From positions 56,269 to 120,268 of the forward strand of contig DATIGN010000127.1 in the NCBI GenBank assembly GCA_035454685.1: DNA of 64,000 nucleotides, in the 5' to 3' direction. The position numbers and the translations under genes were made by a program. This DNA is from Burkholderiales bacterium. GTDB taxonomy: Bacteria; Pseudomonadota; Gammaproteobacteria; Burkholderiales; SG8-39. Positions within the stretch are counted from its first letter, which is position 1, and each line of letters opens with the position of its first letter. This document shows, piece after piece, positions 1-64,000 of this stretch. Below the pieces are notes generated by a model that was not told the DNA's origin, made no database searches, and worked only from the letters and a program-made list of their open reading frames with translations.

Positions 1-1659
1 ACGGCCGTAGACTGCGCCGGTCAGCACGATGTCGCCGCGCCGCAGGGTTCCCGACTGCACGAGCAGCGTGGCGACCGGGCCGCGGCCCTTGTCGAGGCGC
101 GCCTCGATCACCACGCCCTTGGCCGGCGCCTCGGTTGCCGCCCGCAGCTCGAGCACTTCGGCCTGCAGCAGCACCTGCTCGAGCAGGCTATCGACCCCCT
201 CGCCGGTTTTAGCGGAGACCGGGACTACCGGGGAGTCGCCGCCGTATTCCTCGGGCACCACCCCGTGGGCGAGAAGCTCCTGCTTCACCTTGTCGGGGTT
301 CGCCTCGTGCTTGTCGATCTTGTTCATCGCCACGACGAGGGGCACGTTCGCTGCCTTGGCGTGATTGATCGCCTCGATCGTCTGCGGCATGACACCGTCG
401 TCGGCGGCGACCACGAGCACGACGATGTCGGTCGCCTTGGCGCCGCGTGCGCGCATGGCGGTGAAAGCTTCGTGGCCAGGGGTGTCGAGAAACGTGATTA
501 CGCCGCGTGGCGTCTCGACGTGGTAGGCGCCGATATGCTGGGTGATGCCGCCAGCCTCGCCCGCCGCCACCTTGGTGCGACGGATGAAGTCGAGGAGCGA
601 GGTCTTTCCGTGGTCGACGTGACCCATGACCGTAACGACCGGCGGGCGCGGCGTGAGCTCCGCAGCTGCATGCTCTTCACTCGCGGCGAGATAAGCTTCG
701 GGGTCGTCGAGCTTGGCCGCCTTCGCCTTGTGTCCCATCTCCTCGACCACGATCATCGCCGTCTCCTGATCGAGGACCTGGTTGATGGTCGCCATGGTGC
801 CGAGCTTCATCAGCGCCTTGATGACTTCCGCCGCCTTGACCGACATGCGATGGGCGAGCTCGCCCACGGTAATCGTCTCGGGCACGGCGATCTCGCGCAC
901 CATCGGCTCCGTGGGCTGGGCGAACGTCGTCTCGCTCGCCGCAGCGCCGCCCGTGCGGTGCCGCGTGCCGCCGCGCGCGTGCCAGCCGGCCACGCCGCCG
1001 CCCGCATCCCCGCGGGTCTTGATCTGGCGCCGGCGCACCGAGTCGTCGCGCAGTACCGTGGTGGGCTTCGCTTTCTTCGGCTTCTTCTCGGTCTTCGCCT
1101 CGGCGGTCTTCGGCGCGTGCAGCGTGGTCGGCGCGGCGGGAGCCGCGGGCGCGGCTTGCGCCGCCTCGGCGGCGGCCTTCTGCTCTGCCTCCTTGCGCTC
1201 GCGCTCCTGCTTCTCGCGCAGCTCGGCAGCCTGCAGCTCGGCCAGCTGCTGCTGGCGGCGCGCCTCTTCCTCGCGCAGCTCGATCTCTCTTGCATCCACC
1301 GCTGGCGGCGGCGCCGGCGGCGGCGCCTCAGCGGCCACCGCCTGAGCTGCGACCTCGGCCGGGTCGCGCTTGACGAAGACGCGCTTCTTCCGCACCTCAA
1401 CCTGCACCGTGCGGTACTTGCCGCTTGCGTCGGTTTTCTTGATTTCGCTCGTGTGCTTGCGCGTGAGCGTGATCTTGTTCTTCTGCTCTGCCGAGCCGTG
1501 CATCTTGCGCAAGTGCTCGAGCAGCCGCGATTTGTCCTGCTCGGTGAGCGCGTCCTCGGGCGCCTTCTTGTCGACCCCGGCGGCGCGCAGCTGCTCGAGC
1601 AGCACCGACGGCGGGACTCTGAGCTCGCTCGCGAATTGCGCTACGCTCGTGTGCGCCAC
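1..1659 (-). CDS. infB: Translation initiation factor IF-2, N-terminal ~553 codons; the 3' end runs off the window
   Basis: Minus-strand GTG at 1659 sits directly after the nusA stop. Translation reads [29 protein letters not shown]. The G-domain [19 protein letters not shown] was read at about 585-640. The ORF is absent from the track because there is no in-window stop. Position downstream of nusA fits. Confidence 0.95.
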
Positions 1660-3153
1660 TTACGCGGTCTCCTTTTTCTCGAACCAGTGTGCGCGCGCGG
1701 CCATGATCAGCTTCTTCGCGGCCTCGCTTTCCATCGCGGTCATCTCTGAAAGCTCGTCGACCGCGAGATCGGCCAGGTCGTCGCGGGTCTTGATGCCGCC
1801 CTCGGCCAGCTTGGCCGCGAGCTGGGTTGTCATGCCCTCGAGCTTGAGAAGCTCCGGGTCCACGCCCTCGACCTTCTCTTCGTTCGCGATCGCCGCGACG
1901 AGCAGCGCGTTGCGCGCCCGATTACGTAGCTCGCTCACCGTCTCCTGGTCGAAAGCCTCGATCTCGTTCAGCTCGTTGATCGGCACGTAGGCGATCTCTT
2001 CCAGCGTCGAGAAGCCTTCCTCGATCAGGATGTTGGCCACTTCCTCGTCGACGTCTAGCTTCTCCATGAAATGCTGCTTGATGCGACCGCTCTCCTCCTG
2101 CTGTTTCTTGGTCGACTCCTCTTCGGTCATGAGGTTGATCTGCCAGCCGGTGAGCTCGGAGGCGAGGCGCACGTTCTGCCCGCTGCGGCCAATCGCCACG
2201 GCCAGGTTCTCCTCGTCCACCACCACGTCCATCGCGTGCTTTTCCTCGTCGACCACGATCGATGAGACCTCGGCGGGCGCCAGCGCGCCGATCACGAACT
2301 GCGCCGGGTCGGCCGACCAGAGCACGATGTCGACGCGCTCGCCGGCGAGCTCCTGAGTCACCGCCTGCACGCGAGAGCCGCGCATGCCGACGCAGGTGCC
2401 GATCGGGTCGATGCGCCTGTCGTTCGTGAAGACCGCGATCTTGGCGCGCACGCCGGGGTCGCGCGCGGCCGACTTGATCTCGAGCAGGCCGTCCTCGATC
2501 TCGGGCACCTCGAGCTCGAACAGCTTCATGATGAACTGTGGTGCGGTGCGCGAAAGGATGAGCTGCGGTCCCCTCGCCTGGCGGTCGATTTTCATCACCC
2601 ATGCGCGCACGCGATCGCCGACGCGCAGATTCTCTTTCGGGATCATGTGCTCGCGCGGCAGCAGGGCCTCGAGGCGTCCGGACTCGATCACCGCGTTGCC
2701 GCGCTCCATGCGCTTAACCGTTCCGGTGACGAGCTCGTCGCCTCGCGACAGGAAGTCGTTCAGGATCTGCTCGCGCTCGGCGTCGCGGATGCGCTGCAGC
2801 AAGACCTGCTTGGCGGTCTGCGCGCCGATCCGCCGCGGATCGATCGGCTCGATCGGCTCCTCGATAAACTCTTCGGCCTTGGCCGCCGGCTTCTTCTTGG
2901 CCGCTTCGGACACCGCGATCTGCTGCGCGGCGATTTCGACCGTGCCGTCGGGCACGATCTTCCAGCGCCGGAAGGCGTTGTAGTTGCCGGTATTGCGGTC
3001 GATCGCGACCCGCACGTCCACATCCTCGAGATAGCGCTTCTTCAGCGCCGAGGCGAGCGCGAGCTCGAGCGCAGAGAACACGATGTCGCGCGTCACGTTC
3101 TTCTCGCGCGCGAGCGCGTCAGCTTGCAGCAGCAGCTCTCTACCGAAACTCAT
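1660..3153 (-). CDS. nusA: Transcription termination/antitermination factor NusA
   Basis: 497-aa ORF with an N-terminal NusA domain, S1/KH region and acidic C-terminal repeats. Lies in rimP-nusA-infB order. Confidence 0.97.
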
Positions 3154-3162
3154 CCACCCTCT

Positions 3163-3594
3163 CTACAGTTCGGGCACCAGCCGCGCCCGCTCCACGTTCT
3201 CGAGCTCGAGCGCGACGGTCTGTCCGTCGAGCTCCATTCGCACCCGCCCGGCTTCCGCGCCGCGCAGCACGCCAACGAAGCGCCGCCGCCCCGATGCGTC
3301 CGGCGTGCGCATCCGCACCTCGGCCTTGCGGCCGGCGAAGCGCTCGAAGTCGGCCCCCTTACGCAGCGGCCGGTCGAGACCCGGCGAAGACACTTCCAGC
3401 CGCTCGTAGTCGATTCGCTCGACCGCCAGCACCCGCGTGAGGTGCCGGCTGACCGCCGCGCAGTCATCCACGGTAACGCCGCCGGGCTTGTCGATAAAGA
3501 GGCGCAGCATGCGCCCGCCGTTCGACGCCTGCACGTCGACCAGCTCGAAACCCAGCCCGGTCAGCGCCGGCTCCACGACTTTTTCGAGGCTCAA
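3163..3594 (-). CDS. rimP: Ribosome maturation factor RimP
   Basis: 143 aa with RimP-like N-terminus (VEPALTGLGFELVDV...FIDKPGGVTVDDCAAVSRHL). Apparent TTG start. Sits directly upstream of nusA. Confidence 0.9.
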   Translation of the reverse strand: MSLEKVVEPALTGLGFELVDVQASNGGRMLRLFIDKPGGVTVDDCAAVSRHLTRVLAVERIDYERLEVSSPGLDRPLRKGADFERFAGRKAEVRMRTPDASGRRRFVGVLRGAEAGRVRMELDGQTVALELENVERARLVPEL

Positions 3595-3620
3595 AACAAA
3601 AAATGGGCCCGCAGCCCATT
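3592..3620 (-). terminator. Intrinsic terminator/attenuator-like hairpin plus U-tract between rluB and rimP
   Basis: Minus-strand RNA reads AAUGGGC-ugcgg-GCCCAUU (arms at 3602-3608 and 3614-3620), followed by UUUUGUUUUG. The U-tract runs into the rimP TTG start. Confidence 0.5.
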
Positions 3621-3637
3621 CTCCTTACCCCATCTCT

Positions 3638-4261
3638 CTAAAGCCTTTGAAGTATAGCCGGATTTGGCAGCTCTCGCCAGCTTTTGGGCGGTAGATCCGC
3701 GGGCAACTCGATCGGGCCGTAACGCATTCGGACCAGCCGGCTCACGGGGTGGCCGAGCGCCTCGAAAATGCGCCGCACCTCGCGGTTGCGGCCCTCGCGA
3801 AGCACCACCCGATACCACCGATTGGTGCCCGCACCGGATTTCATCTCCTCGATGCGATCGAAGCGAGCAGGCAAACCGTCCAGCGGGATGCCCTGCAGAA
3901 GCCGCTTTTCCTCCGCGGCACTGAGCGGTCTGCGAATTCGCGCGGAGTATTCTCGCTCCAGGCCATATCTCGGGTGCATCAGCCGGTTTGCAAGCTCGCC
4001 AGAGTCAGTGAAGAGCAGCAGACCGGAGCTGTTCAGGTCGAGTCGCCCCACCGAGATCCAGCGCCCGGGCGGCAGGTTGGAGAACACCGTGGGCCTGCCC
4101 TGCGGGTCGCTGCGTGTGACGAGCTCGCCGACGGGCTTGTGGTAGAGCAGCACGCGCGGCTGCGTGCGCGCCGCGGCGACGACGGGCTTCCCATCCAGAA
4201 GTATGGAATCCGCAGGACCTGCGCGGTCGCCGAGCTTGGCCAGGCGTCCGTTTACGCTCAC
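3638..4261 (-). CDS. rluB: 23S rRNA pseudouridine synthase, RluB-like; the true start is probably upstream of 4261
   Basis: RsuA/RluB core motifs are present (YHKPVGELVTRSDPQGRPTVF, GRLDLNSSGLLLFTDSGELANRLMHP). The S4-domain residues continue in frame upstream of the listed GTG; see findings. Confidence 0.85.
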   Translation of the reverse strand: MSVNGRLAKLGDRAGPADSILLDGKPVVAAARTQPRVLLYHKPVGELVTRSDPQGRPTVFSNLPPGRWISVGRLDLNSSGLLLFTDSGELANRLMHPRYGLEREYSARIRRPLSAAEEKRLLQGIPLDGLPARFDRIEEMKSGAGTNRWYRVVLREGRNREVRRIFEALGHPVSRLVRMRYGPIELPADLPPKSWRELPNPAILQRL

Positions 4262-4337
4262 CCGCCCGGCGGAGATCCAGCTCTCGATCTCGCGCCGCGA
4301 GGCGAGCCCGGCGCCAGCGAGCAGCTTCTGGATCCGC

Positions 4338-4940
4338 TCAGCCGTCGGTGCCGGTGGCGGGATGTGCTTCGGGTTCCCGGACCTCGGCTTTGCCAGTGGA
4401 GACGACCTCCAGTTGGAGGGTCCTGGCGATCTCCTCGAGCGGTGGCAGCTCCTCCAGCGATCGCAGCCCCAAGTCGTCCAGGAACTTGGTGGTGGTGGCG
4501 TAAAGCGCCGGCCGGCCGGGGGTTTCCCGGTGGCCGACCACGTCGATCCAGCCCCGAGTCTCGAGCGCCTGGATGATCTGCGTGGAGACGCCGACGCCGC
4601 GCACGTCTTCTATGTCCCCGCGGGTCACCGGCTGCCGGTAGGCAATGATCGCGAGCGTCTCCATCACGGCCCGCGAATAGCGCGGCGGCCGCTCCGGGAG
4701 CAGACGCTCGAGGTACGGCTGGAACTCCGGGCGCGTCTGAAAACGCCAGCCGCTGGAAAGGCTTACGAGCTCGACCGCCCGGCCGCGCCATTCGTCGGCA
4801 AGCTCGGCGAGGAGGCTGCGGATGGTGTCGACGCCCAGCTCGTCGTCGAACAGGCGCTTCAAGTCGATCGCGCTGACCGGTTCCTGCGAGGCGAGAAGCG
4901 CCGCTTCCAGGATCCGCTTCGCCTCAGGCGGATTGAGCAT
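4338..4940 (-). CDS. scpB: Segregation and condensation protein B
   Basis: 200 aa, ScpB-like ([14 protein letters not shown]..., two winged-helix halves). Overlaps the scpA end by 17 nt. Confidence 0.9.
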
Positions 4941-5697
4941 GCGCCAATTTTACGTAAATCGGGCCGAAGCCCGCAGACTGCGTGATCTCGATCAGAAGCT
5001 CACGCGCGAGCTCGAGCAGCGCGAGGAAGGTGACGACCAGTACCGCGATGCCGCGCTGGGGCTCGAACAGCTCGCCGAACTCCACCACGCGTCGCTCGCG
5101 CAGCGCGCGCAGGATCGAGCTCATATGTGCGCGCACCGAGAGCTCTTCGCGGCTTACGCGATGATGCGCCGAAAGCCGCGCCCGGTGCAGCAGCCCGCGC
5201 CAGGCTTCCGCCAAGTCTCTCGCGTTAACTTCGGGAAGGCGCTGCGACACTTGCTTCTCGATCCACACCGAGATGGCGATCACGTCGCGGCCCAGCTGCG
5301 GCAGCTCGTCGAGGCCCTGGGCCGCCTTTTTCATGCGCTCGTACTCCAGGAGCCTGCGCACCAGCTCCGCTCTCGGGTCGTCCTCGATCGGCTCGGCGGC
5401 CGGTGGCCGCGGCAGCAGCAGGCGCGACTTGATCTCCATCAGCATCGCCGCCATGACCAAGTATTCGGCGGCGAGCTCGAGATTTGTCGAGCGCATCATG
5501 TCGACATACTCGAGATACTGGCGCGTAAGCGGCGCCATCGGGATGTCGAGGATGTCGAGGTTCTCCTTGCGGATGAGATAGAGCAGCAGGTCGAGCGGCC
5601 CTTCGAACGCCTCGAGCACCACTTCCAGCGCGTCGGGCGGGATATAGAGGTCATGCGGCAGCTCGATAACGGGTTCGCCGTAGACCTTGGCCATCAT
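4924..5697 (-). CDS. scpA: Segregation and condensation protein A (kleisin)
   Basis: Start taken at the internal ATG ([14 protein letters not shown]...[28 protein letters not shown]). It overlaps the trpS stop as ATGA. The longer track ORF to 5976 overlaps trpS. Confidence 0.9.
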
Positions 5698-6896
5698 GAA
5701 TAGCTTAATCCCATGGCTTCGCGCACATCGCGCATCGTCTCGGCAGCCAGGCGCCTCGCCTTTTCGCAGCCGTCGGCGATGATGTTCTTCACAAGCGCAG
5801 AATCCTCCAGGTAAGGCTGCGCTCTGGCGCGCATCGGCGCGAGCTCGAGATTGATGGCGTCGATGACCGGCTGCTTGCACTCCAGGCAGCCGATGCCGGC
5901 GGTAGTGCAACCCCTCATCACCCAGTCCTTGCGCGCCGCGTCCGAGTAGACTTTGTGCAGCTCCCAGACCGGGCACTTCTCGGGGTTTCCTGGATCGGAG
6001 CGCTTTACCCGCGCCGGGTCGGTCGGCATCGTCTTGATCTTCTTCGCCACGACCTCCGGCTCCTCGCGCAGCGAGATCGTGTTGCCGTAGGACTTCGACA
6101 TTTTTTGTCCGTCGAGCCCTGGCATCTTGGACGCCTCGGTGAGAAGCGCCTCCGGCCCGACCAGGATCTTCTTGCCCATTCCCTCGAGCCAGCCGTAGAG
6201 GCGTTCGCGGTCGCCGCGCGACAGGTTCTGCTGCTCCTTGAGGAGCGCCTGGCCGCGCGCCAGCGCGCCGGCGTCGCCCTGCTCGATGAACTTGGTGCGC
6301 AGCTCGTTCAGGAGCCGGGCTTTCTTCGTTCCCATCTTCTTGACCGCGGTCTTCGCCTTGTCCTCAAAGCCCGGCTCGCGGCCATAGAGATGGTTGAAGC
6401 GCCGCGCCACCTCGCGCGCGAACTCGAGGTGCGGCACCTGGTCTTCGCCGACCGGGACATATTTCGCCCGGTAGACGAGGATGTCGGCCGCCTGCAGCAG
6501 CGGGTAACCGAGAAAGCCGTAGGTGGCGAGGTCCTTGTCGGCCAGCTTCTGCTGCTGGTCCCGGTACGTCGGCACGCGCTCGAGCCACCCGAGCGGCGCC
6601 ATCATCGAAAGCAACAGGTGCAGCTCGGCGTGCTCGGTCACCTGCGATTGCACAAAGATCATCGCCTGTGCCGGGTCGACCCCCGCGGCGAGCCAGTCGA
6701 TCACCATGTCGATCCCGGTCTGCTGCAGATCGCCAGGCTTCTCGTAGTCGGTGGTCAGCGCGTGCCAGTCGGCAACGAAGAAGAGACACGGGTACTCTGC
6801 CTGCAAGCGGATCCAGTTCTTCAGAACGCCATGGTAGTGGCCGAGGTGCAAGCTCCCGGTAGGCCGCATGCCGGACAGCACCCGGGTTTCGTACAT
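5694..6896 (-). CDS. trpS: Tryptophan--tRNA ligase (400-aa long form)
   Basis: Class I motifs are present: HLGHYHG (HIGH-type) and KMSKSYGN (KMSKS). An insertion of about 70 aa precedes KMSKS. Confidence 0.95.
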   Translation of the reverse strand: MYETRVLSGMRPTGSLHLGHYHGVLKNWIRLQAEYPCLFFVADWHALTTDYEKPGDLQQTGIDMVIDWLAAGVDPAQAMIFVQSQVTEHAELHLLLSMMAPLGWLERVPTYRDQQQKLADKDLATYGFLGYPLLQAADILVYRAKYVPVGEDQVPHLEFAREVARRFNHLYGREPGFEDKAKTAVKKMGTKKARLLNELRTKFIEQGDAGALARGQALLKEQQNLSRGDRERLYGWLEGMGKKILVGPEALLTEASKMPGLDGQKMSKSYGNTISLREEPEVVAKKIKTMPTDPARVKRSDPGNPEKCPVWELHKVYSDAARKDWVMRGCTTAGIGCLECKQPVIDAINLELAPMRARAQPYLEDSALVKNIIADGCEKARRLAAETMRDVREAMGLSYS

Positions 6897-7646
6897 CTAG
6901 AGCAGCACCATGGCACGCACCAGCGCTTCGGACTCGAAAAGCAGCGGGCTCAGGATCAGGCTGAGCAGATTGGACCCGTAGACCGGCACGAACAGCAGGA
7001 GCAGGAGCAGTGGCAAGCCGAACGGCTCGAGCTTCGCGAACCGCCACGCCGCCCGGCTGGGCAGCAGGCTCGCGACAATGCGCCCGCCATCGAGCGGCAG
7101 GATCGGAAGGAGGTTGAGCAGCATGAGGAGCAGGTTCACGAGAATCCCAGCGGCGCTCACCCCGATCAGGAACTCGGCGGCCCCGTTGCCGTGTCCCATG
7201 ACTGCGTCGATCAGGCCGCTTACGCCGTATTGCCGTGCGATTTCCAGCCAGGCATCAGCGCGACTCGTCATGCTCACTGAGGCGCGCAGCGCCAAAGCCC
7301 AGAAAAGCGCCATCAGCAAATTGGCGCCAGGACCGGCCGCAGCCACCCACGCCATATGCTGGCGCGGCTTTCGCAGAGCCGAGTAATTGACAGGCACGGG
7401 TTTGGCCCAGCCGAAAAGAAACTTGCCGTACGAGACGAGCAGGATGAGCAGCGGAACCACGATAGTGCCGATGACGTCGATATGCCGCACCGGGTTGAGG
7501 CTGATGCGCCCCTGCGCGTGCGCGGTCATGTCCCCGAAGTGCCGCGCCACGTAGCCGTGGGCGGCCTCGTGCAGCGTGATGGCGAATAGTACCGGGAGCG
7601 CGTAAATGGCCAGGGTCTGGGCGACCTGGCTGAGGTCGAAGTCCAT
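6897..7646 (-). CDS. Site-2 protease family (peptidase M50) membrane metalloprotease
   Basis: HEAAHGYVA (HExxH) lies in TM1, with multiple TM segments and LNLLPILPLDGG. Confidence 0.85.
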   Translation of the reverse strand: MDFDLSQVAQTLAIYALPVLFAITLHEAAHGYVARHFGDMTAHAQGRISLNPVRHIDVIGTIVVPLLILLVSYGKFLFGWAKPVPVNYSALRKPRQHMAWVAAAGPGANLLMALFWALALRASVSMTSRADAWLEIARQYGVSGLIDAVMGHGNGAAEFLIGVSAAGILVNLLLMLLNLLPILPLDGGRIVASLLPSRAAWRFAKLEPFGLPLLLLLLFVPVYGSNLLSLILSPLLFESEALVRAMVLL

Positions 7647-7665
7647 TCTTGCGTCCGGGATCTTA

Positions 7666-8292
7666 TCAGACGCGCTCTACCGCAAAGGGCGCGAGCGAGC
7701 CCTTGCCTGCGCGCAACACGGTCGGCGTTTTCTCGGTGAGGTCGATCACGGTGCTCGGCTGCGTTCCGCACGGCCCGCCGTCGATCACGAGCTCGAGCTC
7801 ATGCTCGAGTGCTTCCCTGATTTCAAGAGGATCGGAAAGCGGCGCGGGCGTGTCGGGAAGAAGCAAGGTCGCCGACAGCATCGGCTCGCCCAGCTCGGCC
7901 AGCAAGGCGTGCGCCACGGGGTGTCCGGGCACGCGCACGCCGATGGTCTTCTTCCTCGTCAGGCGGCGCGGCACTTCGCGGCGCGCCCGCAGGATGAAGG
8001 TATAGCTGCCCGGCGTCACGCTCTTCAGCAGCTTGAACTGCGCGTCGTCCACGATCGCATAGCGCGCGATCTCCGAAAGATCGCGGCACATGAACGTAAG
8101 CCGGTGCCGCTCATCGATGCCGCGGATGCGCCGCAGACGCCCGGCGCCGGCGGCGTTCCCACGGTCGCAGCCGAATGCGTAGCACGAATCCGTCGGGTAC
8201 GCGATCAGGCCCCCGCCGCGCACGATATCGGCCGCCTGCCGCACGAGGCGCTTTTGCGGATTTGTGGGATGGATCGAGAAGTACTGTGCCAT
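7666..8292 (-). CDS. yciO: YciO/Sua5/YrdC-family threonylcarbamoyl-AMP synthase-like protein
   Basis: Collinear by eye with E. coli YciO along its whole length (FSIHPTNPQKRLVRQAADIVRGGGLIAYPTDSCYAFGC...TFMCRDLSEI...GEPMLSATL). Confidence 0.88.
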   Translation of the reverse strand: MAQYFSIHPTNPQKRLVRQAADIVRGGGLIAYPTDSCYAFGCDRGNAAGAGRLRRIRGIDERHRLTFMCRDLSEIARYAIVDDAQFKLLKSVTPGSYTFILRARREVPRRLTRKKTIGVRVPGHPVAHALLAELGEPMLSATLLLPDTPAPLSDPLEIREALEHELELVIDGGPCGTQPSTVIDLTEKTPTVLRAGKGSLAPFAVERV

Positions 8293-9161
8293 CAGCGCTC
8301 TAGGAATCGTTCCAGCAGCCGCGCCAGCGCCGCGGGCTGGTCATGGTGCAGCATGTGGCCGCAATCGGCCAGTACCTCATATCGCAGATTTCGGAAGGCC
8401 GCGCGGCGCTCGGTGATATCGTCGGCGCCGAGCTTAAGCCGCTCCAGCGTCTCGGACTCCGCGGCTTCCACCCAGAGCACAGGCGCGGTGACCTCGCGCC
8501 AGCAGGCGCGCACCTCCTCGTAGCGGTACAGCACCGGGTTCACAATCTTGTGCGCGGGGTCGCTGCGTAAAACGACTCCCTCCCCCTCGACCTCGCGTCC
8601 CCAATGCCGCGCGAGGAACTCTGCCTTCTCGGGGGAGAGCCTGGGGTTGCTGTTGCGCAAGCGCTGCGCGAGCTCCGAGAAGGCCTCATAGCTCTTGAAG
8701 CCCGGCGGGCTGCGCAGCTCCTCAAGCCAGCGCGCATAGCGCTTCGGCGCCTGCTCGGACCGTGTCGGCGCCATGCCGAACCCCTCGAGGTTCGCGAGCC
8801 TCGCCACACGCGCGGGACGTACGCCGGCATATAACGCAGCGACGTTTCCGCCCAGGCTATGGCCGACGAGGTTCAGAGGCTTTACCTGCTCTATCTCGCC
8901 CAGCAGAAAATCGAGGTCGGCGATGTAGTCAGGGAACCAGTAGCAGTCCGCCTTTCCCCATTCGGTAAGCCCGTAACCGCGCCAGTCGGGGGCGTACACA
9001 TCCCAGTCCTGCCCGAGCTCATCCACGACAAATTGGAACGACGCCGACACGTCCATCCAGCCGTGTAGCAGCATGATCTTCGGCGCGCCGGGCGCGGGCC
9101 AGCGCCGTACGTGGTAGCGCAGCCCGCGAATTTGGACAAAGCGAGACTCGCTCTCTCTCAT
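8292..9161 (-). CDS. Alpha/beta-fold hydrolase
   Basis: HGW oxyanion region and nucleophile elbow GHSLGG. C-terminal His in CGHMLHHDQP. Confidence 0.8.
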   Translation of the reverse strand: MRESESRFVQIRGLRYHVRRWPAPGAPKIMLLHGWMDVSASFQFVVDELGQDWDVYAPDWRGYGLTEWGKADCYWFPDYIADLDFLLGEIEQVKPLNLVGHSLGGNVAALYAGVRPARVARLANLEGFGMAPTRSEQAPKRYARWLEELRSPPGFKSYEAFSELAQRLRNSNPRLSPEKAEFLARHWGREVEGEGVVLRSDPAHKIVNPVLYRYEEVRACWREVTAPVLWVEAAESETLERLKLGADDITERRAAFRNLRYEVLADCGHMLHHDQPAALARLLERFLER

Positions 9162-10402
9162 GCGAAGGGAAACGCTACCTGGGGCTCGCGGCCGGAGACG
9201 AGATCGGCGAGCGCACTTCCCGAGCCGCAGGCGAGGGTCCAGCCGAGCGTGCCGTGGCCTGTATTCAGAAACAGGTTCTTCAGGCGAGTTCGCCCAATCA
9301 CGGGCACGTTGTTCGGCGTGGCCGGGCGCAGCCCGGTCCAGTTCTCCACCGTGGTCACGGCACCGAGCGCCGGAAAGAGGCTGCGCACGCGGCGCGCGAT
9401 TGCCGCGCAGCGGCCAGGATCTACCGAAGTGTCGTAGCCCGCGAGCTCCGCGGTGCCGGCGGCGCGCAGCCGGCTGCCGAGCCTCGAGATCACGATCTTG
9501 TACGCCTCGTCGGTAAGGCTGACGGTGGGCGCGGCGCCAAACTCGGCCGGACCGAGCGGCAGGGTGATGGAATAGCCCTTCATCGGATACACCGGGATGC
9601 GGATGGCGAGCGGCTTGAGCAGGAGCGGGCTATAGCTTCCGAGAGAAACAACGTAGGCGTCCGCTGTTTCCACCGACTGCGTGTGCAGGCGGATTCCACC
9701 GACCCGATCACCCTCGGCCTCGATTGCGTCCACTGCGCAACCAAAGCGAAATGAGACCCCACGCGAAGCGGCGATGCGCGCAAGCTCCTGGGTAAAGCGG
9801 TACGCGTCGCCGGACTCGTCATCCGGGTCGTAGACGCCGCCGAGCACCGGCTCGTTCGAGTGCCGGAGGGCCGGCTCGAGCGCGAGGCACTCGGCGCCCG
9901 ATTTGATTTCGGGAGCCGCGCCAAGTGCGCGCAGCGCCTCGGCGTGGCGCGCCATCGCGTCGAAGTCGCTCTGGCGCGTGGCGAACTGCAGGATTCCACG
10001 CTCGAGCTCGTCGTAGCGCAGGCCGAGCTCACGGCGCAGCGCACGCAGGCACTCGCGGCTGTAGCGCGCCAGCGCGCCGAGCGTGCGCACGTGGCGCTCG
10101 AAGCGCCCGGGAAGGCATTCGTACAGGAAACGCAGGCCCCATTCCCATTGCGACCAGCTCGCGCGCGGACGGAAAAGCAGCGGCGCGTCCTCGCGCCCCA
10201 GCCAGCGCAGGATCTGCGGCACCGCGGCCGGCTTCGCCCACGGCTGGGCGTGCCCGGCGGCGATCTGCCCGCCGTTCGCGAACGAGGTCTCCAGCCCTGG
10301 CGCCTCACGCCGCTCGATCAACGTGACTTCGTGACCGGCCGCGGCGAGATACCAGGCGCCGGCGACGCCGACCACGCCGCCCCCGAGAACAATGACTTTC
10401 AC
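9158..10402 (-). CDS. dadA: D-amino acid dehydrogenase-like FAD oxidoreductase
   Basis: GGGVVGVAGAWYLAAAGHEVTLIE dinucleotide fold. DadA-like blocks IPVYPMKGYSITLPL and TGLRPATPNNVPVIGRT...NTGHGTLGWTLACGSG. Confidence 0.82.
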   Translation of the reverse strand: MKVIVLGGGVVGVAGAWYLAAAGHEVTLIERREAPGLETSFANGGQIAAGHAQPWAKPAAVPQILRWLGREDAPLLFRPRASWSQWEWGLRFLYECLPGRFERHVRTLGALARYSRECLRALRRELGLRYDELERGILQFATRQSDFDAMARHAEALRALGAAPEIKSGAECLALEPALRHSNEPVLGGVYDPDDESGDAYRFTQELARIAASRGVSFRFGCAVDAIEAEGDRVGGIRLHTQSVETADAYVVSLGSYSPLLLKPLAIRIPVYPMKGYSITLPLGPAEFGAAPTVSLTDEAYKIVISRLGSRLRAAGTAELAGYDTSVDPGRCAAIARRVRSLFPALGAVTTVENWTGLRPATPNNVPVIGRTRLKNLFLNTGHGTLGWTLACGSGSALADLVSGREPQVAFPFA

Positions 10403-10419
10403 TGGATTATGATAGTCGC

Positions 10420-10939
<520 letters not shown>

Positions 10940-10947
<8 letters not shown>

Positions 10948-11701
10948 GCGCCATCCGGATCGCGCCGTCGAGGCGGATCGTCTCGGCGTTCAGCATCTCG
11001 ATCTCGACGATCGCCTTAACGAGCTGCGCATATTCCGCCGGCCGGCCGAGCCGCGAAGGAAACGGCACCTGCTTGCCGAGCGATTCCTGCGCCTCCTTCG
11101 GCAGGCCCATCAGCATCGGGGTCTCGAAAATTCCCGGCGCTATAGTGCATACGCGAATGCCGTTGCGCGATAGGTCGCGCGCGATCGGCAGCGTCATGCC
11201 CACCACGCCGCCCTTGGACGCCGAGTAGGCCACCTGGCCGATTTGCCCGTCGAAGGCGGCGACCGAAGCGGTGTTCACGATGACGCCGCGTTCGCCGGAC
11301 GCATTCGGCACGGCTTTCGCCATCGCGTCGGCGGCGAGGCGGATCATGTTGAACGTGCCGATCAGGTTGACGTTGATCACGCGGCTGAACCGCTGCAGGT
11401 CATGGGGCGCTTCCTTGCCCAGCGTGCGCTCGGCGATCGCGATGCCCGCGCAGTTCACGAGGACATGAAGCCCGCCGAACTCTTTCAGGGCGAGCTGCAC
11501 GGCGGCGCGACCCTCGGCCTCGCTCGCGACATCGGTCTTGATGAAGCGCCCGTTGAGATCCTTCGCGAGCTTGTCGCCGGCTTCGGCCTGCATGTCGGCG
11601 ATGACGACTTTCGCACCGCCTTCGGCCGCCATGCGTGCGGTTGCCGCGCCGAGGCCGGATGCGCCGCCAGTAACGAGGAATATGCTATTTCGGATTTGCA
11701 T
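10940..11701 (-). CDS. Short-chain dehydrogenase, HSD17B10-like 3-hydroxyacyl-CoA dehydrogenase
   Basis: TGGASGLG cofactor motif and catalytic [12 protein letters not shown]. Start taken at the internal ATG ([13 protein letters not shown]). Confidence 0.85.
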
Positions 11702-11740
11702 CGGGAACTCCGCAGTGAATTCGCCGATAATTCTAACCGC

Positions 11741-14700
11741 ATGCAACTCGGTTTCGGCGTTCGTTTCAACGACCTGTACGAGCGCGAAGGCCTGCTTCGC
11801 GTCGACGCCGCGTTCCTGCGTTTCCTCGGCGAAGCCGACACCGCTTTACGAGACAGGCTAACCGCTGGGCGAAGCAATTCCCAGAAAGGCAGGGACGAGT
11901 CTGACTTGCTCGTTGCACTTGCGCCGCACGTTGAGGACTTCCTCGCAAAGCTCTTCGGCATCGAAGCCGAGGGGCGCGCGCTCGCCGAGCGGCACAACGA
12001 GCTCGCGCCTCTGTACTCGGTGAAGCGCCTGTTCGTGCAGCGGCGCGCGCTGCACAAGGTCAAGCCCGAGGATGTGAGGCCCGACGGCTTCAGCTTCACT
12101 ACGGAGCTCGACTTCGCGCGGCAGGTGACGGCGTGGCTCAAGGACGAAGCGAAACATCGAAACGAGCTCGAGACCGCTGCCCGCTACGCCGCATGGGCGA
12201 CGACCACCCCGGAGGGCAAGGCGAAGCACCGAGGCGGGGTGCTGTTCAAAGCGCCGCGCAAGCTCGACTACATGAAGCTCATTCCCCACACCGAGCCGCG
12301 GCATCGCGAGGGCTTCAAGCTGACCGACTCCGGCACCGACCTCGCCGGGGCGCTCGACGAGGCGAACTACTGCATCTGGTGCCACGAGCAGGGCAAGGAT
12401 TCCTGCTCCAAGGGGCTGCGGGAAAAACCCCCGGCCGAAGGATTCCGCAAGACCGTGTTCGGCGTCCCGCTCGCCGGCTGCCCGCTCGAGGAAAAGATCT
12501 CGGAATTCCACATGGTCAAGGCGCGCGGCGAGCCGCTGGCGGCGCTCGGCATCGTCGCGGTGGACAACCCCATGGCCGCGGCGACCGGCCACCGCATCTG
12601 CAATGACTGCATGAAATCCTGCATTTACCAGAAGCAGGACCCGGTGGACATTCCGCAGGCCGAGACGCGCACGCTGAAGGATGTGCTCGAGCTGCCGTGG
12701 GGATTCGAAATCTATTCGCTACTCACGCGCTGGAACCCCTTCGACCTCAGGCGGCCGTACCCAAAATCCCCTTCCGGGAAAAGAATCCTCGTCGTCGGCC
12801 TCGGCCCGGCGGGCTTCACCGTCGCGCACCACCTCATGAACGACGGCCACACGGTGGTCGGCATCGACGGCCTGAAGATCGAGCCGCTCGACGCTGCAAT
12901 CTCCGGCGTCGACCCCCTGGGGAACCGCGTTCCCTTCCGGCCGATCAAGGACGTCAAGGAACTGTGGGAACCGCTCGACCAGCGCGTGATGGCCGGCTTT
13001 GGCGGCGTGGCCGAGTACGGCATCACCGTGCGCTGGGACAAGAACTTCCTCAAAGTGATCCGCCTGATCCTCGAGCGGCGGCGGCAATTCGCCATGTTCG
13101 GCGGCGTGCGCTTCGGCGGCACGCTCACGATCGACGAGGCCTTTGCCGACGGATTCGATCACATTGCGCTGTGCGCCGGCGCGGGCCGCCCGACGGTGCT
13201 CGAAATTCCGAACGGGTTCGCGCGCGGGGTACGAGCGGCTTCGGACTTCTTGATGGCGTTGCAGCTCACCGGCGCGGCCAAGCGCGAATCGATCGCCAAC
13301 CTGCAGATCCGCCTTCCGATCGTCGTAATCGGCGGCGGCCTCACCGCCATCGATACCGCGACCGAATCGCTCGCCTACTATGCGGTGCAGGTGGAGAAGT
13401 TCCTGGCGCGCTACGAGGCGCTCGAGCACAAGCCCGAGTGGACGGCCGAAGAGCGCGAGATTGCCGAAGAGTTCATCGCTCACGCCAAGGCCCTGCGCGC
13501 TGCCGCGCCATCCCAGCGATTGTCATTACTGAAATCGTGGGGCGGCGCGACGATTGCCTATCGCCGGCGGATGATCGACAGCCCCTCCTACACGCTCAAC
13601 CACGAGGAAGTCGCGAAGGCGCTCGAAGAGGGCATTACCTTCCTCGAGAACCTCGCCCCCGCGCGTATCGAAGTCGACCGGCATGGGCATGCCCGAGCCG
13701 TGGTCTTCGCCAACGGCGAGGAGCTCCCGGCCAGGTCGGTACTCGTCGCCGCCGGCACCCAGCCGAACACGGTGCTCGCGCGCGAGGAAGGCGTGAGCCT
13801 CGAGCTCGACGGCAAGTACTTTCTAGCGTGCGACGGGTCCGGTGCATCGGTGAGGCCCGAGCGGCACACGTCCAAGCCGAAGCAGGTCGAGGTGCTGCTG
13901 CACCGCTACCCCGACGGGCGCTTCATGAGCTTCTTCGGCGACCTGCATCCTTCCTACTTCGGCAACGTGGTGAAGGCCATGGGCAGCGCCAAGCAAGGCT
14001 ATCCCGTCGTGAGCCGAGTGCTTTCACGAGGCAAGCCGTCCTCGTCCTCGGACGACACGTCTTTCCTCGCAAGGCTCAATCGCGATCTGCGCGCGGTGGT
14101 ACACGAAGTGCGGCGCCTTACGCCGACGATCATTGAGGTCGTGCTGCGCGCCCCGGTGGCGGCGCGGCGCTTCGAGCCGGGCCAGTTCTACCGCATGCAG
14201 AACTTCGAGACCCTCGCGCTGCGCGTGCCTGGCACTACCCTCGCCATGGAAGGCCTGGCGCTCACGGGCGCCTGGGTCGACCGCGACCAGGGGCTGATCT
14301 CGGTGATCGCGCTCGAGATGGGCGGCTCGGCCGATCTCCTCGCCTACCTACGCCCGGGCGAGCCGGTCATCCTCATGGGGCCCACCGGGACGCCGACCGA
14401 GATCCCCCATGGCCAGAACGTGGTGCTCGCCGGCGGAGGCTTGGGCAATGCGGTCCTCTTCTCCATCGGCCGCGCGTTGCGTGCCGCCGGCTCCCGGGTC
14501 GTGTACTTCGCCGGCTACCGGCGCGCCGCCGACCGCTACCGCGTTGACGACATCGAGGCGGCTTCGGACGTGGTCGTCTGGTGCTGCGACGAGCCGCCTG
14601 GCTTCGCTGCCCGCAGGCCCCAGGACCGGGCGTTCGTCGGCAACATCGTCGAAGCGATGCACGCCTATGCCTCAGGCGCGCTCGGCAAGCAGGAGATCCC

Positions 14701-15073
14701 CTTCTCGAGCACGGATCGGATCATCGCCATCGGCTCCGACCAGATGATGGCCGCGGTGGCGCGAGCACGCCACGAAGTACTTTCTGGTTACTTGAAGAAG
14801 AACCATGTGGCCATTGGGTCCATCAACAGCCCGATGCAATGCATGATGAAAGAGATCTGCGCGCAGTGCCTGCAGCCGCACGTCGACCCGGCAACCGGCA
14901 AGACCACCTACGTCTTCTCCTGCTTCAACCAGGACCAGCCCCTCGACCAGGTGGACTTCGCCGCCCTCGCCCAGCGCCTGGCGCAGAACGGGGTGCAGGA
15001 GAAGCTCACCGCTCTCTGGATCGACCGCTGCCTGAAGCTCCTCCCCCCGCCCGCCGAGCGCAAGGCCGCCTAG
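11741..15073 (+). CDS. 1110-aa fusion: unknown N-domain + GltD/NfnB-like Fe-S/FAD-NAD(P) oxidoreductase + PyrK/NfnA-like FNR module with a C-terminal 2Fe-2S motif
   Basis: Start at ATG 11741 ([14 protein letters not shown]); the track ORF start at 11243 overlaps the opposite-strand SDR gene. Cys clusters [12 protein letters not shown] and CNDCMKSC. Rossmann motifs [12 protein letters not shown] and [12 protein letters not shown]-terminal [10 protein letters not shown]...SC. Confidence 0.75.
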
Positions 15074-15119
15074 CTCGAGGCAAGACGCTGCGCTGGTTTC
15101 GCTAGCTTGTCCGGCAAGC

Positions 15120-15148
15120 TTGACGCGCCGTCGGGTGAGGAGTATAAG
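15120..15148 (+). promoter_or_regulatory. Sigma-70-like promoter: TTGACG-N17-TATAAG
   Basis: TTGACG at 15120-15125, a 17-nt spacer, then TATAAG at 15143-15148. It lies in the only AT-rich intergenic stretch of this region, upstream of the RHH gene. Confidence 0.4.
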
Positions 15149-15167
15149 ATTTATATAAGTATTATAT

Positions 15168-15365
15168 ATGCAAAAGACCAAGGTCCGCACCTTTTCGGCT
15201 ACGCCCCGTGACCTCGCGATGCTCGAAGCGGTGGCGCGCTATCACGGCCTGAACAAGAGCGCGACGATCGCGAGCTTGGTGCGCAGGGAGTTCTGGCGCA
15301 TTTTCCCCGGCGGAACGGACAAGATCCGGCCCGATCGAGGAGCTAAAGTTGAAGGTGAGGCATGA
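15168..15365 (+). CDS. Small ribbon-helix-helix (CopG/Arc-like) putative regulator
   Basis: 65 aa. KVRTFSAT (beta strand) followed by two helices (PRDLAMLEAVARYHGL, NKSATIASLVRREF). The stop overlaps the next start as ATGA. No SD sequence. Confidence 0.55.
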   Translation: MQKTKVRTFSATPRDLAMLEAVARYHGLNKSATIASLVRREFWRIFPGGTDKIRPDRGAKVEGEA

Positions 15366-16552
15366 TTCCTAAGCTATTAATCTCATGCGTTTTAGCTGCG
15401 TCCGCAACATTCGCCTTTGCACAGAGCGTGGTCAAGGTGGGCGAGCTGAACAGCTACAAGGTGTTCCCCGCCTTTCTCGAGCCGTACAAGAAAGGCATGG
15501 AGCTCGCGCTCGAGGAGATCAACCGCTCGGGCGGCGTGGCGGGACGAAAGCTCGAGCTCATCACCCGCGATGACGGCGGGACCCCGGGCGACGCAGTGAG
15601 GGTGGCGGAGGAACTGATCGCGCGGGAGCGCGTGAATGTCCTTATGGGCACGTTCGCCTCCAACGTCGGCCTCGCCGTCGCGAACCTGGCGAACCAGCGC
15701 AAGATCCTTTTCCTCGCCTCGGAGCCGCTCACCGACAAGATCGTTTGGGAGAACGGCAACCGCTATACGTTCCGGCTGCGACCGTCGACCTACATGCAGA
15801 CCGCGATGCTGGTGCCGGAAGCGGCGAAGCTCAAGAAGCAGCGCTGGGCGATCGTCTACCCGAACTACGAGTACGGCCAATCGGCGAGCGCGTCGTTCAA
15901 GAAGCTGCTCTCGCAGGCGCAGCCGGGGGTGCAGTTCGTCGCCGAGCAGGCGCCCGCCCTGGGCAAGATCGAGGCCGGCGCCGTGGTGCAGGCGCTTGCC
16001 GAGGCGAACCCCGACGCGATCTTCAGCTCGCTGTTCGCCGCCGACCTGCAGAAGTTCGTGCGCGAAGGAAATACGCGCGGCCTTTTCAAGAACACTGTCG
16101 TGTTCAACCTGCTGGGCGGAGAGCCGGAATACCTCGATCCGCTCAAGGACGAGACCCCCGCAGGCTGGTGGGTCACGGGCTATCCCTGGAGCGAGATCAA
16201 TACGCCGGAGCACAAGGCGTTCCGCGACGCGTACCAGAAGCGCTGGAACGACTATCCGCGGCTCGGCTCGGTGGTCGGCTATTCCGCGCTCTACGCCGTG
16301 GCGAATGCCATCCGCAAGGCGAAATCGGCTGACACCGAGAAGCTGGTCGAAGCGCTCAAGGGCCTGCAGATGCAGACGCCCTTCGGCCCCATCACGTGGC
16401 GCGCCATCGACCACCAGTCGACCATGGGCGCGTATGTCGGCCAGCTCGCGAAGAAGGACGGCAAAGGCACCATGGTGAACTGGCGCTATGCCGACGGCGC
16501 GAAGCACCAGCCCTCCGACGAGGAAATCCGCAAGCTGAGGAAAGAAGACTAG
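15362..16552 (+). CDS. LIV-type (type 1 PBP) ABC substrate-binding protein
   Basis: Signal peptide (LLISCVLAASATFAFA). LivJ/K-family architecture. First gene of the transporter operon. Confidence 0.9.
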   Translation: MIPKLLISCVLAASATFAFAQSVVKVGELNSYKVFPAFLEPYKKGMELALEEINRSGGVAGRKLELITRDDGGTPGDAVRVAEELIARERVNVLMGTFASNVGLAVANLANQRKILFLASEPLTDKIVWENGNRYTFRLRPSTYMQTAMLVPEAAKLKKQRWAIVYPNYEYGQSASASFKKLLSQAQPGVQFVAEQAPALGKIEAGAVVQALAEANPDAIFSSLFAADLQKFVREGNTRGLFKNTVVFNLLGGEPEYLDPLKDETPAGWWVTGYPWSEINTPEHKAFRDAYQKRWNDYPRLGSVVGYSALYAVANAIRKAKSADTEKLVEALKGLQMQTPFGPITWRAIDHQSTMGAYVGQLAKKDGKGTMVNWRYADGAKHQPSDEEIRKLRKED

Positions 16553-16560
16553 GCTCAGGA

Positions 16561-18375
16561 TTGAGCGGCTCGGCCGTACTCCTGCAATTCCTGAACGGGC
16601 TCGCGGGCGCGAGTTCGCTCTTCCTGGTCGCGGCGGGGCTGTCGCTCATCTTTGGCGTCAGCCGGATCGTCAACTTCGCCCACGGCTCGCTCTACATGCT
16701 CGGCATGTACTTGGCCGTGTGGCTGTCGGAGAAGCTCGGCTTCTGGGCGAGCGTTCCGCTCGCGGCGCTGGTTGTCGGTTTTTCCGGTGTCTTCATAGAA
16801 CTTCTCCTGCTGAGAAGGCTCTATCGCGCGCCCGAGTTGCTGCAGCTGCTCGCAACATTCGCGCTGGTGCTCGTCATCAAGGACCTCGCGCTCTGGGCGT
16901 GGGGACCGGAAGACATGCTCGGTCCGCGCGCGCCGGGGTTGAGCGGCGCGGTCACCATCGCCGGCCGGCAGTTCCCGCAGTACGACCTGTTCCTGATCGT
17001 GCTCGGTCCGGCGGTGTTCGTGCTTCTCCACCTGCTGCTTACGAGGACCCGCTTCGGCATCCTGGTTCGCGCGGCGACCGAGGATCGCGAAATGGCCGGC
17101 GCTCTGGGCGTGAACCAGCGTCTGCTCTTCACCACTGTGTTCGCGCTCGGCGCCGCGCTTGCCGGGCTAGGGGGCGCGATGGCGATCCCTCGCGAGCCGG
17201 CCAACCTCGAGGTCGACCTCGCGGTCGTTTCCGACGCCTTCGTGGTGGTGGTGCTCGGCGGCCTGGGCTCGATACCCGGAGCGTTCCTCGCTGCGCTGCT
17301 GATCGCGGAGGTGAAAGCGTTCTGCATCGGACTGGGCTTTTCCAAGCTCACGCTAGTCGCCGAGTTCATCGTCATGGCGGTGGTCCTGGTGCTGCGCCCG
17401 TGGGGACTGCTCGGGCGGCCGCTCGCCGAAGCCCGCGCTCTGCCGGCCGAGCAGGCGCTCGCCGCTTCCCTCCCGCAACGCGCCCTCCTCGCGGGCTTGG
17501 CCGCGCTCGCGTTGGTGCCGCTGCTCGCCGACGCGTACACGCTCGTGCTTCTCACCGACGTGTTCGTGTTCGCGCTCTTTGCCGTCAGCCTGCATTTCAT
17601 CCTCGGACCGGGAGGGATGGTTTCGTTCGGCCATGCCGCCTACTTCGGGCTCGGCGCCTATGCCGCCGCGCTTCTCCTGCTGCGCTATCGCCTGCCGATG
17701 GAGGGGGCGCTGCTGGCGGCGCCGCTCGCCGCGCTGGCGGGCGCCGCGGTGTTCGGCTGGTTGTGCGTGCGGCTCTCGGGCATCTATCTCGCGATGCTGA
17801 CGCTCGCGCTGGCGCAAATCGTCTGGTCGGTCGCGTTTCAGTGGGATGCGGTCACGGGCGGCTCAAACGGGCTGGTTGGGATCTGGCCCGCGTCGTGGCT
17901 GGCGTCAAGGACCGCCTACTTCTACGCCACGCTGGCATTGAGCGCCGCGGCGATTGCCTGCCTCTGGCGAATCCTTGCCTCGCCGTTCGGTAATGCCTTG
18001 CGCGCGAGCCGCGACTCTCCGGTGCGTGCGGAAGCCATCGGCATCGATGTGCGCGCCCAGCGCTGGACCGCTTTCATGATCGCCGGCACAGCCGCCGGGC
18101 TTGCCGGCGCCCTGTTCGCTTTCTCCAAGGGCTCGATCTCGCCCGAAACGCTGTCGGTGCCGCGCTCAGTGGACGGACTGGTGATGGTCCTGCTCGGCGG
18201 CGTTCAGACCCTGACCGGGCCGGTGTGGGGAGCGGCGCTTTTCACCTGGCTGGAGGACGCGGTCGCGCGCGAGATCGCATATTGGCGCGCCGCCATCGGG
18301 GCGGTAATTCTGCTCCTGGTGCTCGCCGTTCCCCAAGGCATCGCCGGCGCCCTCGGCAAATGGCGCTCTCGGTAA
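16561..18375 (+). CDS. Fused LivH/LivM-type ABC permease
   Basis: TTG start at 16561 just after the SBP stop. Two LIV permease halves in about 604 aa. Confidence 0.85.
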   Translation: MSGSAVLLQFLNGLAGASSLFLVAAGLSLIFGVSRIVNFAHGSLYMLGMYLAVWLSEKLGFWASVPLAALVVGFSGVFIELLLLRRLYRAPELLQLLATFALVLVIKDLALWAWGPEDMLGPRAPGLSGAVTIAGRQFPQYDLFLIVLGPAVFVLLHLLLTRTRFGILVRAATEDREMAGALGVNQRLLFTTVFALGAALAGLGGAMAIPREPANLEVDLAVVSDAFVVVVLGGLGSIPGAFLAALLIAEVKAFCIGLGFSKLTLVAEFIVMAVVLVLRPWGLLGRPLAEARALPAEQALAASLPQRALLAGLAALALVPLLADAYTLVLLTDVFVFALFAVSLHFILGPGGMVSFGHAAYFGLGAYAAALLLLRYRLPMEGALLAAPLAALAGAAVFGWLCVRLSGIYLAMLTLALAQIVWSVAFQWDAVTGGSNGLVGIWPASWLASRTAYFYATLALSAAAIACLWRILASPFGNALRASRDSPVRAEAIGIDVRAQRWTAFMIAGTAAGLAGALFAFSKGSISPETLSVPRSVDGLVMVLLGGVQTLTGPVWGAALFTWLEDAVAREIAYWRAAIGAVILLLVLAVPQGIAGALGKWRSR

Positions 18376-19097
18376 GGAACCTGTCGAAGGCCTACGGCGG
18401 CGTCGAAGCCGTGCGCGACGTGTCGTTCAGCGTCGAGCCCGGAGAGATCGTGGCGATCATCGGCCCCAACGGCGCCGGCAAGACGACCTGCTTCAACATG
18501 CTGAACGGGCAGCTCGCGCCGGACCGCGGCGACATCCGGCTGGACGGAACGAGCCTCCTCGGGCTGCCGCCGCACCGCGTTTCGCGCCTCGGCGTGGGAC
18601 GCACTTTCCAGGTGACGGCCACCTTCGGCTCCATGAGCGTGCGCGAGAACGTGCAGACCGCGCTTCTCTCGCACCATGGGCGGAACTACTCGATGTGGAG
18701 CCGCGCGCGGGCGTTCTTCATCAAGGAGGCGGAAGCCCTTCTCGACCGCGTCGGCATGCGCAGTCAGGCCGACCGGTCGTGCGCCGTACTCGCCTATGGC
18801 GACCTCAAGCGCGTGGAGCTCGCAATGGCGCTCGCCAACGAGCCCCGCCTTCTCCTCATGGACGAGCCGACCGCGGGAATGGCCCCGGAGGAGCGCGGCG
18901 CGCTGATGGGGCTTGCCGAGGCGCTCGCGCGCCATGACCGGATCGCGGTGCTTTTCACCGAGCACGACATGAGCGTCGTGTTCGGCTTCGCGAGTCGCGT
19001 CATCGTCATGCACCTCGGGGAAATCATCGCGCAAGGCTCGCCGGACGAGGTGCGCGGCGACCCGCGCGTACGCGAGGTGTACCTTGGCGATGCTTGA
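18360..19097 (+). CDS. LIV-type ABC ATP-binding protein (LivG-like)
   Basis: Start at the internal ATG (MALSVRNLSKAYGG). Walker A GPNGAGKTT and Walker B LLLMDEP. Confidence 0.9.
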   Translation: MALSVRNLSKAYGGVEAVRDVSFSVEPGEIVAIIGPNGAGKTTCFNMLNGQLAPDRGDIRLDGTSLLGLPPHRVSRLGVGRTFQVTATFGSMSVRENVQTALLSHHGRNYSMWSRARAFFIKEAEALLDRVGMRSQADRSCAVLAYGDLKRVELAMALANEPRLLLMDEPTAGMAPEERGALMGLAEALARHDRIAVLFTEHDMSVVFGFASRVIVMHLGEIIAQGSPDEVRGDPRVREVYLGDA

Positions 19098-19734
19098 GGT
19101 GCGCGGCCTGAACGCCGGCTACGGCCGCGCCCAGGTACTCTTCGACGTCGATCTCGACGTCGGCCAGGGGGAAGTCGTCGCGCTCCTCGGCCGCAACGGG
19201 GCCGGCAAGTCGACCTCGCTCAAGGCGATCATGGGCCTCGTGCCGCGGCTCTCCGGCGAGATCGTTTTCGACGCCAAGCCCATCCGCAACCTCGAGCCTT
19301 ACGAAATCGCGCGTCTCGGTCTGGGCTACGTCCCCGAGGATCGGCGTATCTTCACGGACCTGACCGTGATCGAGAACCTCGAAGTCGCCCGCCAGGCGCC
19401 ACGGGGCGCCGCGCCGCCGTGGACGGAAGAACGGCTGTTTGCGCTCTTTCCTGCGCTCGCCCGCTTGCGCGATCGCCGCGGCGCCCGCATGTCGGGCGGC
19501 GAGCAGCAGATGCTTTGCATCGCGCGCACTCTGGCGGGCAATCCCTCCGCGATCCTGCTGGACGAGCCTTCCGAAGGACTGGCCCCGCTCGTCGTAGCGC
19601 AGGTGGCGCAGGCCATCCGCGAGATCAGGCGCGCGGGCGTGGCGGTCCTGCTCGCCGAGCAGAGCCGGCATTTCACCGACCGGGTCGCCGATCGGGCGTA
19701 CGTGCTGGAGAAAGGCGTAATCGGTCGAGGATGA
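19084..19734 (+). CDS. LIV-type ABC ATP-binding protein (LivF-like)
   Basis: GRNGAGKST, signature SGGEQQML, Walker B ILLDEPSEGL. Confidence 0.9.
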   Translation: MAMLEVRGLNAGYGRAQVLFDVDLDVGQGEVVALLGRNGAGKSTSLKAIMGLVPRLSGEIVFDAKPIRNLEPYEIARLGLGYVPEDRRIFTDLTVIENLEVARQAPRGAAPPWTEERLFALFPALARLRDRRGARMSGGEQQMLCIARTLAGNPSAILLDEPSEGLAPLVVAQVAQAIREIRRAGVAVLLAEQSRHFTDRVADRAYVLEKGVIGRG

Positions 19735-19744
19735 TCAATTCAGG

Positions 19745-20218
19745 ATGAGCCGCGGCCTGCTTCTCACGCTCACCGAGCCGCCGCCGGCGATGGAGGAGGA
19801 GTTCAACGCCTGGTACGACAGCGAGCACCTTGCCGAGCGCCTGGCGATCTCGGGCTTCCGTTCCGCGCGGCGCTGGGTGCGCGGCGCCACCTATCTTGCG
19901 ACCTATGAGCTGGACTCGCCTGAAGTACTGCAGTCAAGGCCCTACCTGGAAAGGTTTCGCAACCAGACCCCATGGTCGCGCCGCTGCCTGGGCAGGTGCC
20001 TGACGTTCAAGCGCTGGGCATGCACGCAGATCGAGCCCGGCGACGCCGACCCGCATGGCGCGGCCGCGGCCCTGGCTTTCACGCTCAAGCCGGAAAGGTT
20101 TTCGGCAGTACTGCAATCAAGGCAGTTCGCCGCCGAATCGGGCGAAGCGATTTTCCTCTACGAGCTTTCCGACGCGCGACAGCACAGCGAGGATGTTTAC
20201 CGCCTCTACGGAACTTGA
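19745..20218 (+). CDS. Hypothetical protein, possibly of the EthD/DUF4286-like alpha+beta barrel type
   Basis: 157-aa ORF 10 nt after livF. N-terminal EEEFNAWYDSEHLAERL is reminiscent of that family. The family assignment is weak. Confidence 0.45.
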   Translation: MSRGLLLTLTEPPPAMEEEFNAWYDSEHLAERLAISGFRSARRWVRGATYLATYELDSPEVLQSRPYLERFRNQTPWSRRCLGRCLTFKRWACTQIEPGDADPHGAAAALAFTLKPERFSAVLQSRQFAAESGEAIFLYELSDARQHSEDVYRLYGT

Positions 20219-21101
20219 GCGCTACGCGTGGCTGTCGATCGCGGCGGCGCTCGCGACGATCACGCTGAAGACGCTCGCCTGGTGGCTCACCGGCTCCGTC
20301 AGCCTGCTTTCCGACGCGCTCGAATCGATCGTGAACCTGGCCGCCGCGCTGCTTGCGCTTACCATGCTGCGCGTTGCGGCATCGCCTCCCGACGAGAACC
20401 ATCCGTACGGCTTCTCCAAGGCGGAGTATTTCGCCGCCGGCATCGAAGGCGCGCTCATCGTGCTCGCCGCAGGCGGGATTCTCGCGAGTGCCATCCCCCG
20501 CCTGGTCGAGCCGCAGCCGATCCAGGCGCCGCTCCTGGGCCTTGCGCTCAGCGCTGCGGCGTCGGGCATCAATCTGGGCGTCGGCATGCTGCTGATCCGG
20601 GTCGGACGCCGGGAGCACAGCATCGCGCTCGAGGCCGACGGCCACCACCTGATGACCGACGTCTGGACCTCGGCCGGTGTGATCGCCGGCGTGGCGCTCG
20701 TATTCCTGACCGGCTGGCTGCGGCTCGACCCGCTGGTTGCGCTCGCCGTGGCGGTGCACATCGTCTGGATCGGACTGCGGCTGATGCGCCGCTCCTGGAA
20801 AGGACTTCTCGACGCCGCGATCTCGATCGAGGACACCGGCGAAGTGACCAGGCTGTTCACCGAGTACTCCAAGCGCTATGGCGTGAGCTTCCATGCCTTG
20901 CGCACGCGCCAGGCCGGCGCGCGCCGCTTCATCTCGTTTCACTTCCTGGTGCCCGATGCCTGGACCGTGGCGCAGGCGCACCGGCTCTCGGAGGAGGTCG
21001 AGGCGCGCATCCGCTCGATGGTGCCCAACGCCGCCGTGTTCACCCACATCGAGCCGATTTCCGATCCCTCCTCCTACGACGACCAGGAGCTGGACCGCTA
21101 G
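20193..21101 (+). CDS. Cation diffusion facilitator (CDF) family metal efflux transporter
   Basis: Start at the internal ATG (MFTASTELERYAWLSI...). CDF TM2/TM5 motifs SLLSDALESIVN and HLMTDVWTS. Cytoplasmic C-domain present. Confidence 0.85.
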   Translation: MFTASTELERYAWLSIAAALATITLKTLAWWLTGSVSLLSDALESIVNLAAALLALTMLRVAASPPDENHPYGFSKAEYFAAGIEGALIVLAAGGILASAIPRLVEPQPIQAPLLGLALSAAASGINLGVGMLLIRVGRREHSIALEADGHHLMTDVWTSAGVIAGVALVFLTGWLRLDPLVALAVAVHIVWIGLRLMRRSWKGLLDAAISIEDTGEVTRLFTEYSKRYGVSFHALRTRQAGARRFISFHFLVPDAWTVAQAHRLSEEVEARIRSMVPNAAVFTHIEPISDPSSYDDQELDR

Positions 21102-21111
21102 AGCGGTTTAG

Positions 21112-22815
21112 TCAGAGCGCCTTGGCGCGTTCGCGCAGGACGTACTTCTGGATCTTGCCGGTGGCCGTCGTCGGCACTGGGCCGAACACCACCTTCTTCG
21201 GGATCTTGAAGCGCGCCAGGTTCTCCCGGCACCAGTCGAGGTAGTCCTGCTCGGTGGCGCTGGCACCCGGCTTGAGCTGCACGAAGGCGCACGGCGTCTC
21301 GCCCCACTTCTCGTCCGGCCGCGCCACCACGGCGGCGAGCTGCGTTGCCGGGTGCTTGTAAAGCGCGATCTCCACTTCGACCGAGGAGATATTCTCGCCT
21401 CCCGAAATGATGATGTCCTTCTTTCGGTCTTTGATCTCGACATAGTTGCTCGGGTGCCACACCGCGAGGTCGCCGGTGTGCATCCAGCCTCCCTCGAACG
21501 CCTCCGCGGTGGCTTTGCCGTCCTTCAGGTAGCCGAGCATTACGGTATTGCCGCGCACCAGGATCTCGCCGATCGACTTTCCGTCCTTCGGCACCGGCTT
21601 GCAGGTCTTCGGATCGGCGACGATGTGGCCTTCGACAACCGGGTAGCGAACGCCTTGACGGGCCATATGGTTCGCTCTTTCTTCCAGGGAAAGATTGCCC
21701 CACTCATCCTGAGATGCACAGAAGGTGGAAGGCCCCTGGAGCTCGGTCATGCCGTAGATGTGCAGCACCTGGAAGCCGAGCTCCTCCATCGCCTTGATGA
21801 CCTTTGCCGGCGGCGGCGAGCCGCCGGTCTGGATGTGCACCGGGTGTGGGAACCTGCGCCGCTCCTCTTCCGGCGCGGCGATCAGCATGCCGAGCACGGT
21901 GGGCGCTCCGCACATGTGAGTGACGCCGTGCTCGACGATGAGCTCGAAGATGTGCCGGGGCTCGACCGCGCGCAGGCAGACATGGGTTCCGGCCATGGCG
22001 GTGACCGACCACGGGAAGCACCAGCCGTTGCAGTGGAACATGGGTAACGTCCAGAGGTACACGGGATTCGCTGGCATGGCCCACGCCATCACGTTGCCGC
22101 AGGCCTCCACGAACGTGCCGCGGTGGTGATAGACCACGCCTTTCGGCCGGCCCGTGGTTCCGGAGGTGTAATTGAGCGCTATCGGATCAGATTCGGACTC
22201 GGGAAGCGACCAGGGAAAGTCCGCATTTCCCGCCGCAATGAATTTTTCATACTCGATTTTGCCGAGCAGCTCGCCAGGGCCGGTGTATTGCGGGTCGTCG
22301 ACATCGACCACCAGCGGCTTTTTCCTGAGCTTTGACAGCGCCGGCCCGGTCACGGCCGCGAATACGCGGTCGGTAATGAAGACTTTGGCCTCGGCGTGCT
22401 CGAGTATGTAGGCGACCGTGTCGGCGTCGAGGCGCGTGTTAATGGTGTTGAGCACCGCCCCCAGCATCGGCACGCCATAGTGCACCTCGAGCATGGCCGG
22501 AATGTTCGGCAGCATTGCCGAGACGACGTCGCCCCGCTTCACTCCGGCTTTCTGCAACGCAGAGGCAAGGCGCCGCGCCCGCTCGAAAAGTTCCTTGTAA
22601 GTGAAACGGGTGCCGCCATGGAGGATGGCGGTCCGCTCGGGGTAGATCTCCGCTGCGCGGGGCAGGAAGACGATCGGCGAAAGCGCAGTGTAGTTGGCCG
22701 GACCCGGCTGCAGCGCCGCCCACATGGAAACAGCTTTCGACGGCGACTTCCGCGCTGCAGCAACCTTTTTTCTCAAACGGGCGCGACGGGCGTGTCGGCT
22801 CGCTCGCTTTGCCAT
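21112..22815 (-). CDS. AMP-forming acyl-CoA synthetase (medium-chain type)
   Basis: AMP-binding motifs YTSGTTGRPKGV and GWMHTGDLA. ATG 22815 has a strong GGAGGGAG SD. The alternative ATG at 22725 lacks one. Confidence 0.85.
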   Translation of the reverse strand: MAKRASRHARRARLRKKVAAARKSPSKAVSMWAALQPGPANYTALSPIVFLPRAAEIYPERTAILHGGTRFTYKELFERARRLASALQKAGVKRGDVVSAMLPNIPAMLEVHYGVPMLGAVLNTINTRLDADTVAYILEHAEAKVFITDRVFAAVTGPALSKLRKKPLVVDVDDPQYTGPGELLGKIEYEKFIAAGNADFPWSLPESESDPIALNYTSGTTGRPKGVVYHHRGTFVEACGNVMAWAMPANPVYLWTLPMFHCNGWCFPWSVTAMAGTHVCLRAVEPRHIFELIVEHGVTHMCGAPTVLGMLIAAPEEERRRFPHPVHIQTGGSPPPAKVIKAMEELGFQVLHIYGMTELQGPSTFCASQDEWGNLSLEERANHMARQGVRYPVVEGHIVADPKTCKPVPKDGKSIGEILVRGNTVMLGYLKDGKATAEAFEGGWMHTGDLAVWHPSNYVEIKDRKKDIIISGGENISSVEVEIALYKHPATQLAAVVARPDEKWGETPCAFVQLKPGASATEQDYLDWCRENLARFKIPKKVVFGPVPTTATGKIQKYVLRERAKAL

Positions 22816-22888
22816 GACTCCCTCCTCGTTCTACACTCGCTTCGGGTCTGCGGAAATCTACCAGACAGTCCACACGAGGAGGAGTCTC

Positions 22889-24079
22889 ATGAAGAAGCTT
22901 GCTTTGGCGGTCGCTGCCGCTTTTGCGGTCACCGCGTATACCGGCGCGGCGTTCACGCAAGAAAAGACGGTGCGTATTACCGGGTTCGGTGCGAAATCCG
23001 GCGTGGTGCGCTCGTTCGGGATCAACAGCGAGGCGGCGATGCTCGCCGCGGCCGACATGATCAACAAGCAGGGCGGCGTGAAGCTCGCCGACGGGTCCAA
23101 GGCGAAGATGGTGGTCGATTTCCTCGACGACCGCTGCACGGCAGAGGAAGGCATCTCGGTCCTGCGCCGCATCTACGGCACCGACGCGCTGGTCGCGGTC
23201 GGACCGACCTGTTCCAACGTGGCGGAGCCGCTCTTCGGCATCCTGCAGAAGAAGGTCGGCGACTCCGGTGACTCCGGGCTGCAGATGCCGGTGTTCACCG
23301 ACGTCGCGATCAAGGTGGGGCTCGCGAAGATCTCGGAGTGGGCGTTCCGCAACGTGCCCAACGAGACCATCATGTACAACTCGCTCTTCTACTGGCTGAA
23401 GACGAAACACCCGAACACCCAGACCGTGTACGGCGGCGTGGAAGAGGATTTCGCGCATTCGCGCGCCTCGTGGTACGCGGTCATGAAGGACCGCGCCGAG
23501 ATCAACGGCTACAAGGTCCTCGGCAACTCGAAGTGGCTCCTGAACGACACCAATTTCGCCACCCAGGTACGCGAGATGAAGGCCGCCAACGCCGACATCG
23601 TCGCGATCGCGGCGCATCCCTTCACGACCTGCGGCGTGCTGAAGGAGATGCAGCGCCAGGGCGTGAAGCCGAAGGTGCTGGTCGGGCTGACGAGCTCCTC
23701 GAGCCTCGAGACCCTGCAGGGCTGCGCCAAGCAGGCCGAAGGGATGATCATCCCGACCTCGTTCGCGCCGGTCACCAAGGAAGGCAAGCAGGCGGCCGAG
23801 ATCACCGCCAAGTTCAAGGGCGCGGCCGATCTCCACTCCATGGCGGCCTGGGAGAACATGTTCATCCTGAAGCAGGTGATGGAGTCCGAGAAGATCTCGG
23901 GCGACAAGAGCCAGCTCCAGGCCGACCGCCGCAAGGTCCGCGACGGCCTCGCCAAGCTGAAGGAGACGAAGGGCCTTCTGGGGGTGACCAAGCGCACCGA
24001 CGATCGCGAGGCGGACAAGCCGTACCTCTTCGTCCACGCGAACAAGGGCGAGTGGAAGGTGCTGCATAACCCCTTGTAG
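22889..24079 (+). CDS. LIV-type ABC substrate-binding protein
   Basis: ATG 22889 follows GAGGAGGAG. Signal peptide MKKLALAVAAAFAVTAYTGAAFT. Type 1 PBP. Confidence 0.9.
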   Translation: MKKLALAVAAAFAVTAYTGAAFTQEKTVRITGFGAKSGVVRSFGINSEAAMLAAADMINKQGGVKLADGSKAKMVVDFLDDRCTAEEGISVLRRIYGTDALVAVGPTCSNVAEPLFGILQKKVGDSGDSGLQMPVFTDVAIKVGLAKISEWAFRNVPNETIMYNSLFYWLKTKHPNTQTVYGGVEEDFAHSRASWYAVMKDRAEINGYKVLGNSKWLLNDTNFATQVREMKAANADIVAIAAHPFTTCGVLKEMQRQGVKPKVLVGLTSSSSLETLQGCAKQAEGMIIPTSFAPVTKEGKQAAEITAKFKGAADLHSMAAWENMFILKQVMESEKISGDKSQLQADRRKVRDGLAKLKETKGLLGVTKRTDDREADKPYLFVHANKGEWKVLHNPL

Positions 24080-24085
24080 GGGTTC

Positions 24086-24949
24086 TTGCTCGACTTCCTC
24101 CAGGCCGTCTCCGACGGCTTACTGTTCGGCGCGACCTATGCGCTGATCGGTATCGGCTTCACGCTGGTGTTCGGCGTGATGCACAAGCTGAACCTCGCGT
24201 ACGCCGCGGCCTCCATCGGCGCGGCGTACGCCGGGCTGCTCATCCTGCAGGTAAGCCCCGGCGCGCCGGCCTGGATCGTCTTCCTGTGCGCGTTCCTCGC
24301 AGGCGGCGTTGTGGGCTGGCTCGTGTACCTCACCTGCTTCCACTTCATCCCGCTTTCGAATCCGCTGGCGCCGCTGATGGCGACCGTCGGCATGCTGCTC
24401 CTGATCGATGAGATCGTCGTGCACGCCACGGCCGGCATGCCGCAGAACTATCCCGCGATGTTCGACGACGTGATGCTGAGGATCGGGGAGTTCACGTTGC
24501 GCGGCGACCTGCTCCTGGTGGCCGGGATCTCGGTGCTTTGCATGGTCGGGCTTCTCGCCCTGCTCTACCGGACGCGCCTCGGGCTCGCCACGCGAGCGGT
24601 TTCTCAGCAGGCGGTCGCCTCGCAGCTCTGCGGCATCCACGTCGGCCGGGTGAACGGCACGACGTTCGTGATTACCGGGCTCCTCGGCGGGATCGCCGGC
24701 GCGCTCATCGGCGCGTCCGTGGGCGCGCTGTCGCCGCTTCTTACCGCGCCGCTCACGGTGAAAGGGCTGATCGTCACGGTGATCGGCGGGCTCGGCAGCA
24801 TCCCGGGCGCGATCATCGCCGGGCTTCTGGTCGGCGCGTTCGAGAACGTGTTCCAGCAGTTCCGCGGCGTCACGGAGAGGGACCTTTACGTGATGCTCCT
24901 GCTCTTTGCGTTCCTTGTCTTCCGCCCTTCCGGCCTGTTCAGGAACTGA
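24086..24949 (+). CDS. LivH-type ABC permease
   Basis: 287 aa, with the typical N-terminus LLFGATYALIGIGFTLVFGV. Confidence 0.9.
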   Translation: MLDFLQAVSDGLLFGATYALIGIGFTLVFGVMHKLNLAYAAASIGAAYAGLLILQVSPGAPAWIVFLCAFLAGGVVGWLVYLTCFHFIPLSNPLAPLMATVGMLLLIDEIVVHATAGMPQNYPAMFDDVMLRIGEFTLRGDLLLVAGISVLCMVGLLALLYRTRLGLATRAVSQQAVASQLCGIHVGRVNGTTFVITGLLGGIAGALIGASVGALSPLLTAPLTVKGLIVTVIGGLGSIPGAIIAGLLVGAFENVFQQFRGVTERDLYVMLLLFAFLVFRPSGLFRN

Positions 24950-25812
24950 TGGACTTCTACTACGGGCTGGCGCAGACGGTAGGGATCCACACGCTCCTTG
25001 GCCTGTCCGCGTACATCGTCCTCCTTACCGGCCAGGTCACCATGGCGCAGGCCGCGTTCTTCGCGGTCGGCGCGTACACCGCCGGCATGCTCACCGTCCT
25101 TGGCGGATGGCCGATCGTGCCCGCGCTCGGCGCGGGCGCGGTCCTCGGAGCGGCGACGGCGTGCGCGGTGGGATTCCCGGCGCTGCGCGTCAAGGGGCTG
25201 ATGCTGGTAGTGGCGACGCTCGCTTTCGGCGAGGGTGTACGCCTTTTCTTCTTCAATTTCGACTATCAAGTCGCAAAGGGCGACATCAAAGTCGGTCCGC
25301 TCGGCGGTGAAGGCTTCCGCCAGATCCGCTACTTCCAGGAGAACGGCTGGACCACCGGCGAAGTGATGGTCTTCATCTGGTTCTTCGTCGTGGCTGCGAT
25401 GGCGGCGCTGTGGTGGTTCGATCGCTCGCGCTACGGCGCCGTGCTGCGCGCCGTGGGCGAGGACGAGCTTGCGGCCCAGTCGGTAGGCGTCAACCTCACC
25501 GCGGTCAAGGTGAGCGCGATGACCGTGGGCGGCGCGATTGCCGGAATCGGCGGCGGGCTCTACGCCCACTACACGACGCACATCGAGCACGCGAACTTCA
25601 ACGTGCTGCTCGCCACCTTCGCGATCGCTTACCCGATCGTCGGCGGGCTGAGGAACGTGTTCGGCACCCTTGCCGCGGTGATCTTCGTGCAGGCCTTCCT
25701 GATCGAGGGCCTGCGCTTTCTCGGCGACTGGCGCAACCTGCTCTTCGGCGCGCTCATCGTGGCGGCGATGAACCTGCGCCCGTACGGCTTCCTCGGAGGC
25801 CGCCGTGCTTGA
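24949..25812 (+). CDS. LivM-type ABC permease
   Basis: ATG overlaps the upstream TGA (TGATG). MDFYYGLAQTVGIHTLLGLSAYIVLLTGQVTMAQAAFFAVGAY. Confidence 0.9.
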   Translation: MDFYYGLAQTVGIHTLLGLSAYIVLLTGQVTMAQAAFFAVGAYTAGMLTVLGGWPIVPALGAGAVLGAATACAVGFPALRVKGLMLVVATLAFGEGVRLFFFNFDYQVAKGDIKVGPLGGEGFRQIRYFQENGWTTGEVMVFIWFFVVAAMAALWWFDRSRYGAVLRAVGEDELAAQSVGVNLTAVKVSAMTVGGAIAGIGGGLYAHYTTHIEHANFNVLLATFAIAYPIVGGLRNVFGTLAAVIFVQAFLIEGLRFLGDWRNLLFGALIVAAMNLRPYGFLGGRRA

Positions 25813-26547
25813 GCTTCAGGGACTCTCGCGCCACTTCGGCGGCGTGAAAGCGATCGACGGCCTTGACCTGATCGTGCGCAAAGGCGAGATCGTCGGCCTG
25901 ATCGGCCCGAACGGTTCCGGCAAGAGCACCACGGTCAACGTCATTGCCGGGGTTTTCCCGCCCACTTCCGGCGAAATTCGATTCGAGGGGGAAAACTTCG
26001 AGGGGCTTCCCACTCACAAGCGGCTGCAGCACGGCATCGCGCGCACGTTCCAGAACATCCGGCTCTTCGGCCAGCTCTCGGTCTGGCAGAACCTCTGGGT
26101 GGCGCAGAATGCGCCCGAGGAGCGCGCGCGCCGCGGCTTCCTCTCCCGCTGGCTCGGCGGCCAGGGTCGGGTGCGCGCCGAGATCCGCGAGCTGCTCGAG
26201 TTCAGCGGCCTCGCACACAAGCAAGACGAGCTTGCGGCGAACCTCGCCTTCGGCGAGCAGCGCAGGCTGGAGCTCGCGCGGGCGCTCGCCGCGAGGCCGA
26301 AGCTGCTCCTCCTGGACGAGCCGGCAGCCGGGATGAACAGCGAGGAGATCGGCCAGCTGCGCGAGCGCATCCTGAAGCTGCGCGCGCAGGGCATCACCAT
26401 CGTGCTGATCGAGCACGTGATGGAGCTGGTGATGGGCGTCACCGACCGCATCGCGGTGCTCAACTTCGGCCAGAAAATCGCCGAGGGCACTCCGGCCGAG
26501 ATCCAGGCCGATCCGCTAGTGCGCAAAGCCTACCTGGGTGGCATCTG

Positions 26548-26548
<1 letters not shown>
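25805..26548 (+). CDS. LivG-type ABC ATP-binding protein
   Basis: GPNGSGKST, LAFGEQRRLELARAL, LLLLDEPAAGM. Confidence 0.92.
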
Positions 26549-27251
<703 letters not shown>

Positions 27252-27255
<4 letters not shown>

Positions 27256-28118
27256 TCGATCTCATCCAGAACACCCTCGACGGGCTGTCCGCCGGGGCTT
27301 CATACGCGCTCCTCGGCGTAGGTTTCACCCTGATCTTCGGCGTTCTGCGGCGCGCGAACCTGTCCTACGGGCCGGCGATCATGCTCGGTGTGTACCTCGC
27401 CACGTGGGCCAGCTTCAGCTTTCATAGCCTGGTCTTGCTGGCCGTAATTGCGGTGGCCGGCACCATGCTCACCGGCGCCTATGTCGAGAGACTGTGCTTC
27501 GCGCCCCACCGCCGCGGCCCGGCGGTGGCCGCCATGGCGGCGAGCTTCGCCATCTGGATGCAGCTCGAGGAGGCTGCAACGCTGCTCCTTCCGCGGCACC
27601 TCTATTCCTTCCCTGCGCTGTACGAAGGCGCAGCGCTCGCCCTGGGTCCTTTCACGCTGCGCGTTGAGTCGCTTGTCATGCTGGCGGCCGCGGTCGCCGT
27701 CTGCTTCCTCCTCTGGAAGATGCTCTACGCGACGCGCTTCGGCATAGCCGTGCGAGCGGTGATCGACGATCCGCGCGCGGCGGAGCTGGCGGGCATCAAC
27801 GTCGGCGGGGTGTCGCTCGGCATCTTCGCCCTCGCCTCCGCGATCGGCGGACTGACCGGGTTTCTGATCGTCGCGAGCCATGAGCAGGTGACGCCGATGC
27901 TCGGCATGTGGTCCACTCTGAAAGGATTGCTCGCCATGATGCTCGGGGGCCTCGGCTCGCTGCCGGGCGCGGTCGCCGGCGGGCTGGCGCTCGGCCTGCT
28001 CGAGGCGCACAGCCAGTGGTACCTCGGCCCGCAGTTCCGCGACTTCATCGCCTATCTCCTGCTTTTCGCCCTGCTTGCCGTGAGGCCACCGTGGATGAAT
28101 ACGCGATCGGCGTATTGA
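27252..28118 (+). CDS. Second LivH-type ABC permease
   Basis: 288 aa, ASYALLGVGFTLIFGV. 4-nt overlap with livF. Confidence 0.85.
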
Positions 28119-28975
28119 CGAACATCGGCCTGCTCTCGTTCGTCGCCGCGTCGGCCTACCTGTTGCTCATCGCGGGCGAGCTTTCGTTCGGCCAGCAAGG
28201 ATTTTTCGGTGTCGGCGCCTACGCCGCGGGTATTGCCACCGCGATGCTGAGCCTGCCACTTTTTGCAGGAATTCTTGTAGCCATCCTTGCCGGCGCGGCC
28301 GCAGCGGCGCTCGTCGGCGCGACCACGCTGCGGCTGCGGGGGCTGCATTTCGCCATGGCCACCCTCGCCGCAGCCGAGATGCTGCGCATCCTGTTCGAGC
28401 TCTTCCATTGGCAGGTTGAAGTCGGCGGCGAGCGCGTGGGCCCCGACGGCACGCAGGGCTTCCGCGGCATCCGCTGGGTGTTCGAGCGCGGGCTCGAGCC
28501 GCTCGAATTCATGCTCATGGTCTATGGCATGCTTGCGCTCGTGGTGCTCGCTTTCCTCTTCCTCGAGCGCTCAAAGCTCGGCGCCTCGATCCGAGCCCTC
28601 GGCCAGGACCCCGACCTTGCCGGTATGCTTGGCATCGATGTCGTGCGTCTCAAGCTCGGGGTCGCGGCCGCCGCGGGCGCCCTCGCCGCGCTCGGCGGCG
28701 CGCTCTTCGCGCACCACAATACCTACATCGAGCCGCGCAACTTCGACATCATGCTCGGCGTGCACAGCCTGGCCTACGCGCTCATCGGCGGCCTCGGCAC
28801 GGTGTTCGGGCCGCTCCTCGGCGTGGCGCTCGACCTCGGCTTGCTCGAGGGCACGCGATTCTTCCAGGGCTATCGCATGATTGTCTTCGGCGGGCTGGTC
28901 GCCCTGCTCCTCGCCTGGCGCCCGCGCGGTCTGCTCGACGAGCAGGCAGTGCATTGGCTAAGGACGCGGCCATGA
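28091..28975 (+). CDS. Second LivM-type ABC permease
   Basis: GTG start at 28091, in frame with track ORF 27908. GELSFGQQGFFGVGAYAAG. Confidence 0.8.
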   Translation: MDEYAIGVLTNIGLLSFVAASAYLLLIAGELSFGQQGFFGVGAYAAGIATAMLSLPLFAGILVAILAGAAAAALVGATTLRLRGLHFAMATLAAAEMLRILFELFHWQVEVGGERVGPDGTQGFRGIRWVFERGLEPLEFMLMVYGMLALVVLAFLFLERSKLGASIRALGQDPDLAGMLGIDVVRLKLGVAAAAGALAALGGALFAHHNTYIEPRNFDIMLGVHSLAYALIGGLGTVFGPLLGVALDLGLLEGTRFFQGYRMIVFGGLVALLLAWRPRGLLDEQAVHWLRTRP

Positions 28976-29343
28976 GATGGTCGGCGCTTTTTCTGGTTCT
29001 GGTCTGCGCGCAAGCCTCGGCCCAAGAAGTGAATGGCAAGCTCGATTGCAAGTACACCGGCACCGACTTCGTCTATGACTGCAGGATCACGCTCGAGCGT
29101 GGGGGCCAGCCGCTTTCTGGAGCGCAAGTCACCGTCGGCGCTGACATGCCGTCGATGCCGATGGCCCATAACATCAAGTCTGTCAAGGCAAAGCCGACCA
29201 GCATGCCCGGCGAGTACCAGGCACGGCTTGACCTCGAAATGACGGGAGAATGGGCGGTCAAGCTGCGCATCGCCGGCCCTGTGCGCGACCAGCTTGTCCT
29301 TCACTACGTCTTCACAGAAACCGGCACTGCTCCTCGAAAGTGA
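28972..29343 (+). CDS. Secreted YtkA/FixH-like domain protein
   Basis: ATGA overlap with the permease stop. Signal peptide MRWSALFLVLVCAQASA. Met-rich DMPSMPMAHN and PGEYQARLDLEMTGEWAVKL resemble the YtkA-like fold signature. Confidence 0.6.
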   Translation: MRWSALFLVLVCAQASAQEVNGKLDCKYTGTDFVYDCRITLERGGQPLSGAQVTVGADMPSMPMAHNIKSVKAKPTSMPGEYQARLDLEMTGEWAVKLRIAGPVRDQLVLHYVFTETGTAPRK

Positions 29344-29890
29344 AGCGCGGGTTGCGCGGCGGCAGGCCTTCGCCGGTGCCGTAGCCGATGTTGATGAGGA
29401 AGTTGGATTTCAGCCGTCCGTCCGGGAAAAAGGCGGCGTCCACCTTGGCGTTGTCGAAGCCGGACATCGCGCCGCAGTCGAGGCCCACCGCGCGCAGCGC
29501 GATGATGAGGTAGGCACCTTGCAGGCTCGAGTTGCGGAACGCATTCGGCTCGGCGACGTTGGGCTTGTTGTACCAGTTGATCGCATCGGGGTTGTGATAC
29601 AGGCGCGGCAGGTGCTCGTAGAAGCGCGTGTCGTAGGCGACGAGCGCAACGAGGGGCGCCTTCATTGTCTTCTCCACGTTGACCGCGGAAAGCGCCGGGC
29701 GCAGCTTCTCGCGCGAGTCCTTCGAGTACAGGTAGAAGATGCGCGCGGGCTGGCTGTTCGCCGTGGTCGGCCCCCATTTCATGATCTCGTGCGCGGCGCG
29801 CAGCAGCACCGGGTCCACCGGCCGGTCGTGAAACTTTCCGTGCGAACGCGCTTCGCGCAGGATCAGGTCGAGCGTTTTTTCGTCAGCCAT
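29312..29890 (-). CDS. RutE-family nitroreductase (malonic semialdehyde reductase-like)
   Basis: Collinear by eye with E. coli RutE (MKWGPTTANSQPARI...FRNSSLQGAYLIIALRAVGLDCGAMSGFD...NIGYG). Start at the internal ATG (MADEKTLD). Confidence 0.85.
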   Translation of the reverse strand: MADEKTLDLILREARSHGKFHDRPVDPVLLRAAHEIMKWGPTTANSQPARIFYLYSKDSREKLRPALSAVNVEKTMKAPLVALVAYDTRFYEHLPRLYHNPDAINWYNKPNVAEPNAFRNSSLQGAYLIIALRAVGLDCGAMSGFDNAKVDAAFFPDGRLKSNFLINIGYGTGEGLPPRNPRFTFEEQCRFL

Positions 29891-29900
29891 AATCGCCCCC

Positions 29901-31052
29901 GTGGTGGACCTCTCTAGTGTAATTCGCCCGCGAGACGCGATCATGTGGGGCCAGGCCTGTGCCGAGCCGCAGACGCTCGTCGAAGCGCTCGTCGCCCAAC
30001 GCGCGAACCTCGGTGCAGTGGGGTGCTTCCTCGGCTCGAGCTACTCGGGGATCGTCAAGCGGGAGCACGCGGACCACCTGCGGCTTGCCTCCTACTGCGG
30101 TACGGGCACCAACCGCGCGCTGGCCGATGCCGGCGTGCTCGAGATCCTGCCGGTGCCTTACTCGCAGCTCGGGCCGCTCATCCGCGACGGGAAAATACGC
30201 TGCGACGTGCTCATGCTCCAGGTGAGCCCGCCGAACGCGCGCGGCGAATATAGCCTCGGCCTCGCCGCCGACTACCTGGTGCCCGCAATCGACGTCTGCC
30301 GGGCGATCGTCGCCGAGGTGAACGAGCAGGTTCCGTGGACGCATACCGAGCGCTTGCTGGCAAAGGGAGATTTCGACCTTCTGGCGAATAGCTCCAGACC
30401 ACCCGCCATGCCGCAGGTACGGCCGCCGGCCGGGCTTGAGCGGGCCATTGCTCGCAACGCGGCGGATTTCGTGCCGCACGGGGCGGTGCTGGAGTTCGGC
30501 ATCGGCAGCCTGCCCGACGCGGTCTGCGCCGAGCTCGGTCGGCATGAAGGCTTGCGTGTGCACTCAGGCACCGTCGGCGACGGGGTCGTCGAGCTCGCCG
30601 AGCGCAAGGTGGTCACCCAGGTCGACGCCGCGATGTTGATCGGGTCGAGGCTACTGTTCGACTTCGCGCACTACAACGAGCGCGTGCGCCTTTACAGCAG
30701 CGAGTACACCCACAACGCCGGGGTCCTTTCCCGCCAGCCCTCCTTCGTCGCCATCAACGCCGCCGTCGAAGTGGACCTGACGGGTCAGATCAACGGCGAG
30801 TACGCCGGGACGAGCTACGTCGGCGCGGTAGGAGGGGCGCTCGATTTCGCTCGCGCAGCCAGCCAGTCGCCGGGCGGAGCGTCGATCATCGTGATTCCCA
30901 GCGCGCGGATCGTGGAGCGGCTGTCCGCCCCCGTCTCGGTCCCGCGCAGCGAAGCGGGTGTCGTGGTCACCGAGAAAGGCGCGGCCGACCTGCGCGGCTG
31001 CAGCCTGCGCGAGCGTGAACGGCGCATGCGTGCAATCAGCGGAAATTCCTGA
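29901..31052 (+). CDS. Acetyl-CoA hydrolase/transferase family protein
   Basis: 383 aa, GTG start. Family-typical blocks (VLEFGIGSLPDAV, INAAVEVDLTGQINGE, GGALDFARAA). Confidence 0.75.
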   Translation: MVDLSSVIRPRDAIMWGQACAEPQTLVEALVAQRANLGAVGCFLGSSYSGIVKREHADHLRLASYCGTGTNRALADAGVLEILPVPYSQLGPLIRDGKIRCDVLMLQVSPPNARGEYSLGLAADYLVPAIDVCRAIVAEVNEQVPWTHTERLLAKGDFDLLANSSRPPAMPQVRPPAGLERAIARNAADFVPHGAVLEFGIGSLPDAVCAELGRHEGLRVHSGTVGDGVVELAERKVVTQVDAAMLIGSRLLFDFAHYNERVRLYSSEYTHNAGVLSRQPSFVAINAAVEVDLTGQINGEYAGTSYVGAVGGALDFARAASQSPGGASIIVIPSARIVERLSAPVSVPRSEAGVVVTEKGAADLRGCSLRERERRMRAISGNS

Positions 31053-32193
31053 GCGCCGGCACGGTCCAGAATGGCATGGCTGCGACGGCGATCAGCACGA
31101 GCGCCATTGCGAGGCCGGCGCGATACCCGCCCGTCAGATCGTGCAGCAGGCCGCCCGCGAATGAACCCAGCGCCGCGCCAACGGCGTTGCTGGCATAGAT
31201 AAGGCCGTAGATCGTGGCCACCCGAGGGCCCGCGAAATAGCGGGCGCAGACCGACGACACGATAGGTCCCCGTACCCCCATGCATAGGCCGAAGACTGCG
31301 ACGAACACCGCGAGCAATATCGTCAAAGGGTACGCCGTGATCGCAAGCAGGGTCAGCATGCCGGCTGCCGTGCCGGCAAAGCTTGCGGTGACCGTCTGCC
31401 GGTAGCCGAAGCGCTCGGACGCGAAGCCGCTGCCCATCACACTCGCCGCGGATAGAAGCCCAACGATGCCGAACGCGGTGGCGGCGCTGAGGGGTGGGAA
31501 GCCGGCATCGACCAGAAACGCCACGAGCTGCACCACGATGGAGAACATGGCGGCCGCGGTGCAGCCGAAAACCTGAACGAGGCCCCAGAACACCGGCGTG
31601 CGTACGGCCGTAGCGAGCGTCCAGCCCGCCCCGTGTTTTCCTTTTGCCTGTGGGCGGGAGGCCGGGTGTCCCGCGGCAAACCTGCGCCAGGGTAGCCCGA
31701 TCACCACCACGGGCGCAGCAAGCAGTAGCGCAAGACCCATGAATCGATAGGTCGCGCGCCAGTCGAACGCTCCGACCAGATACTGGACGAGCGGCACGAA
31801 AAGCACGGTACCCACGCCAAAGGCCGAGTACGCGATCCCTATGGCGCTCGAGAGCCGCTCGCGGTACCAGCGACCGAGGAGCGCGGACGCGGGAACCATG
31901 CCATTCATGCTGACGCCGATGCCGACCAGCACGCCGATGAAGAGATAGAACTGCCACAGCACGGTGAGCCCGCTCGCGAGGAAGAACGCCGCGCCGAGGC
32001 TTGCCATCCCGGTGCCGTAGACCCAGCGCGGCCCAAACCGGTCGAAGATGAGCCCCACGAACGGCGCGGTGCAGCCGTTCACCAGGAGGTAGATCGAATA
32101 GACGCTCGTCAACTGCGAGCGGGTCCAGCCGAAATCGCGCTCGAGCGGGAGCAGGAATACCGCGTAGGTGTCGCCCAGGCCCCGCCCGAACAT
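31036..32193 (-). CDS. MFS transporter; the N-terminus is probably longer than listed
   Basis: About 11 TM segments follow the listed ATG. A TM1-like segment is encoded in frame upstream without a canonical start; see findings. Confidence 0.8.
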   Translation of the reverse strand: MFGRGLGDTYAVFLLPLERDFGWTRSQLTSVYSIYLLVNGCTAPFVGLIFDRFGPRWVYGTGMASLGAAFFLASGLTVLWQFYLFIGVLVGIGVSMNGMVPASALLGRWYRERLSSAIGIAYSAFGVGTVLFVPLVQYLVGAFDWRATYRFMGLALLLAAPVVVIGLPWRRFAAGHPASRPQAKGKHGAGWTLATAVRTPVFWGLVQVFGCTAAAMFSIVVQLVAFLVDAGFPPLSAATAFGIVGLLSAASVMGSGFASERFGYRQTVTASFAGTAAGMLTLLAITAYPLTILLAVFVAVFGLCMGVRGPIVSSVCARYFAGPRVATIYGLIYASNAVGAALGSFAGGLLHDLTGGYRAGLAMALVLIAVAAMPFWTVPALRNFR

Positions 32194-32233
32194 GTTCAGG
32201 ACGAAGCAGGCCGCGAGGACGGCGGCCGCGGTA

Positions 32234-33427
32234 CTAGATCTTTTCGGCAGGCTCGAGGCCGAAAACCTGACGCAGGTAGCGCAGGTAGCCCGGATCCTTG
32301 CTGATCGTCTTGCCGGGCGAGTCCGACACCTTGGCGACCGGCTGGCCGTTGCACTCGGTCATCTTGAGCACGATGTTGATCGGCTCGTAGCCGAGGTCGT
32401 TGGTGAGGTTGGTACCGATGCCGAACGACGTGCGCGCACGGCCGTAGAAACGTCGCGCGATCTCGATCGCAAGGGGAAACGAGAGCTGATCGGAGAAGAT
32501 GAGCGTCTTGGTGCGCGGATCGACGCGGTTCGCGCGGTAATGAGCGATCATCTTCTCGCCCCACTCGAAGGGATCGCCCGAGTCGTGCCGCGCCCCGTCG
32601 AAAAGCTTGCAGAAGTACATGTCGAAGTCGCGCAGGAAGGCCTCCAGCCCGTACGTATCGGCGATCGCGATGCCGAGGTCGCCGCGGTATTCCTGCGCCC
32701 ATTTGTCGAAGGCGAAGGTCTGCGAGTCGCGCAGCCGCGGTCCGAGCGCCTGGCAGGCCTGCATGTACTCGTGGGCCATGGTGCCGAGCGGCGTGAGCTG
32801 ATTGCGCATGGCGAACCAGACGTTGGAGGTGCCGGCGAAGTACTGCGGGACCTCGCGCTTGAGCGCCTGCACCACCTCCTCGTGCCACGCGAGCGAGAAG
32901 CGCCGGCGCGTGCCGAAGTCGGAAATCTTGAAGTCGAGCTCAGGCTCGACTGTGCGCACGAGATCGATCTTCGCCTTGAGGCGCCGCCGGCCCTCGTCGA
33001 GGTTCGGGCGCGGCTGCGTGCGCCGGAAGTACAGCTCCGACACGATCGCGAGCACCGGGATCTCATAGAGAATGGTATGCAACCACGGGCCGCGGATCGT
33101 GATGTCGATCTCGCCCGGCTTTTCGCCCAGTCCCGTGCCAACGTACTTCTCGTTGAACTGGAACAGGGCCAGGAAGTCGACGAAGTCGGACTTCATGAAA
33201 CGCAGGCCGCGCAGGTAAGCAAGCTCCTCGTCGCGGAAGCGCAGGCGGCAGAGCTCGGCGAGCTCGCGTTCGATGCGGTCGAGGTCGGAGCGCAGGTCCA
33301 CGCCCTCGGTACGGCACCTGAACCTGTATTCGACCTGCGCGCCAGGGAAGTGATGCAGCACCACCTGCATCATGGTGTACTTGTACAGGTCGGTGTCGAG
33401 CAGCGACTGGATGATCATCGCGCGCAA
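32234..33427 (-). CDS. pncB: Nicotinate phosphoribosyltransferase
   Basis: [25 protein letters not shown]-terminus and PncB-typical length. Confidence 0.92.
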
Positions 33428-33456
33428 ATTGTACCCGGGGCGGTTATCCTCCCGGC

Positions 33457-34038
33457 ATGTGCGGCCGCTACGCGCTGCATGCGAATCCCGAGGTGCTGGC
33501 GCTGCAGTTCGGGCTCGATTCGGTGCCCGAATTCAGGCCGAGCTACAACATCGCGCCCGCGGCTGAAATCCTCGTGGTGCGGGCCGGGGCTGCGGCGCGC
33601 GCGCGCTGGGGCCTGCGCGGCCGGTTCGTCAACCTGCGCGCGGAAACCGTGCTCTCACGATTCGGAGCGAGCGGCCGCTGCCTCGTGCCGGCGAGCGGCT
33701 TCTATGAATGGAAAGCCGAACGCCGGCGCAAGCAGCCTTACTACTTTTGGCCCCCGCGCAATGCGCTGCTCGCGCTCGCCGCTCTGTGGGAACGGGATAC
33801 CTGCTCGCTCATTACTACGCATCCGAACCCGGTGGTACGCGCCGTTCACGATCGAATGCCCCTCATGGTGCCGAGGAGCCTTTATCAGGCGTGGCTGCAC
33901 GGCGACGAAACCATCCTCCGGTCAGCGCCCGAGATCGAGCTGCGCGCTCATCCAGTCAGTATGGCGGTAAACCAGGCCGCGAACGATTCGCCGGAGATGA
34001 TCGAGCCGGTCGAGCTAGCCCGCGGCCTGTTCGACTAA
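33457..34038 (+). CDS. yedK: SOS-response-associated peptidase (SRAP, YedK-like abasic-site processing protein)
   Basis: Invariant N-terminal [20 protein letters not shown] and HDRMPLMV motifs. Confidence 0.9.
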
Positions 34039-35055
34039 TCCCTGCACGCGCACACCGAGGAGCCGCACCGCCTTCATTCCCGCCTGAGTGCGCGCGGCGA
34101 GCTCCACCGCCCACGAGGCAATGAGGTCCGCATCCGCTGTCGGGCGCGACAGCGTATGACTGCGCGTCACGGTCTTGAAATCGGAATAGCGCACCTTGAT
34201 CGTCACGGTGCGCGCTGCGAGCCGCCGCCGCGCGAGCCAGTCGGCGTTCTCGCGCGCCATGCGATCGAGCTCGGCGCGGATGGCATCCGCATCGACCAGA
34301 TCGTGCGCATACGTATTCTCCGTGCTGGAAGACTTCGACTCGCGGTCCGGCACCACCGGCCGCGGATCGTCGCCTTGCGAGAGCTGGCGCAGCCAGTCGG
34401 CGAGACTGCCCACGGTGTCGCGCAGGAGCTGCGCATCCGCGGTGCGGATCTGCACCAGCCGTTCTATCCCGAGTCCGCGCAGCTTGCGGGCAGTCACCGG
34501 CCCCACTCCCCACAGCGCTTCCACCGGCAGCTCCTGCAGGAAGCTCTCCACGCGCTCAGGCGAGATCACGGTAAGCCCGTCGGGCTTGCGGTAGCCGGAG
34601 GCGATCTTGGCCAGGAACTTGTTCGGCGCGACGCCCGCCGAAGCGGTGAGCCCCGTCTGCTCGACGATTTGCTGCTTCAGCCGTCGGGCGACGCGGCTAC
34701 CGAACTCCTCGCCCCAGGCGTTCTCGGTGACGTCCAGATAAGCCTCGTCGAGCGAAAGCGGCTCCACCAGCGGCGTGCAAGCTCGCAGAATGGCCATCAC
34801 CTGGCTCGACACGCGCCGGTAGCGCTCGAAGTCCGGAGACACGATCATGAGCTCGGGGCAGAGTCTCAGCGCGCGCGCCATCGGCATCGCCGAGCGCACG
34901 CCGAACGCGCGCGCCTCGTAGCTCGCGGCCGCCACCACGCCGCGCGCCTGCGGCCGGCCCCCGACCGCCACCGGCTTGCCGCGCAGTTCCGGTTGGTCGC
35001 GTTGCTCGACCGAGGCGTAGAACGCGTCCATGTCCAGATGGACAACCCGCCGCAT
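34015..35055 (-). CDS. dinB: DNA polymerase IV
   Basis: Start at the internal ATG ([20 protein letters not shown]). [10 protein letters not shown] and Y-family palm/little-finger blocks. Confidence 0.92.
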
Positions 35056-35056
35056 A

Positions 35057-35072
35057 CTGTATATATTGCCAC
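35057..35072. promoter_or_regulatory. Imperfect LexA-box-like site (CTGT-N8-CCAC) in the 19-bp dinB/lexA divergent spacer
   Basis: CTGTATATATTGCCAC. The left half is perfect; the right half matches 2 of 4 positions of ACAG. It overlaps the TATATT -10 candidate. Confidence 0.45.
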
Positions 35073-35074
35073 TA

Positions 35075-35704
35075 ATGGACGGACTTACAGAGCGGCAAGC
35101 GCAGATCCTGCGCCTCGTCCGGGAGCTGACCGAGGTCTCGGGTTTTCCGCCGACCCGCGCCGAGATCGCCGAGCGCATGGGCTTTCGCTCTGTGAACGCC
35201 GCCGAGCAACACCTGCGCGCGCTGGAGAAAAAGGGCGCGATCGAAATCTCTTCCGGAGCCTCGCGCGGCATCCGGGTGCGCGATGGCCGCCCTGCCGCCC
35301 GCCTCGGGCGGCTGCTCGAGCTGCCATTGGTCGGCCGCGTCGCCGCGGGCAGCCCGATCCTCGCCGAGGAGAACCTGCAGGGCCGCTACCAGGTCGATCC
35401 CAATCTGTTCACGCCGCGCGCCGACTACCTGTTGCGCGTGCGCGGCATGTCGATGCGCGATGCGGGAATCCTCGAGGGCGACCTGCTCGCCGTGCACAAG
35501 ACGAGCGAAGCGCGCAGCGGGCAGATCGTGGTCGCCCGGCTCGCCGACGAGGTCACCGTGAAGCGCTATCGCCGGCGCGGGCATACGGTGGAGCTCGAAG
35601 CGGAGAATCCGGATTACAAGCCCATCGAGATCGACCTGCGGCGTGAGCCGCTCACCATTGAAGGAACCGCCGTTGGCGTAATACGCAACGGCAAGGCCCT
35701 CTAA
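35075..35704 (+). CDS. lexA: LexA repressor
   Basis: [15 protein letters not shown]...[36 protein letters not shown] cleavage site (VAAGSP). Ser/Lys dyad region (GMSMRDAGI...VKR). Confidence 0.95.
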
Positions 35705-35741
35705 GACATCTTAGAATGGCGCTGGCCCCAGGCCCGCGCCG

Positions 35742-37550
<1,809 letters not shown>

Positions 37551-37563
37551 GATCGAAGACCCC

Positions 37564-37953
37564 ATGCCAGACCGGCCTCTCAACCGCATCTGCTACGTCG
37601 AGGACGACGAGGACATCCAGCGCATCGTGCGCATGTCGCTCGAGCGGGTCGGCAAGATGACCGTCGCGGTGGTCGGCGATCCAACCCAGGCGATCGAAAC
37701 CATGGCTGAGTTTCGCCCCGACTTGGTGATGCTCGACTGGATGATGCCGGTGATGGACGGCCCGACGCTATTCCGGCAGATGAAGCTGCGTCCGGAAACG
37801 AGCAGCCTGCCGGTGGTGTTCATTACCGCCCGCGCCTCGCCGCGCGACCTGGACGACCTAAAAAACCTCGGGGCCGCTGGGACCATCTCGAAGCCGTTCT
37901 CGCCCAAGGACCTGCCCGACCAGCTGCGCGCGATCTGGGCCGCGCTCCCCTGA
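37564..37953 (+). CDS. Stand-alone receiver (CheY-like) response regulator
   Basis: 129 aa. EDDEDI acidic pocket, phospho-acceptor in LVMLDWMMP, T/K positions (FITA, ISKPF). No output domain. Confidence 0.85.
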   Translation: MPDRPLNRICYVEDDEDIQRIVRMSLERVGKMTVAVVGDPTQAIETMAEFRPDLVMLDWMMPVMDGPTLFRQMKLRPETSSLPVVFITARASPRDLDDLKNLGAAGTISKPFSPKDLPDQLRAIWAALP

Positions 37954-38006
37954 CGCACATCGCCGCTCTTACCGCGCGATCTGACCGTCTCGCCGTGACC
38001 TGACCT

Positions 38007-39248
38007 CTATTGCGCGGCGGGCTGCTGCTCGAACTTGCGCGCGAGAAAGCCGATGACCTCGTCTGCGTTACGGAACCGGGCATCGCGGTCCTTCTCCACC
38101 AGCTTGTCCAGCAAAGGCTGGTACTGCGCGAGCTCCGGCGGCAACGACGGCGGGATGGTGTTCAAATGGTGCATGGCGATCTCCATGGCGGTCTCGCCAT
38201 CGAACATGTGCCTGCCGGTGAGCATCTGGTAGAGCAGCACGCCCGCGCTGTAGATGTCTGTGCGCAGGTCGAGCGCACGCCCTTGCACCTGCTCCGGGCT
38301 CATGTAGCGCGGCGTGCCTAGCACTTCGCCGGCCCCGGTGCGGTCCGCTGCCGCGATGTTCTTCGCGATGCCAAAGTCCACGATCGAGAGCGTGCCGTCG
38401 CGGCGGAACATCAGATTCTGGGGCTTGAGGTCGCGGTGCAGGATGCCCTTCTCGTGAATGTCGCCGAGCGCGAACATGAGCTCGCGGAAGAGTCTCAGCG
38501 CCTCCTGCGGCGGCACCGGCCGGTTGCCCAGGCGCTTGCTCAGGTCGCCGCCCTCGAAAAACTCCATCACCAGATAGACGTTGTTCTCGTACCTACCGTG
38601 CCCGAGGATGCGGGCGACGTGGCGGCTCTGGATCCGCTCGACCATGGCGAACTCTTCCATGAACCGCTCCATCGCTTTGCGGTTGACCACGGCGTCCTGG
38701 CGCAGGATTTTGACCACGAGCGGCTCGTCGTCGTCCTCGCGCGAGGCGAGGTAAACCCGGGCCGTGCCGCCTTCGCCGATCAGGTGCAGGATCCTGATGC
38801 CAGGGATGCGCACCTTGACGCGCAGGTTCTGGCCTTCCATGCGCGACGCCAGGTCGGGCGACACGGTGCGCTCCACCGGAGTCGCGGTGAGCTCCCGGAT
38901 CGAGGCAATCAGCTTTTCGCGGGTGAGCTCCTGCTTGCGCTGATAGTCGTCCGCGCCGGCCTTGATCGCGCGCACGGCGATGATCTCGTTGCCGGCGCCG
39001 GTCAGAAACAGGACCTTCGGGCAGTCGTCGCGCCGCTTGAGCGCTTTCAGCCACTCCAGGCCGTCGCCGCGGCCGAGCATGTAGTCGAGCACGATGACGT
39101 CGTAGGAGCGCAGCGGAAAAGCGGCGCTCGGCAGGTCGTGCTCAAGCGGATCGTAGCCATCGATCTGGGCGTCTGGCCACTGGCTGCGGACGTAGCGCGA
39201 TACGAGGTTGCGCAGATCTTCGTCGTCATCGATCAGCAGGATGCGCAT
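38007..39248 (-). CDS. Receiver domain fused to a Hanks-type Ser/Thr protein kinase
   Basis: REC: MRILLIDDDEDL, VIVLDYML, GADDYQRK. Kinase: GEGGTARVY, VVKIL, HRDLKPQNLMF, DFGIAK, GTPRYMSPEQ. Confidence 0.9.
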   Translation of the reverse strand: MRILLIDDDEDLRNLVSRYVRSQWPDAQIDGYDPLEHDLPSAAFPLRSYDVIVLDYMLGRGDGLEWLKALKRRDDCPKVLFLTGAGNEIIAVRAIKAGADDYQRKQELTREKLIASIRELTATPVERTVSPDLASRMEGQNLRVKVRIPGIRILHLIGEGGTARVYLASREDDDEPLVVKILRQDAVVNRKAMERFMEEFAMVERIQSRHVARILGHGRYENNVYLVMEFFEGGDLSKRLGNRPVPPQEALRLFRELMFALGDIHEKGILHRDLKPQNLMFRRDGTLSIVDFGIAKNIAAADRTGAGEVLGTPRYMSPEQVQGRALDLRTDIYSAGVLLYQMLTGRHMFDGETAMEIAMHHLNTIPPSLPPELAQYQPLLDKLVEKDRDARFRNADEVIGFLARKFEQQPAAQ

Positions 39249-39258
39249 CGGCTACGCA

Positions 39259-39564
39259 TCACTCATACGCGATCTGCACTTTGGAGAGGTAGTCGCCGTA
39301 CTCGCTGATGCTCGCGTGCAGCGCGGCGCGGTCGCCGCTGCGCGCCCCTTCCTCGATGTACTTGCCGAGCGTGGAGACGTGAACGAAGCCGTATGAGCTC
39401 CCGACTCCCTTCATGCGGTGTCCAAGCTGGCGAAGCTTCTCGAAGTCGGCAGCGGCGAGCGCCGCGCGCAGAGCGTCGAGCTCCTGGTGCCGGTTGCTCA
39501 TGAACACCGGGATAAGGTCCTGCAGGTCCTTCGCTACAGTCACCGAGTAGTGATCCACGCTCAT
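39259..39564 (-). CDS. Histidine phosphotransfer (Hpt) domain protein
   Basis: 101 aa, four-helix pattern with LRQLGHRMKGVGSSYGF (consensus HxxKG). Confidence 0.8.
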   Translation of the reverse strand: MSVDHYSVTVAKDLQDLIPVFMSNRHQELDALRAALAAADFEKLRQLGHRMKGVGSSYGFVHVSTLGKYIEEGARSGDRAALHASISEYGDYLSKVQIAYE

Positions 39565-39570
39565 GGCGGC

Positions 39571-39576
39571 ATTATA
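39571..39576 (-). promoter_or_regulatory. Perfect TATAAT hexamer 6 nt upstream of the Hpt ATG (possible internal, leaderless-type promoter)
   Basis: Minus strand reads TAACTATAATGCCGCCATG. There is no SD and no convincing -35. Confidence 0.3.
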
Positions 39577-39598
39577 GTTACCGGATCTGCCCGACTAG

Positions 39599-40096
39599 TC
39601 AGGGATTGTCAGCAGGGACGGCGAGGTGGGGATGGATCGAGCGCGCCGTCTGCACGGCGAAGCGGGCTTCCGCGGCGGCCCGCGCCGAGCGCAGGATCTC
39701 GGCGAAATGCAGCATCGCCCCAAAGTGCCGCGGCTCGAGCTCGAGGGTGCGCCGAATGTCGCGCATGCATTCGTCATCGCGCCCGAGCAAATAGTGCAGC
39801 GCGGCCCGCTTGTGCCACGCCTCGGCGAAGTCCGGAGCCCGGCGCAGGAGCACGGTAAGGCGCGTCTCGGCAATATCGTAGCGGCGCGCGGCGATGTCGC
39901 TGGTCGCGAGGTCGAGCTCGCGCGCCGCGGCGTGATGCGGATGATGCATCCAGACATCCCAGATACGCTCTTCGGTCGGGGTTGCCTCGTCGGGAGCGCA
40001 GCGCGCAAGCTGGCGGAAAAGCGCGTCGAGCAGCGGCGAGGCGCGGGCCGGGCGCCGGGTGCGATAGCTACTGATGAGCCTCAGGATCTCGGTCAA
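39599..40096 (-). CDS. Small TPR-repeat protein
   Basis: 165 aa with an apparent TTG start. APDFAEAWHKRAALHYLLGRDDECMRDIRRTLELEPRHFGAM resembles TPR units. Confidence 0.65.
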   Translation of the reverse strand: MTEILRLISSYRTRRPARASPLLDALFRQLARCAPDEATPTEERIWDVWMHHPHHAAARELDLATSDIAARRYDIAETRLTVLLRRAPDFAEAWHKRAALHYLLGRDDECMRDIRRTLELEPRHFGAMLHFAEILRSARAAAEARFAVQTARSIHPHLAVPADNP

Positions 40097-40108
40097 GCGA
40101 GGCAGATC

Positions 40109-43090
40109 TTAGTGGAAATCGCGCGAGCCGGTAGCGAGCGGCCCGAGCAGCGCGCTATAGTCCGAGAGGCGCTGGGCGACGAGATGCACTACTTCACCAT
40201 CGCGCTCGACCACGCCCGCCACGCCCATCAGCCGGGCGCCGAGCAGCTCGCGCCGCTGGCGCTCGAGCAGGTCGCGCCACACCACGATGTTCATGCATCC
40301 GGTTTCGTCCTCTAGCGTGACGAATATCACTCCGCTTGCCGTGTCGGGCCGCTGCCGGCAGGTGACCAGCCCGGCGACGCGCGCCGGGGCGCCGTGCGGT
40401 CTTGATTTGAGCTCTTCAGCCTTGAGGAGCCGCATCTTGTCCAGGCGTTTCCTCAGCAAAGCCAGAGGATGGCGGCCAAGCGTGAGCCCGAGGCTCGCGT
40501 AGTCGGCGACGATCTCCTCGCCTTCGGGCGGGGCTTCGAGCGCCGGTACGCACTCGTGCGCCGGGATGTCGAGCGGCGCGCGTTGCACCGCGCCCGCGGC
40601 TACCCAGCGCGCGAAGCGCCGGTGCCCGGCAAGCGACTCCAGCGCACCGGCGGCCGCCAAGCAGCGCAGATCGCCTTTGTTCAATTTCAGATCATGAATG
40701 GAGCGATACGGCCGGCCTGCCGCGATGCGCCTGCCTTCTCCTTCGGCAAGGCCGCTCACCATGCGCAAGCCCAGGCGCACGGCCCCGCCCTCGAGCGTGC
40801 AGTCCCACTCGCTCAGCTGCACATCGGGCGGACGCACCTCCACGCCGTGCCGGCGGGCATCCTGCACGAGCTGCGCCGGCGCGTAAAAGCCCATCGGCTG
40901 GCTGTTCAGCAGCGCGGCGCAGAATGCCGCCGGATAATGGCACTTGATCCAGGACGAGACGTACACGAGCAGCGCGAAGCTGGCCGAGTGCGACTCCGGG
41001 AAGCCATACTCGCCGAAGCCGAGGATCTGCCGGTAGATGGAATCGGCAAACGCCTCGCTGTAGCCGTTGCGTCGCATCCCGGTTTTTAATCGTTCTTCAA
41101 AAGGCTCGAGGCCGCCGCTGCGCTTCCATGCCGCCATCGACCGGCGCAGCCGGTCGGCCTCGCCCGGCGTGAAGCCCGCCGCCACCATCGCAAGCTCCAT
41201 CACCTGCTCCTGAAAGATGGGAACGCCCAGCGTTCTCTTCAAAACCGCTTCCACTTCGGGGCTCGGATAAACCACGGGCTCCAGGCCGCGCCGGCGCCGC
41301 AGGTAGGGATGCACCATGCCGCCCTGGATCGGTCCCGGGCGCACGATCGCCACCTCGATGACCAGATCGTAGAAATTCTGCGGCCGAAGGCGCGGCAGCA
41401 TGCTCATCTGGGCGCGTGACTCGATCTGGAACACGCCCACGGTGTCGGCCTTCTGGATCATGCGGTAGACCGCGGGATCTTCCGGCGGAACCTCGTGGAT
41501 TGGGAGATTGATGAATTGCAAAGCCCTTCTTATGGCGCTCAGCATGCCGAGGGCGAGCACATCGACCTTGAGCAGACCGAGCGCCTCGAGGTCGTCCTTG
41601 TCCCACTGGATGACGCTGCGATCCGGCATCGCGGCGTTCTCGATCGGCACGAGCTGCGCAAGCGGACCGCGCGAGATGACGAAGCCGCCGACGTGCTGCG
41701 AAAGATGGCGCGGAAAGCCGACGAGGGTCTGCACGAGCTCCAGGAACTGGCCGTCCAGGCACCCGGGCAATGCGCTGCGGGTATCCCAGAATGTCAAGCC
41801 CTTCGCCAGACGATCCACCTCGTCGAGCGGCAGGCCGAGTGCCTTGCCGACATCGCGCACGGCGCTTTTCGGGCGATAGCAGATCACCGTCGCGGCAAGC
41901 GCGGCGCGCTCGCGGCTGTACTTGCGGTAGACGTACTGGATCACCTCCTCGCGCCGCTGGTGCTCGAAGTCGACGTCGATATCGGGCGGCTCGTTGCGCT
42001 CGCGCGACACGAAGCGCTCGAACAGCATGTTCATGCGCGCCGGGTCGACCTCGGTGATGCCGAGCGCGTAGCACACCACCGAGTTTGCCGCTGAACCCCT
42101 GCCCTGGCAGAGAATTTCTTGGTCTCGAGCGTAACGCACCACGTCGTGCACGGTAAGGAAGAAGGGCTCGTAGCCGAGCTCGGCGATGAGCCTAAGCTCA
42201 TGCTCCATCAGCTCGGCGACCTTCGCCGGCGCGCCCGCCGGGAAGCGCCGGCGCAGTCCCTGTTCGGCAAGCATCCTCAGCCACGAAGCAGGGGTATGGC
42301 CCTCCGGCACGAGCTCCGCGGGATACTCATACTTGAGGCAATCCAAGGAGAAGCCGCAACGTTCGGCGATGACGAGCGTTTCGGCGAGGAGCTCGGTCGG
42401 ATAAAGCTGCGCGAGGCGCATGCGCAGGCGCAAGTGCCGCTCGGCATTGGGAAAGAGCGCTTGCCCGCATTGCGCGACCGGTCTGCCCAAGCGCACCGCG
42501 GTGAGGACATCCTGCAGGCGCCGGCGCGAGCGCACGTGCATGTGCACGTCGCCGCTCGCCACCAAGGGAAGCATGCTTTTTCTGGAGATGTTCTTCAGAA
42601 AAGCCATCCTTGCCCGATCGTTCGGCCCGCAATGCAGCTCGGTCCCGATCCATGCATGGCCGTGGAAACGTTCCGCGATCCACGCTGCAGGAGCCGGATC
42701 CTGTCCGGGAATCCAGAGCATCAGCGCGCCGGTGCCGGAAACCGATTCCACGTCCGCAAGCTTGAGGGAGTAAGCACCCTTCTTGCTGCGTCGTCTTCCG
42801 GTGGTGATAAGAGAGGAGATCGCCCCATACGAGCGCCGGTCGGCGGCGAGCAGCACGAGCTTGACTCCCTCGGCGAGGATCTCGGTGCCGAGGATGAGCG
42901 GCAGGCCGCAATCCTTCGCTTGCTGGTGCGCGCGCACCGCGCCGGCTAGCGAGCACTCGTCGGTCAGCGCGAGCGCCCTGTAGCCGAGCGCCTGCGCGCG
43001 CGACACGAGCTCCTCGGGATGCGACGCGCCGCGCAGGAAGCTGAAGTTGGAGAGGCAGTGCAGCTCGGCGTAATCAGGCAAAGAGGCCAT
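40109..43090 (-). CDS. dnaE2: Error-prone DNA polymerase DnaE2 (ImuC)
   Basis: Start at the internal ATG ([29 protein letters not shown]). PHP and Pol III alpha core blocks. 993 aa. Confidence 0.95.
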
Positions 43091-44261
43091 GCAGGTACCA
43101 TTCGTAGGTCGAGCTGCCGCCAGCTTCCCGGTAGACCCAGGCGAGCGCGCCGTCGGACAGCCGGGCGACGAAGTAATCGCGCCTCGCGTCATCGCCGTCC
43201 CACCAGCCCGACTCGATGCGCTCAGGACCGGCGAGCGCAGTGAATTCGCTTTCTTTGAGCTTTTTCGGTTCAAGAAGCCAAACTGGGCGCGGGCCGGGAG
43301 CCGCATACGTTCGCGGATCCCATTCGCCGGGCTCGACGCGCCGCCAGGCGTGCTCCGGGCGATGATCCGGCAGCGCGGCGAAGCCGTGCACGGCGGCATT
43401 GCCCAGCCGGGCGCGCAACCGCTCGAGGAGCTCGGCCCAGTCTTCGACTGCGCGCGCCGCATCGCCGAACATCCCTGCGCTGGCCGCCTGGAGCGGGGCG
43501 AAGTCGCCGGCCTCGAGCCGCATCGCCGTTACCGGCTCGGCCAGCTGCACCTGGGCAAGACGCTCGCGCAGCACTCGCGCCATGCGCTCGGCATCCCGAG
43601 TCGCGGAAGCGAGCGTGATCTCGACGCTGCTCGCGCGGCTTTCGTGCAGCAGGACGAGCCGGAAGGCGCGAATGCCCTCGTGTCGCGCCGCAAGCAGGCC
43701 TGCGAGCTGCATGAGCAGCCGGCGGGCGCCGAAAAGCAGGCTTTCGGCGTGAGCCACTTCCGCGGGCAGCTCGAGCCTTGCATCGAAGCGCCGCGGCGGC
43801 GCGAAAAAGCTGCGCGGTTCGGGAGCCGCCCCAAGCGCCCGGTCGAGGTCTTTAACCACCGCCGCGCCGCAGCGCAGCGCAAGCCCTTCGCGCGGCAGCT
43901 CGAGCAGCGCTCCGACGGTAGAGATCCCGACTGCGCGGAGCAATTCGACGTCGAAGCCGGTCACCTCGACCGGGAGCGACTCCAGCTGGGTTTCGCCTTC
44001 GCCGCGCGCGAGCCACAGCGCGGCGCGCGCGGTGGACGCGGCCGCGAGGTAAAACGGGTAGCCGAGCTCGCCCAGCCCGGCCGCCAACTTCTGCGTGAGC
44101 GGCCTGAATCCTCCGAGCAATCGCAGGCTGCCGTGCACTTCCAGCAGCAACTCCTGCGGCGGCTCGAGCGAGACTCTAGGCGTGAACTGGCACGTCCAGG
44201 CGGCAATCGGCGCGAGCGCCTGCGGCGGCAGGCACGGGAAGTGGAGTGCGACCCAAAACAT
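43074..44261 (-). CDS. imuB: ImuB, Y-family-polymerase-like mutasome subunit
   Basis: [17 protein letters not shown]-terminus is typical of ImuB. Position between imuA and dnaE2. Confidence 0.85.
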
Positions 44262-44883
44262 GGAAAGGCCTGTTCACGGAAACGAGGAGCGGCGCCACCG
44301 CAGGCGCTCCCCTGCGCTTGAGGATGCGCAGCGCGAGCGCGCCGCCCTCAGGCTCGATAGCGATGCGCAGGGCGGCGGGCGAGGTCTCGCGCGCAGCTTC
44401 GGGCGGGCGAAAAAGCGTCACCCAGGCCGGGCCACCTTGCGCGGCGAGCGCGAGGCGCCGCAGCTCTCGGTAGCCCGGGCGGCGCAACCAGGCGAGCAAG
44501 GCATGGCAGCTTCTCGAGCGCAGCACTTGTTCTGCGGCCCACAGCGCATCGCGCCGGCCGGGCGTACGCATCACCACGAGGTTGGCGAGATCCACGCCCA
44601 CGGCGGCGAGCGCCGGCGCGTAGGGAAGATGCGGCGGCGCGAGCCATACCACGCGCTTGCCGGCCCAGGAAAGCGCCGCCAGGGTCGGCAGCACGATGCC
44701 GAGCTCGCCTATGCCTTCATGCCCGCAAAGGATCTCGGTGAGCGCGCCGGTCGGCCAGCCGTCTCCGGGCAAGGCGCGGTCCAGGTCTGGATATGTCGTT
44801 GAAAGGGTGGGGGAAAAATAACCGGCGACCCGACCGCGCCAGACCGGGTGCCGCTCGAGAATATGTTTCAGGGCAGCGTTCAT
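44176..44883 (-). CDS. imuA: ImuA, RecA/SulA-like mutasome subunit
   Basis: GWPTGALTEILCGHEGIGELGIVLP is typical of ImuA. Start is ambiguous (ATG 44883 or 44895). The 3' end overlaps imuB by 86 nt. Confidence 0.8.
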   Translation of the reverse strand: MNAALKHILERHPVWRGRVAGYFSPTLSTTYPDLDRALPGDGWPTGALTEILCGHEGIGELGIVLPTLAALSWAGKRVVWLAPPHLPYAPALAAVGVDLANLVVMRTPGRRDALWAAEQVLRSRSCHALLAWLRRPGYRELRRLALAAQGGPAWVTLFRPPEAARETSPAALRIAIEPEGGALALRILKRRGAPAVAPLLVSVNRPFHVLGRTPLPVPAAAGARADCRLDVPVHA

Positions 44884-44885
44884 GA

Positions 44886-44905
44886 TACTGTACATAAATA
44901 CAGTA
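44886..44905. promoter_or_regulatory. LexA (SOS) box, perfect CTGT-N8-ACAG palindrome
   Basis: TACTGTACATAAATACAGTA lies immediately upstream of, or overlapping, the imuA start. Confidence 0.85.
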
Positions 44906-44970
44906 TCGGATCAGCGTCCCCCTTTCAAGCGCCGCGGGGGTCGTCTGGCGATGTGCCGGGCCCTCGCCTG

Positions 44971-45858
44971 CTACTCGCAGAAGAACTCGACCACATCGGT
45001 CGCGCCGGCGCGCGACTGGCCGAACGCGATCCAACCGTGACCGCGCAGCGTGAACTCCTCGCGGCGCAGGGTGATTTCCTTGTCGCCCTCGATAGTGACG
45101 AACGTCCCGTTTGCGCTGTGATCGGTGAGCACGAACCTGTCGAGGCGCCGCTCGATCTTGCCGTGCGCGCGCGACGCCATGCGCTCCGTGATCACGAGGT
45201 CGGCCGACTGGTCCCGGCCCATGGCGAGCGACGGGCGCTGCGCCGAGAGCACAACCTCGGTCTCGTGCATCTTCAGCCGCAATGTGGTGTTGCGCGGCCT
45301 GAAAACGGCCTTGTGCGAGGCGAGTGTGGTCATGTCCTGGCTGTGCTGCCACATCAGCTCGTAGACCTGGATCTCGTGCGCCTTGCCTTTCGCCTGAATG
45401 GTGGTGATGGTGCGCGTGCTGGCCTTGAGCCTCGGCGACATCATCAACACGGTGTCGCGTGCAGTGATGATCTGACCCTTGCTCGCGACGGCGGCGAGGC
45501 GCGAAGCCACGTTCACCGCGTCGCCGAACACGTCGCCGTCGCGCTCGACCACCTGGCCGTAGTTGAAGCCGATGCGGATCCCGAGCGTAGTGCTGCCGAT
45601 GGGGGGCAGCTCGGAAATCGCGAGCTGCATCTCCATCGCGGCGCTGGCCGCGTCGTCCGCGCTGCGAAAGGCGGACATCACTTCGTCGCCGATCGTCTTG
45701 ATCACGCGGCCCTTCGCGGCCTGCGTCTTCTGGCGCATGATGTTGACGCAGCTTTCCACCGCCGCGTGCGCGACCGCGTTGCCCGCGGTCTCGTAGAGCT
45801 TGGTGCTGCCGCTGACGTCGGCGAAAAGAATCGCTGCCTCGCTAGCCTGTTCCGCCAT
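44971..45858 (-). CDS. Class III adenylate/guanylate cyclase domain fused to a C-terminal FHA domain
   Basis: Cyclase: ILFADVSGSTKLY, IKTIGDEVMSAF, FGDAVNVASRL. FHA: GRDQSADLVI...SRAHGKI...LTDHSANGTFV. Confidence 0.85.
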   Translation of the reverse strand: MAEQASEAAILFADVSGSTKLYETAGNAVAHAAVESCVNIMRQKTQAAKGRVIKTIGDEVMSAFRSADDAASAAMEMQLAISELPPIGSTTLGIRIGFNYGQVVERDGDVFGDAVNVASRLAAVASKGQIITARDTVLMMSPRLKASTRTITTIQAKGKAHEIQVYELMWQHSQDMTTLASHKAVFRPRNTTLRLKMHETEVVLSAQRPSLAMGRDQSADLVITERMASRAHGKIERRLDRFVLTDHSANGTFVTIEGDKEITLRREEFTLRGHGWIAFGQSRAGATDVVEFFCE

Positions 45859-45909
45859 CCAGAACGTCTGCCCCCGGTGGTCGGATTGTACTCTGCGCGC
45901 CAGCGTGCC

Positions 45910-47118
45910 TTAATTACGTGTGCGCACGCCGATCACGAAAAGGTTGGCGACCACGATCGTCGCCGCGAGGAAGTAGAACGCGGCGGCAAGGCCGAACCTA
46001 TCCGCCACCATTCCGCCGAGCAGCGGGCCGAGCGCGCCGCCGACCGCCTGCGCTCCGAACAGCACGCCGATGCTGGAGCCGCCCATGTCCTTGGGCGTCG
46101 CTTCAAGCATCCACGCCTGGATCACGGGCCGCGTCGCGTAGAGGAAGAACCCGAGCACGGCGACCAGCGCGACAAAGAGCGGCGAGCCGCCGCTGAGCGC
46201 CATCGCCGCGAGCACGAGCGCGCTCGCCGCCATGCTGGTCATGAGGATGTGCTTGCGCCCCATGCGATCGGAGAGGTGGCCCGCCACCGGCGAGGCAGCG
46301 AAGCCGGCAGCCTGCAGCGCAAAAAGGCACGCCCCGACCCAGAACGGCGAATATCCCATGTCATTGGCGAGGTAGACCGGCAGGAAGGTGAGCAGCGCGC
46401 TCTGCGTCATGGTACGGAACGCCGAGCCGGTTGAGAGCAGCACGAGCGAGCGGCTGAGGAAAAGATTCTTGAGCCCGGCGAGATACGCGCCGAAAGACTG
46501 CGTCTTCTCTTCGGTCTTTTTCGAGCTAAGACGCATGCTGCCGAGAAATACGAACAGAAGCGCGGCCACGACGAGCCCGGGGACCACGTTGAGCATCACG
46601 ACTTCGCGCCAGGTGAAAACGGTCAACGCCGCGCCGATTACTACCGGCGCGACGGCGTCGCCGACGTTACCGCCCATGCCGTGGACCGAGAGCACAAGGC
46701 CCTTGCGCTCCGGATAGCGCCGGCCGAGCGTCGGGATCGCGGTGGGGTGCCAGAGGCTGTTGCCGAACCCGACCAGCGCGATGCACGCGAGCAGCATGAC
46801 GTAGCTGTGAGTAAAACCGATGAGGAGGTAGGGAAAGCCGATCCAGAAGAGCGACAGGCCCATCAGCAGCCCTTTGCGGCCCACAGTGTCCACCAGCACC
46901 CCGCCCGGAACATTCGCGACCGCCGAGGCGATGTACTTGCACGTCATAATGAGGCCGATCTGGCTGTAGGACAGACCGAGCTCCGCGCCGATGAGCGGCA
47001 GCAGGAGATAGAACGTGGCTGGGTACCAGTGCGTGAGGCCGTGGCCGACGGTGATCAGCCAAAGCTCGCGCCACGGCCGCGGCGGCGCGGGGTGCTGCGG
47101 CAGTACGGCCGCGCTCAA
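45910..47118 (-). CDS. MFS transporter
   Basis: 402 aa, 12 predicted TM segments. D-R/K-x-G-R-K-like loop (VDTVGRKG). Confidence 0.85.
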   Translation of the reverse strand: MSAAVLPQHPAPPRPWRELWLITVGHGLTHWYPATFYLLLPLIGAELGLSYSQIGLIMTCKYIASAVANVPGGVLVDTVGRKGLLMGLSLFWIGFPYLLIGFTHSYVMLLACIALVGFGNSLWHPTAIPTLGRRYPERKGLVLSVHGMGGNVGDAVAPVVIGAALTVFTWREVVMLNVVPGLVVAALLFVFLGSMRLSSKKTEEKTQSFGAYLAGLKNLFLSRSLVLLSTGSAFRTMTQSALLTFLPVYLANDMGYSPFWVGACLFALQAAGFAASPVAGHLSDRMGRKHILMTSMAASALVLAAMALSGGSPLFVALVAVLGFFLYATRPVIQAWMLEATPKDMGGSSIGVLFGAQAVGGALGPLLGGMVADRFGLAAAFYFLAATIVVANLFVIGVRTRN

Positions 47119-47729
47119 GCCGGCGTCTTTTCCTTCACGCGCAGGAATTTCTCCACCAGCTCGGCGGTGAGCACGACCTTCGGGTCATACTCCGGCGCGT
47201 CCTCGAGCTGCTCGAGGTCATTCAGGCCGCAGGCCTTGTAGATCCGGTTGGTGGCCGAGATAAGTCGCACCGGCCGCTCGGCGCTCGCGTTGAAGTGCTG
47301 GTGGATCGTATTCGGCGGAATGTAGATCACGTCGCCCGCCTCCCACTCGTAGCGCTTCACCTCGGCTTGCGGCTTCCAGTGATAGGTGTCGGTGATCTCG
47401 ACGTCGCAGTCCTGGTGCAGGTCGTAGCCGCGGCCCTCGAGGACATAGAGGCATTCCTCGGCAAGGTGGCGGTGCTTGCCCGAGCGGCTGCCCGGCGGAA
47501 TGATCAGCATGTACGCGTCCACCGTCTCCATGCGGGTGTTCATGCCTTCGTTGATGAGGTGCTTGAGCAGCCCCTGGCGCGACATCTCCCACGGCATGTC
47601 CTCGGGGCGCACGATTTTCTTCCGCTTGGCGTTGCGCGCCGGCGCGGCCGCGGCATCGTCCAGCAGCGCCTGATAGAGCTTCTGGTTGTGTCGGCCCTTC
47701 CTCCACGCCCTCGACTCGTCCCAAGCCAT
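47115..47729 (-). CDS. Cupin-domain protein (HQHFN family)
   Basis: GKHRHLAEECLYVLEGRG and PPNTIHQHFN cupin motifs. Confidence 0.75.
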   Translation of the reverse strand: MAWDESRAWRKGRHNQKLYQALLDDAAAAPARNAKRKKIVRPEDMPWEMSRQGLLKHLINEGMNTRMETVDAYMLIIPPGSRSGKHRHLAEECLYVLEGRGYDLHQDCDVEITDTYHWKPQAEVKRYEWEAGDVIYIPPNTIHQHFNASAERPVRLISATNRIYKACGLNDLEQLEDAPEYDPKVVLTAELVEKFLRVKEKTPA

Positions 47730-47730
47730 G

Positions 47731-48288
47731 TCAATCCTCGGAATGATTGAAGTTATGCTCTGCTGGTCGCACCTCGTAGCCTTCCGCTCCGGGCGCCGGC
47801 GTCTTCGGGCGCGGCTCTACCAGCTGCTGGAACAGCATGTTCATGAACATGAACATCGGCTTCGTCTTGATCACGAGCGCACGCGCCGGCTTGTCGGGGC
47901 TCGCGTTGAAGTGCTGGTGCACGCAGTTGTTGTGCACGATCGCGACGTCGCCCGCCTGCCAGTCGTAGCGGATGCCGTCGTGAATTTCAAAGCCTTTTCC
48001 ATCCAATATATAAAAGGCTGCCTCGTTGACGTGCCCGTGCTTCTGCGACTTGCCGCCGGGCGCGTATTCCTCGAGGTGCAGGTGGAACATCTGGGTGACG
48101 CCGTCCTTGGGCTCGACGTAATGGCGGCTGTAGGTCTGCGGGCCGTCGACGAACTTGAGCTCCCTGCCCTTGCGCACGCGCGGCATCGCGCGCAGCCGCG
48201 CGAGCTCCTCTTTCAGGCTGTACTGCCCCTGTATCGCGCGGACGAAAATCCGGTCCTTCTTGCTGTGATAGTGCGACTCGGTGCTCAT
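47731..48288 (-). CDS. Cupin-domain protein (HQHFN family), paralog of 51839-52393
   Basis: QKHGHVNEAAFYILDGKG and NCVHQHFN. Start at the internal ATG (MSTESHY). Confidence 0.75.
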   Translation of the reverse strand: MSTESHYHSKKDRIFVRAIQGQYSLKEELARLRAMPRVRKGRELKFVDGPQTYSRHYVEPKDGVTQMFHLHLEEYAPGGKSQKHGHVNEAAFYILDGKGFEIHDGIRYDWQAGDVAIVHNNCVHQHFNASPDKPARALVIKTKPMFMFMNMLFQQLVEPRPKTPAPGAEGYEVRPAEHNFNHSED

Positions 48289-48313
48289 TCGCGCTTCAGT
48301 ATACATTTATCCG

Positions 48314-49441
48314 ATGACCGTTTACCTCGTGGTCTTGCTGTCGATGCTGAACTCGATCGGCCAGCGCGGCAGCAAGGTCGCGATTTCGCTCTACGCGCTG
48401 GAGCTCGGCGCCGGCGCCGCCGCGGTCGGCATGCTGGCGGCGCTGTTTGCCACGTTCCCGCTCCTTCTTGCCGTGCAGGCCGGAAAGATCTCGGACCGCT
48501 TCGGCGTGCGCATTCCCATTATTTGCGGCGCGCTCACCATGGCTGTCGGGCTCGCGGTCGCCTACATGGTTTCGGACATTCATTGGCTGTTCGTCTGCCC
48601 CGCGCTCATCGGGCTGGGGCACATCTTCTTCCACGTCTCGATCCACAACCTGGTCGGCTCGCTCGGCGCCGATGCCGAGCGCACGCGCAATTTCGCGACT
48701 TTCGCCCTCGGCAGCTCGCTCGCCGCCTTCGTCGGGCCGTCGCTCGCCGGCTTCGCCATCGACCTCGCCGGCTTCAGGCCGGCCTTTGCCGTCCTGGCGG
48801 CGGTGGCAGCCGTGCCGGCGCTGATCGTGCTGCTCTACCGTAGCCTGATCCCGACACGCGTGCGCCATGATGAGGAAGAGCAGGCGAGGAGCGCTTTCGA
48901 CTTGCTGGCGATCCCGGCGCTGCGCCGCACGCTCGTCATGAGCGGCGTCACGCTGACCGGTATCGAGCTCTTCTCCTTCTATCTGCCGATCTACGGTCGC
49001 TCCATCGGCCTTGCGCCCTCGGTGATCGGCATGATCCTGTCGAGCTACGCGGTCGCCGGGTTTATCGTGCGCTCCTTCATGCACCGGCTCGCGCAGCGCT
49101 ACACCGAGGTCGGCGTGCTCACCGGTTCGCTATTCGTCGCGGCCCTCGCCTATTTCATCGTGCCCGGCCTCGCGGACGGCTGGCTGCTGGCGGCGGCCGC
49201 GTTCGCCCTCGGGCTCGCGCTCGGCTCCGCGCAGCCGCTTACGATCATCCTCACTTATAACCACGCGCCCGCCGGGCGCGCAGGGGAGGCGCTCGGCATG
49301 CGCATCATGGCGAACAAGGTGACCCAGATCGCGGTTCCGCTCGCCTTCGGCGGGTTCGGCGCCGCGCTCGGCGCCGTGCCCGTGTTCCTTGCCACCGGCG
49401 CGTTCCTGCTTGTGGCTGGATTGATCTCGCTGAAACGGTAA
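48314..49441 (+). CDS. MFS transporter
   Basis: Start at ATG 48314 (MTVYLVVLLSMLN). 12 TM pattern. Confidence 0.8.
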   Translation: MTVYLVVLLSMLNSIGQRGSKVAISLYALELGAGAAAVGMLAALFATFPLLLAVQAGKISDRFGVRIPIICGALTMAVGLAVAYMVSDIHWLFVCPALIGLGHIFFHVSIHNLVGSLGADAERTRNFATFALGSSLAAFVGPSLAGFAIDLAGFRPAFAVLAAVAAVPALIVLLYRSLIPTRVRHDEEEQARSAFDLLAIPALRRTLVMSGVTLTGIELFSFYLPIYGRSIGLAPSVIGMILSSYAVAGFIVRSFMHRLAQRYTEVGVLTGSLFVAALAYFIVPGLADGWLLAAAAFALGLALGSAQPLTIILTYNHAPAGRAGEALGMRIMANKVTQIAVPLAFGGFGAALGAVPVFLATGAFLLVAGLISLKR

Positions 49442-49483
49442 ACTGCGCTCATATGGAACAACCCGGTTCCGAGATGAGGAACA

Positions 49484-50767
49484 ATGCGCGCGGAACAGAA
49501 TGAATTCCTGACGCGCACCGGCCCGGGCACGCCGATGGGCGAGCTTTTCCGCCGCTACTGGCTGCCGGCGCTGCTCGCAGCCGAGCTTCCCGAGCCTGAC
49601 TGCCCGCCGGCGCGGGTACGGATCCTGTCAGAGAAGCTGATTGCGTTTCGCGACACGCAGGGCCGCCTCGGCCTCATCGACGAGTTCTGCGCGCACCGCG
49701 GCGTATCGCTCTGGTTCGGGCGCAACGAGGAAGGCGGCCTGCGCTGCTCCTACCACGGCTGGAAGTACGACGTGACCGGCCAGTGCCTCGAGATCCCTTC
49801 CGAGCCCGACAATCCGAAGCTGTGCCAGCGCATGAAGCTCAAGTCCTACCCGCTGGTCGAGCGGGGCGGCGTGCTCTGGACCTACATGGGCCCGCGCCAG
49901 CTGCAGCCGCCGCTGCCGGAGCACGAGTGGGCGATGGTTCCGCAAAGCCATCGCTTCGTCTCCAAGCGCTGGCAGGAATGCAACTACCTGCAGGCGATGG
50001 AAGGCGGGATCGACTCGAGCCATGTGTCCTTCCTCCACCGCGAGACCATCAAAGTTGACCCGATGTTCAAGGGCGCGGCGCAGAGCCACCAGTACAACCT
50101 TCAGGACCTCGCGCCGCACTTCGAGGTGGTGGAATCGGCCGGCGGCCTCTATATCGGCGCGCGGCGCAACGCTGGCGACGGGAAGCACTATTGGCGCATC
50201 ACGCAATGGGTGATGCCGAGCTTCACGCTGATCCCGCCGCGCGGCGACCACCCGATCGGCGGCCACTGCTGGGTGCCGATGGATGATGAGAATTGCTGGG
50301 CCTGGAGCACGAACCACCACGCGGCCCGCGCCTTGACTCAAGAGGAGCGCGAAGCGATGGAAGCCGGCAAAGGCATCCATGTTCCGGTCATCCCCGGCAC
50401 CTTTCGTCCGGTCGCCAACAAAGACAACGACTACCTGATGGACCGCAGGGCGCAAAAGGAACGCCGCACGTTCTCGGGAGTCGAGGGCTTCGCGATGCAG
50501 GATGCGTCGGTGCAGGAAAGCATGGGACCGATCCAAGATCGCACCAAAGAGAACCTCATGCCGACGGACCAGGGGATCATCATGGCGCGCCGCCGCCTCC
50601 TCGCCGCCGCCCAGGGACTGCAAGAAGGCGCGACGCCGCCCGGGACCGACCCGCGCCATCAACGCGTGCGCTCGGTGTCGATCATCCTTCCCCAGGGCGT
50701 CTCGTTCAGCGAGGCGGCAGAAGACGCACTCGTCCCGGAGCCGGGATCGGCGCACGCCACAGTCTAG
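49484..50767 (+). CDS. Rieske [2Fe-2S] non-haem-iron oxygenase, alpha/oxygenase component
   Basis: CAHRG...CSYHGW Rieske motif. Mononuclear iron motif NYLQAMEGGIDSSHVSFLH. Confidence 0.9.
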   Translation: MRAEQNEFLTRTGPGTPMGELFRRYWLPALLAAELPEPDCPPARVRILSEKLIAFRDTQGRLGLIDEFCAHRGVSLWFGRNEEGGLRCSYHGWKYDVTGQCLEIPSEPDNPKLCQRMKLKSYPLVERGGVLWTYMGPRQLQPPLPEHEWAMVPQSHRFVSKRWQECNYLQAMEGGIDSSHVSFLHRETIKVDPMFKGAAQSHQYNLQDLAPHFEVVESAGGLYIGARRNAGDGKHYWRITQWVMPSFTLIPPRGDHPIGGHCWVPMDDENCWAWSTNHHAARALTQEEREAMEAGKGIHVPVIPGTFRPVANKDNDYLMDRRAQKERRTFSGVEGFAMQDASVQESMGPIQDRTKENLMPTDQGIIMARRRLLAAAQGLQEGATPPGTDPRHQRVRSVSIILPQGVSFSEAAEDALVPEPGSAHATV

Positions 50768-50778
50768 GAGGAGGACCA

Positions 50779-51837
50779 ATGCTTGCTCGAACGATTGCCG
50801 TTGCTTTGCTGCTCGTTTCCACCGCCGCCACCGCCCAGCCGGCGCCAGGACCTCACCGCAGCCTCTACATGTACCAGGGCGCCGACCGCGACCAGCGCAT
50901 CATTGAGGGTGCGAAGAAGGAAAAGCAGATGGTCGTCTATACCTCGCTTAACACCAAGGACTCGGTGCCGATCTCGCAGGCGTTCGAGAAGAAGTACGGC
51001 GTCAAGGTCGAGCTCTGGCGCTCCTCCAGCGAGAAGGTGCTGCAGCGGGCGCTCACCGAGGCGCGCGCCGGTCGCCACGCGGTGGATGCTTTCGAGCTGA
51101 ACGGACCGGAGATGGAGGCGCTCTACCGCGAAGGGCTGCTGGAGGAGTTCTGGAGCCCGTACTTCAAGAATCTCCCGCCGGCGGCGTTCGCCAAGCACAA
51201 GCACTACGTCGCCGACCGCTTCAACTTCTTCACCATCGCCTACAACACGAAGCTGGTGAAACCGGAGGAGGTGCCGAACAGCTACGAAGACCTGCTGCAC
51301 CCGCGCTGGGTGGGCAAGATCGGCATCGAGGCGAGCGACGACGACTGGTTCGCTTCGATCGTAAAGCACATGGGCGAGCAGAAGGGACTTGCTTTCTTCC
51401 GCAAGCTTGCTGAAATGAAGCCGCAGGTGCGCACCGGGCATACGCTTCTCGCCGAACTCGTCGCCGCCGGCGAGATTCCGCTCGTTGCCACGATCTACAA
51501 CCACAACGCCGAGCGGCTGCTCGTCAACGGCGCGCCGATCAAGTGGAAGGCGCTCGACCCGACCTTTGGTCGGCCGAACGCGGTCGCGGTGACCAAGCGT
51601 GCGCCGCGCCCGTATGCGGCAATGCTTTTTGTCGACTTCATGCTCTCGCCAGAGGGCCAGGAGCTTCTCAAGCAGCGCAACCGCGTGCCGGCGAGCACCG
51701 CGGTCGAGACCAACCTCAACAAGTTCCCCTTCCATATGATCGACCCGGTGATCGTGCTGGATGAGCAGGCGAAGTGGGAAAAGATCTGGTCGGAGCTCTT
51801 CCTCAAAGGCCAGGCGATCAAGCGCGAGGCCGACTGA
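50779..51837 (+). CDS. Family-1 (Fe3+/polyamine-type) ABC substrate-binding protein, orphan copy
   Basis: ATG 50779 follows GGAGGAGGA. Signal peptide. Paralog of 60565-61587. Confidence 0.85.
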   Translation: MLARTIAVALLLVSTAATAQPAPGPHRSLYMYQGADRDQRIIEGAKKEKQMVVYTSLNTKDSVPISQAFEKKYGVKVELWRSSSEKVLQRALTEARAGRHAVDAFELNGPEMEALYREGLLEEFWSPYFKNLPPAAFAKHKHYVADRFNFFTIAYNTKLVKPEEVPNSYEDLLHPRWVGKIGIEASDDDWFASIVKHMGEQKGLAFFRKLAEMKPQVRTGHTLLAELVAAGEIPLVATIYNHNAERLLVNGAPIKWKALDPTFGRPNAVAVTKRAPRPYAAMLFVDFMLSPEGQELLKQRNRVPASTAVETNLNKFPFHMIDPVIVLDEQAKWEKIWSELFLKGQAIKREAD

Positions 51838-51838
51838 A

Positions 51839-52393
51839 ATGGGCAAGGAGTCGCACTATTCGAGCAAGAAGGACCGGGTCTTCGTCCGGGCGATTCAGGG
51901 CCAGTACAGCCTAAAGGACGAGCTCAAGCGCCTGCGCTCCCTGCCCCGTGTCATCCGGGGCAAGGAGATGAAGTTCCAGGACGGCCCGCAGTCCTTTTCC
52001 AAGCACTTCGTCGAGCCGGTCGACGGGATGACGCAGACGCTGCACATCCACCTAGAGGAGTACGCCCCCGGCGGCCGCACGCAGAAGCACGGCCACGTCA
52101 ACGAGGCGGCGTTCTACATCCTGGACGGCAAGGGCTACGAGATCCACGACGGCGTGCGCTACGACTGGCAGGCCGGCGACGTCGCGATCGTGCACAACAA
52201 CTGCGTGCACCAGCACTTCAACGCCGACCCGGACAAGCCTGCGCGCGCGCTCGTGCTGAAATCGAAGCCCATGTTCATGTTCATGAACATGCTGTTCCAG
52301 CAGTCGGTGATCCCGCGGCCCACCGAGCCGGCGACGCCGGCCGGCGCGGGCTTCGAGCCGCGGCACGACGAGACGCACTACAACCACGAATGA
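51839..52393 (+). CDS. Cupin-domain protein (HQHFN family)
   Basis: Close paralog of 47731-48288, collinear from ESHYxSKKDR to MFMFMNMLFQQ. Confidence 0.75.
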   Translation: MGKESHYSSKKDRVFVRAIQGQYSLKDELKRLRSLPRVIRGKEMKFQDGPQSFSKHFVEPVDGMTQTLHIHLEEYAPGGRTQKHGHVNEAAFYILDGKGYEIHDGVRYDWQAGDVAIVHNNCVHQHFNADPDKPARALVLKSKPMFMFMNMLFQQSVIPRPTEPATPAGAGFEPRHDETHYNHE

Positions 52394-53505
52394 AGTCCGC
52401 CGTCGTCTCGCAGGATTTCGCCGCCAAGTTCGCGACCGAAAGGGAGACTCCGTACACGCGCTGGGTGCGCGAGGAAGGGCTCGACATCATCGGCTCGTTC
52501 TACGTCCAGAACCTCCACACGGTCGAGCTCAAACCCTGGCCGCGGCGCGGTGGCAAGGGGGTGTTCCTCAATCACGACGCCTCGCGCACCTCCAACGACT
52601 GCTACGTGTGCGAGATTCCGCCCGGCAAGAGCCTCGCGCCGCAGCGCCAGCTCTTCGAGGAGATGATCTACGTGCTCGACGGGCGCGGCTCGACCGCGGT
52701 GTGGAACAACGCTGGCAACCGCGCGAGCTTCGAGTGGAAGGCAGGAGCGATCTTCGCGATTCCGCTCAACTGCTGGCATCAGCACTTCAACGGCTCGGGC
52801 AAGGACCCGGTGCGCTACGTCGCCGTGACTAACGCGCCGGTGATCATCAACGCGTTCGGCGACCTCGACTTCGTCTTCAACTGCGATCACGACTTCAAGG
52901 AGCGCTTCGCAGGCGAGCCCGAGTACTTCGCGAACAAGGGCGAGCAGAAAGGGCTCCTGCTCGACACCAACTTCGTCGCCGACGCGATCAACCTGCCGCT
53001 TTTCGCCGCCAAGGAGCGAGGCGCAGGCGGCGGCCACACACGCTTCAGCATGGCGAAGGGCTCGATGAACAGCCACATCTCCCAGTTTCCCGTCGGCACC
53101 TACAAGAAGGCACACGCCCACGGGCCCGGCGCGCACGTCATCGTGCTTTCCGGCGAAGGCTTCAGCCTGATGTGGCCCGAGGGCGAGGCGCCGAAGCGCT
53201 ACGACTGGCGCGAAGGCACGATGATCGTTCCGCCGAACCTGTGGTTCCACCAGCACTTCAACACCGGCACCACGCCGGCGCGCTACCTCGCCTTCAAGGC
53301 TGAGGGCGTAGCCGTGCGCAACGCGCAGGGCGTGCCCAAGGCCTGGATCAGCCGTCGCCTCGGTGGCGACCAGATCGACTACGCCGACGAGCGGCCCGAG
53401 ATCCGGCAGTGGTTCGCCGAGGCGCTCGCGAAGCATGGCGTCAAGCCGAACATGGACAAGGCCTACGCCACGGAGCGCGGCGAGCTGCCAGAAAAAGCCG
53501 CTTAG
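52390..53505 (+). CDS. Bicupin protein (HQHFN family; gentisate-dioxygenase-like architecture)
   Basis: Two cupin modules ending NCWHQHFN and NLWFHQHFN. Confidence 0.75.
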   Translation: MKSAVVSQDFAAKFATERETPYTRWVREEGLDIIGSFYVQNLHTVELKPWPRRGGKGVFLNHDASRTSNDCYVCEIPPGKSLAPQRQLFEEMIYVLDGRGSTAVWNNAGNRASFEWKAGAIFAIPLNCWHQHFNGSGKDPVRYVAVTNAPVIINAFGDLDFVFNCDHDFKERFAGEPEYFANKGEQKGLLLDTNFVADAINLPLFAAKERGAGGGHTRFSMAKGSMNSHISQFPVGTYKKAHAHGPGAHVIVLSGEGFSLMWPEGEAPKRYDWREGTMIVPPNLWFHQHFNTGTTPARYLAFKAEGVAVRNAQGVPKAWISRRLGGDQIDYADERPEIRQWFAEALAKHGVKPNMDKAYATERGELPEKAA

Positions 53506-54293
53506 TACTTGTCGAGCCGGAAGCGGCGCGGCTTGAGCGCGCGGCAGATCTCCCGCGTGAGCCCTGCCTGCGGCAGCGCGAGACCGCACTCCGCGGCCAT
53601 CTGCGCGACGATCGCCATGTCATCCTCGGCCCACGCCATGGTCTGCGTACCCCACTTCTCGAGCGCCGAGTTCGCCGCGCTCGACATGCCGAGCGCTCGG
53701 CGCAGCATCTGGACATCTACGCCATAGCGCTGCGCCAGAGCGAGGCCTTCGTGGTCCGCTACCAGGCAGGCCCACATGATGAGGTTGTTCACCGCCTTCG
53801 CGACCTGCGCCGAGCCTACAGCGCCAGTGTGGACTACCTCGGATGAATAGGCCTTCAGCACCGGAGTGACGCGCTCGACCACCTCCTTCCGTCCGCCCAC
53901 GAACGAAAGCAGCGTCCCCTGGTCCGCCGCCTCCCCTCCGCGGCAAACCGTCGAGTCGATCAGCGAAATCTCCCGGTTGGCTTTGGCCAGCTCTTGCACG
54001 GTTTTCGGCAGGATTGTGCTCAGGATAGCGACGATCTTCCCCTTCAAGGGCTCGCGGTTTTTCTCGAGCAGCTGGCGCACCTCGTGATCGAAGCCGACGC
54101 AGACAAGAACAATGTCGCTCTCTCTTGCCAAGACAGCGGCATCGCTCCGCCACGACGCAGACTTCCTTTCCACCTCGCCCTTCTTTCCTGGGTCAACGTC
54201 GGTCGCAAGAGTCCGAAACCCTTTTCTTGCCAAGTGCCCGATGATCGGCAGCCCCATGCGCCCCGCTCCGACGACGCCGACGGTGTCGCTCAT
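53502..54293 (-). CDS. NAD(P)-dependent 3-hydroxyisobutyrate-dehydrogenase-family oxidoreductase
   Basis: Start at the internal ATG (MSDTVGVVGAGRMGLPIIGHL). AKAVNN motif. Confidence 0.85.
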   Translation of the reverse strand: MSDTVGVVGAGRMGLPIIGHLARKGFRTLATDVDPGKKGEVERKSASWRSDAAVLARESDIVLVCVGFDHEVRQLLEKNREPLKGKIVAILSTILPKTVQELAKANREISLIDSTVCRGGEAADQGTLLSFVGGRKEVVERVTPVLKAYSSEVVHTGAVGSAQVAKAVNNLIMWACLVADHEGLALAQRYGVDVQMLRRALGMSSAANSALEKWGTQTMAWAEDDMAIVAQMAAECGLALPQAGLTREICRALKPRRFRLDKY

Positions 54294-56002
54294 CGTTTCT
54301 GGGTAATCGTGTCGAGGAGCGCCGGCTGGCCGGCCTTGACGCGCGCGATGGCGCGCCTGAGCGCGGCGGCGACATCGCCGGGACGGCCGATAGGACCCTC
54401 GGCGTACCAGCCCATGGACTTCGCCAGCGCGGCGAAATCCGGGGCCGGGTCGTCCATGTCCATGCCGATGTGCGCGCGCTCCACCGGCGTGCCGCGCAGC
54501 TTCGCCATGCGGATCTGGTGCTCCCAGTCGTTGTAATAGGCGCGGTTGTTGTACATCACCACGAGCAGCGGAATGCGGTGCTTTGCCGCCACCCACAGCG
54601 CGCCTGCGTCGAACATGAGGTCGCCGTCGGGCTGAAGGTCGACGACCAGCCGCTTTGCATCGCGGTGCGCGAGCGCGACGCCAAGCGAAATTCCGATCTG
54701 CGTCGCCGTGCCGAGAGACTTTCCGGCATGGCGATACGGCTTGTCGAAGTCCCAGATCTGCCGCGCCCGGTCGTCCAGGGTCCCCGCCGCGAGCACCCAG
54801 TCTTCGGACTTGATCGCGTTCCACACTTCCGTCGCGAGCCGCGGCAAGGTAATCGGGCTCGCGTCCCAGTCCTCCTTCGCTTCCGCCTGCCACTTCGCAT
54901 GCGCTTTTTGGCGCAGCTCGGCCACGGTTCTTAGCCAGGAATCGCGCTTAACGGGTCTTGATGCAAGAAGCTTCGTTAGCGTAGGAATCGCAAGCGTGGT
55001 ATCCGCGAGAATGCGCAGGTCGGCGTGCGCAAGGCGCTGGTAGTCCATCGCCCAGCTCGAAATCTCGAGGTCGCCGAAGCCGATGTCGATCCATTTGCAG
55101 TCCGCCGGAACGAGCGAGGTCACCTCGCGCGTCGTGCTCACGAGCTCGGTCGTGGGGCGCTCCCAGTCCCGCGTATCGAGGCAAAGGATGAGGTCCGCGT
55201 CGCGAAAGACATGCTTCACCATGCTCAGGTTGAGCGGATGCCGGCTCGGGAAGTTGAGGCGGCTGTTGACGTCGTAGACCGGTGCGCCGAGCGTCTCGGC
55301 GAGCTCGACCAGGGCATGGAAGCCAGCGGGCTCGCGGCCGACATACTCGGCGATGATCGCCGGGCGTTTCGCGGCAGCAAGCATCTCGGCCGCTCTTTCC
55401 AGCGCTGCGGGGTCCGGTGCGAGCGGGCTCGGCACTTTGGCGGCGGACGATTTTGGAAGCGCGACCTCATGCTCGAGCGGCTGCTCCTGGAGCCAGGCGT
55501 CGTAGCACATGTAGATCGGGCCGCGCGGCTCGGTCATCATCACCGCATAGGCGCGCGCGAAAGATTCGGGCACGCCGTCGATCACGGTCGGCTGATAGTC
55601 CCACTTGGTGTATGCGCGCACCGCCTCGCCCTGCACCAGCGCGCTGTGGATCCAGTCGATGCGCGGCCGGCGTTTGGTCTCGTCCATAGGCCCCGTGGCG
55701 CCGATGATGAACACCGGCGCGCGGTCGGCGTAGGCGTAGTAGATCGCCATGTTGGCGTGCAGGAGGCCGACCAGGTTATGCAGGATGGCGACCATCGGTC
55801 TTCCGCTCGCCTTGGCGTAGCCGTGAGCGATCTGCACCGCGGTCTCCTCATGCTGGCAGAGCATCATGGCCGGCCGGTTGCCGCCGTAATTCACCATCGA
55901 GTCGTGCAGCCCGCGGTAGGAGGCGCCCGGGTTGAGTGCCGCATAGGGAAAATCGTAGGCATGCAGCATGTCCACGATCACGTCGGAAGCCCAGCGCTTC
56001 AT
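54290..56002 (-). CDS. Thiamine-diphosphate-dependent enzyme (acetolactate-synthase/benzoylformate-decarboxylase superfamily)
   Basis: Start at the internal ATG (MKRWASDVIVDML). HEETAVQIAHGYA Pyr-domain Glu. GDLMFDAGALWVAAKHRIPLLVVMYNN ThDP-binding motif. Confidence 0.85.
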   Translation of the reverse strand: MKRWASDVIVDMLHAYDFPYAALNPGASYRGLHDSMVNYGGNRPAMMLCQHEETAVQIAHGYAKASGRPMVAILHNLVGLLHANMAIYYAYADRAPVFIIGATGPMDETKRRPRIDWIHSALVQGEAVRAYTKWDYQPTVIDGVPESFARAYAVMMTEPRGPIYMCYDAWLQEQPLEHEVALPKSSAAKVPSPLAPDPAALERAAEMLAAAKRPAIIAEYVGREPAGFHALVELAETLGAPVYDVNSRLNFPSRHPLNLSMVKHVFRDADLILCLDTRDWERPTTELVSTTREVTSLVPADCKWIDIGFGDLEISSWAMDYQRLAHADLRILADTTLAIPTLTKLLASRPVKRDSWLRTVAELRQKAHAKWQAEAKEDWDASPITLPRLATEVWNAIKSEDWVLAAGTLDDRARQIWDFDKPYRHAGKSLGTATQIGISLGVALAHRDAKRLVVDLQPDGDLMFDAGALWVAAKHRIPLLVVMYNNRAYYNDWEHQIRMAKLRGTPVERAHIGMDMDDPAPDFAALAKSMGWYAEGPIGRPGDVAAALRRAIARVKAGQPALLDTITQKR

Positions 56003-57117
56003 TCGTAAGCCCACTCCCCGGACGCCTTGAGCGCCACGCACTTCTCCGGATCGATGCGCACGTAGAGGCTCGCGCCGACCGGCGTGCGCAGCGACGGATG
56101 CGCGCGCGACTGCACCGAGCGGCGGCCGATCATTACCTGGAAGTCAACGACCTCGCCGAGGAATACCTTCTGGTCCACGGTGGCCTGGTAGACGTTCTCG
56201 CCGTCGCGGCGGCTCTCGGAAAGCTCCACGTCTTCCGGCCGGATCGAGAGCACCACCTCCTCGCCGCTCTTCAGCGAATCGACACCGCGCGCCTTCAGTT
56301 CGCCGATCTCGGAGCGGATGCGGTAGAAGCCGCCCGCCGGGTCGGCTGCGCTCACGTCACCCTTGATGAAGTTGGTGGTGCCGACGAAGTCTGCGACGAA
56401 CTGGTTGCGCGGGCGCTCGTACACCTCGCGCGGCGAGCCGAGCTGCTCGATGCGCCCCGCGTTCATCACCGCGATCGAGTGCGACAGCGCGAGCGCCTCG
56501 CTCTGGTCGTGCGTGACGTAGACGGTGGTGATGCCGAGCTCGCGCTGCAGCCGCTTGAGCTCGAAGCGCATGCGCTCGCGCAGCTTGGCGTCGAGGTTGG
56601 AAAGCGGCTCGTCGAGGAGCAGGAGCGACGGCTCCATGACAAGGGCCCTCGCGAGCGCCAGGCGCTGCTGCTGCCCGCCGGAGAGCTTGGTCGCCTCGCG
56701 ATCGGCCATTTCCTCCAGCGCCACCACCTTGAGCACGCGGTGCACGCGCTCGTGGATCTGGATTTTCGGCATGCTTTTCCTGGAAACCTGCAACGGAAAG
56801 GCCGCGTTGTCGAACACCGTCATGTGGGGCCAGATGGCATAGGACTGGAACACCATGCCGAGTCCGCGGCGGTTCGGCGGCACGAACACCCGCTGTGTCG
56901 AGGAATAGATGACGCGGCCCCCGACGACGATTTCCCCGGAACGCGGCTTTTCCAGCCCGGCGATCGAGCGCAGCGTAGTGGTCTTGCCGCATCCGCTCGG
57001 GCCGAGCAGCGTGAAGAGCTTGCCCTGCGGCACGTCGAAGCTCACGTCCTGCGCGGCGCGGATTGTCTGGCCGTGCTCGCCGGCGTACTCCGTGCACAGA
57101 GCCGAAACGCTGAGCAA
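55999..57117 (-). CDS. ABC importer ATP-binding protein (PotA/FbpC-like, with a C-terminal regulatory domain)
   Basis: TTG start at 57117, just after the permease stop. GPSGCGKTT, LSGGQQQRLALARAL, LLLLDEPLSNLD. Confidence 0.88.
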   Translation of the reverse strand: MLSVSALCTEYAGEHGQTIRAAQDVSFDVPQGKLFTLLGPSGCGKTTTLRSIAGLEKPRSGEIVVGGRVIYSSTQRVFVPPNRRGLGMVFQSYAIWPHMTVFDNAAFPLQVSRKSMPKIQIHERVHRVLKVVALEEMADREATKLSGGQQQRLALARALVMEPSLLLLDEPLSNLDAKLRERMRFELKRLQRELGITTVYVTHDQSEALALSHSIAVMNAGRIEQLGSPREVYERPRNQFVADFVGTTNFIKGDVSAADPAGGFYRIRSEIGELKARGVDSLKSGEEVVLSIRPEDVELSESRRDGENVYQATVDQKVFLGEVVDFQVMIGRRSVQSRAHPSLRTPVGASLYVRIDPEKCVALKASGEWAYE

Positions 57118-57119
57118 GC

Positions 57120-58862
57120 CTAGTGCTCCTTGATCCCGAACTTGCTGCCGACCCACTGCGCGATCATCACCAGGATGAACAGCGCGATGATGAACATCAC
57201 CCCGAGCGCCGAGAGCTCGACGTACTGGCCGTTCTCCCACAGCTCCCAGATGAGGATCGAGAGCACCTCGTTGCCCGGGCTATAGAGAAGGATCGAGCTC
57301 GAGAGCTCGCGGATCGACACGATCATGATGTAGATCCAGCCGGCGACCAGCCCCGGTTTGAGCAGCGGCAGAATGATGCGCCTGAAGCTCGTCGTCCAGG
57401 AAGCGCCGCTCATGGCCGCCGATTCCTCGAGCTCCTTGTGGATCTGCAGCATCGAGGTCGTGTTGTAGCGCAGCCCGTAGGGCAGGAAGCGCGTCACGTA
57501 GGCGATGACCAGGATCCAGATCGTGCCGTAGACGCCGATCGGCACGTAGAGGTAGAGGATCATGATCGACAGGCCAAGCACGATGCCCGGAAACACCATC
57601 GGCAGCGAGGCGATGTTGTCGAGCAGCCAGCGGCCGGGCAGCCGGGTCTTGACCACGATCCAGCAGATCACCGAGGTCACGAGCATGATGAGCGTGGCTG
57701 AGCCGACAGCGAGCACCAGGCTGTTCCACACCGAGCGCCACAGTCCCGGGTGATCGAGCACGGTGCGGTAGGGCTCGAACGTCATGCGCTGGATCGCTTC
57801 GATGGAGGGCACGGAGTAGAACTTCTGGAACGACGACCACAGCAGGACCGCGAACGGCAGCAGCACGATGAGCAGGAAGTAGACCAGGAACACCGCGACC
57901 GCGAGGTAACGCCACGGGCCGAGGTCGATCTGGCGCGGCCGGAAGCCCTTGCCGGTCATGGTCGCGTACTTGTTGCCCCGGCTCGACAGCACCGACTGAA
58001 AGTACACGCCGATAGTGGTGAGCAGCAGCAGCGTGACCGCGTAGGCGGAAGCGAGGCCGATCTGGCTTGGATAGCGGTGCACCGCCTGGTAGATCGCCGA
58101 GGTGAAGACCTGAATGCCGACCGGAAGCCCGAGCAGCGCCGGCACCTCGAACGATTCGATCGCCCGCACGAAAAGAATGAGCAACGTGGCGAAGATCGCG
58201 GGCCATACCAATGGCAATGTCACCCGGGTGAGCACCTGCCACACGCTCGCGCCGCTCATCACGGCCGACTCTTCGAGCGCCGGATCCATCGCGCGGAACG
58301 CCGCGGTCATCAGCAGGAAAGCCATCGGCGAGTAGTGCAGCGCGTCGACCCAGATCATTCCCCAGAGCGAGTAGACGTTGATGAACACCGCTTCGGTGTC
58401 GAAGACCTTCTGCAGCGCCAGGTTGATGAGGCCGATCTTCGGGCTGCCCAGCAGGATCCACGAGACGGTGAAGAGAATTCCCGGGATCACGAGCGGAATG
58501 AGCGAGAGCGCGAAAAAGAGCGCCTTGAACGGGGTATTGGTGCGCTCGTTCATCCACGCGAGCAGCGTCCCGAGCACGAAAGCGAGCACGGCGGTGCCCG
58601 AGGCAAACTTGACCGAGTTCCAGAACAGCACCCAGGTTTCCGCCGAGCCGTAGGCCTCGCGGTAGTTGCCGAGCGTGAACTCGGCCGCCTTGGCCGCGGT
58701 GTGGGGCGTGAAGAAGCTCTGCCAGAGCAGGAAGCCGAGCGGCACGATGCCGAGGTAAACCGTGACGGCGACACAGACGCCGATGATCAGCCATTTCGGG
58801 TCGAAGGCGAGCCGCGGCGCAGCGGCCGCCGGCGCCCTAGCGAGGGTGGTGGTGCTCGGCAT
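57120..58862 (-). CDS. Fused two-module ABC importer permease (FbpB/ThiP-type)
   Basis: 580 aa, two MalFG-type halves. Confidence 0.85.
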   Translation of the reverse strand: MPSTTTLARAPAAAAPRLAFDPKWLIIGVCVAVTVYLGIVPLGFLLWQSFFTPHTAAKAAEFTLGNYREAYGSAETWVLFWNSVKFASGTAVLAFVLGTLLAWMNERTNTPFKALFFALSLIPLVIPGILFTVSWILLGSPKIGLINLALQKVFDTEAVFINVYSLWGMIWVDALHYSPMAFLLMTAAFRAMDPALEESAVMSGASVWQVLTRVTLPLVWPAIFATLLILFVRAIESFEVPALLGLPVGIQVFTSAIYQAVHRYPSQIGLASAYAVTLLLLTTIGVYFQSVLSSRGNKYATMTGKGFRPRQIDLGPWRYLAVAVFLVYFLLIVLLPFAVLLWSSFQKFYSVPSIEAIQRMTFEPYRTVLDHPGLWRSVWNSLVLAVGSATLIMLVTSVICWIVVKTRLPGRWLLDNIASLPMVFPGIVLGLSIMILYLYVPIGVYGTIWILVIAYVTRFLPYGLRYNTTSMLQIHKELEESAAMSGASWTTSFRRIILPLLKPGLVAGWIYIMIVSIRELSSSILLYSPGNEVLSILIWELWENGQYVELSALGVMFIIALFILVMIAQWVGSKFGIKEH

Positions 58863-60417
58863 GCCGATGCGGCACGCGGGGATCCTGGCTGAAGACCAGG
58901 GACTTGATCGTGACCGGCACGGTATTCGAAGGCACCCGGATGCGGCCGAGATCGATGTAGTCGAAGTCGCGCAGCGCGACGCCGTCGATCACCAGCACTT
59001 CGGAGCGCAGTCTCCAGTCTTCCTTGAGGATCGCGCCGAGCGTATGCGCGACGTCGCCTTCGAGGACGAGGTAGATCGGCTTCTCCCGCTCAATTGTGGC
59101 GCGCAGAGCAAGGGTGATTGCGCGGGCCAACGTCGACAGGCGCTCGAACGAAGGTTCGCCGCGCCACTTGAACGCGAGTGCGACCTCGGTTTCGCCTTCG
59201 GCTATATCGAAAGCTTCGAAATGCGCGCGGATGGCCGCAGCCACGGTCGCGGCGTCGATCGGCCCTTCGAGCCGTACGGGCGGCTGCAGCGCCGGCAGGT
59301 TCTTGCGCGGCAGCAGCGCCCCCGGCTCGGACACATATACCGTGTTGCCGGAAAGCTGAACGCTGTACTCGGAGGCGCCGAACGCCGTCGCGCGGATGCA
59401 CTCTCCGGCGGGAAGCAGTTTCCCCGGCAGGCGGTCGAGGCGCTGCGCGAGCGCCCGGCCCAGTCGCCTGCCCAGGTCGCCGAAATCGCGCTCCTCGCGT
59501 CCGTAGACGTATTCACCGACCCCGCCGGAAAACATGACGCCGTGGACGGCGCGCAGCTCCCTGAGCGGCTCGGTGAGATAGCCGCGCCGCTCGCCCAGTA
59601 TCGCCATGCAGAGCGATTCAGCCATCCATTCGCACAAGAAATCCAGCTCAGCCGGTGCGACCCGGCCGCCGAGCTGTAAATCGAGCCCTGCCTGCCGTGC
59701 CAGCGCGCGCCCTTGGGGATCAAGGCGTGTGATGCGACCCTCGGCGTCCGCGACGAGCAGCCGGCCGCCGATGTGGATCGCGGCCGTCTCGAGGACGCGG
59801 CCGTGCTCGATCAGGGCGAGCTTGGTGGTGCCGCCGCCGATATCGATGTTGAGCACGCGCAGGCCGCGGTCGTGCGATACCTGCGCCGCGCCCGAGCCGT
59901 ACGCCGCAAGCATCGCTTCCATGTGATGCCCGGCGGTCGCGCAAACAAACTCTCCGCCCATCTCGGCGAGCAGCTCGCCGATCGCCTGGGCATTCTCGCG
60001 GCGCAACGCTTCGCCGGTCAGGATCACCGAGCCGGTATCGACCTGGTCGGGATGCAGGCCGGCGGCCGCGTACGCCTCGTCGATGACGCGGCCAACGGCC
60101 TCTTCGTCGATGCGCGTCTCGCTCGCATAAGGCGTGAGCGCTACCGGCGACTGGTAGAGCGTCTCGCGGTTGACGACGAAATAGCGGCTCGACAGGTCCT
60201 CCCCCATGCGTCGCATATGCAGCCGCGAGAAGATCACCTGGGTACCAGCCGAGCCGATGTCGATGCCCACGCTTGTCAGCGAGACGTTGTCTTGCAGCCA
60301 GAGCGCGTCGTGCTCGGACGAAGCATCGTGCTCGTGGTCGGCGTCGTGATCGTGATCATGATCGTGATCCACCCCGTGAACGTGGTCGGCGAGCGTATGG
60401 CGTTTCTCACTCGCCAT
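58837..60417 (-). CDS. EutA-family (ASKHA-fold reactivase-like) ATPase with His/Asp-rich termini
   Basis: SVGIDIGSAGTQ, VILTGEALRRENA, LNIDIGGGTTKLAL and MFSGGVGEY resemble EutA. N-terminal HVHGVDHDHDHDHDADHEHD and C-terminal HRHAEHHH. Confidence 0.72.
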   Translation of the reverse strand: MASEKRHTLADHVHGVDHDHDHDHDADHEHDASSEHDALWLQDNVSLTSVGIDIGSAGTQVIFSRLHMRRMGEDLSSRYFVVNRETLYQSPVALTPYASETRIDEEAVGRVIDEAYAAAGLHPDQVDTGSVILTGEALRRENAQAIGELLAEMGGEFVCATAGHHMEAMLAAYGSGAAQVSHDRGLRVLNIDIGGGTTKLALIEHGRVLETAAIHIGGRLLVADAEGRITRLDPQGRALARQAGLDLQLGGRVAPAELDFLCEWMAESLCMAILGERRGYLTEPLRELRAVHGVMFSGGVGEYVYGREERDFGDLGRRLGRALAQRLDRLPGKLLPAGECIRATAFGASEYSVQLSGNTVYVSEPGALLPRKNLPALQPPVRLEGPIDAATVAAAIRAHFEAFDIAEGETEVALAFKWRGEPSFERLSTLARAITLALRATIEREKPIYLVLEGDVAHTLGAILKEDWRLRSEVLVIDGVALRDFDYIDLGRIRVPSNTVPVTIKSLVFSQDPRVPHRHAEHHHPR

Positions 60418-60568
60418 TGGCGCGTCGGTGGTACTCGAGGCGGTGCACGGTGCTCTTTACGAAGCGCAGCTGGCTGGCGAGGGTAGTAATGCCGAGTTCG
60501 TCCTCCTCGCCCGAAAACGAAGTTAGCAACCGGATCGAGTTCGCGACCGAGGACAGCGCCTTCGTCAC
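60407..60568 (-). CDS. Candidate 53-codon stand-alone IclR-type HTH mini-protein (or gene remnant)
   Basis: The GTG overlaps the SBP stop as GTGA, and the TGA overlaps the eutA-like start (ATGGCGAGTGA). Translation: VTKALSSVANSIRLLTSFSGEEDELGITTLASQLRFVKSTVHRLEYHRRANGE. It is hidden inside spurious track ORF 60407-61072. Confidence 0.45.
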   Translation of the reverse strand: MTKALSSVANSIRLLTSFSGEEDELGITTLASQLRFVKSTVHRLEYHRRANGE

Positions 60569-61587
60569 TTCCGAATGAATAGGCCCTCCCAGAGCCTGTT
60601 CCACTTTTCCTGCTCGTCGAGCACCGTGACCGGATCCACCATGGTGTACGGGAAGCGGTTGAGGTCGGTCCTGACTTTGGTGCTCACCGGCACGCGCCCC
60701 ATAGAGTTGAGCAGCTCCTGACCTTCCGGTGAGAGCACGAAATCGACGAAGAGCAGCGCGGCGTGAGGATGCGGCGCGTTGCGCGCCACCGCTATCCCCT
60801 GCGGCCGGCCGACCACCGGCTCGACTGGCAGCCAGTCGATCGGCGCGCCGCGGCGCTTGAGCGATTCGGCGTTGCTGTTGTAGACGGTAAGGCCGACCGG
60901 GATCTCGCCCGCGGCGATGAGTTCGGCAAGCAGCACATGGCCCTTGCGCACGTCGGGCTTCATCTCCGCGAGGCTGCGGAAGTACGCCATGCCCGCCGCC
61001 TCCCCCCAGGTCTTCACCAGCGTCGCCATCCATTCCGCGTCGGTGGCTTCGATGCCGATGCGCCCTCTCCACTTCGGATCCGTGAATCCAGTATAGCTTT
61101 TCGGGATCTCGTCACGCTTTACCTTTGCGGTGTTGTAGGCCACCACGAAGAAATTCACCCGATCCGGAATCCACTGGCGGTGCGACGGAATCGCGCTTGC
61201 CGGCAGGTCGGCGAGGTGGGGCGAGTGGAAATCGGCGAAGAGTTTCTCGCGCGCCATGATCTCCATCTCCGGGCCATTGGTCTCGACCACGTCGACCGCA
61301 AAGCGCCGCGCGCGCGCCTCGGTCACGGCGCGCTGCACGACCTTCTCGCTGATCGTGCGGAAAATCTCGACCTTCACGCCGGTTTTCCTCTCGAATGCCT
61401 GGCCCAGCGGCCCGGATTCGGTCGGAGCGAGCGAGGTGTAGAGGACGACGCTCCCCTCTTTGCGCGCGTTCTCTAGCAGGCGGCGGTCGCGATCGGCGCC
61501 GCTATAGCGGTAGACGGCTTCACTGGCGAAGCTCGCGCTTCCGATGCACAGCACGAGCCCCGCAATCAATTTCAATGGGCGATTCAT
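60565..61587 (-). CDS. Family-1 ABC substrate-binding protein
   Basis: Signal peptide MNRPLKLIAGLVLCIGSASFA. Paralog of 50779-51837. First gene of the importer operon. Confidence 0.85.
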   Translation of the reverse strand: MNRPLKLIAGLVLCIGSASFASEAVYRYSGADRDRRLLENARKEGSVVLYTSLAPTESGPLGQAFERKTGVKVEIFRTISEKVVQRAVTEARARRFAVDVVETNGPEMEIMAREKLFADFHSPHLADLPASAIPSHRQWIPDRVNFFVVAYNTAKVKRDEIPKSYTGFTDPKWRGRIGIEATDAEWMATLVKTWGEAAGMAYFRSLAEMKPDVRKGHVLLAELIAAGEIPVGLTVYNSNAESLKRRGAPIDWLPVEPVVGRPQGIAVARNAPHPHAALLFVDFVLSPEGQELLNSMGRVPVSTKVRTDLNRFPYTMVDPVTVLDEQEKWNRLWEGLFIRK

Positions 61588-61634
61588 TGACCCTCGTACT
61601 ATTCTATGGTGAAGTGAGCCGAGGAGAACGCGGT

Positions 61635-61644
61635 TCTATATAGA
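61635..61644. promoter_or_regulatory. 10-bp perfect palindrome TCTATATAGA in a divergent intergenic region (candidate operator/-10)
   Basis: Read directly. A second TTCTAT lies 32 bp upstream (61602-61607). Confidence 0.3.
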
Positions 61645-61672
61645 GAAACCTCGGAAACGCCGGTCCAGCCTC

Positions 61673-62731
61673 GTGAGCACCAAGACCACCACGGCCGTCA
61701 CGCATTACCACATCCAGAAGAAACGGCGGGCCGAGTTCATCGAGCAGTGGCGCAAGAACCGGCGCACCGTGATCCGCGGCGAAGATGTCGCGCTGCAGCG
61801 CACTGCGCGAGGTTTGCGGAGCGGCGTCTACATGGGGTGGGACGGCGACTCGCCGACGCGCTGCCTCGACGCTCTGGTACACGAGATCGACCCGGGCACG
61901 GTGGCGACGATCCACCGTCATTCATGGGACGCGCAGCTTTTTATCGTCGAGGGCTCCGGCTGGAGCGAGATCGACGGCCGCCGCTTCGAATGGAAGCCTT
62001 GGGACGCGATCCACATCCCGGCGTGGAGCTGGCACCGACACGGCAACGACGGCTCGAGGCGCGCCCGCTTCATGAGCTATTCGTCCGAGCCGATGCTCTG
62101 GACGCTGGGTCTCTGCGTGCTCGAAGACCGAGGGTACGAGGATGTGCGCGACCTCCCCCCGCCGCCGGCTTCAAGCCCGGGTATTGACGGTGACGATCCA
62201 TATTCCCGCCGAAGACGACGGATTTTTCAGGAAACCAAGAAACGACGTGGCGGCCGCATCCATACGCCCTACGACGAGCAGGATCTGCTCGCCACGCCGC
62301 GCGGCACGCGCACCAAGTTCCTGGTCGACCGCGCCATCGGCAGCGAATCCTCGGGCATCACCCAGGTCATGATCCAGTTCGCGCCAGGCAAGACGCAGTC
62401 GCTGCACCGCCATCCCGGCGAAGCGTGGCTCTACGTTGTCGAAGGTTACGGCCACAGCTTCATGGGCACTGCTCCGGACCGCGGGCAGCACTACCGCTGG
62501 AAAAAAGGCGATCTCATCGTGGTCGACCATTTCCTGTGGCACCAGCACTTCAACGACGATCCCAAGGGGGAGGCTCGACTCGTGCGCGTCCACATGTTCG
62601 ACTCGATCCTGGAAACCATGCGCGCGCTCACCGACCCGTTGGTGCTTTTCGAGGAGGCGGAGGATACGCTCCTCAGCATGCAGGAAATCTCGCAGATCGA
62701 GTGGCCGGACGATCGGCGGCCGGAAGGTTGA
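61673..62731 (+). CDS. Bicupin protein
   Basis: IHRHSWDAQLFIVEGSG...WSWHRHGN and HRHPGEAWLYVVEGYG...FLWHQHFN. GTG start. Confidence 0.75.
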   Translation: MSTKTTTAVTHYHIQKKRRAEFIEQWRKNRRTVIRGEDVALQRTARGLRSGVYMGWDGDSPTRCLDALVHEIDPGTVATIHRHSWDAQLFIVEGSGWSEIDGRRFEWKPWDAIHIPAWSWHRHGNDGSRRARFMSYSSEPMLWTLGLCVLEDRGYEDVRDLPPPPASSPGIDGDDPYSRRRRRIFQETKKRRGGRIHTPYDEQDLLATPRGTRTKFLVDRAIGSESSGITQVMIQFAPGKTQSLHRHPGEAWLYVVEGYGHSFMGTAPDRGQHYRWKKGDLIVVDHFLWHQHFNDDPKGEARLVRVHMFDSILETMRALTDPLVLFEEAEDTLLSMQEISQIEWPDDRRPEG

Positions 62732-62744
62732 AGCGGCTCCGCCG

Positions 62745-63716
62745 ATGGCCGCGCCCGCCCCTGCTCTCCCGCCTGGCATCGTCTCGCTGCACACCTTACC
62801 GGCGGAACACCACGACAAGGACTGGGACGCGATCATCGTGCCAGCCGGGGTCAAGGAGCGGCTGCTCGCGCAGGCGCTGCTCACGCTCAAGCACGGGCGC
62901 AAGCTCGCCACCCTTGCGGGGCTGCCGCACGGGCTCATTGTGCTCGCCGGCCCCCCGGGCACCGGTAAGACGACGCTCGCACGCGGCCTCGCGCAGGTAT
63001 CGGCGCTGGCGCTGGCGCGCGAAGGGGCGACCACGCTCTTGGAAATCAACCCGCACGCCTTCCCGAGCGACATGCTGGGCGAGAGCCAGCGCAACATCAT
63101 GCGGCTTCTCACCGACACGATCCCGGAGATTGCGGCGCGGCGCCCGCATACCGTGGTTCTGATCGACGAGGTCGAGAGCTTCGCGGTGCGGCGCAGCACC
63201 GCCTCATTCGAGACCAACCCGGTCGACGTGCACCGCGCCACCGATGCGGTGATGCTCGGCATCGACGAGGTCGCGCGCAAGCTTCCCGCAGTGCTCTTCG
63301 TGACTACCACGAACTTCATCGACGCCATAGACGAGGCGTTCCTGTCGCGCGCCGACCTGGTGATGCATTTCGCGCTGCCCGATCCTGGGACGATCGCCCG
63401 CATCCTGCATGACTCGCTCGCGGAGCTCGCCGTACAATGGCCCGCGCTGAAACCGCTCCTGCAATCCGAGGATGAAATCAATGAGGTCGCGAGGCTCTGC
63501 GGAGGCTGGAGCGGGCGTCAGGTGCGCAAGCTCGTCCTCGCGGCGCTCGCCCAGCGCCTGGAGGTGGCGAAGGATCCGGCGCGCCTTACCTTCGAAGACC
63601 TGCGCGAGGCGGCGCGCAAGCGCGGCGGCGTCGAGTGGGTCGGGGCCGCCGGCCCGTCGTCCAAGGAGCTCTTTCCCGACGTCCCGAAGCATTTGATGCA
63701 CGACCATCATCACTAG
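62745..63716 (+). CDS. AAA+ ATPase, TRIP13/Pch2-like core, with a His-rich C-terminus
   Basis: ATG 62745. Walker A GPPGTGKTT, Walker B VVLIDEVESF, sensor region TTTNFIDAIDEAFLSRADLVMHFALPD. C-terminal KHLMHDHHH. Confidence 0.85.
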   Translation: MAAPAPALPPGIVSLHTLPAEHHDKDWDAIIVPAGVKERLLAQALLTLKHGRKLATLAGLPHGLIVLAGPPGTGKTTLARGLAQVSALALAREGATTLLEINPHAFPSDMLGESQRNIMRLLTDTIPEIAARRPHTVVLIDEVESFAVRRSTASFETNPVDVHRATDAVMLGIDEVARKLPAVLFVTTTNFIDAIDEAFLSRADLVMHFALPDPGTIARILHDSLAELAVQWPALKPLLQSEDEINEVARLCGGWSGRQVRKLVLAALAQRLEVAKDPARLTFEDLREAARKRGGVEWVGAAGPSSKELFPDVPKHLMHDHHH

Positions 63717-63726
63717 GAGGAGGCTC

Positions 63727-64000
63727 ATGAGGCTGGTTTTGGGATTGATTGCCGCGCTCGCCGCGGCGCCGGCGCCCGCGCAGTACTACTCCGGCAAGAC
63801 AGTCACCATCGTCGTCGGCTACAAGACCGGCGGCGGCTACGACGCCACCGCGCGCGTGCTGGCGCGCCATCTGCCCAAGCACATCCCCGGCAAGCCGAGC
63901 GTGATCGTGCAGAACATGCCCGGCGCGAACAGCATCATCGCTGCGAACCACGTCTATGCCGTCACCAAGCCGGATGGCCTGACGATCGGCACGTTCAACC
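63727..64000 (+). CDS. Periplasmic solute-binding protein, Bug/TctC-like; 5' part only, runs off the window
   Basis: ATG follows GGAGGAGG. Signal peptide MRLVLGLIAALAAAPAPA. GGGYDATARVLARHL and NMPGAN...KPDGLTIG resemble Bug-family blocks. Confidence 0.55.
   Translation, partial: MRLVLGLIAALAAAPAPAQYYSGKTVTIVVGYKTGGGYDATARVLARHLPKHIPGKPSVIVQNMPGANSIIAANHVYAVTKPDGLTIGTFN

Follow-up and report, generated by a model that had tools for sequence, protein, structure and literature searches.

One clade of uncultured soil Burkholderiales has a predicted phosphorelay between lexA and the imuA-imuB-dnaE2 operon

Is an SOS mutagenesis operon extended, in a Burkholderiales bacterium, by genes for phosphorelay signalling, or are these genes separate units that have come to stand beside it? 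The locus that raises this question lies in a 64-kb stretch of DNA that we analysed as a whole (the window), in which six minus-strand ORFs follow one another head to tail and encode ImuA, ImuB, DnaE2, a TPR protein, an Hpt protein and a fusion of a receiver (REC) with a Hanks-type Ser/Thr kinase (Table 1). An earlier note on this DNA had described the string as one damage-inducible unit headed by a LexA box. On re-check the six genes, the TTG start of the TPR gene and the gaps of 12 nt (dnaE2/TPR), 34 nt (TPR/Hpt) and 10 nt (Hpt/kinase) proved exact, no terminator-like site was predicted within these three gaps, in line with the note's failure to see a hairpin or U-tract there, and TACTGTACATAAATACAGTA at 44886-44905 is the sole perfect 20-mer LexA box within the window. 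In our reading the region is probably not one operon; rather, several transcription units make up a conserved neighbourhood that holds a complete relay.

Table 1. Genes and DNA elements of the lexA-imu region (positions in the window).
Feature	Position	Strand	Basis or remark
SRAP/YedK-family gene	33457-34038	+	PF02586, E=4e-40; within wider SOS-gene neighbourhood
dinB (Pol IV)	34015-35055	-	Pfam IMS, IMS_HHH, IMS_C; divergent from lexA
Imperfect LexA box TACTGTATATATTGCCACTA	35055-35074		Spans all 19 nt that separate the start codons of dinB and lexA
lexA, 209 aa	35075-35704	+	Pfam LexA_DNA_bind, Peptidase_S24
TAGAAT -10-like hexamer (35712-35717) and GC-rich hairpin (35718-35740)	35712-35740	+	Between lexA stop and histidine kinase start
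Membrane PAS histidine kinase, non-hybrid, 602 aa	35742-37550	+	Pfam PAS, HisKA, HATPase_c; SHELRTP H-box
Stand-alone receiver, 129 aa	37564-37953	+	PF00072, E=4e-24
REC + Hanks-type Ser/Thr kinase, 413 aa	38007-39248	-	Pfam Response_reg E=8e-16, Pkinase E=2e-48
Hpt, stand-alone, 101 aa	39259-39564	-	PF01627, E=3e-9; HRMKG histidine motif
Perfect -10 element CTATAAT	39571-39577	-	TATAAT ends 6 nt before Hpt ATG; leaderless-type geometry
Conserved DNA motif CTGACAATCCCTGAC	39598-39612	-	Overlaps TPR stop codon, precedes Hpt -10 element
Small cytoplasmic TPR protein, 165 aa, TTG start	39599-40096	-	Pfam TPR families
dnaE2, error-prone DNA polymerase III alpha	40109-43090	-	NF004225, Pfam domains
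imuB, divergent, 395 aa	43074-44261	-	Between imuA and dnaE2; IMG and PGAP names
imuA	44176-44883	-	NCBIfam NF033429 ImuA, E=3e-60
LexA (SOS) box TACTGTATTTATGTACAGTA	44886-44905	-	Ends 2 nt before imuA ATG

The mutasome genes were identified mainly by curated models, ImuA scoring 203 bits (cut-off 150) for NF033429 and DnaE2 1422 bits (cut-off 939) for NF004225, the latter with the PHP, DNA_pol3_alpha, finger, HHH_6 and OB domains of Pfam. The product of imuB gave a weak IMS_C match (E=0.044), otherwise no match to a Pfam or NCBIfam model and none in a PDB search; its ImuB identity is favoured by its position as second gene, by its overlap with both neighbours (86 nt shared with imuA, and 17 nt into which the 5' end of dnaE2 runs) and by the names given by IMG ('protein ImuB') and PGAP ('DNA polymerase Y family protein'). 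The REC-kinase has the full set of catalytic residues, and in an alignment of this protein (A1) D8/D9, D55, T83, K105, the GEGG loop, K180, HRDLKPQN, DFG and SPE are invariant.

Converging on the Hpt and kinase genes from the plus strand (35075-37953) are lexA, a PAS histidine kinase gene and a stand-alone receiver gene. The LexA protein has its Ala-Gly cleavage site and Ser/Lys dyad. The receiver gene, which starts 13 nt past the histidine kinase stop and is convergent with the kinase gene, is kept in all relatives; its product carries the motifs EDDED, DLVMLDW, T and K. Between lexA and the histidine kinase gene no separating terminator is predicted; relatives have TATAAT or TAGAAT in this gap (30/44 loci in one set), and the hairpin found there retains its pairing rather than its sequence (z between -2.4 and -5 in most loci). 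The earlier note had overlooked these convergent genes, which complete the relay.

When the parts of the relay were tested by domain or motif, the H-box and ATPase of the histidine kinase, the receiver Asp, the Hpt HxxKG His and the REC-output protein were all present. Judged from their sequences, the histidine kinase, receiver, Hpt and REC-kinase appear to make up a complete four-step His-Asp-His-Asp relay, set between two LexA-boxed units, in which phosphotransfer would pass from the histidine kinase to the receiver, on to Hpt and from there to the REC-kinase. This logic is supported by homologues that are fused or clustered: a hybrid PAS-HK-REC-Hpt protein adjoins a REC-kinase, a REC-kinase and an Hpt are joined in one polypeptide, and one homologous cassette comprises HK, REC, REC-cyclase, REC-kinase, Hpt and REC. 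Most relatives have further outputs, namely a REC-adenylate/guanylate cyclase and an HD-GYP protein. The sequence indicates no substrate for the kinase.

The earlier note had proposed that the linkage to dnaE2 be scored in related genomes as a guard against chance adjacency. With linkage defined as a co-directional dnaE2 within 1 kb on the 5' side of Hpt, 24/29 species-representative genomes and 41/42 metagenome contigs are linked (65/71 informative contigs), so that the adjacency is not chance within the clade. On the other side, lexA lies upstream of the histidine kinase gene in 19/19 and 37/38 informative loci of the two sets (56/57). The linkage is real and limited to a clade of uncultured soil Burkholderiales: it is confined to orthologues with a REC-kinase identity of 66% or more, and homologues with 37-45% identity, from more distant lineages, sit in relay or chemotaxis-like clusters without SOS genes.

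Such persistence might be simple inheritance. An autonomous signalling cassette, unrelated to damage or mutagenesis, could have entered the interval between lexA and imu once, in the ancestor of the clade, and stayed there, an account that we consider possible but somewhat unlikely. It is consistent with the similar cassettes found elsewhere without SOS genes, with the promoter elements that the relay genes have of their own in place of a LexA box, and with those members that keep the relay after losing imu adjacency (L027, L032 and L035, in which imuABC do not adjoin Hpt; lexA was also seen in L032 and L035). Since synteny past lexA, reaching unrelated genes (SRAP, NAPRTase, MFS), is likewise kept in 19/20 loci, part of the conservation may indeed be of this kind. 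Against it, the junction persists while the flank upstream of imuA has been reshuffled into at least seven different arrangements among 18 loci; both relay units are nearly always co-directional with, and directly 3' of, a LexA-boxed unit, with no terminator between; and L039 shows a second arrangement, a lexA-imuA-imuB...dnaE2 array with the relay genes inside it, between imuB and dnaE2, so that the association of SOS and relay genes is still kept. We infer that a functional tie with SOS mutagenesis may lie behind the lasting position of the relay between lexA and the imu genes.

A single perfect LexA box in 64 kb is not significant by itself, and the imuA box gains its significance from its conservation: a perfect CTGT-N8-ACAG core lies 5' of imuA in 27/27 metagenome loci, and all genome loci that include the imuA 5' end have a perfect or near-perfect box there (no more than one mismatch in the core). 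In a set of about 124 related loci the core was found 45 times upstream of imuA and 11 times upstream of lexA and nowhere else, which leaves the relay genes without a LexA box. The window has one near-match, with two mismatches, between dinB and lexA (35055-35074), and the boxes upstream of lexA in relatives are weaker.

The Hpt gene, in turn, is preceded by an element of its own. YTATAAT occurs once in the 64 kb, ahead of Hpt, and CTATAAT was found within 110-120 nt upstream of Hpt in 37/39 and 57/58 related loci (94/97 combined), being nearly absent otherwise from the two locus sets (51 copies in 657 kb and 79 copies in 847 kb in all). Because this heptamer is unique in the window and so widely conserved, Hpt and the kinase look like a separate transcription unit with its own promoter, as far as sequence comparison can tell. 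Its distance to the Hpt ATG varies among loci from 3 to 77 nt (6-10 nt in the window and the nearest relatives), a spread that suits a -10 box but not a ribosome-binding site. On the other hand, there is no acceptable -35 hexamer 16-18 nt from the -10 element, and no Shine-Dalgarno sequence is visible upstream of Hpt.

Just upstream lies the TPR gene, which is present between dnaE2 and Hpt in 34/65 linked loci, always 12-40 nt past dnaE2, and probably belongs to the imu operon as its fourth gene; the AF2 model of its product is a generic TPR superhelix. The motif CTGACAATCCCTGAC at its 3' end has a single copy in the window, occurs once per TPR-bearing locus at always the same position, and is fully invariant across a second alignment (A2). 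As it is read as ADNP* in the window and as LTIPD* in relatives, the constraint acts on DNA and not on protein, and the motif is a candidate binding site for a regulator upstream of the Hpt promoter.

These elements bear directly on the single LexA-repressed operon, in which TPR, Hpt and kinase would be expressed essentially only by damage-induced read-through from the imuA promoter. The short gaps on one strand, the lack of terminator-like sites, the LexA box at the head of the string and the conserved gene order all speak for it, and these parts of the earlier note stand; its claim that the string runs 'without a break', and the idea that all six genes share one regulatory region, are not supported, given the consensus -10 hexamer and upstream motif that precede Hpt in about 97% of relatives. 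Moreover, the -10 box stays with the Hpt unit where this has been displaced: after unrelated genes in L027, L032 and L035, divergent from dnaE2 in L039, and 3.4 kb from it in L041 and L158, with CTATAAT at both ends of the 3.4-kb insertion in L041. A single operon of this kind is thus quite unlikely. It is very improbable that TATAAT is instead an AU-rich translation-initiation or RNA-processing element of a polycistronic mRNA, replacing the Shine-Dalgarno sequence that is not visible upstream of Hpt and placed, at 6-10 nt before the ATG, where a ribosome-binding site would lie, given that the exact hexamer is invariant beyond mere AU-richness, lies 29-77 nt from the start codon in many relatives and recurs on the other strand upstream of the histidine kinase gene.

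According to the reading that we prefer, of several units in one neighbourhood, the first would be the LexA-repressed imuA-imuB-dnaE2 mutasome operon, extended in this lineage by the TPR gene, and the second would comprise Hpt and the REC-Ser/Thr kinase, transcribed from their own consensus -10 box as a nearly leaderless transcript; on the opposite strand, lexA is followed by the histidine kinase and receiver genes with their own -10-like box, converging on the second unit. The output of the relay would be Ser/Thr phosphorylation, and its genes would be expressed from their own promoters, perhaps with added read-through from the two units under LexA control. Read-through from the imu unit into Hpt and the kinase is possible: since no terminator separates dnaE2 or TPR from Hpt, or lexA from the histidine kinase gene, co-transcription could occur and may even dominate after damage.

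One could go further and propose that the relay is a second, environment-sensing input that licenses SOS mutagenesis, a proposal that we rate as unlikely. DNA damage would then raise expression of both halves of the relay by read-through from the promoters of lexA and imu, which LexA controls; the PAS kinase in the membrane, acting through Hpt and the REC-Ser/Thr kinase, would set the phosphorylation of the mutasome, LexA or RecA; and this phosphorylation would switch ImuA-ImuB-DnaE2, LexA or RecA on or off, with cyclic nucleotides joining in in most relatives. If this is true, induced mutagenesis would be licensed in a way not so far described in bacteria. The parts (imuABC cassette, LexA boxes, phosphorelay with a receiver-kinase output) are all of known kinds; what is new is the stable nesting of a four-step relay between lexA and an error-prone polymerase operon in a clade of abundant soil Burkholderiales. 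A functional tie would link membrane or environmental sensing and Ser/Thr phosphorylation to damage-induced mutagenesis, and control of stress-induced mutation of such a kind has long been debated. If the tie is not functional, the locus is still a clean natural case of an Hpt-fed receiver-Hanks kinase. Its cis elements (consensus -10, frame-independent motif) are unusually well conserved and directly testable.

The mycobacterial ImuA'-ImuB-DnaE2 mutasome is a known SOS mutagenesis system of the imuA-imuB-dnaE2 type (PMC10421592). Here the three genes (the middle one a probable imuB), their order and their overlapping ORFs are the same as in Caulobacter crescentus imuAB-dnaE2 and Pseudomonas putida lexA2-imuA-imuB-dnaE2, the CTGT-N8-ACAG promoter box and a lexA in the neighbourhood are shared with known cassettes, and the lexA-imuA-imuB array of L039 resembles the Pseudomonas arrangement. 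Unlike those cassettes, the present one is extended by a TPR gene, with Hpt and the REC-kinase directly behind it; a histidine kinase and a receiver come directly after lexA; and ImuB, at 395 aa, is short and diverges too far to be matched by Pfam and NCBIfam models. In the searchable literature on imu cassettes no such signalling genes are described alongside, and we found no published description of an SOS mutasome-phosphorelay locus.

Multi-step phosphorelays made of separate proteins are known from Bacillus subtilis (KinA-Spo0F-Spo0B-Spo0A), and the HptB pathway of Pseudomonas aeruginosa ends in a REC-PP2C/kinase protein, HsbR. Common to these and to the relay described here are a histidine kinase, hybrid or not, separate receiver and Hpt proteins and, at the end, a receiver fused to an output domain, and in the HptB-HsbR branch, as here, the output acts on protein Ser/Thr phosphorylation and not on DNA. 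The present relay differs from both in that its terminal output is a Hanks-type (eukaryote-like) kinase and its genes lie in two convergent units, each downstream of a LexA-controlled gene. REC-Hanks kinases of the same architecture and length (about 410 aa; P0308, P0317, P0320, P0340, P0310) are 37-45% identical to this one and often adjoin genes for Hpt, hybrid HK-REC-Hpt or REC-cyclase proteins; imuA, imuB, dnaE2 or lexA occur in 0/5 of their neighbourhoods. Ser/Thr kinases have also been linked to DNA damage, as with RqkA of Deinococcus radiodurans, and YabT of B. subtilis phosphorylates RecA. Akin to the kinase described here, whose own tie to DNA damage is genomic only, both are Hanks-type kinases tied to the DNA-damage response; unlike it, neither is known to be a response regulator, to be fed by a phosphorelay or to lie beside a mutasome or lexA.

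The imuA-imuB-dnaE2 genes of the window form a canonical LexA-boxed mutasome operon that stands beside a complete phosphorelay with its catalytic residues intact. The ORF table, the sequence and HMM searches confirmed a string of six co-directional minus-strand genes that runs from imuA to a gene for a receiver-Hanks Ser/Thr kinase (REC-kinase), and the gaps reported in the earlier note were exact (12 nt between dnaE2 and the TPR gene, 34 nt between the TPR gene and Hpt, 10 nt between Hpt and the kinase gene), with no terminator-like site in any of them. The imuB gene overlaps imuA by 86 nt, an overlap common to the related loci L001 and L004, and dnaE2 by 17 nt. Its product is short (395 aa), and searches against Pfam (including IMS), NCBIfam and the PDB returned no significant match to it; judged by sequence, the imu part is a member of the known cassette, in which ImuB, lacking a significant HMM match, is a probable component. 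The TPR protein is predicted to fold into a generic TPR superhelix, for which a PDB fold search gave no particular relative, and a homologue search with the protein returned clade members only (at least 76% identity). The simplest role for it would be that of a protein-binding accessory subunit made together with DnaE2 by co-translation. The window gave no hits in Rfam and tRNA scans.

Genes and sequence elements of the lexA-relay-imu region
Feature	Position	Strand	Assignment or remark
cyclase-FHA gene	44971-45858	-	class III adenylate/guanylate cyclase + FHA (phosphothreonine-binding); directly upstream of imuA LexA box
LexA box	44886-44905		TACTGTACATAAATACAGTA
imuA	44176-44883	-	ImuA NF033429, E=3e-60 (HMM search)
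imuB	43074-44261	-	named ImuB by IMG, Y-family polymerase by PGAP
dnaE2	40109-43090	-	DnaE2 NF004225, 1422 bits (HMM search)
TPR gene	39599-40096	-	TPR (HMM search)
conserved DNA motif	39598-39612	-	CTGACAATCCCTGAC; upstream of CTATAAT
CTATAAT	39571-39577		inside TPR-Hpt gap
Hpt gene	39259-39564	-	PF01627 (HMM search)
REC + Hanks kinase gene	38007-39248	-	Response_reg + Pkinase (HMM search)
stand-alone receiver	37564-37953	+	convergent with kinase gene
membrane PAS histidine kinase	35742-37550	+	13 nt before receiver
TAGAAT and hairpin	35712-35741		hairpin GGCGCTGGCCCCAGGCCCGCGCC; lexA stop to HK ATG
lexA	35075-35704	+	37 nt before HK
dinB/lexA gap	35055-35077		TACTGTATATATTGCCACTA
dinB	34015-35055	-	divergent from lexA
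SRAP/YedK gene	33457-34038	+	convergent with dinB, overlaps dinB 3' end by 24 nt

The LexA box that heads the string is, as had been claimed, the sole perfect 20-mer box in the window, with 2 nt between its end and the imuA ATG. Across about 124 related loci the perfect CTGT-N8-ACAG core occurs upstream of imuA (45 times) and of lexA (11 times) and nowhere else; it was never found before Hpt or the histidine kinase gene (HK). Two further core matches in the window, at 9259-9274 and 34137-34152 (one with a GC-rich spacer), lie inside ORFs, are unconserved in relatives and probably arose by chance. The start codons of dinB and lexA are 19 nt apart, and the gap is an imperfect LexA box throughout, so that, on sequence grounds, these two genes must either have promoters inside each other's coding region or give rise to leaderless transcripts.

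The earlier note had overlooked the plus-strand genes that converge on the kinase gene. Together with Hpt and the REC-kinase, the PAS histidine kinase and the stand-alone receiver complete the relay, and the motifs of all four proteins were found: the SHELRTP H-box in the HK, the acidic pocket together with the Asp, Thr and Lys residues in the receiver, HRMKG in Hpt, and the Gly-loop, K180, HRDLKPQN, DFG and SPE in the REC-kinase, whose residues do not vary among the aligned orthologues.

All six minus-strand genes had been read as one damage-inducible unit. The string, its gaps, the absence of a terminator and the LexA box speak for such a unit, but conserved promoter-like elements before Hpt speak against it. 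In the TPR-Hpt gap, 6 nt separate the end of TATAAT from the Hpt ATG, a spacing like that of promoters for leaderless or near-leaderless transcripts. The CTATAAT heptamer occurs once in the 64 kb window and precedes Hpt in 37 of 39 loci in one set of relatives and in 57 of 58 in the other, the total copies across these sets being 51 in 657 kb and 79 in 847 kb; the three exceptions have CTATAAA (two) or ATATAAT (one). Among relatives it lies anywhere between 3 and 77 nt from the start codon, as fits a -10 box rather than a ribosome-binding site. Further upstream, CTGACAATCCCTGAC is present as a single copy in the window and as one copy, at constant position, in each TPR-bearing locus, with no variation in the alignment; since its translation reads ADNP-stop in the window and LTIPD-stop in relatives, it is the DNA that is under constraint. 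A strict two-hexamer sigma-70 scan found no match before Hpt because a canonical -35 is absent at 16-18 nt, and a conserved TGACAA-like motif lies too far from the -10 to serve as one (about 30 nt, its second half-site 20 nt). The Hpt promoter is a putative one, called from the -10 sequence and from how widely it is conserved.

When the dnaE2/TPR-Hpt gaps were folded and scanned for terminators, some relatives showed GC hairpins before the -10, but none a U-tract. Our reading is of two units, a LexA-controlled imuA-imuB-dnaE2-TPR unit and an Hpt-kinase unit with its own putative promoter, into which read-through from the mutasome unit is possible since no terminator is visible. The convergent relay unit, too, has separate conserved promoter-like elements: the lexA-HK gap of relatives carries a TATAAT or TAGAAT box and, after it, a GC hairpin in which pairing is maintained while the stem sequence varies (z between -2.4 and -5). 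This hairpin is a candidate insulator, attenuator or operator. In the window the hexamer is TAGAAT, and the GC-rich hairpin begins right after it.

The relay is stably nested between lexA and the imu genes. Species-representative genomes were scanned with an alignment of REC-kinase orthologues and metagenome contigs with L039, the most divergent orthologue, after which the window proteins were placed on the related loci by tblastn and the junctions counted. The dnaE2-Hpt linkage (dnaE2 co-directional and less than 1 kb upstream of Hpt) held in 24/29 genome representatives and 41/42 metagenome contigs, and lexA lay upstream of HK in 19/19 and 37/38, respectively. The orthologues (66-98% identity; next matches at most 36%) stem throughout from MAGs of uncultured Betaproteobacteria or Burkholderiales. 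The TPR gene occurs in about half of the dnaE2-Hpt-linked loci. In most relatives Hpt and the REC-kinase are separated by a gene for a REC-class III cyclase, and in many the REC-kinase is followed by a DUF3391-HD-GYP gene (for example L025, 8867-9997 and 11294-12505). The ancestral relay was therefore multi-output, and the window belongs to a reduced lineage that has lost both genes. In five loci (L095, L096, L142, L145 and L029) the REC-kinase and the convergent receiver are parted by an additional gene, probably for a hybrid kinase, whose segments resemble Hpt, REC and HK (32-39% to window proteins).

Several loci depart from the standard layout. L027, L032 and L035 keep the relay with imuABC not adjoining Hpt; lexA is also present in the latter two, the L027 locus stops short of that region, and the genes upstream of Hpt in L032 include one for a ROK kinase. 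Insertions of 3.4-3.5 kb set dnaE2/TPR apart from Hpt in L041 (5080-8580) and L158 (1683-5234), that of L041 carrying Mla-like ABC transporter genes with a duplicated CTATAAT, one copy at either end. In L039 (5305-16292), lexA-imuA-imuB-HK-REC lie on one strand, and imuB and dnaE2 of a lexA-imuA-imuB...dnaE2 array in effect enclose the relay; Hpt has its own CTATAAT, and dnaE2, which is divergent from Hpt, its own LexA-like box (8434-8453). A metagenome scan with L039 for this alternative arrangement returned no close relative, only the standard layout.

Simple inherited synteny seems to us a rather unlikely account of the linkage as a whole. Beyond lexA, the SRAP, NAPRTase and MFS genes are kept in 19/20 loci, so part of the conservation is, from gene order, plausibly plain inheritance, whereas the 18 loci compared upstream of imuA show seven or more different neighbours there (T6SS-type FHA, cyclase-FHA, MoCo oxidoreductase, SnoaL, MFS, Lhr helicase, TPR, DctP), which places the end of the conserved block precisely at the LexA box of imuA. 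On the lexA side dinB, in contrast to SRAP and NAPRTase, was found in the closest loci only.

Outside the clade, an exhaustive representative search yielded about 30 further REC-kinase clusters (about 410 aa, 37-45% identity). The five distant neighbourhoods examined contained relay or chemotaxis-like genes and, in 5/5, no SOS genes: one reads GAF-PAS-HK, REC, REC-cyclase, REC-kinase, Hpt, REC, in a second the REC-kinase adjoins a hybrid PAS-HK-REC-Hpt, and a third encodes a REC-kinase-Hpt fusion. The cassette thus stands by itself elsewhere, which argues for linkage to SOS genes as a trait of this clade in particular, and the fusions support the order of phosphotransfer that we infer. The membrane PAS kinase would phosphorylate the stand-alone receiver, from which the phosphoryl group would pass to Hpt and on to the REC-kinase (and to the REC-cyclase where present), switching Ser/Thr kinase activity. 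Each relay unit comes immediately after LexA-boxed genes, with no terminator in between, so DNA damage may raise relay expression by read-through above basal transcription. The mutasome, LexA and RecA are conceivable targets of the kinase, but no sequence feature indicated a substrate.

Multi-step relays are known from Bacillus sporulation and from the HptB-HsbR branch of Pseudomonas; the signalling part resembles both, but its output is a Hanks kinase. A literature search found no description of receiver-Hanks kinases, and open-access text none of imuABC or lexA with a phosphorelay or kinase, so that the lexA/imu-relay linkage, which is robust across the loci compared, is undescribed in the open-access literature searched. 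The locus is a conserved SOS-gene neighbourhood enclosing a phosphorelay in uncultured organisms, and may reflect a functional tie between the two.

An FHA protein as a general partner of the kinase was rejected, the upstream FHA gene not being general in the clade: just upstream of imuA, a T6SS-type FHA gene is found in L001, L004-6 and L026, and a cyclase-FHA gene in the window and L042. The cyclase-FHA protein may act as a reader for the Ser/Thr kinase, but as a neighbour of imuA it is unconserved across the clade.

Follow-up and report, generated by a model that had tools for sequence, protein, structure and literature searches.

Why does a gene for a nucleotide cyclase fused to an FHA domain stand immediately before the SOS box of imuA, and to which kinase, if any, does its product respond? 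The window analyzed here is a stretch of 64,000 nucleotides from a Burkholderiales bacterium, whose assembly comprises 4.05 Mb in 211 contigs and is 93% complete. A preliminary description of the window had proposed that the fusion protein is a client of the only Hanks kinase in the window, encoded at the other end of the same gene string, and that it turns a DNA-damage or relay signal into a cyclic nucleotide signal. The reading favored here, to which we assign a probability of roughly 0.6, is that the protein is a class III adenylate cyclase, soluble and dependent on a Hanks kinase through its FHA domain, and that its adjacency to the SOS box is the product of a deletion.

Sequence and Predicted Structure of the Cyclase-FHA Protein

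The cyclase-FHA gene occupies positions 44971..45858 of the minus strand and runs from an ATG start to a TAG stop at 44973-44971, encoding 295 amino acids, as judged from the list of open reading frames, the translation, Pfam matches, and an AF2 model. The preliminary description gave the existence, length, domains, and motifs of this frame correctly and left its strand unstated. The plus-strand reading of 44971-45858 is open yet meaningless and was rejected. Pfam matched residues 2-166 to Guanylate_cyc (PF00211; E = 2.2e-19, 70.2 bits versus a cut-off of 21.9) and residues 213-255 to FHA (PF00498; E = 2.2e-8, 34.8 bits versus a cut-off of 20.7). The class III cyclase homology domain was delimited as residues 1-170 (45349..45858, minus strand) using Pfam, PDB alignments, Foldseek, and residue conservation. 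It is followed on the same strand by an inter-domain linker, residues 171-192 (45283..45348), delimited by pLDDT and by motif and column counts, and by the FHA domain, residues 193-295 (44974..45282), delimited by Pfam, invariant columns, and the β-sandwich in the AF2 model.

All of the cyclase motifs quoted in the preliminary description were found (F12-A-D14-V-S-G-S-T, I56-G-D58-E-V-M, and V115-N116-V-A-S-R120-L), as were the FHA motifs (G214-R215, S229-R-A-H232, and N250-G-T252). Residue conservation was scored on two family alignments, A1 with 12 members and A2 with 64 members. The metal-binding residues Asp-14 and Asp-58 are invariant in A2 and align with Asp residues of 3mr7 and Ma1120. 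Over the two alignments, the ATP-specifying pair consists of an invariant Lys-54 and an Asp-109 that is at least 90% conserved, and the transition-state pair of an Asn-116 that is at least 90% conserved and an invariant Arg-120. The catalytic roles of these three pairs are ones we assume from established knowledge of the class III cyclase family. Loss of catalytic residues on alignment had been named beforehand as grounds for abandoning the proposed cyclase; every catalytic residue is present. Because the protein contains the Lys-54/Asp-109 pair, ATP is predicted to be its substrate, and it appears to be equipped as a homodimeric adenylate cyclase. In the phosphothreonine pocket of the FHA domain, residues Gly-214, Arg-215, Ser-229, Arg-230, Asn-250, and Gly-251 are invariant, and His-232 is at least 90% conserved in A1 and A2. 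The FHA domain thus seems equipped to bind phosphothreonine.

The AF2 model, which was built from 64 family sequences, has a mean pLDDT of 91.6 and consists of two well-folded domains, with values above 90 in the cyclase domain; no membrane segment is found in the model. A Foldseek comparison of the modeled cyclase domain with Ma1120 gave TM scores of 0.86-0.91 and an E value of 9e-14. Residues 174-187 of the linker are predicted to be disordered (pLDDT below 50). The linker nevertheless contains a Thr position (Thr-176/Thr-177) within the motif W170-x(3-5)-[DEAQ]-x-T, which is found in 62 of 63 family members. We regard Thr-176/Thr-177 as a candidate phospho-acceptor, although the conserved Thr could be structural instead.

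The Gap to imuA and the Transcription of the Cyclase Gene

The neighboring imuA gene (44176..44895, minus strand, start probably at 44883) lies outside the cyclase unit and is the first gene of imuA-imuB-dnaE2. Its identity is given by the NCBIfam model NF033429 (ImuA_translesion), with 203 bits versus a cut-off of 150. The reported gap of 75 nt is exact when counted from the cyclase stop to the first ATG of imuA (44895), with both genes on the minus strand. This first ATG lies inside a perfect LexA box and is not conserved, being replaced by TTG in the congener G009 and by ACG in the congener G012 in the alignment to window positions 44881-44895. In most relatives an ATG is found 0-5 nt past the LexA box before imuA. 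The start of imuA in the window is therefore likely to be the second ATG, at 44883, 3 nt past the box, which would make the gap 87 nt.

The LexA (SOS) box, TACTGTATTTATGTACAGTA, was located at 44905-44886 on the minus strand from the sequence and by a pattern search. It is conserved before imuA in 8/8 relatives and, on that comparison, belongs to imuA and not to the cyclase gene. The only CTGT-N8-ACAG core near the cyclase gene is the one at 44888-44903, downstream of the cyclase stop. No LexA box was found upstream of the cyclase gene (45859-45909), and by this criterion the gene is not a member of the SOS regulon. Elsewhere in the window, further exact matches to CTGT-N8-ACAG are found at 9259-9274 and 34137-34152 (CTGTATTCAGAAACAG and CTGTCGGGCGCGACAG, respectively), making three in all versus 0.35 expected by chance.

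A -10-like hexamer, TACAAT, was found at 45885..45890 on the minus strand, 26 nt before the cyclase ATG, by comparing the upstream sequences of 10 orthologues. It is kept in all 10 orthologous loci, approximately 26-30 nt before the ATG, regardless of which gene lies upstream, and in most relatives it is preceded by a strong intrinsic terminator of that upstream gene. A consensus scan did not call a full σ70 promoter for the cyclase gene. Nevertheless, since TACAAT is conserved in all ten loci and preceded by the terminator of the upstream gene, the cyclase gene probably has its own promoter at this position. Between the cyclase gene and imuA, no σ70 consensus promoter and no convincing terminator were called. 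Transcription of the cyclase gene may run on into imuA, and the same may have held for fha in the ancestral layout. The damage-signal link proposed for the cyclase finds no support in these observations: the nearby LexA box follows the gene instead of preceding it, none other lies close by, and the gene has its own TACAAT element. The position beside the SOS box probably has no regulatory meaning for the cyclase.

Gene Neighborhood in Congeners

Among 25 genomes of the genus, the genome under study (G000) included, 10 carry a cyclase orthologue with at least 74% identity, which makes 9 of 24 congeners. One of these is the 99%-identical sister genome G013. The other eight loci, L021-L028, are from G009, G012, G015, G021, G016, G014, G023, and G006; they come from related genomes and hence are not independent samples. 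In 8/8 of these loci a gene for a PpkA-like kinase lies directly downstream of the cyclase gene. The genes are arranged on one strand in the order two-partner secretion pair or MFS gene, cyclase-FHA, and PpkA-like kinase, the last being a protein of ~650-915 amino acids with Pkinase and Sel1 matches in Pfam. The kinase gene is followed, optionally, by genes for TssL (DotU plus OmpA), TssM' (IcmF-related_N), and TagF (TagF_N), and then by Fha (FHA plus T6SS_FHA_C), which is missing only in G016 among the eight. Next come the LexA box, imuA-imuB-dnaE2, and genes for a TPR protein, an Hpt protein, and the REC-kinase. The TssM of the congeners is truncated to an N-terminal part of ~600 amino acids. 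No PP2C was seen in the block. In this clade, the ancestral neighbor of the cyclase is a PpkA-like membrane kinase within a T6SS-derived TssL/TssM'/TagF/Fha module.

This module is shrinking. G012 and G015 lack TssL, TssM, and TagF, and G016 also lacks Fha; the cyclase is always kept. Its persistence during the stepwise decay of the module suggests that the cyclase is not strictly dependent on that kinase. No T6SS sheath gene (VipB/TssC) was found in 5/5 module-bearing congener genomes searched, and no Hcp in 4 of these 5. The block resembles an orphaned threonine-phosphorylation module that lacks its secretion machine and is disappearing step by step in separate species. That congeners keep regulatory and membrane parts of a T6SS without the secretion machine is a clue to the reuse of such parts. 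In G009, tandem Hcp-domain matches occur in long open frames (G009:C171:19275-20456 and G009:C198:283-627), with no sheath gene detected there.

A promoter-like sequence, TTGTCAGGTCCTTGATATGACTCGATAATGTC (TTGTCA, 17 nt, GATAAT), precedes the ppkA-like gene in 5/5 congeners inspected (L021-L025). With this element before the kinase gene, co-transcription with the cyclase gene is not required, and the pair is a conserved neighborhood rather than a proven operon. Upstream of the cyclase gene, most congeners carry a two-partner secretion pair, composed of a ShlB-type transporter and a TPS-domain exoprotein of ~1400 amino acids, between the MFS and cyclase genes (L022:11640-17863, with equivalents in L023, L024, and L026). 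The pair is absent from the corresponding part of the window (45910-47118) and from G016. By this comparison, the MFS-cyclase interval is an indel hotspot.

A Deletion between the Cyclase Gene and imuA

The preliminary description had made its proposal conditional on linkage of the cyclase gene to imuA in relatives. Direct adjacency is found only in G013 besides G000; a looser linkage, with the genes 1-5 genes apart, does hold within the clade. The reason for the difference is visible in the gap itself. Positions 44911..44935 (minus strand) are a 25-nt remnant of the 3' end of fha, encoding RRLKGGR followed by TGA, as identified by alignment to G009 and G012; the intact fha gene of relatives encodes T6SS_FHA_C and FHA domains in Pfam. 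Over a 55-nt alignment, the fha 3' end and the SOS-box region are nearly identical to those of G009 and G012. The 35 nt next to the cyclase stop (44936..44970, minus strand) form a spacer that flanks the deletion junction on its left. For these 35 nt, local alignment detected no counterpart in any of 8 relatives, and the window aligns with the relatives only from 44935 onward.

The deletion extends from ppkA through most of fha, with a size of ~3.8 kb if the ancestral layout was that of G012 and ~7.7 kb if it was that of G009. It has left the cyclase gene 35 nt from the fha stump and 65 nt from the LexA box of imuA. On the strength of these alignments, the cyclase-imuA adjacency is a recent deletion scar: the cyclase gene and the LexA box are close together because the kinase and the T6SS-like block were deleted in this lineage. 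Orthologues of PpkA, TssL, TssM, TagF, and Fha were not found in the 93% complete assembly, where only the fha stump remains. Specifically, no orthologue of the PpkA-like kinase was found elsewhere in the genome, the best match having 46% identity and covering the kinase domain only. The T6SS threonine phosphorylation module, recognized by adjacent PpkA, Fha, and TagF, was found in 8 congeners and in neither the window nor the assembly.

The cyclase gene has a dN/dS of 0.069 between G000 and G013, both of which carry the deletion. This ratio indicates that the gene is under purifying selection since the deletion, and hence without its neighboring module. The locus serves as a caution: what looked like a striking juxtaposition of a signaling enzyme and an SOS operator is the mark left by a recent deletion.

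Candidate Kinase Partners of the Cyclase

The kinase that had been proposed as the partner of the cyclase is a REC-Ser/Thr kinase encoded at 38007..39248 on the minus strand, with Response_reg and Pkinase matches in Pfam. The statement that it is the only kinase is true even for the whole contig, which has a single Pkinase match. It is not true of the genome, which encodes 11 Hanks kinases, so that the argument from uniqueness is an effect of the window. Orthologues of the REC-kinase are present in ~21/24 congeners, at least 11 of which have no cyclase orthologue, and are never adjacent to the cyclase gene. A kinase that is near-universal in the genus, cyclase-less genomes included, shows no specific tie to the cyclase.

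The PpkA-like kinase has a different distribution. Its orthologue is present in all 8 carriers of the cyclase orthologue other than G000 and G013, and both genes are missing in at least 8 congeners. Two genomes, G017 and G002, show the kinase only; their assemblies are incomplete and hence uninformative for co-occurrence. The conserved neighbor of the cyclase is thus the PpkA-like kinase, a protein of roughly 840 amino acids now deleted from the genome under study, and not the REC-kinase.

An association with kinases is also seen beyond the genus. We inspected 80 species-representative loci of the family from Betaproteobacteria (Burkholderiales, Usitatibacter, Gallionella, Rhodoferax, Cupriavidus, Paraburkholderia, and Aromatoleum). 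A Hanks kinase domain is encoded within 5 kb of the cyclase gene in 45 of the 80, in four arrangements. Kinase density at these loci is 0.068 per kb near the cyclase versus 0.0078 per kb further out; the genome-wide density in the genome under study is 11 per 4047 kb, or ~0.003 per kb. The cyclase-adjacent kinases share a common N-terminal signature and are membrane-anchored. Ten of them were inspected for cNMP-binding domains and none was seen, the proteins having periplasmic or coiled-coil tails. With kinase genes so frequent close to the cyclase gene, control of cyclase-FHA proteins by Hanks kinases is likely on comparative grounds. The idea of a kinase client is thus well supported in its general form, with kinases beside the cyclase in 8/8 congeners and within 5 kb in 45/80 loci, but lacks specific support for the REC-kinase. 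Approximately 35 of the 80 family loci, and both paralogues in the genome under study, have no kinase nearby. With so many members of this kind, partners encoded in trans appear to be normal for the cyclase-FHA family.

Related Proteins Encoded Elsewhere in the Genome

The genome encodes 20 class III cyclase domains and 17 cNMP-binding domains in addition to its 11 Hanks kinases. The window contains no cNMP-binding domain (PF00027), as had been noted; all 17 were found in a search of the rest of the genome. Candidate effectors for cAMP are therefore plentiful elsewhere. The assembly contains three FHA domains, each within a cyclase-FHA fusion. The two paralogues of the protein described here, C122:4657-5619(-) and C196:49847-50746(+), are standalone genes in unrelated contexts, and no kinase gene lies beside either. 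The C122 copy has lost both metal-binding Asp residues (FAELIG and IGGRLL in place of the canonical motifs) and has retained the Lys, Asp, Asn, and Arg residues. In its sequence this pattern resembles the regulatory half of a heterodimeric cyclase.

Three of the Hanks kinases have a C-terminal cNMP-binding domain: C50:1263-2537(+), C38:24962-26335(-), and C152:1165-2505(-). These domains have the motif FGEMAY or FGEILY, and their phosphate-binding cassettes contain Arg. It is conceivable that cAMP acts on these kinases and the kinases in turn on the three cyclase-FHA proteins, which would close a loop.

Proposed Mechanism and Alternatives

In the mechanism we favor, the cyclase-FHA protein would act as a homodimer with cAMP as its output. 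A Hanks kinase would phosphorylate Thr-176/Thr-177 of the linker, or else itself, and the FHA domain would capture the phosphothreonine in cis or across the dimer. Capture would alter the geometry of the cyclase dimer and so switch the output of cAMP. With the cognate module deleted, the input to the cyclase must now come from the kinases that remain; in this genome it would be one of the 11, the REC-kinase being merely one candidate among them. A broader proposal, which we offer tentatively and regard as less likely than not, is that cyclase-FHA proteins are the output of a pathway, so far undescribed, by which Hanks kinases of Betaproteobacteria control cAMP. On this proposal, linker phosphothreonine captured by the FHA domain of the second protomer would assemble the active dimer; in this clade the remnant of a T6SS membrane complex (TssL, truncated TssM, TagF, Fha, and PpkA) would act as an envelope sensor, put to new use by bacteria without a T6SS; and in the genome under study the three cNMP-binding kinases may close the loop. 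In the literature searched, no published test of a bacterial cyclase-FHA protein or of its link to a kinase was found. If kinase control is real, it would connect two large signaling currencies of bacteria, Ser/Thr phosphorylation and cAMP.

The original suggestion, in which the REC-kinase passes a phosphorelay or DNA-damage signal to the cyclase and the position at the SOS box is functional, has in its favor that this kinase is the sole one on the contig, that the imuABC, TPR, Hpt, and REC-kinase genes follow the cyclase gene in syntenic order in congeners, and that the REC-kinase is the nearest one left once the PpkA-like kinase was lost. We consider it unlikely. Orthologues of the REC-kinase occur in at least 11 congeners that have no cyclase orthologue, a different kinase directly adjoins the cyclase gene in relatives, and the genome encodes ten other kinases. 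Furthermore, the LexA box is downstream of the cyclase gene, which is itself preceded by a conserved -10 element but by no LexA box, and the adjacency is a deletion product confined to two near-identical genomes. The deletion mostly explains away the reading of a cyclase at an SOS box serving the REC-kinase. The same deletion raises the question of whether the enzyme has been orphaned, its FHA ligand gone with the kinase and its cAMP synthesis constitutive or permanently off while the gene decays. The assembly indeed lacks the cognate kinase together with its entire module, and the module has decayed stepwise in other congeners. A decaying gene is nevertheless difficult to reconcile with the low dN/dS between G000 and G013 and with an FHA pocket and catalytic residues that are all intact. 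The two paralogues and many family members are also without an adjacent kinase, and a missing kinase carries less weight in an assembly that is only 93% complete. We therefore rate an orphaned enzyme as rather improbable.

Dependence on a Hanks kinase through the FHA domain also has to be weighed against a purely spatial role, in which the FHA domain is a localization tag that docks an always-active cyclase on a phosphorylated membrane complex, the ligand in relatives being phospho-TssL or the kinase. Agrobacterium Fha binds phospho-TssL at the membrane complex (PMC3953482), genes for TssL, TssM', TagF, and Fha accompany the kinase gene in relatives, and the cyclase itself is without a membrane segment. 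However, the genome under study lacks TssL, TssM, and Fha, and the near-universal linker Thr suggests self-recognition; a docking function is, in our judgment, quite unlikely. Least credible of all is a Pycsar-type or other defense cyclase with a non-canonical cyclic nucleotide as its product. PADLOC gave weak PycC matches, the best with 35 bits and an E value of 1.9e-9, but this is far below the 70 bits of the general class III model, and the Lys-54/Asp-109 pair specifies a purine, ATP. The gene belongs to a conserved chromosomal family with stable synteny, and its neighbors are an MFS transporter gene and imuA. With a weak PycC match and no adjacent effector gene, a defense identity was rejected.

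Comparison with Known Systems

The best sequence matches in the PDB are the minimal mycobacterial class III adenylate cyclases Ma1120 (PDB 4wp8 and 5d0e), Rv1264, and Rv1900c, together with Silicibacter 3mr7, to which the cyclase-FHA protein has ~25-29% identity. As in the Ma1120 group, the metal-binding, ATP-specifying, and transition-state residue pairs are all present in the protein, and it shares the catalytic fold of Ma1120 at the TM scores given above. Unlike the cyclase-FHA protein, these enzymes have no FHA domain, their regulators being pH-sensing, hydrolase, or other N-terminal domains. A search for the family gave 4854 matches at E ≤ 0.001, and the best 120 of these are all 291-297 amino acids in length and 78-98% identical. 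Members are widespread among Betaproteobacteria of soil and fresh water, and cultured carriers include Cupriavidus alkaliphilus ASC-732, Cupriavidus sp. YR651, and Paraburkholderia phymatum. NCBIfam has no model dedicated to the family, and none of its models reaches its cut-off for it. A fusion of the same type is found in Synechocystis Cya1 (slr1991), a class III cyclase with an FHA domain in which the domain order is reversed, the FHA domain being N-terminal. Cya1 belongs to a different lineage and a different genetic context and is not known to have a kinase partner.

The threonine phosphorylation pathway of the T6SS comprises PpkA, Fha, TagF, and TssL (described for Agrobacterium in PMC3953482 and for TagF-Fha in PMC5995506). 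Similarly, the congener cyclase gene heads a block encoding a PpkA-like kinase, TssL, the N-terminal part of TssM, TagF, and Fha. Unlike that pathway, the congeners have no sheath gene (5/5) and a truncated TssM, and the window retains only the 25-nt stump of fha.

The closest parallel in regulation is DgcB of Bdellovibrio bacteriovorus, an FHA-GGDEF diguanylate cyclase that is activated by its own phosphorylated N-terminal tail (PMC6733907). DgcB has an N-terminal FHA domain, makes c-di-GMP, and carries its phosphorylation site in the N-terminal tail, whereas the cyclase-FHA protein has its cyclase domain first, is predicted to make cAMP, and has its candidate site in the linker. Phospho-dependent dimerization of an FHA domain has a precedent in MDC1 (PMC3351156). 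Both DgcB and the cyclase-FHA protein couple an FHA sensor to a nucleotide cyclase that must dimerize, the two cyclases belonging to one fold superfamily. The activating phospho-ligand of DgcB is supplied by a disordered segment of DgcB itself, which is the model we propose for the linker Thr of the cyclase-FHA protein.

What the first reader, a model, noticed from the sequence alone, without database searches (positions are those of the whole stretch)
58837..60417. EutA-family ATPase with His/Asp-rich termini embedded inside an ABC-importer operon, with no ethanolamine lyase nearby
Seen in sequence:
- A 526-aa ASKHA protein with EutA-like blocks lies between the binding-protein gene and the permease gene.
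- It overlaps the mini-ORF at its 5' end and the permease by 26 nt at its 3' end.
- It carries HVHGVDHDHDHDHDADHEHD at the N-terminus and HRHAEHHH at the C-terminus.
- The operon continues with the ABC ATPase, a ThDP enzyme and a HIBADH-type dehydrogenase.

Known: EutA-type proteins reactivate cofactor-damaged enzymes. No eutBC or mutase genes are present in the window.

Inference: it may be a reactivase or metal-delivery factor for a different client, such as a cupin or the ThDP enzyme. The AAA+ protein at 62745 has a similar His-rich tail.
Basis: partly seen in the sequence, partly recalled or inferred. Interest (0 to 1): 0.65.

Follow-up and report, generated by a model that had tools for sequence, protein, structure and literature searches.

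The report
Histidine-tailed EutA-like ATPase partnered with cupins
This gene is a real relative of the ethanolamine-lyase repair factor EutA, but comparative genomics shows it belongs to a large, mislabelled branch that travels with a highly conserved double-cupin metalloprotein and metal-transport genes, so it is probably an ATP-driven helper that loads or resets the metal site of that cupin enzyme.

Summary
Window 58837-60417 (-) encodes a 526-aa protein matching Pfam EutA end to end, with ten His and ten Asp in residues 1-46 and five His in the last 17. It overlaps the permease gene by 26 nt, and the window has no eutBC or B12 enzyme.

It is not a bona fide EutA. It scores below every NCBIfam EutA cut-off and is 34% identical to E. 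coli EutA, which lacks both tails.

The position inside an ABC operon is partly a deletion artefact. Relatives have SBP-NicO-IclR-EutA-like-permease. The "mini-ORF" is an iclR gene with an in-frame internal deletion.

The partner conserved across clades is a ~370-aa bicupin (window 52390-53505). Directly adjacent in 9 of 11 informative contexts outside the main clade; among 72,556 plasmids, found only in the four holding this EutA-like type.

His-rich tails are conserved in the clade and go with the closest bicupin subtype. NicO, CobW, CDF or TerC-type metal genes recur nearby. A neighbouring TRIP13-like AAA+ protein, paired with a second bicupin, also keeps a His tail.

Best reading, inferred and untested: an ATP-dependent metal-insertion or reactivation chaperone for the bicupin. 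I found no literature on it.

The parts
58837..60417 (-). EutA-family (PF06277) ASKHA ATPase paralogue, 526 aa. This is the gene of the finding.
   Evidence: ORF. (Pfam, 396 bits, full length). (below the EutA equivalog cut-offs). (34% identity to E. coli EutA). (nucleotide-binding motifs D53xG55, D192xGGGT and S297GG conserved in 136-138 of 138 family members).
60280..60417 (-). His/Asp-rich N-terminal extension (residues 1-46). It holds the conserved HTLADHxHG motif, (D/E)H repeats and LWxQDN. E. coli EutA has no such extension.
58840..58890 (-). His-rich C-terminal tail (residues 510-526, PHRHAEHHHPR). Its last 8 codons and the stop codon overlap the permease start.
   Evidence: The tail is also present where the genes do not overlap, for example in L026.
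60407..60568 (-). The "mini-ORF" is a remnant of an IclR-family regulator gene with an in-frame internal deletion. Its GTG start overlaps the SBP stop codon, and its stop codon overlaps the EutA-like start.
   Evidence: HTH_IclR, 23.8 bits. (homology to L002 breaks at 9368 and resumes at 9985). (an independent in-frame deletion in L003).
60565..61587 (-). Periplasmic solute-binding protein of the FbpA/HitA structural class, without the ferric-ion ligand residues.
57120..58862 (-). Fused two-domain ABC permease, 580 aa.
   Evidence: Present downstream in 56 of 64 related loci.
55999..57117 (-). ABC ATPase with a TOBE_2 domain. The start coordinate is approximate, set by comparison with the 372-aa orthologue in L081.
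54290..56002 (-). ThDP-dependent enzyme (PRK08327-like; distant relative of benzoylformate decarboxylase).
53502..54293 (-). HIBADH-type NAD(P) dehydrogenase.
52390..53505 (+). 371-aa bicupin, the proposed client or partner. The HxHx4H...HQHFN motif is intact in the C-terminal barrel only.
   Evidence: Co-occurrence with the EutA-like gene.
51839..52393 (+). 184-aa monocupin. It overlaps the bicupin start by 4 nt, which suggests translational coupling.
47115..48306 (-). Two further monocupins, of 204 and 191 aa. They belong to the recurrent set of cupin ~185 + cupin ~200 + bicupin.
61673..62731 (+). Second bicupin, 352 aa, gentisate-1,2-dioxygenase-like.
62745..63716 (+). TRIP13/Pch2-like AAA+ ATPase with a conserved His-rich C-terminal tail. 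It is next to the 352-aa bicupin in every locus that carries it.

Best explanation
The gene encodes a member of a large, non-canonical branch of the EutA family. Its working partner is a highly conserved ~370-aa bicupin metalloprotein (window 52390-53505), not ethanolamine ammonia-lyase. Two small cupins (~185 and ~200 aa) may belong to the same complex.

Proposed mechanism:
1. The disordered His/Asp-rich N- and C-terminal tails capture a divalent metal. Ni or Co is favoured by the neighbouring NicO gene, but the metal is not established.
2. The ASKHA ATPase core binds the bicupin and, using ATP, opens or remodels its buried 3-His/4-His site.
3. The correct metal is then inserted, or a wrong or oxidised metal is exchanged. 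This parallels the way canonical EutA and DdrAB exchange damaged cobalamin.

Shown here:
- family membership and intact ATP-binding motifs;
- conserved metal-type tails;
- conserved pairing with the bicupin;
- recurrent metal-transport genes nearby;
- absence of B12 enzymes.

Inferred: physical interaction, metal binding, ATP-driven metal insertion or exchange, and the identity of the metal.
For: Family:
- Full-length PF06277 match with the ASKHA motifs conserved.
- Not a true EutA: 336 bits against a cut-off of 598.
- 34% identity to E. coli EutA, which lacks both tails.
- No EutB or EutC in the window or in 87 loci.

Partner:
- In the close clade the bicupin lies within 10 kb in 25 of 31 loci that have at least 8 kb of flank on both sides.
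- In 7 loci (L052, L054, L055, L058, L075, L078, L079) the paralogous EutA-like copies, 38-45% identical, each sit beside a bicupin371-like gene; the copy in L067 lies too near the locus end to tell.
- In 9 of 11 informative contexts from other clades the bicupin is the immediate neighbour, and in a tenth it is 3 genes away. One pair overlaps by 4 nt.
- In PLSDB the bicupin family occurs in exactly 4 of 72,556 plasmids. These are the same 4 that carry EutA-like genes of 39% identity or more, with two copies of each family per plasmid. The 22 plasmids with lower-identity EutA matches have no bicupin; annotations and the one context read (Haladaptatus, EutB-EutC-EutA) point to canonical eut operons.
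- The Phyllobacterium neighbour is a verified homologue, E 3e-81.

Metal theme:
- The tails are conserved.
- 59 of 133 representatives of the wider branch have 4 or more His in the N-extension.
- 20 of 133 start with M-H-D/E, like the invariant Ni-binding MHE motif of HypA (PMC5557546).
- His-rich extensions go with bicupins of 61% identity or more; most partners of 31-47% bicupins lack them.
- NicO is present in 34 of 63 loci.
- CobW, CDF and YjbE/TerC-type genes lie beside other pairs.
- The neighbouring AAA+ protein also keeps a His tail, whereas the enzymes and binding proteins of the cluster have none.
Against: - There is no experimental or structural evidence of interaction or metal binding.
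- The AlphaFold models were poor (pLDDT 58.9 and 57.8). Foldseek returned only generic ASKHA and bicupin matches.
- Many EutA-like proteins that pair with bicupins have no His-rich tail, so metal capture by tails cannot be the core function of the whole branch.
- In the window itself the bicupin is 5.3 kb away on the other strand.
- The closest relatives have lost NicO.
- One distant member has neither a cupin nor eutBC nearby, and locus L063 shows no cupin.
- No metal-sensing or cobalamin riboswitch was found.
- Gene adjacency is equally compatible with a stable enzyme subunit.
Confidence: 0.45

Rival explanations
1. The EutA-like protein is a stoichiometric catalytic or structural subunit of an ATP-consuming multi-subunit cupin enzyme. 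ATP would be spent in each turnover, for example to activate the substrate, rather than in occasional maturation or repair.
For: - Tight adjacency and overlapping genes with the bicupin.
- Very high conservation of the bicupin, 61-95% across phyla, which is typical of obligate complexes.
- The recurrent set of bicupin plus two monocupins.
- Other ASKHA families, such as the hydantoinase and acetone carboxylase family, do use ATP in catalysis (general knowledge).
Against: - No catalytic role is known for any PF06277 member. The only characterised activity is chaperone-like cofactor exchange.
- The His/Asp tails, and the parallel His-tailed AAA+ remodeller next to the second bicupin, fit maturation better than catalysis.
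Confidence: 0.2
2. It is mainly a cytoplasmic metal store or buffer (His-rich, like Hpn or the HypB tails) with no specific client. The gene neighbourhood would reflect only a shared metal regime.
For: - Conserved His/Asp tracts.
- Varied metal-transport neighbours.
Against: - A 460-residue ATPase core with all nucleotide-binding motifs conserved is unnecessary for storage.
- Bicupin pairing persists in members without tails.
Confidence: 0.1
3. It is an accessory cytoplasmic component of the ABC importer, for example receiving the imported ligand or metal at the permease.
For: - It lies immediately upstream of the permease or of aldolase II plus the permease. A permease is present downstream in 56 of 64 loci, and the 26-nt overlap is conserved.
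- The same type of importer appears beside distant members.
- The closest solved relatives of the SBP are ferric-binding proteins.
Against: - Many bicupin-linked members have no ABC genes nearby.
- The FbpA ligand residues (Tyr-Tyr, Glu) are not kept in the SBP.
- In relatives a regulator and a NicO gene separate it from the SBP.
Confidence: 0.07
4. It reactivates the neighbouring ThDP enzyme.
For: - The ThDP gene is present in 33 of 45 loci of the close clade.
- A 62%-identical ThDP gene lies beside the Phyllobacterium pair.
Against: - The ThDP gene is absent from most distant contexts that keep the bicupin.
- His-rich tails have no obvious role for ThDP.
Confidence: 0.05
5. It is an ordinary EutA serving an ethanolamine ammonia-lyase, or another B12 enzyme, encoded elsewhere in the genome. 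NicO and CobW would supply cobalt.
For: - The database name is "EutA".
- NicO and CobW can relate to cobalt.
Against: - It scores below all EutA equivalog cut-offs.
- There is no EutB, EutC or B12-binding domain in the window, in 87 loci or in the Pfam-annotated neighbourhoods.
- No cobalamin riboswitch was found.
- The lower-identity EutA examined sits in an EutB-EutC-EutA operon.
Confidence: 0.03

Closest known systems
EutA, the ethanolamine ammonia-lyase reactivating factor (PF06277; E. coli b2451)
   Same: - Same Pfam family over the full length.
- 34% identity across the whole core.
- Same ASKHA nucleotide-binding motifs.
- The proposed mode of action, ATP-driven exchange of a bound cofactor in a client enzyme, is modelled on it.
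   Different: - Scores below the NCBIfam equivalog cut-offs.
- Carries a 46-residue His/Asp-rich N-extension and a His-rich C-tail that E. coli EutA lacks.
- Not found with eutBC in any locus read; found with a bicupin instead.
Diol and glycerol dehydratase reactivases (DdrAB, GdrAB) and Hsp70-type HscA in Fe-S cluster transfer
   Same: These are ASKHA-fold ATPases that act as chaperones on a cofactor-bearing client (general knowledge).
   Different: - No sequence match to them was seen beyond the superfamily level.
- The fold search gave only generic ASKHA hits.
- Their clients are B12 enzymes or IscU, not cupins.
His-rich nickel and cobalt metallochaperones (HypA with its MHE motif, HypB, UreE, SlyD, COG0523/CobW)
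   Same: - Conserved His-rich tails.
- Some relatives start with M-H-D/E, like HypA's invariant MHE nickel site.
- NicO or CobW genes lie nearby.
   Different: - A completely different fold: ASKHA ATPase rather than G3E GTPase or HypA.
- Metal binding is untested.
- The window protein itself starts MASEKRHTLADH, not MHE.
AAA+ metal-site or active-site remodellers (NorQ/NorD, CbbQ/CbbX Rubisco activases)
   Same: The concept of an ATPase encoded beside the enzyme whose active site it matures or clears. The neighbouring TRIP13-like AAA+ plus bicupin352 pair looks like a second such couple.
   Different: Different ATPase class. No VWA partner is present. The link is by analogy only.

Membership tests
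Pfam PF06277 (EutA family) | Full-length profile match above the gathering score | tested here: met
   396.2 bits against a cut-off of 27. Residues 47-509 match profile positions 3-474 of 475.
Bona fide EutA (ethanolamine ammonia-lyase reactivase, NCBIfam equivalogs NF007991-NF007994) | Score at or above the curated equivalog cut-off | tested here: not met
   The best score is 336.5 bits against a cut-off of 598. The others are 250 against 769, 228 against 952 and 194 against 799.
Bona fide EutA | Genomic association with eutB and eutC | tested here: not met
   tblastn with E. coli EutB and EutC gave no hit in the window or in 87 loci. A canonical example is EutB-EutC-EutA in Haladaptatus.
Bona fide EutA | ATP-dependent reactivation of ethanolamine ammonia-lyase by cobalamin exchange | not testable with these tools
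   This needs biochemistry.
ASKHA ATPase superfamily | Phosphate-1 (DxG), phosphate-2 (DxGGGT) and adenosine (SGG) motifs | tested here: met
   D53/G55, D192/G194-T197 and S297-G299 are conserved in 136-138 of 138 aligned family members, E. coli EutA included. The weak fold-search hits are all ASKHA proteins.
His-rich metallochaperones (HypB, UreE, SlyD or COG0523 type) | A conserved His-rich metal-binding tract | tested here: met
   10 His in residues 1-46 and 5 His in the last 17. Conserved in 117 homologues.
His-rich metallochaperones | Demonstrated metal binding and transfer to a client | not testable with these tools
   This needs ICP-MS, ITC and transfer assays.
G3E GTPase metallochaperones (HypB, UreG, CobW) | G3E P-loop GTPase fold | tested here: not met
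   Only ASKHA-type families match. This is an analogy, not membership.
FbpABC / HitABC ferric-iron importer (for the surrounding ABC genes) | The SBP carries the Fe3+ ligands (Tyr-Tyr, Glu, His) | tested here: not met
   The closest solved relatives are HitA, SfuA and FbpA. In the alignment NNYYW falls on YNSNA, and the Glu position is not kept.
NiCoT / NicO transporter linked to the locus | A PF03824 gene between the SBP gene and the regulator gene | tested here: not met
   Absent from the window. Present in 34 of 63 related loci.
EutA-like / bicupin gene pair (proposed here) | A bicupin371-family gene in the same locus | tested here: met
   Window 52390-53505 (+), 5.3 kb from the EutA-like gene.

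The most novel reading that the evidence does not exclude
Soil bacteria, and possibly archaea, carry dedicated ATP-driven maturation or repair factors for cupin metalloenzymes. One is a EutA-derived ASKHA ATPase and the other a TRIP13-like AAA+ ATPase. Each bears a His-rich metal-capturing tail and each is paired with its own bicupin. Together they would ensure that the correct metal (perhaps Ni or Co) occupies a site that would otherwise mis-metallate. That would be the first client-specific metallochaperone system for the cupin fold. It would also mean that a large share of the proteins annotated "EutA" have nothing to do with ethanolamine.
Probability: 0.3. Interest if true: 0.8.

Novelty: new variant of a known kind. 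Interest (0 to 1): 0.62.

Why it matters
Cupins are a textbook case of the mis-metallation problem. They are generally thought to pick up metal from buffered pools without a dedicated helper. The reviews found (for example PMC4192464) estimate that only about 30% of metalloenzymes have delivery systems.

A conserved ATPase-plus-bicupin module with metal-binding tails would give a directly testable candidate for assisted cupin metallation or reactivation.

On the practical side, thousands of database entries named "ethanolamine utilization protein EutA" appear to be mis-annotated. So do some bicupins named "ethanolamine ammonia lyase-activating protein". Such names could inflate ethanolamine-utilisation calls in soil metagenomes.

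Tried and rejected
- **Structure prediction.** Models of the EutA-like protein and the bicupin, each from a 22-sequence alignment, were poor (pLDDT 58.9 and 57.8). Foldseek against the PDB gave only generic ASKHA and bicupin matches with TM scores of 0.4 or less, so no specific structural analogue can be claimed.
- **PDB sequence search.** For the EutA-like protein it returned only a marginal MreB hit.
- **Ferric-iron importer idea.** I tested whether the ABC system imports ferric iron and feeds the chaperone. The SBP resembles HitA and FbpA, but the iron ligands are not conserved. Rejected as stated.
- **Canonical EutA or B12 link.** Rejected: no EutB, EutC or B12 domains and no cobalamin riboswitch.
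- **Metal-sensing riboswitches (NiCo, Mn).** None was found in the window or in four relatives.
- **Promoter and terminator scan.** The number of sites did not exceed chance.
- **Literature.** Seven searches covered EutA with cupin, gentisate, histidine-rich, dioxygenase and the "activating protein" name, the terms bicupin / EutA-like, and cupin with metallochaperone and ATPase. None found a description of this pairing.
- **Pathway substrate.** The cluster holds a Rieske LigXa-like oxygenase, ThDP enzyme, HIBADH, aldolase II, a PhtD-like protein and an FNR-type reductase. I could not identify the substrate.
- **Gene fusions.** None of the 150 best cluster representatives is long enough to hold both a EutA-like part and a bicupin; the longest is 606 aa.


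Full report
**1. The observation**

- Window 58837-60417 (-) is an ATG-initiated ORF of 526 aa.
- It matches Pfam PF06277 (EutA) with 396 bits over residues 47-509, which is profile positions 3-474 of 475.
- Residues 1-46 (MASEKRHTLADHVHGVDHDHDHDHDADHEHDASSEHDALWLQDNVS) contain 10 His and 10 Asp. The last 17 residues (SQDPRVPHRHAEHHHPR) contain 5 His.
- The core has only 2.2% His, so 10 or more His in 46 residues has P = 4e-8.
- The stop codon lies 26 nt inside the permease ORF, whose ATG is at 58862.
- Downstream on the same strand lie a fused 580-aa permease, an ABC ATPase with TOBE_2, a ThDP enzyme and a HIBADH-type dehydrogenase. Upstream lies a solute-binding protein.
- A Pfam sweep of the window's ORFs of about 140 aa or more, chosen by third-position GC, found housekeeping genes (infB, nusA, rimP, trpS, a DNA polymerase III alpha paralogue). 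It found no EutB, EutC or B12-binding protein.
- tblastn with E. coli EutB and EutC found nothing in the window or in 87 related loci.

The description is therefore accurate.

**2. Family placement**

- The protein fails all four NCBIfam EutA equivalog models. The best score is 336 bits against a cut-off of 598.
- It is 34% identical to E. coli EutA across the whole core: residues 47-509 align with 6-465.
- E. coli EutA starts directly at the first beta-strand (VNTRQLLSVGIDIG) and ends at VKSLAFPS. Both tails are therefore additions.
- The ASKHA nucleotide-binding motifs (D53xG55, D192xGGGT, S297GG) are conserved in 136-138 of 138 aligned family representatives, so an active ATPase is expected.
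- The PDB holds no solved EutA relative; the only sequence hit was a marginal MreB match.
- My AlphaFold model was poor (pLDDT 58.9). Foldseek returned only generic ASKHA folds.

**3. The tails are conserved**

- The 120 best database homologues (72-99% identity, mostly Burkholderiales soil MAGs) all keep an HTLADHxHG motif, (D/E)H repeats and LWxQDN at the N-terminus. Nearly all keep a PHRHxHHH-type C-terminus.
- Among 117 homologues with complete N-termini, the extension holds 6-11 His and the C-tail averages 5.8 His.
- An exhaustive search of 50%-identity cluster representatives found 2,833 family members at E of 0.001 or less.
- Among the best 150, which are 36-73% identical (the highest values are fragments), 133 have a readable N-terminus. 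Of these, 59 have 4 or more His in the N-extension and 45 have none or one.
- Twenty of the 133 begin M-H-D/E. That is the same N-terminal pattern as the invariant nickel-binding MHE motif of HypA (PMC5557546).
- This is a resemblance, not a test, and the window protein itself does not start that way.

**4. Context in close relatives**

- A scan of one genome per species found 481 stretches encoding relatives. I analysed the best 80 loci, which are 59-97% identical. They come from Burkholderiales, Usitatibacter, Sulfuritalea, Herbaspirillum and Oxalobacteraceae, and also from Vicinamibacterales/Acidobacteriota and Alphaproteobacteria.
- Synteny is strong:

| Neighbour | Loci with it / loci with enough flank |
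|---|---|
| Permease | 56 / 64 |
| ABC ATPase | 48 / 55 |
| ThDP enzyme | 33 / 45 |
| HIBADH | 30 / 42 |
| Monocupin | 33 / 41 |
| 371-aa bicupin | 28 / 34 |
| SBP | 46 / 53 |
| IclR | 49 / 73 |
| NicO | 34 / 63 |

- In Pfam-annotated relatives the order is SBP - NicO (PF03824) - IclR - EutA-like - permease - ATPase - ThDP - HIBADH. A divergent bicupin352 - AAA+ - Tct transporter set lies on one side, and a convergent bicupin371 - cupin184 pair on the other.
- Some lineages add an FNR-type reductase, a PhtD-like protein and a class II aldolase around the gene.

**5. The mini-ORF explained**

- The window's 53-codon ORF (60407-60568, -) hits HTH_IclR.
- Against locus L002, homology runs through the SBP 3' end and the first ~45 codons of iclR. 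It then jumps about 616 bp to the last five codons of iclR and the EutA-like start.
- The deletion is in frame. The remnant keeps its GTG start, which overlaps the SBP stop codon, and its stop codon, which overlaps the EutA-like ATG.
- Locus L003 (91% identical) carries a different, also in-frame, internal iclR deletion.
- So "embedded in an ABC importer operon" is partly the result of losing nicO and most of iclR. The preserved frame suggests that translational coupling into the EutA-like gene is retained, but this is inference.

**6. The conserved partner**

Across clades, the one neighbour that persists is a ~360-410-aa bicupin of the window's 52390-53505 type.

- *Paralogues.* In seven loci (L052, L054, L055, L058, L075, L078, L079), each paralogous EutA-like copy (38-45% identical) sits beside a bicupin371-like gene of 31-43% identity. 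The copy in L067 lies too near the locus end to tell.
- *Distant representatives.* Eleven contexts were informative.
  - In nine the bicupin is the direct neighbour, with gaps of 15-330 nt or a 4-nt overlap. These are P0121, P0124, P0192, P0127, P0429, P0431, P0175, Phyllobacterium zundukense and Sinorhizobium terangae.
  - In one (P0132) it is three genes away.
  - In one low-GC contig (P0435) it is absent.
  - For P0132 and P0192 no DNA was available, so the bicupin call rests on size and Pfam signature only.
- *PLSDB.* The bicupin family occurs in exactly four of 72,556 plasmids. These are the same four that hold EutA-like genes of 39% identity or more, with two copies of each family per plasmid. 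The 22 plasmids with lower-identity EutA matches have no bicupin. Many of those matches are annotated eutA, and the one context I read (Haladaptatus) is an EutB-EutC-EutA operon.
- *Phyllobacterium.* The "hypothetical protein" next to its EutA-like gene is 38% identical to the window bicupin over the full length, E 3e-81.
- *Database names.* Some NCBI records call this bicupin "ethanolamine ammonia lyase-activating protein". That name is probably inherited from this very adjacency.

By contrast, the ThDP enzyme recurs in only about two of the eleven distant contexts.

**7. The bicupin itself**

- It is extremely conserved: 74-95% identical within the main clade and 61-69% beside EutA-like genes that are only 42-50% identical.
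- It is abundant, with 6,420 hits and single 90%-identity clusters of about 1,000 members.
- It has no close solved relative. The fold search gave only generic bicupins.
- Invariant residues show an HxHx4H...HQHFN set in the C-terminal barrel. The N-terminal barrel has Gln/Arg where the His pair would be (read from the sequence). This suggests one 3-His or 4-His metal site.
- It is usually accompanied by two monocupins of ~185 and ~200 aa. In the window these are 51839-52393 and 47115-48306.

**8. The metal theme**

- His-rich N-extensions go with the close bicupin subtype: identity of 61% or more in L086, L087, L089, L090 and the main clade.
- EutA-like genes beside bicupins of 31-47% identity mostly lack them.
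- Metal-handling genes of different families recur next to the pair: NicO, CobW, a CDF exporter and a YjbE/TerC-type protein.
- The TRIP13/Pch2-like AAA+ ATPase at 62745-63716 (PDB 6lk0, E 1e-26) is adjacent to bicupin352 in all loci that have it.
- Its MHDHDHGH-type C-tail is present in all of the roughly 25 complete orthologues read. The bicupins, ThDP enzyme, dehydrogenase and SBPs have no such tails.
- The SBP resembles ferric-binding proteins but lacks their Tyr-Tyr and Glu ligands. I therefore do not claim the ABC system imports metal.
- No riboswitch was detected.

**9. Interpretation**

The most economical reading is that this branch of the EutA family has the bicupin as its client. 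It would use the family's ATP-driven, chaperone-like cofactor-exchange mechanism on a metal site rather than on cobalamin. In this clade the His/Asp tails would act as metal-capture arms.

- I put about 0.85 on "partner of the bicupin, not an ethanolamine-lyase factor".
- I put about 0.45 on the specific metal-insertion or reactivation mechanism.

The main rival is a stoichiometric subunit of an ATP-consuming cupin enzyme. A variant is that EutA-like plus bicupin together form a two-part chaperone acting on the small cupins. Roles as an importer accessory, a ThDP-enzyme factor or a true EutA are poorly supported.

**10. Novelty**

Seven full-text searches found no description of a EutA-cupin link or of an ATPase metallochaperone for cupins. 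I rate this a new variant of a known kind. It is of moderate-to-high interest, because it offers a testable candidate for assisted cupin metallation and exposes a widespread mis-annotation.

Noticed in passing
window 60407-60568 (-); L003 about 8380-8475; L002 9240-10000: The IclR regulator gene upstream of the EutA-like gene has suffered two different in-frame internal deletions in two close lineages (the window and L003). Both keep the start and the stop codons that overlap the neighbouring genes. This suggests recurrent loss of the repressor with translational coupling preserved.
   Followed up: yes
L005 8468-9232; L026 6273-7088; L081 8442-9218: A short (245-271 aa) NicO/NiCoT-like membrane protein with an RHGxDPDH signature sits between the SBP and IclR genes in 34 of 63 related loci. 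It is absent from the window and its closest relatives.
   Followed up: partly
window 61673-63716 (+): A gentisate-dioxygenase-like bicupin (352 aa) is followed after 13 nt by a TRIP13/Pch2-like AAA+ ATPase with a conserved His-rich C-tail. The pair is conserved in about 25 loci. It looks like a second remodeller-plus-cupin couple.
   Followed up: partly
window 45910-53505: The window carries a dense cupin island. It holds two MFS transporters, monocupins of 204 and 191 aa, a Rieske LigXa-like oxygenase (49484-50767), a second FbpA-like SBP (within 50293-51837), cupin184 and bicupin371. That makes six cupin genes within 17 kb. The substrate is unknown.
   Followed up: partly
P0302 and P0403 (homologues of window 52390-53505): Some NCBI records name the bicupin "ethanolamine ammonia lyase-activating protein". 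JGI names its EutA-like neighbour "ethanolamine utilization protein EutA". Both names look like annotation carried over without an ethanolamine context.
   Followed up: partly
L052 5862-14388 (Sulfuritalea MAG): Three EutA-like genes and two extra bicupin371-like genes lie within about 9 kb, which indicates repeated duplication of the pair. The two extra EutA-like copies have only mildly His-rich N-termini.
   Followed up: partly
P0121-P0270 (cluster representatives): Twenty of 133 diverse EutA-like representatives start with M-H-D/E followed by ExH/DxH patterns. This resembles HypA's invariant nickel-binding MHE N-terminus.
   Followed up: partly
window 33457-35271 and 40109-44261: SRAP (33457-34038), a Y-family polymerase (IMS, 34015-35271) and a DNA polymerase III alpha paralogue (40109-43462) lie in this stretch. 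Next to the polymerase paralogue is a 395-aa ORF without Pfam hits (43074-44261). This may be an imuA/imuB-dnaE2-type mutagenesis cassette.
   Followed up: no
window 38007-39564 (-): A response-regulator receiver domain fused to a Ser/Thr protein kinase domain (413 aa) lies next to an Hpt protein and a TPR protein. This is an unusual hybrid signalling arrangement.
   Followed up: no
window 11243-15073 (+): A 1,276-aa ORF whose only Pfam hit is Pyr_redox_2 in the middle (residues 514-858). The flanking ~500 and ~400 residues are unassigned.
   Followed up: no
L096 7001-8449 (33.6% GC contig): A EutA-family gene, 32% identical to the window protein, has neither eutBC nor a cupin within 7 kb. The family therefore has at least a third context type.
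   Followed up: partly

Follow-up and report, generated by a model that had tools for sequence, protein, structure and literature searches.

A short IclR-type reading frame between two operon genes is very probably the in-frame deletion remnant of an ordinary regulator gene

Between the genes for a solute-binding protein and an EutA-like ATPase, a minus-strand operon of a Burkholderiales genome carries a reading frame of 53 codons whose product resembles the DNA-binding end of IclR regulators. The question raised by this locus is whether such a mini-ORF encodes a small regulator in its own right or is what remains of a larger one. It lies in the stretch of 64,000 nt that was analyzed here as a whole, referred to below as the window. 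On the minus strand, the gene for an ABC-transporter solute-binding protein (SBP; 340 aa; 60565-61587; Pfam SBP_bac_8/6/1/11) is the upstream operon neighbor of the mini-ORF (60407-60568, in the 53-codon reading). Downstream follow the EutA-like gene (58837-60417), encoding a 526-aa EutA-family ASKHA ATPase (Pfam EutA, 396 bits) with a His/Asp-rich N terminus, a fused double permease gene (57120-58862), and an ABC ATPase gene inside the ORF at 55999-57240. A bicupin gene (61673-62731) is divergent from this operon.

The first-pass annotation of the window had described the mini-ORF as coupled by overlapping stop and start codons on both sides, and both overlaps are real. The SBP gene ends in ...CGGAAGTGA, where a GTG (60568-60566) lies over the TGA stop as GTGA. 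At the other end, the TGA of the mini-ORF (60409-60407) falls within ATGGCGAGTGA (60407-60417, minus strand), in which the ATG of the EutA-like gene is located at 60417. The translation given for the frame between them was likewise correct, the frame reading VTKALSSVANSIRLLTSFSGEEDELGITTLASQLRFVKSTVHRLEYHRRANGE up to its stop codon, and among the ORFs of the window it is indeed listed solely as the tail of a spurious 221-aa ORF that starts with GTG (60407-61072). The description of the mini-ORF as hidden, however, does not hold beyond the window, as in sister assemblies it is annotated by the NCBI pipeline as "helix-turn-helix domain-containing protein" and by that of JGI as "DNA-binding IclR family transcriptional regulator." The ORF itself is already known from databases, and the explanation reached here, an IclR gene remnant, is an ordinary one.

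A partial IclR-type domain and its full-length counterpart

The IclR-type helix-turn-helix (HTH) pattern noticed by eye is statistically supported. In the profile test that had been proposed for it, the 53-aa product scores 24.1 bits against Pfam HTH_IclR (PF09339; E=3.2e-5), above the gathering score of 22, and gives a weak match to NCBIfam KdgR (E=3e-4). The HTH_IclR match is limited to profile positions 1-38 of 52, compared to 1-51 for a full-length orthologue, and Pfam gives no match to IclR_C (PF01614) in the product. A complete winged HTH, consisting of three helices and a beta wing, is not present, with the breakpoint located right after ...STVHRL, inside the recognition helix. In the AlphaFold2 model, built with an alignment, two long helices take the place of a three-helix HTH, which is weak evidence given a mean pLDDT of 70 and a pTM of 0.36.

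Querying 40 related genomes with the EutA-like protein identified orthologous loci in the same genus. At eight same-genus loci, tblastn with the 53-aa product detected a homologue 640-750 nt upstream of the EutA-like start. These loci contain intact IclR ORFs of 261-272 aa, which end at or overlap the EutA-like start. In addition, a DNA search with window positions 60250-60750 across 71 genomes of the genus revealed at least 24 with approximately 630-680 extra bases between the IclR 5' and EutA-like 5' segments. The 13 cases examined closely each carry an IclR gene that looks intact, and the ORF is complete, at 261-272 aa, in every one whose sequence includes both ends of the gene. Among the 71, the short spacing occurs in the window's own genome (G000) and in G068 alone. 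A full-length IclR gene, as the first-pass annotation had suggested looking for, is present in relatives at exactly this position.

The nearest full-length case is found in G066, where the SBP stop abuts a 270-aa IclR ORF as in the window, with the same N and C termini. The G066 protein reads PEVTKARLSS... ...ARLGYHRRLNGE to its stop codon, and the arrangement of its ORF is MEQAMGGPIHPEVTKARLSSVANSIRLLNSFSGDEDELGITLLASRLRLAKSTVHRL-ASTLTS...AVSARL-GYHRRLNGE. It contains HTH_IclR (residues 20-70) and IclR_C (residues 91-258; E=3.6e-49) and matches the solved structures of KdgR (1ysp, E=2e-33) and TM0065 (1mkm, E=2e-28), as well as PcaR. The 53-aa product is 80% identical to residues 1-60 of this protein.

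The gene content between the SBP and EutA-like genes varies in a second respect. A NicO-type nickel/cobalt permease gene is located between the SBP and IclR genes in G012 and several other genomes, but not in G066, G068, G004, or the window. Because all four lack it, the absence of the NicO gene is older than, and separate from, the loss within the IclR gene. A single large deletion across the whole interval between the SBP and EutA-like genes, as measured against G012, is ruled out, since the NicO-less layout occurs with a full-length IclR gene in G066. Within that layout, and judged against G066, the window lineage's own change is the internal IclR deletion only.

The deletion and its distribution

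DNA alignment to G012 and G066 places the deletion junction at 60434-60439 (minus strand), between codons L44 and E45 of the 53-aa reading. The deletion comprises 612 nt (204 codons) and is in frame, so that ...STVHRL now runs straight into the native C-terminal tail, (G)YHRR.NGE. G066 continues from ...STVHRL with ASTLTS...AVSARL before reaching GYHRRLNGE and its stop; the window reads ...STVHRL-EYHRRANGE and stops, so residues 58-261 of the G066 IclR are absent. The recognition helix thereby loses its second half, and neither the wing nor any of the effector/oligomerization domain remains. Both breakpoints carry the short, imperfect microhomology CGnCTnG. A further in-frame deletion of 3 nt at 60554-60559 (minus strand), seen in an alignment of six alleles, eliminates an Arg codon (KARLSS to KA-LSS). 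Among the sequences compared, this second deletion is unique to the window: G068, seven aligned full-length orthologues, and the five remaining alleles all retain the Arg.

Taken together, we consider the mini-ORF to be the in-frame deletion stump of an ordinary IclR regulator gene (270 residues in G066), with a probability of about 0.88. The ancestor would have carried an IclR gene of approximately 270 aa (HTH_IclR plus IclR_C) between the SBP and EutA-like genes, with its stop overlapping the EutA-like start. A 612-nt deletion between the CGnCTnG microhomologies would then have fused its first 57 codons in frame to its last 9, yielding a product that would no longer act as a regulator and whose amino acid sequence would be free to drift. 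One of the two readings offered by the first-pass annotation, a decayed IclR stump displaced by the EutA-like gene, is borne out in its first half by the full-length genes of relatives. Its second half fails, as the loss is an internal in-frame deletion; displacement is ruled out because relatives that retain the regulator gene have the EutA-like gene in the same position, with its start overlapped by the upstream stop in the same way. The overlap ATGGCGAGTGA is the native one of the IclR and EutA-like genes, and this arrangement recurs in G066 (ATGGCGAGTAG), G012 (ATGGCGGGTAG), and G068 (ATGACGACTAA).

The junction is not restricted to the window. A protein search returned five further public alleles with the HRL-E(Y/H)HRR junction (P0002-P0006, 76-96% identical) from JGI, ENA, and NCBI assemblies, one of which, P0004, occurs on 23 contigs of numerous JGI samples, each time flanked by the SBP gene and the EutA-like gene. 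Since five more alleles share it, one of them on 23 contigs, the junction is not an assembly artefact. It is also older than a species-level cluster, because the more distant allele L060 carries it at a pS of ~0.32 to the window in the SBP gene. Nevertheless, the small form occurs in a single shallow lineage only; elsewhere in the genus the gene is full-length, except in G068, which has a different stump. When metagenome contigs were scanned with DNA patterns for additional deletion alleles, the junction pattern gave no match and the IclR 5' pattern one unrelated chance match. Two N-terminal IclR fragments fused to unrelated sequence, P0009 and P0010, were not counted as further losses, as they may be chimeric; they lie on contigs of 642 and 930 nt, and the name of the 642-nt contig gives a coverage of 0.5.

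The comparison of alleles also bears on where the ORF begins. The GTG at 60568 requires a TGA stop in the SBP gene; in the full-length G066 and in L060 this stop is TAA, the overlapping codon is GTA, and there is no start codon. A native start at 60604 is therefore more likely. Here, 12 codons upstream of the 60568 GTG, an in-frame GTG is preceded by AGGA three bases 5' of it. The equivalent codon is ATG in G066, L060, and L062 and GTG in the window, L050, L061, L063, and G068. Started at this position, the mini-ORF would probably span 60407-60604 (minus strand) and comprise 65 codons rather than 53, namely VEQALGGPIHSE followed by the 53-codon reading, and would share 40 nt with the 3' end of the SBP gene. 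A 66-aa form of the product is annotated by ENA and JGI (P0005, P0006).

G068 carries a different in-frame deletion, of approximately 672 nt, at other breakpoints. Its stump reads ...VTKARLSSVANSIRL-IDTANAVSARLGYAPRNDD up to the stop codon (junction after ...SIRL), with no HTH left, and retains a C-terminal stretch that is missing from the window. Because G068 lost the HTH but kept a stretch that the window lacks, neither allele derives from the other. The G068 stump, too, still overlaps the EutA-like start, as ATGnnnnnTAA. In a tree built from the SBP 3' end, the branching order among G066, L060, G068, and the window group is not resolved (supports of 0.42-0.84), so either the window deletion or that in G068 may be the older.

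Selection on the stump and competing readings

Selection was assessed by Nei-Gojobori (NG86) pN/pS among alleles, with the stump taken as the part that does not overlap its neighbors. The ratio ranges from 0.5 to 2.2 for the stump, compared to 0.00-0.11 for the SBP gene and 0.05-0.17 for the EutA-like gene in comparisons of at least 828 nt. For the same HTH segment in the 13 full-length orthologues, it equals 0.14. Against L060, the EutA-like gene gives 0.29-0.41, a comparison limited to its first 129 nt, which encode the His/Asp-rich N terminus. Segregating changes among five close alleles amount to 10N:2S in the stump versus 11N:34S in the flanks (Fisher p=3.3e-4). Measured against the more distant L060, the pN/pS of the stump is 0.5-0.6 (12.5 N versus 8.5 S changes), which is indistinguishable from neutrality and leaves room for weak residual constraint.

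The replacements extend to the DNA-binding residues. LAKSTVHRL is invariant across the 13 full-length orthologues, which span a pS of ~0.46, whereas this stretch is altered in the deletion alleles, by R>Q, L>F/P, A>V, S>G, H>N, and R>S. By these measures, the stump protein is evolving without detectable purifying selection, DNA-binding residues included. As the leftover of an IclR gene whose protein sequence drifts freely, the mini-ORF is to be read as a gene remnant and not as a new mini-regulator.

This weighs heavily on the other reading of the first-pass annotation, in which the stump is a functional HTH-only micro-protein, acting as a minimal DNA binder at the divergent region or as an anti-regulator that poisons another IclR-family protein. 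We regard it as improbable, although several observations would fit it: the product passes the Pfam HTH_IclR gathering score, the frame is open in six alleles with a pS of up to ~0.3, the pN/pS measured with the most distant allele lies at 0.5-0.6 and not 1, and a palindromic box in the divergent region remains conserved. The genome also encodes two paralogous IclR proteins with 36% identity, the best matches in a search of the window's genome that found no other orthologue of the lost IclR. However, segregating sites are mostly nonsynonymous in the stump (10N:2S) and mostly synonymous in its flanks (11N:34S), and positions that never vary among 13 full-length orthologues have changed, with L>P, S>G, and H>N falling within the recognition-helix segment. 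With 38 of the 52 HTH profile positions left, the product has only half of a recognition helix and neither a wing nor the dimer/tetramer-forming domain, and the AlphaFold2 model described above has no HTH fold. In addition, both the operon and the conserved box are retained in G068, whose stump lacks any HTH, and no such small gene occurs in the rest of the genus.

Two further explanations would make the short frame a matter of assembly or of decoding, and both are far less probable still. A collapsed or chimeric contig could hide a full-length gene, given that G000 is a metagenome-assembled genome of 211 contigs with an estimated contamination of 5.75% and that, in the closest GTDB species (G013), a contig break falls within the EutA-like 5' end. 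Such an assembly or binning artefact is hardly credible against an identical junction in at least five other alleles from JGI, ENA, and NCBI, one of them on 23 contigs of different samples, and the breakpoint microhomology of ~7 nt, imperfect as it is, lies far below assembler k-mer sizes. Just as little likelihood attaches to a programmed +1/-1 frameshift that would join the HTH to the EutA-like protein, or to a split HTH-EutA fusion gene. The HTH and EutA-like frames are one base apart in an 11-nt overlap, and open frames of 677-790 aa run through the EutA-like gene in some relatives, but the latter are the usual stop-poor alternative frames at high GC. Moreover, the IclR and EutA-like ORFs of relatives are complete and distinct from each other, no relative shows a fusion, and ATGGCGAGTGA is without a visible slippery motif.

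As a deletion stump, the mini-ORF shares the main traits of bacterial deletion pseudogenes: a single deletion with microhomology, followed by relaxed dN/dS, in one shallow lineage whose sisters keep the gene. It differs from the usual ones in that the deletion is in frame and retains the native start and stop, which is why gene callers label it a small HTH protein instead of a pseudogene. The locus thereby calls for caution, as a short ORF that exceeds a Pfam HTH threshold, is neatly overlapped on both sides, and is annotated by NCBI and JGI would here be an unconstrained deletion remnant.

Translation through the stump and control of the operon

The frame of the stump is better preserved than its peptide. 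In 15 of the 15 loci inspected, a stop/start overlap or a gap of at most 5 nt precedes the EutA-like gene, and a pattern scan of the 45 nt upstream of the EutA-like ATG found no Shine-Dalgarno-like motif (GGAGG/AGGAG/GGAG/GAGG/AGGA) in any of 15 loci. The three independent indels of 612, ~672, and 3 nt are all multiples of 3, for which p is ~0.04 under random lengths at best and post hoc. All six alleles that share the window's junction have an open frame, but five of them came from a protein database, which returns open frames only.

The stump is probably still translated within the polycistronic mRNA. Since all three indels are in frame and the EutA-like gene is without a Shine-Dalgarno motif, the open frame may persist through translational coupling. 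We tentatively suggest, at about even odds or slightly less, that selection keeps the frame open as a coupling ORF that carries ribosomes from the SBP gene to the EutA-like start. Ribosomes terminating on the stump would re-initiate at the EutA-like ATG, 8 nt upstream of the stump stop, and translation of the ORF would matter while its peptide would not. If true, coupling would explain the in-frame losses in the window and G068, the 3-nt deletion, the kept native overlap, and the drift of the peptide; losses of the regulator could then recur, tolerated or favored, only where translation through the gap is preserved. The in-frame indels offer a small natural test case of whether translational coupling can constrain gene decay inside operons.

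A similar dependence is known from comEB-comEC of Bacillus subtilis, where ComEB is dispensable but translation of comEB is required for proper synthesis of ComEC (De Santis, Hahn and Dubnau, bioRxiv 10.1101/2020.12.30.424838). In both cases, the downstream gene has a poor or absent ribosome-binding site, and its start is overlapped by the ORF before it. The need for translation but not for the product there is paralleled here by a stump whose frame and stop/start overlap have been kept and whose peptide drifts. In contrast to the stump, which would be the ORF of a dead gene and whose coupling is deduced from sequence, ComEB is an intact enzyme and its coupling was shown experimentally.

The loss of the regulator itself is expected to have consequences for the operon. 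The first 57 codons of the stump are orthologous to the typical N terminus of the IclR family, which includes KdgR, TM0065 (1mkm), PcaR, AllR, and E. coli IclR. Unlike working members of this family, the window copy is without the end of the recognition helix, the wing, the IclR_C domain for effector binding and dimer/tetramer formation, and purifying selection. As is usual for the family, the IclR gene of this locus lies inside or beside the operon that it presumably controls. We infer that the operon (SBP, EutA-like protein, permease, and ATPase), and perhaps the divergent bicupin/AAA+ unit as well, has lost local IclR control. Because this local regulator was lost in this uncultured Burkholderiales lineage and independently in the sister genome G068, the unexplained, metal-associated operon is probably controlled otherwise than in relatives. 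Loss-of-function mutations of iclR reportedly arose in the long-term evolution experiment with E. coli. As in that case, an IclR-type local regulator was lost, here twice (in the window lineage and in G068), which would deregulate the neighboring operon. In the present case, the loss need not have been adaptive, nor the IclR protein a repressor.

In the divergent control region, a 10-locus alignment revealed two conserved boxes (61600-61649), TATTCTATGGTGAAG (61600-61614) and GGTTCTATATAGAGAAAC (61632-61649), the latter containing the palindrome TCTATATAGA. Rfam and promoter/terminator scans of 59900-61900 returned nothing relevant. The boxes are a plausible candidate operator of the lost IclR. 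Both are identical in the window, L050, L063, G066, which has the full-length IclR, and G068, which carries the second deletion. Such perfect conservation of a candidate operator in two lineages without the regulator is unexpected if it was bound by this IclR alone. Because one of these two lineages has a stump without an HTH, the palindrome cannot be read as the target of a mini-protein. More distant relatives carry GTTCCAcATAcGGAAAC, in which the palindrome is changed on both arms.

NicO-family permease genes and a possible metal link

In the same-genus genome G012, a gene for a 251-aa NicO-family (PF03824) nickel/cobalt permease lies between the ABC-transporter solute-binding protein (SBP) and IclR genes (L022, 7692-8447), and a NicO-family permease gene occupies this position in L023 (G010) and L025 (G017) as well. 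In the relatives having this gene, the SBP stop and the permease ATG overlap as ATGA. The gene is absent from the window at the corresponding site (60565-60568). In addition, the EutA-like protein (58837-60417, minus strand) is His/Asp-rich at both its N- and C-termini. Because of these termini and the permease gene in relatives, the sequences hint that the business of the operon is metal (Ni/Co), not ethanolamine.

In the window, an SBP paralogue (57% identity) lies approximately 9 kb from the SBP gene, at 50854-51807 on the plus strand. G001 carries a second EutA-like copy, 41 to 48% identical and interrupted by stop codons (G001:C167:26854-28260).

Conserved signals around the operon

When window positions 61600-61649 were compared to the aligned regions of L035, L036, and L022-L026, the second conserved box (61632-61649) was found to read GTTCCAcATAcGGAAAC in distant relatives and GTTCTATATAGAGAAAC in the window sub-clade, with both arms altered and the palindrome retained. 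The box is unchanged in lineages where the IclR gene has been lost.

At the EutA-like start, surveyed in the window (60418-60462) and 14 orthologous loci, none of the 15 loci has a Shine-Dalgarno-like motif within 45 nt of the ATG, and the start always lies at most a few bases from the upstream stop.

Contig ends and short contigs

In G013, the closest GTDB species (EutA-like identity to the window, 97%), the contig ends at EutA-like codon 24, adjoining the site of the IclR stump (G013:C269:1-1509, L003). This break may stem from heterogeneity among strains, some with the full-length allele and others with the deleted one, or from the His/Asp codon repeats. Two ENA contigs, L065 (642 nt; coverage of 0.5 stated in its name) and L066 (930 nt), carry the IclR N-terminus (through ...ELGITT) fused to unrelated sequence, representing either additional disruptions of this IclR gene or chimeric assemblies.
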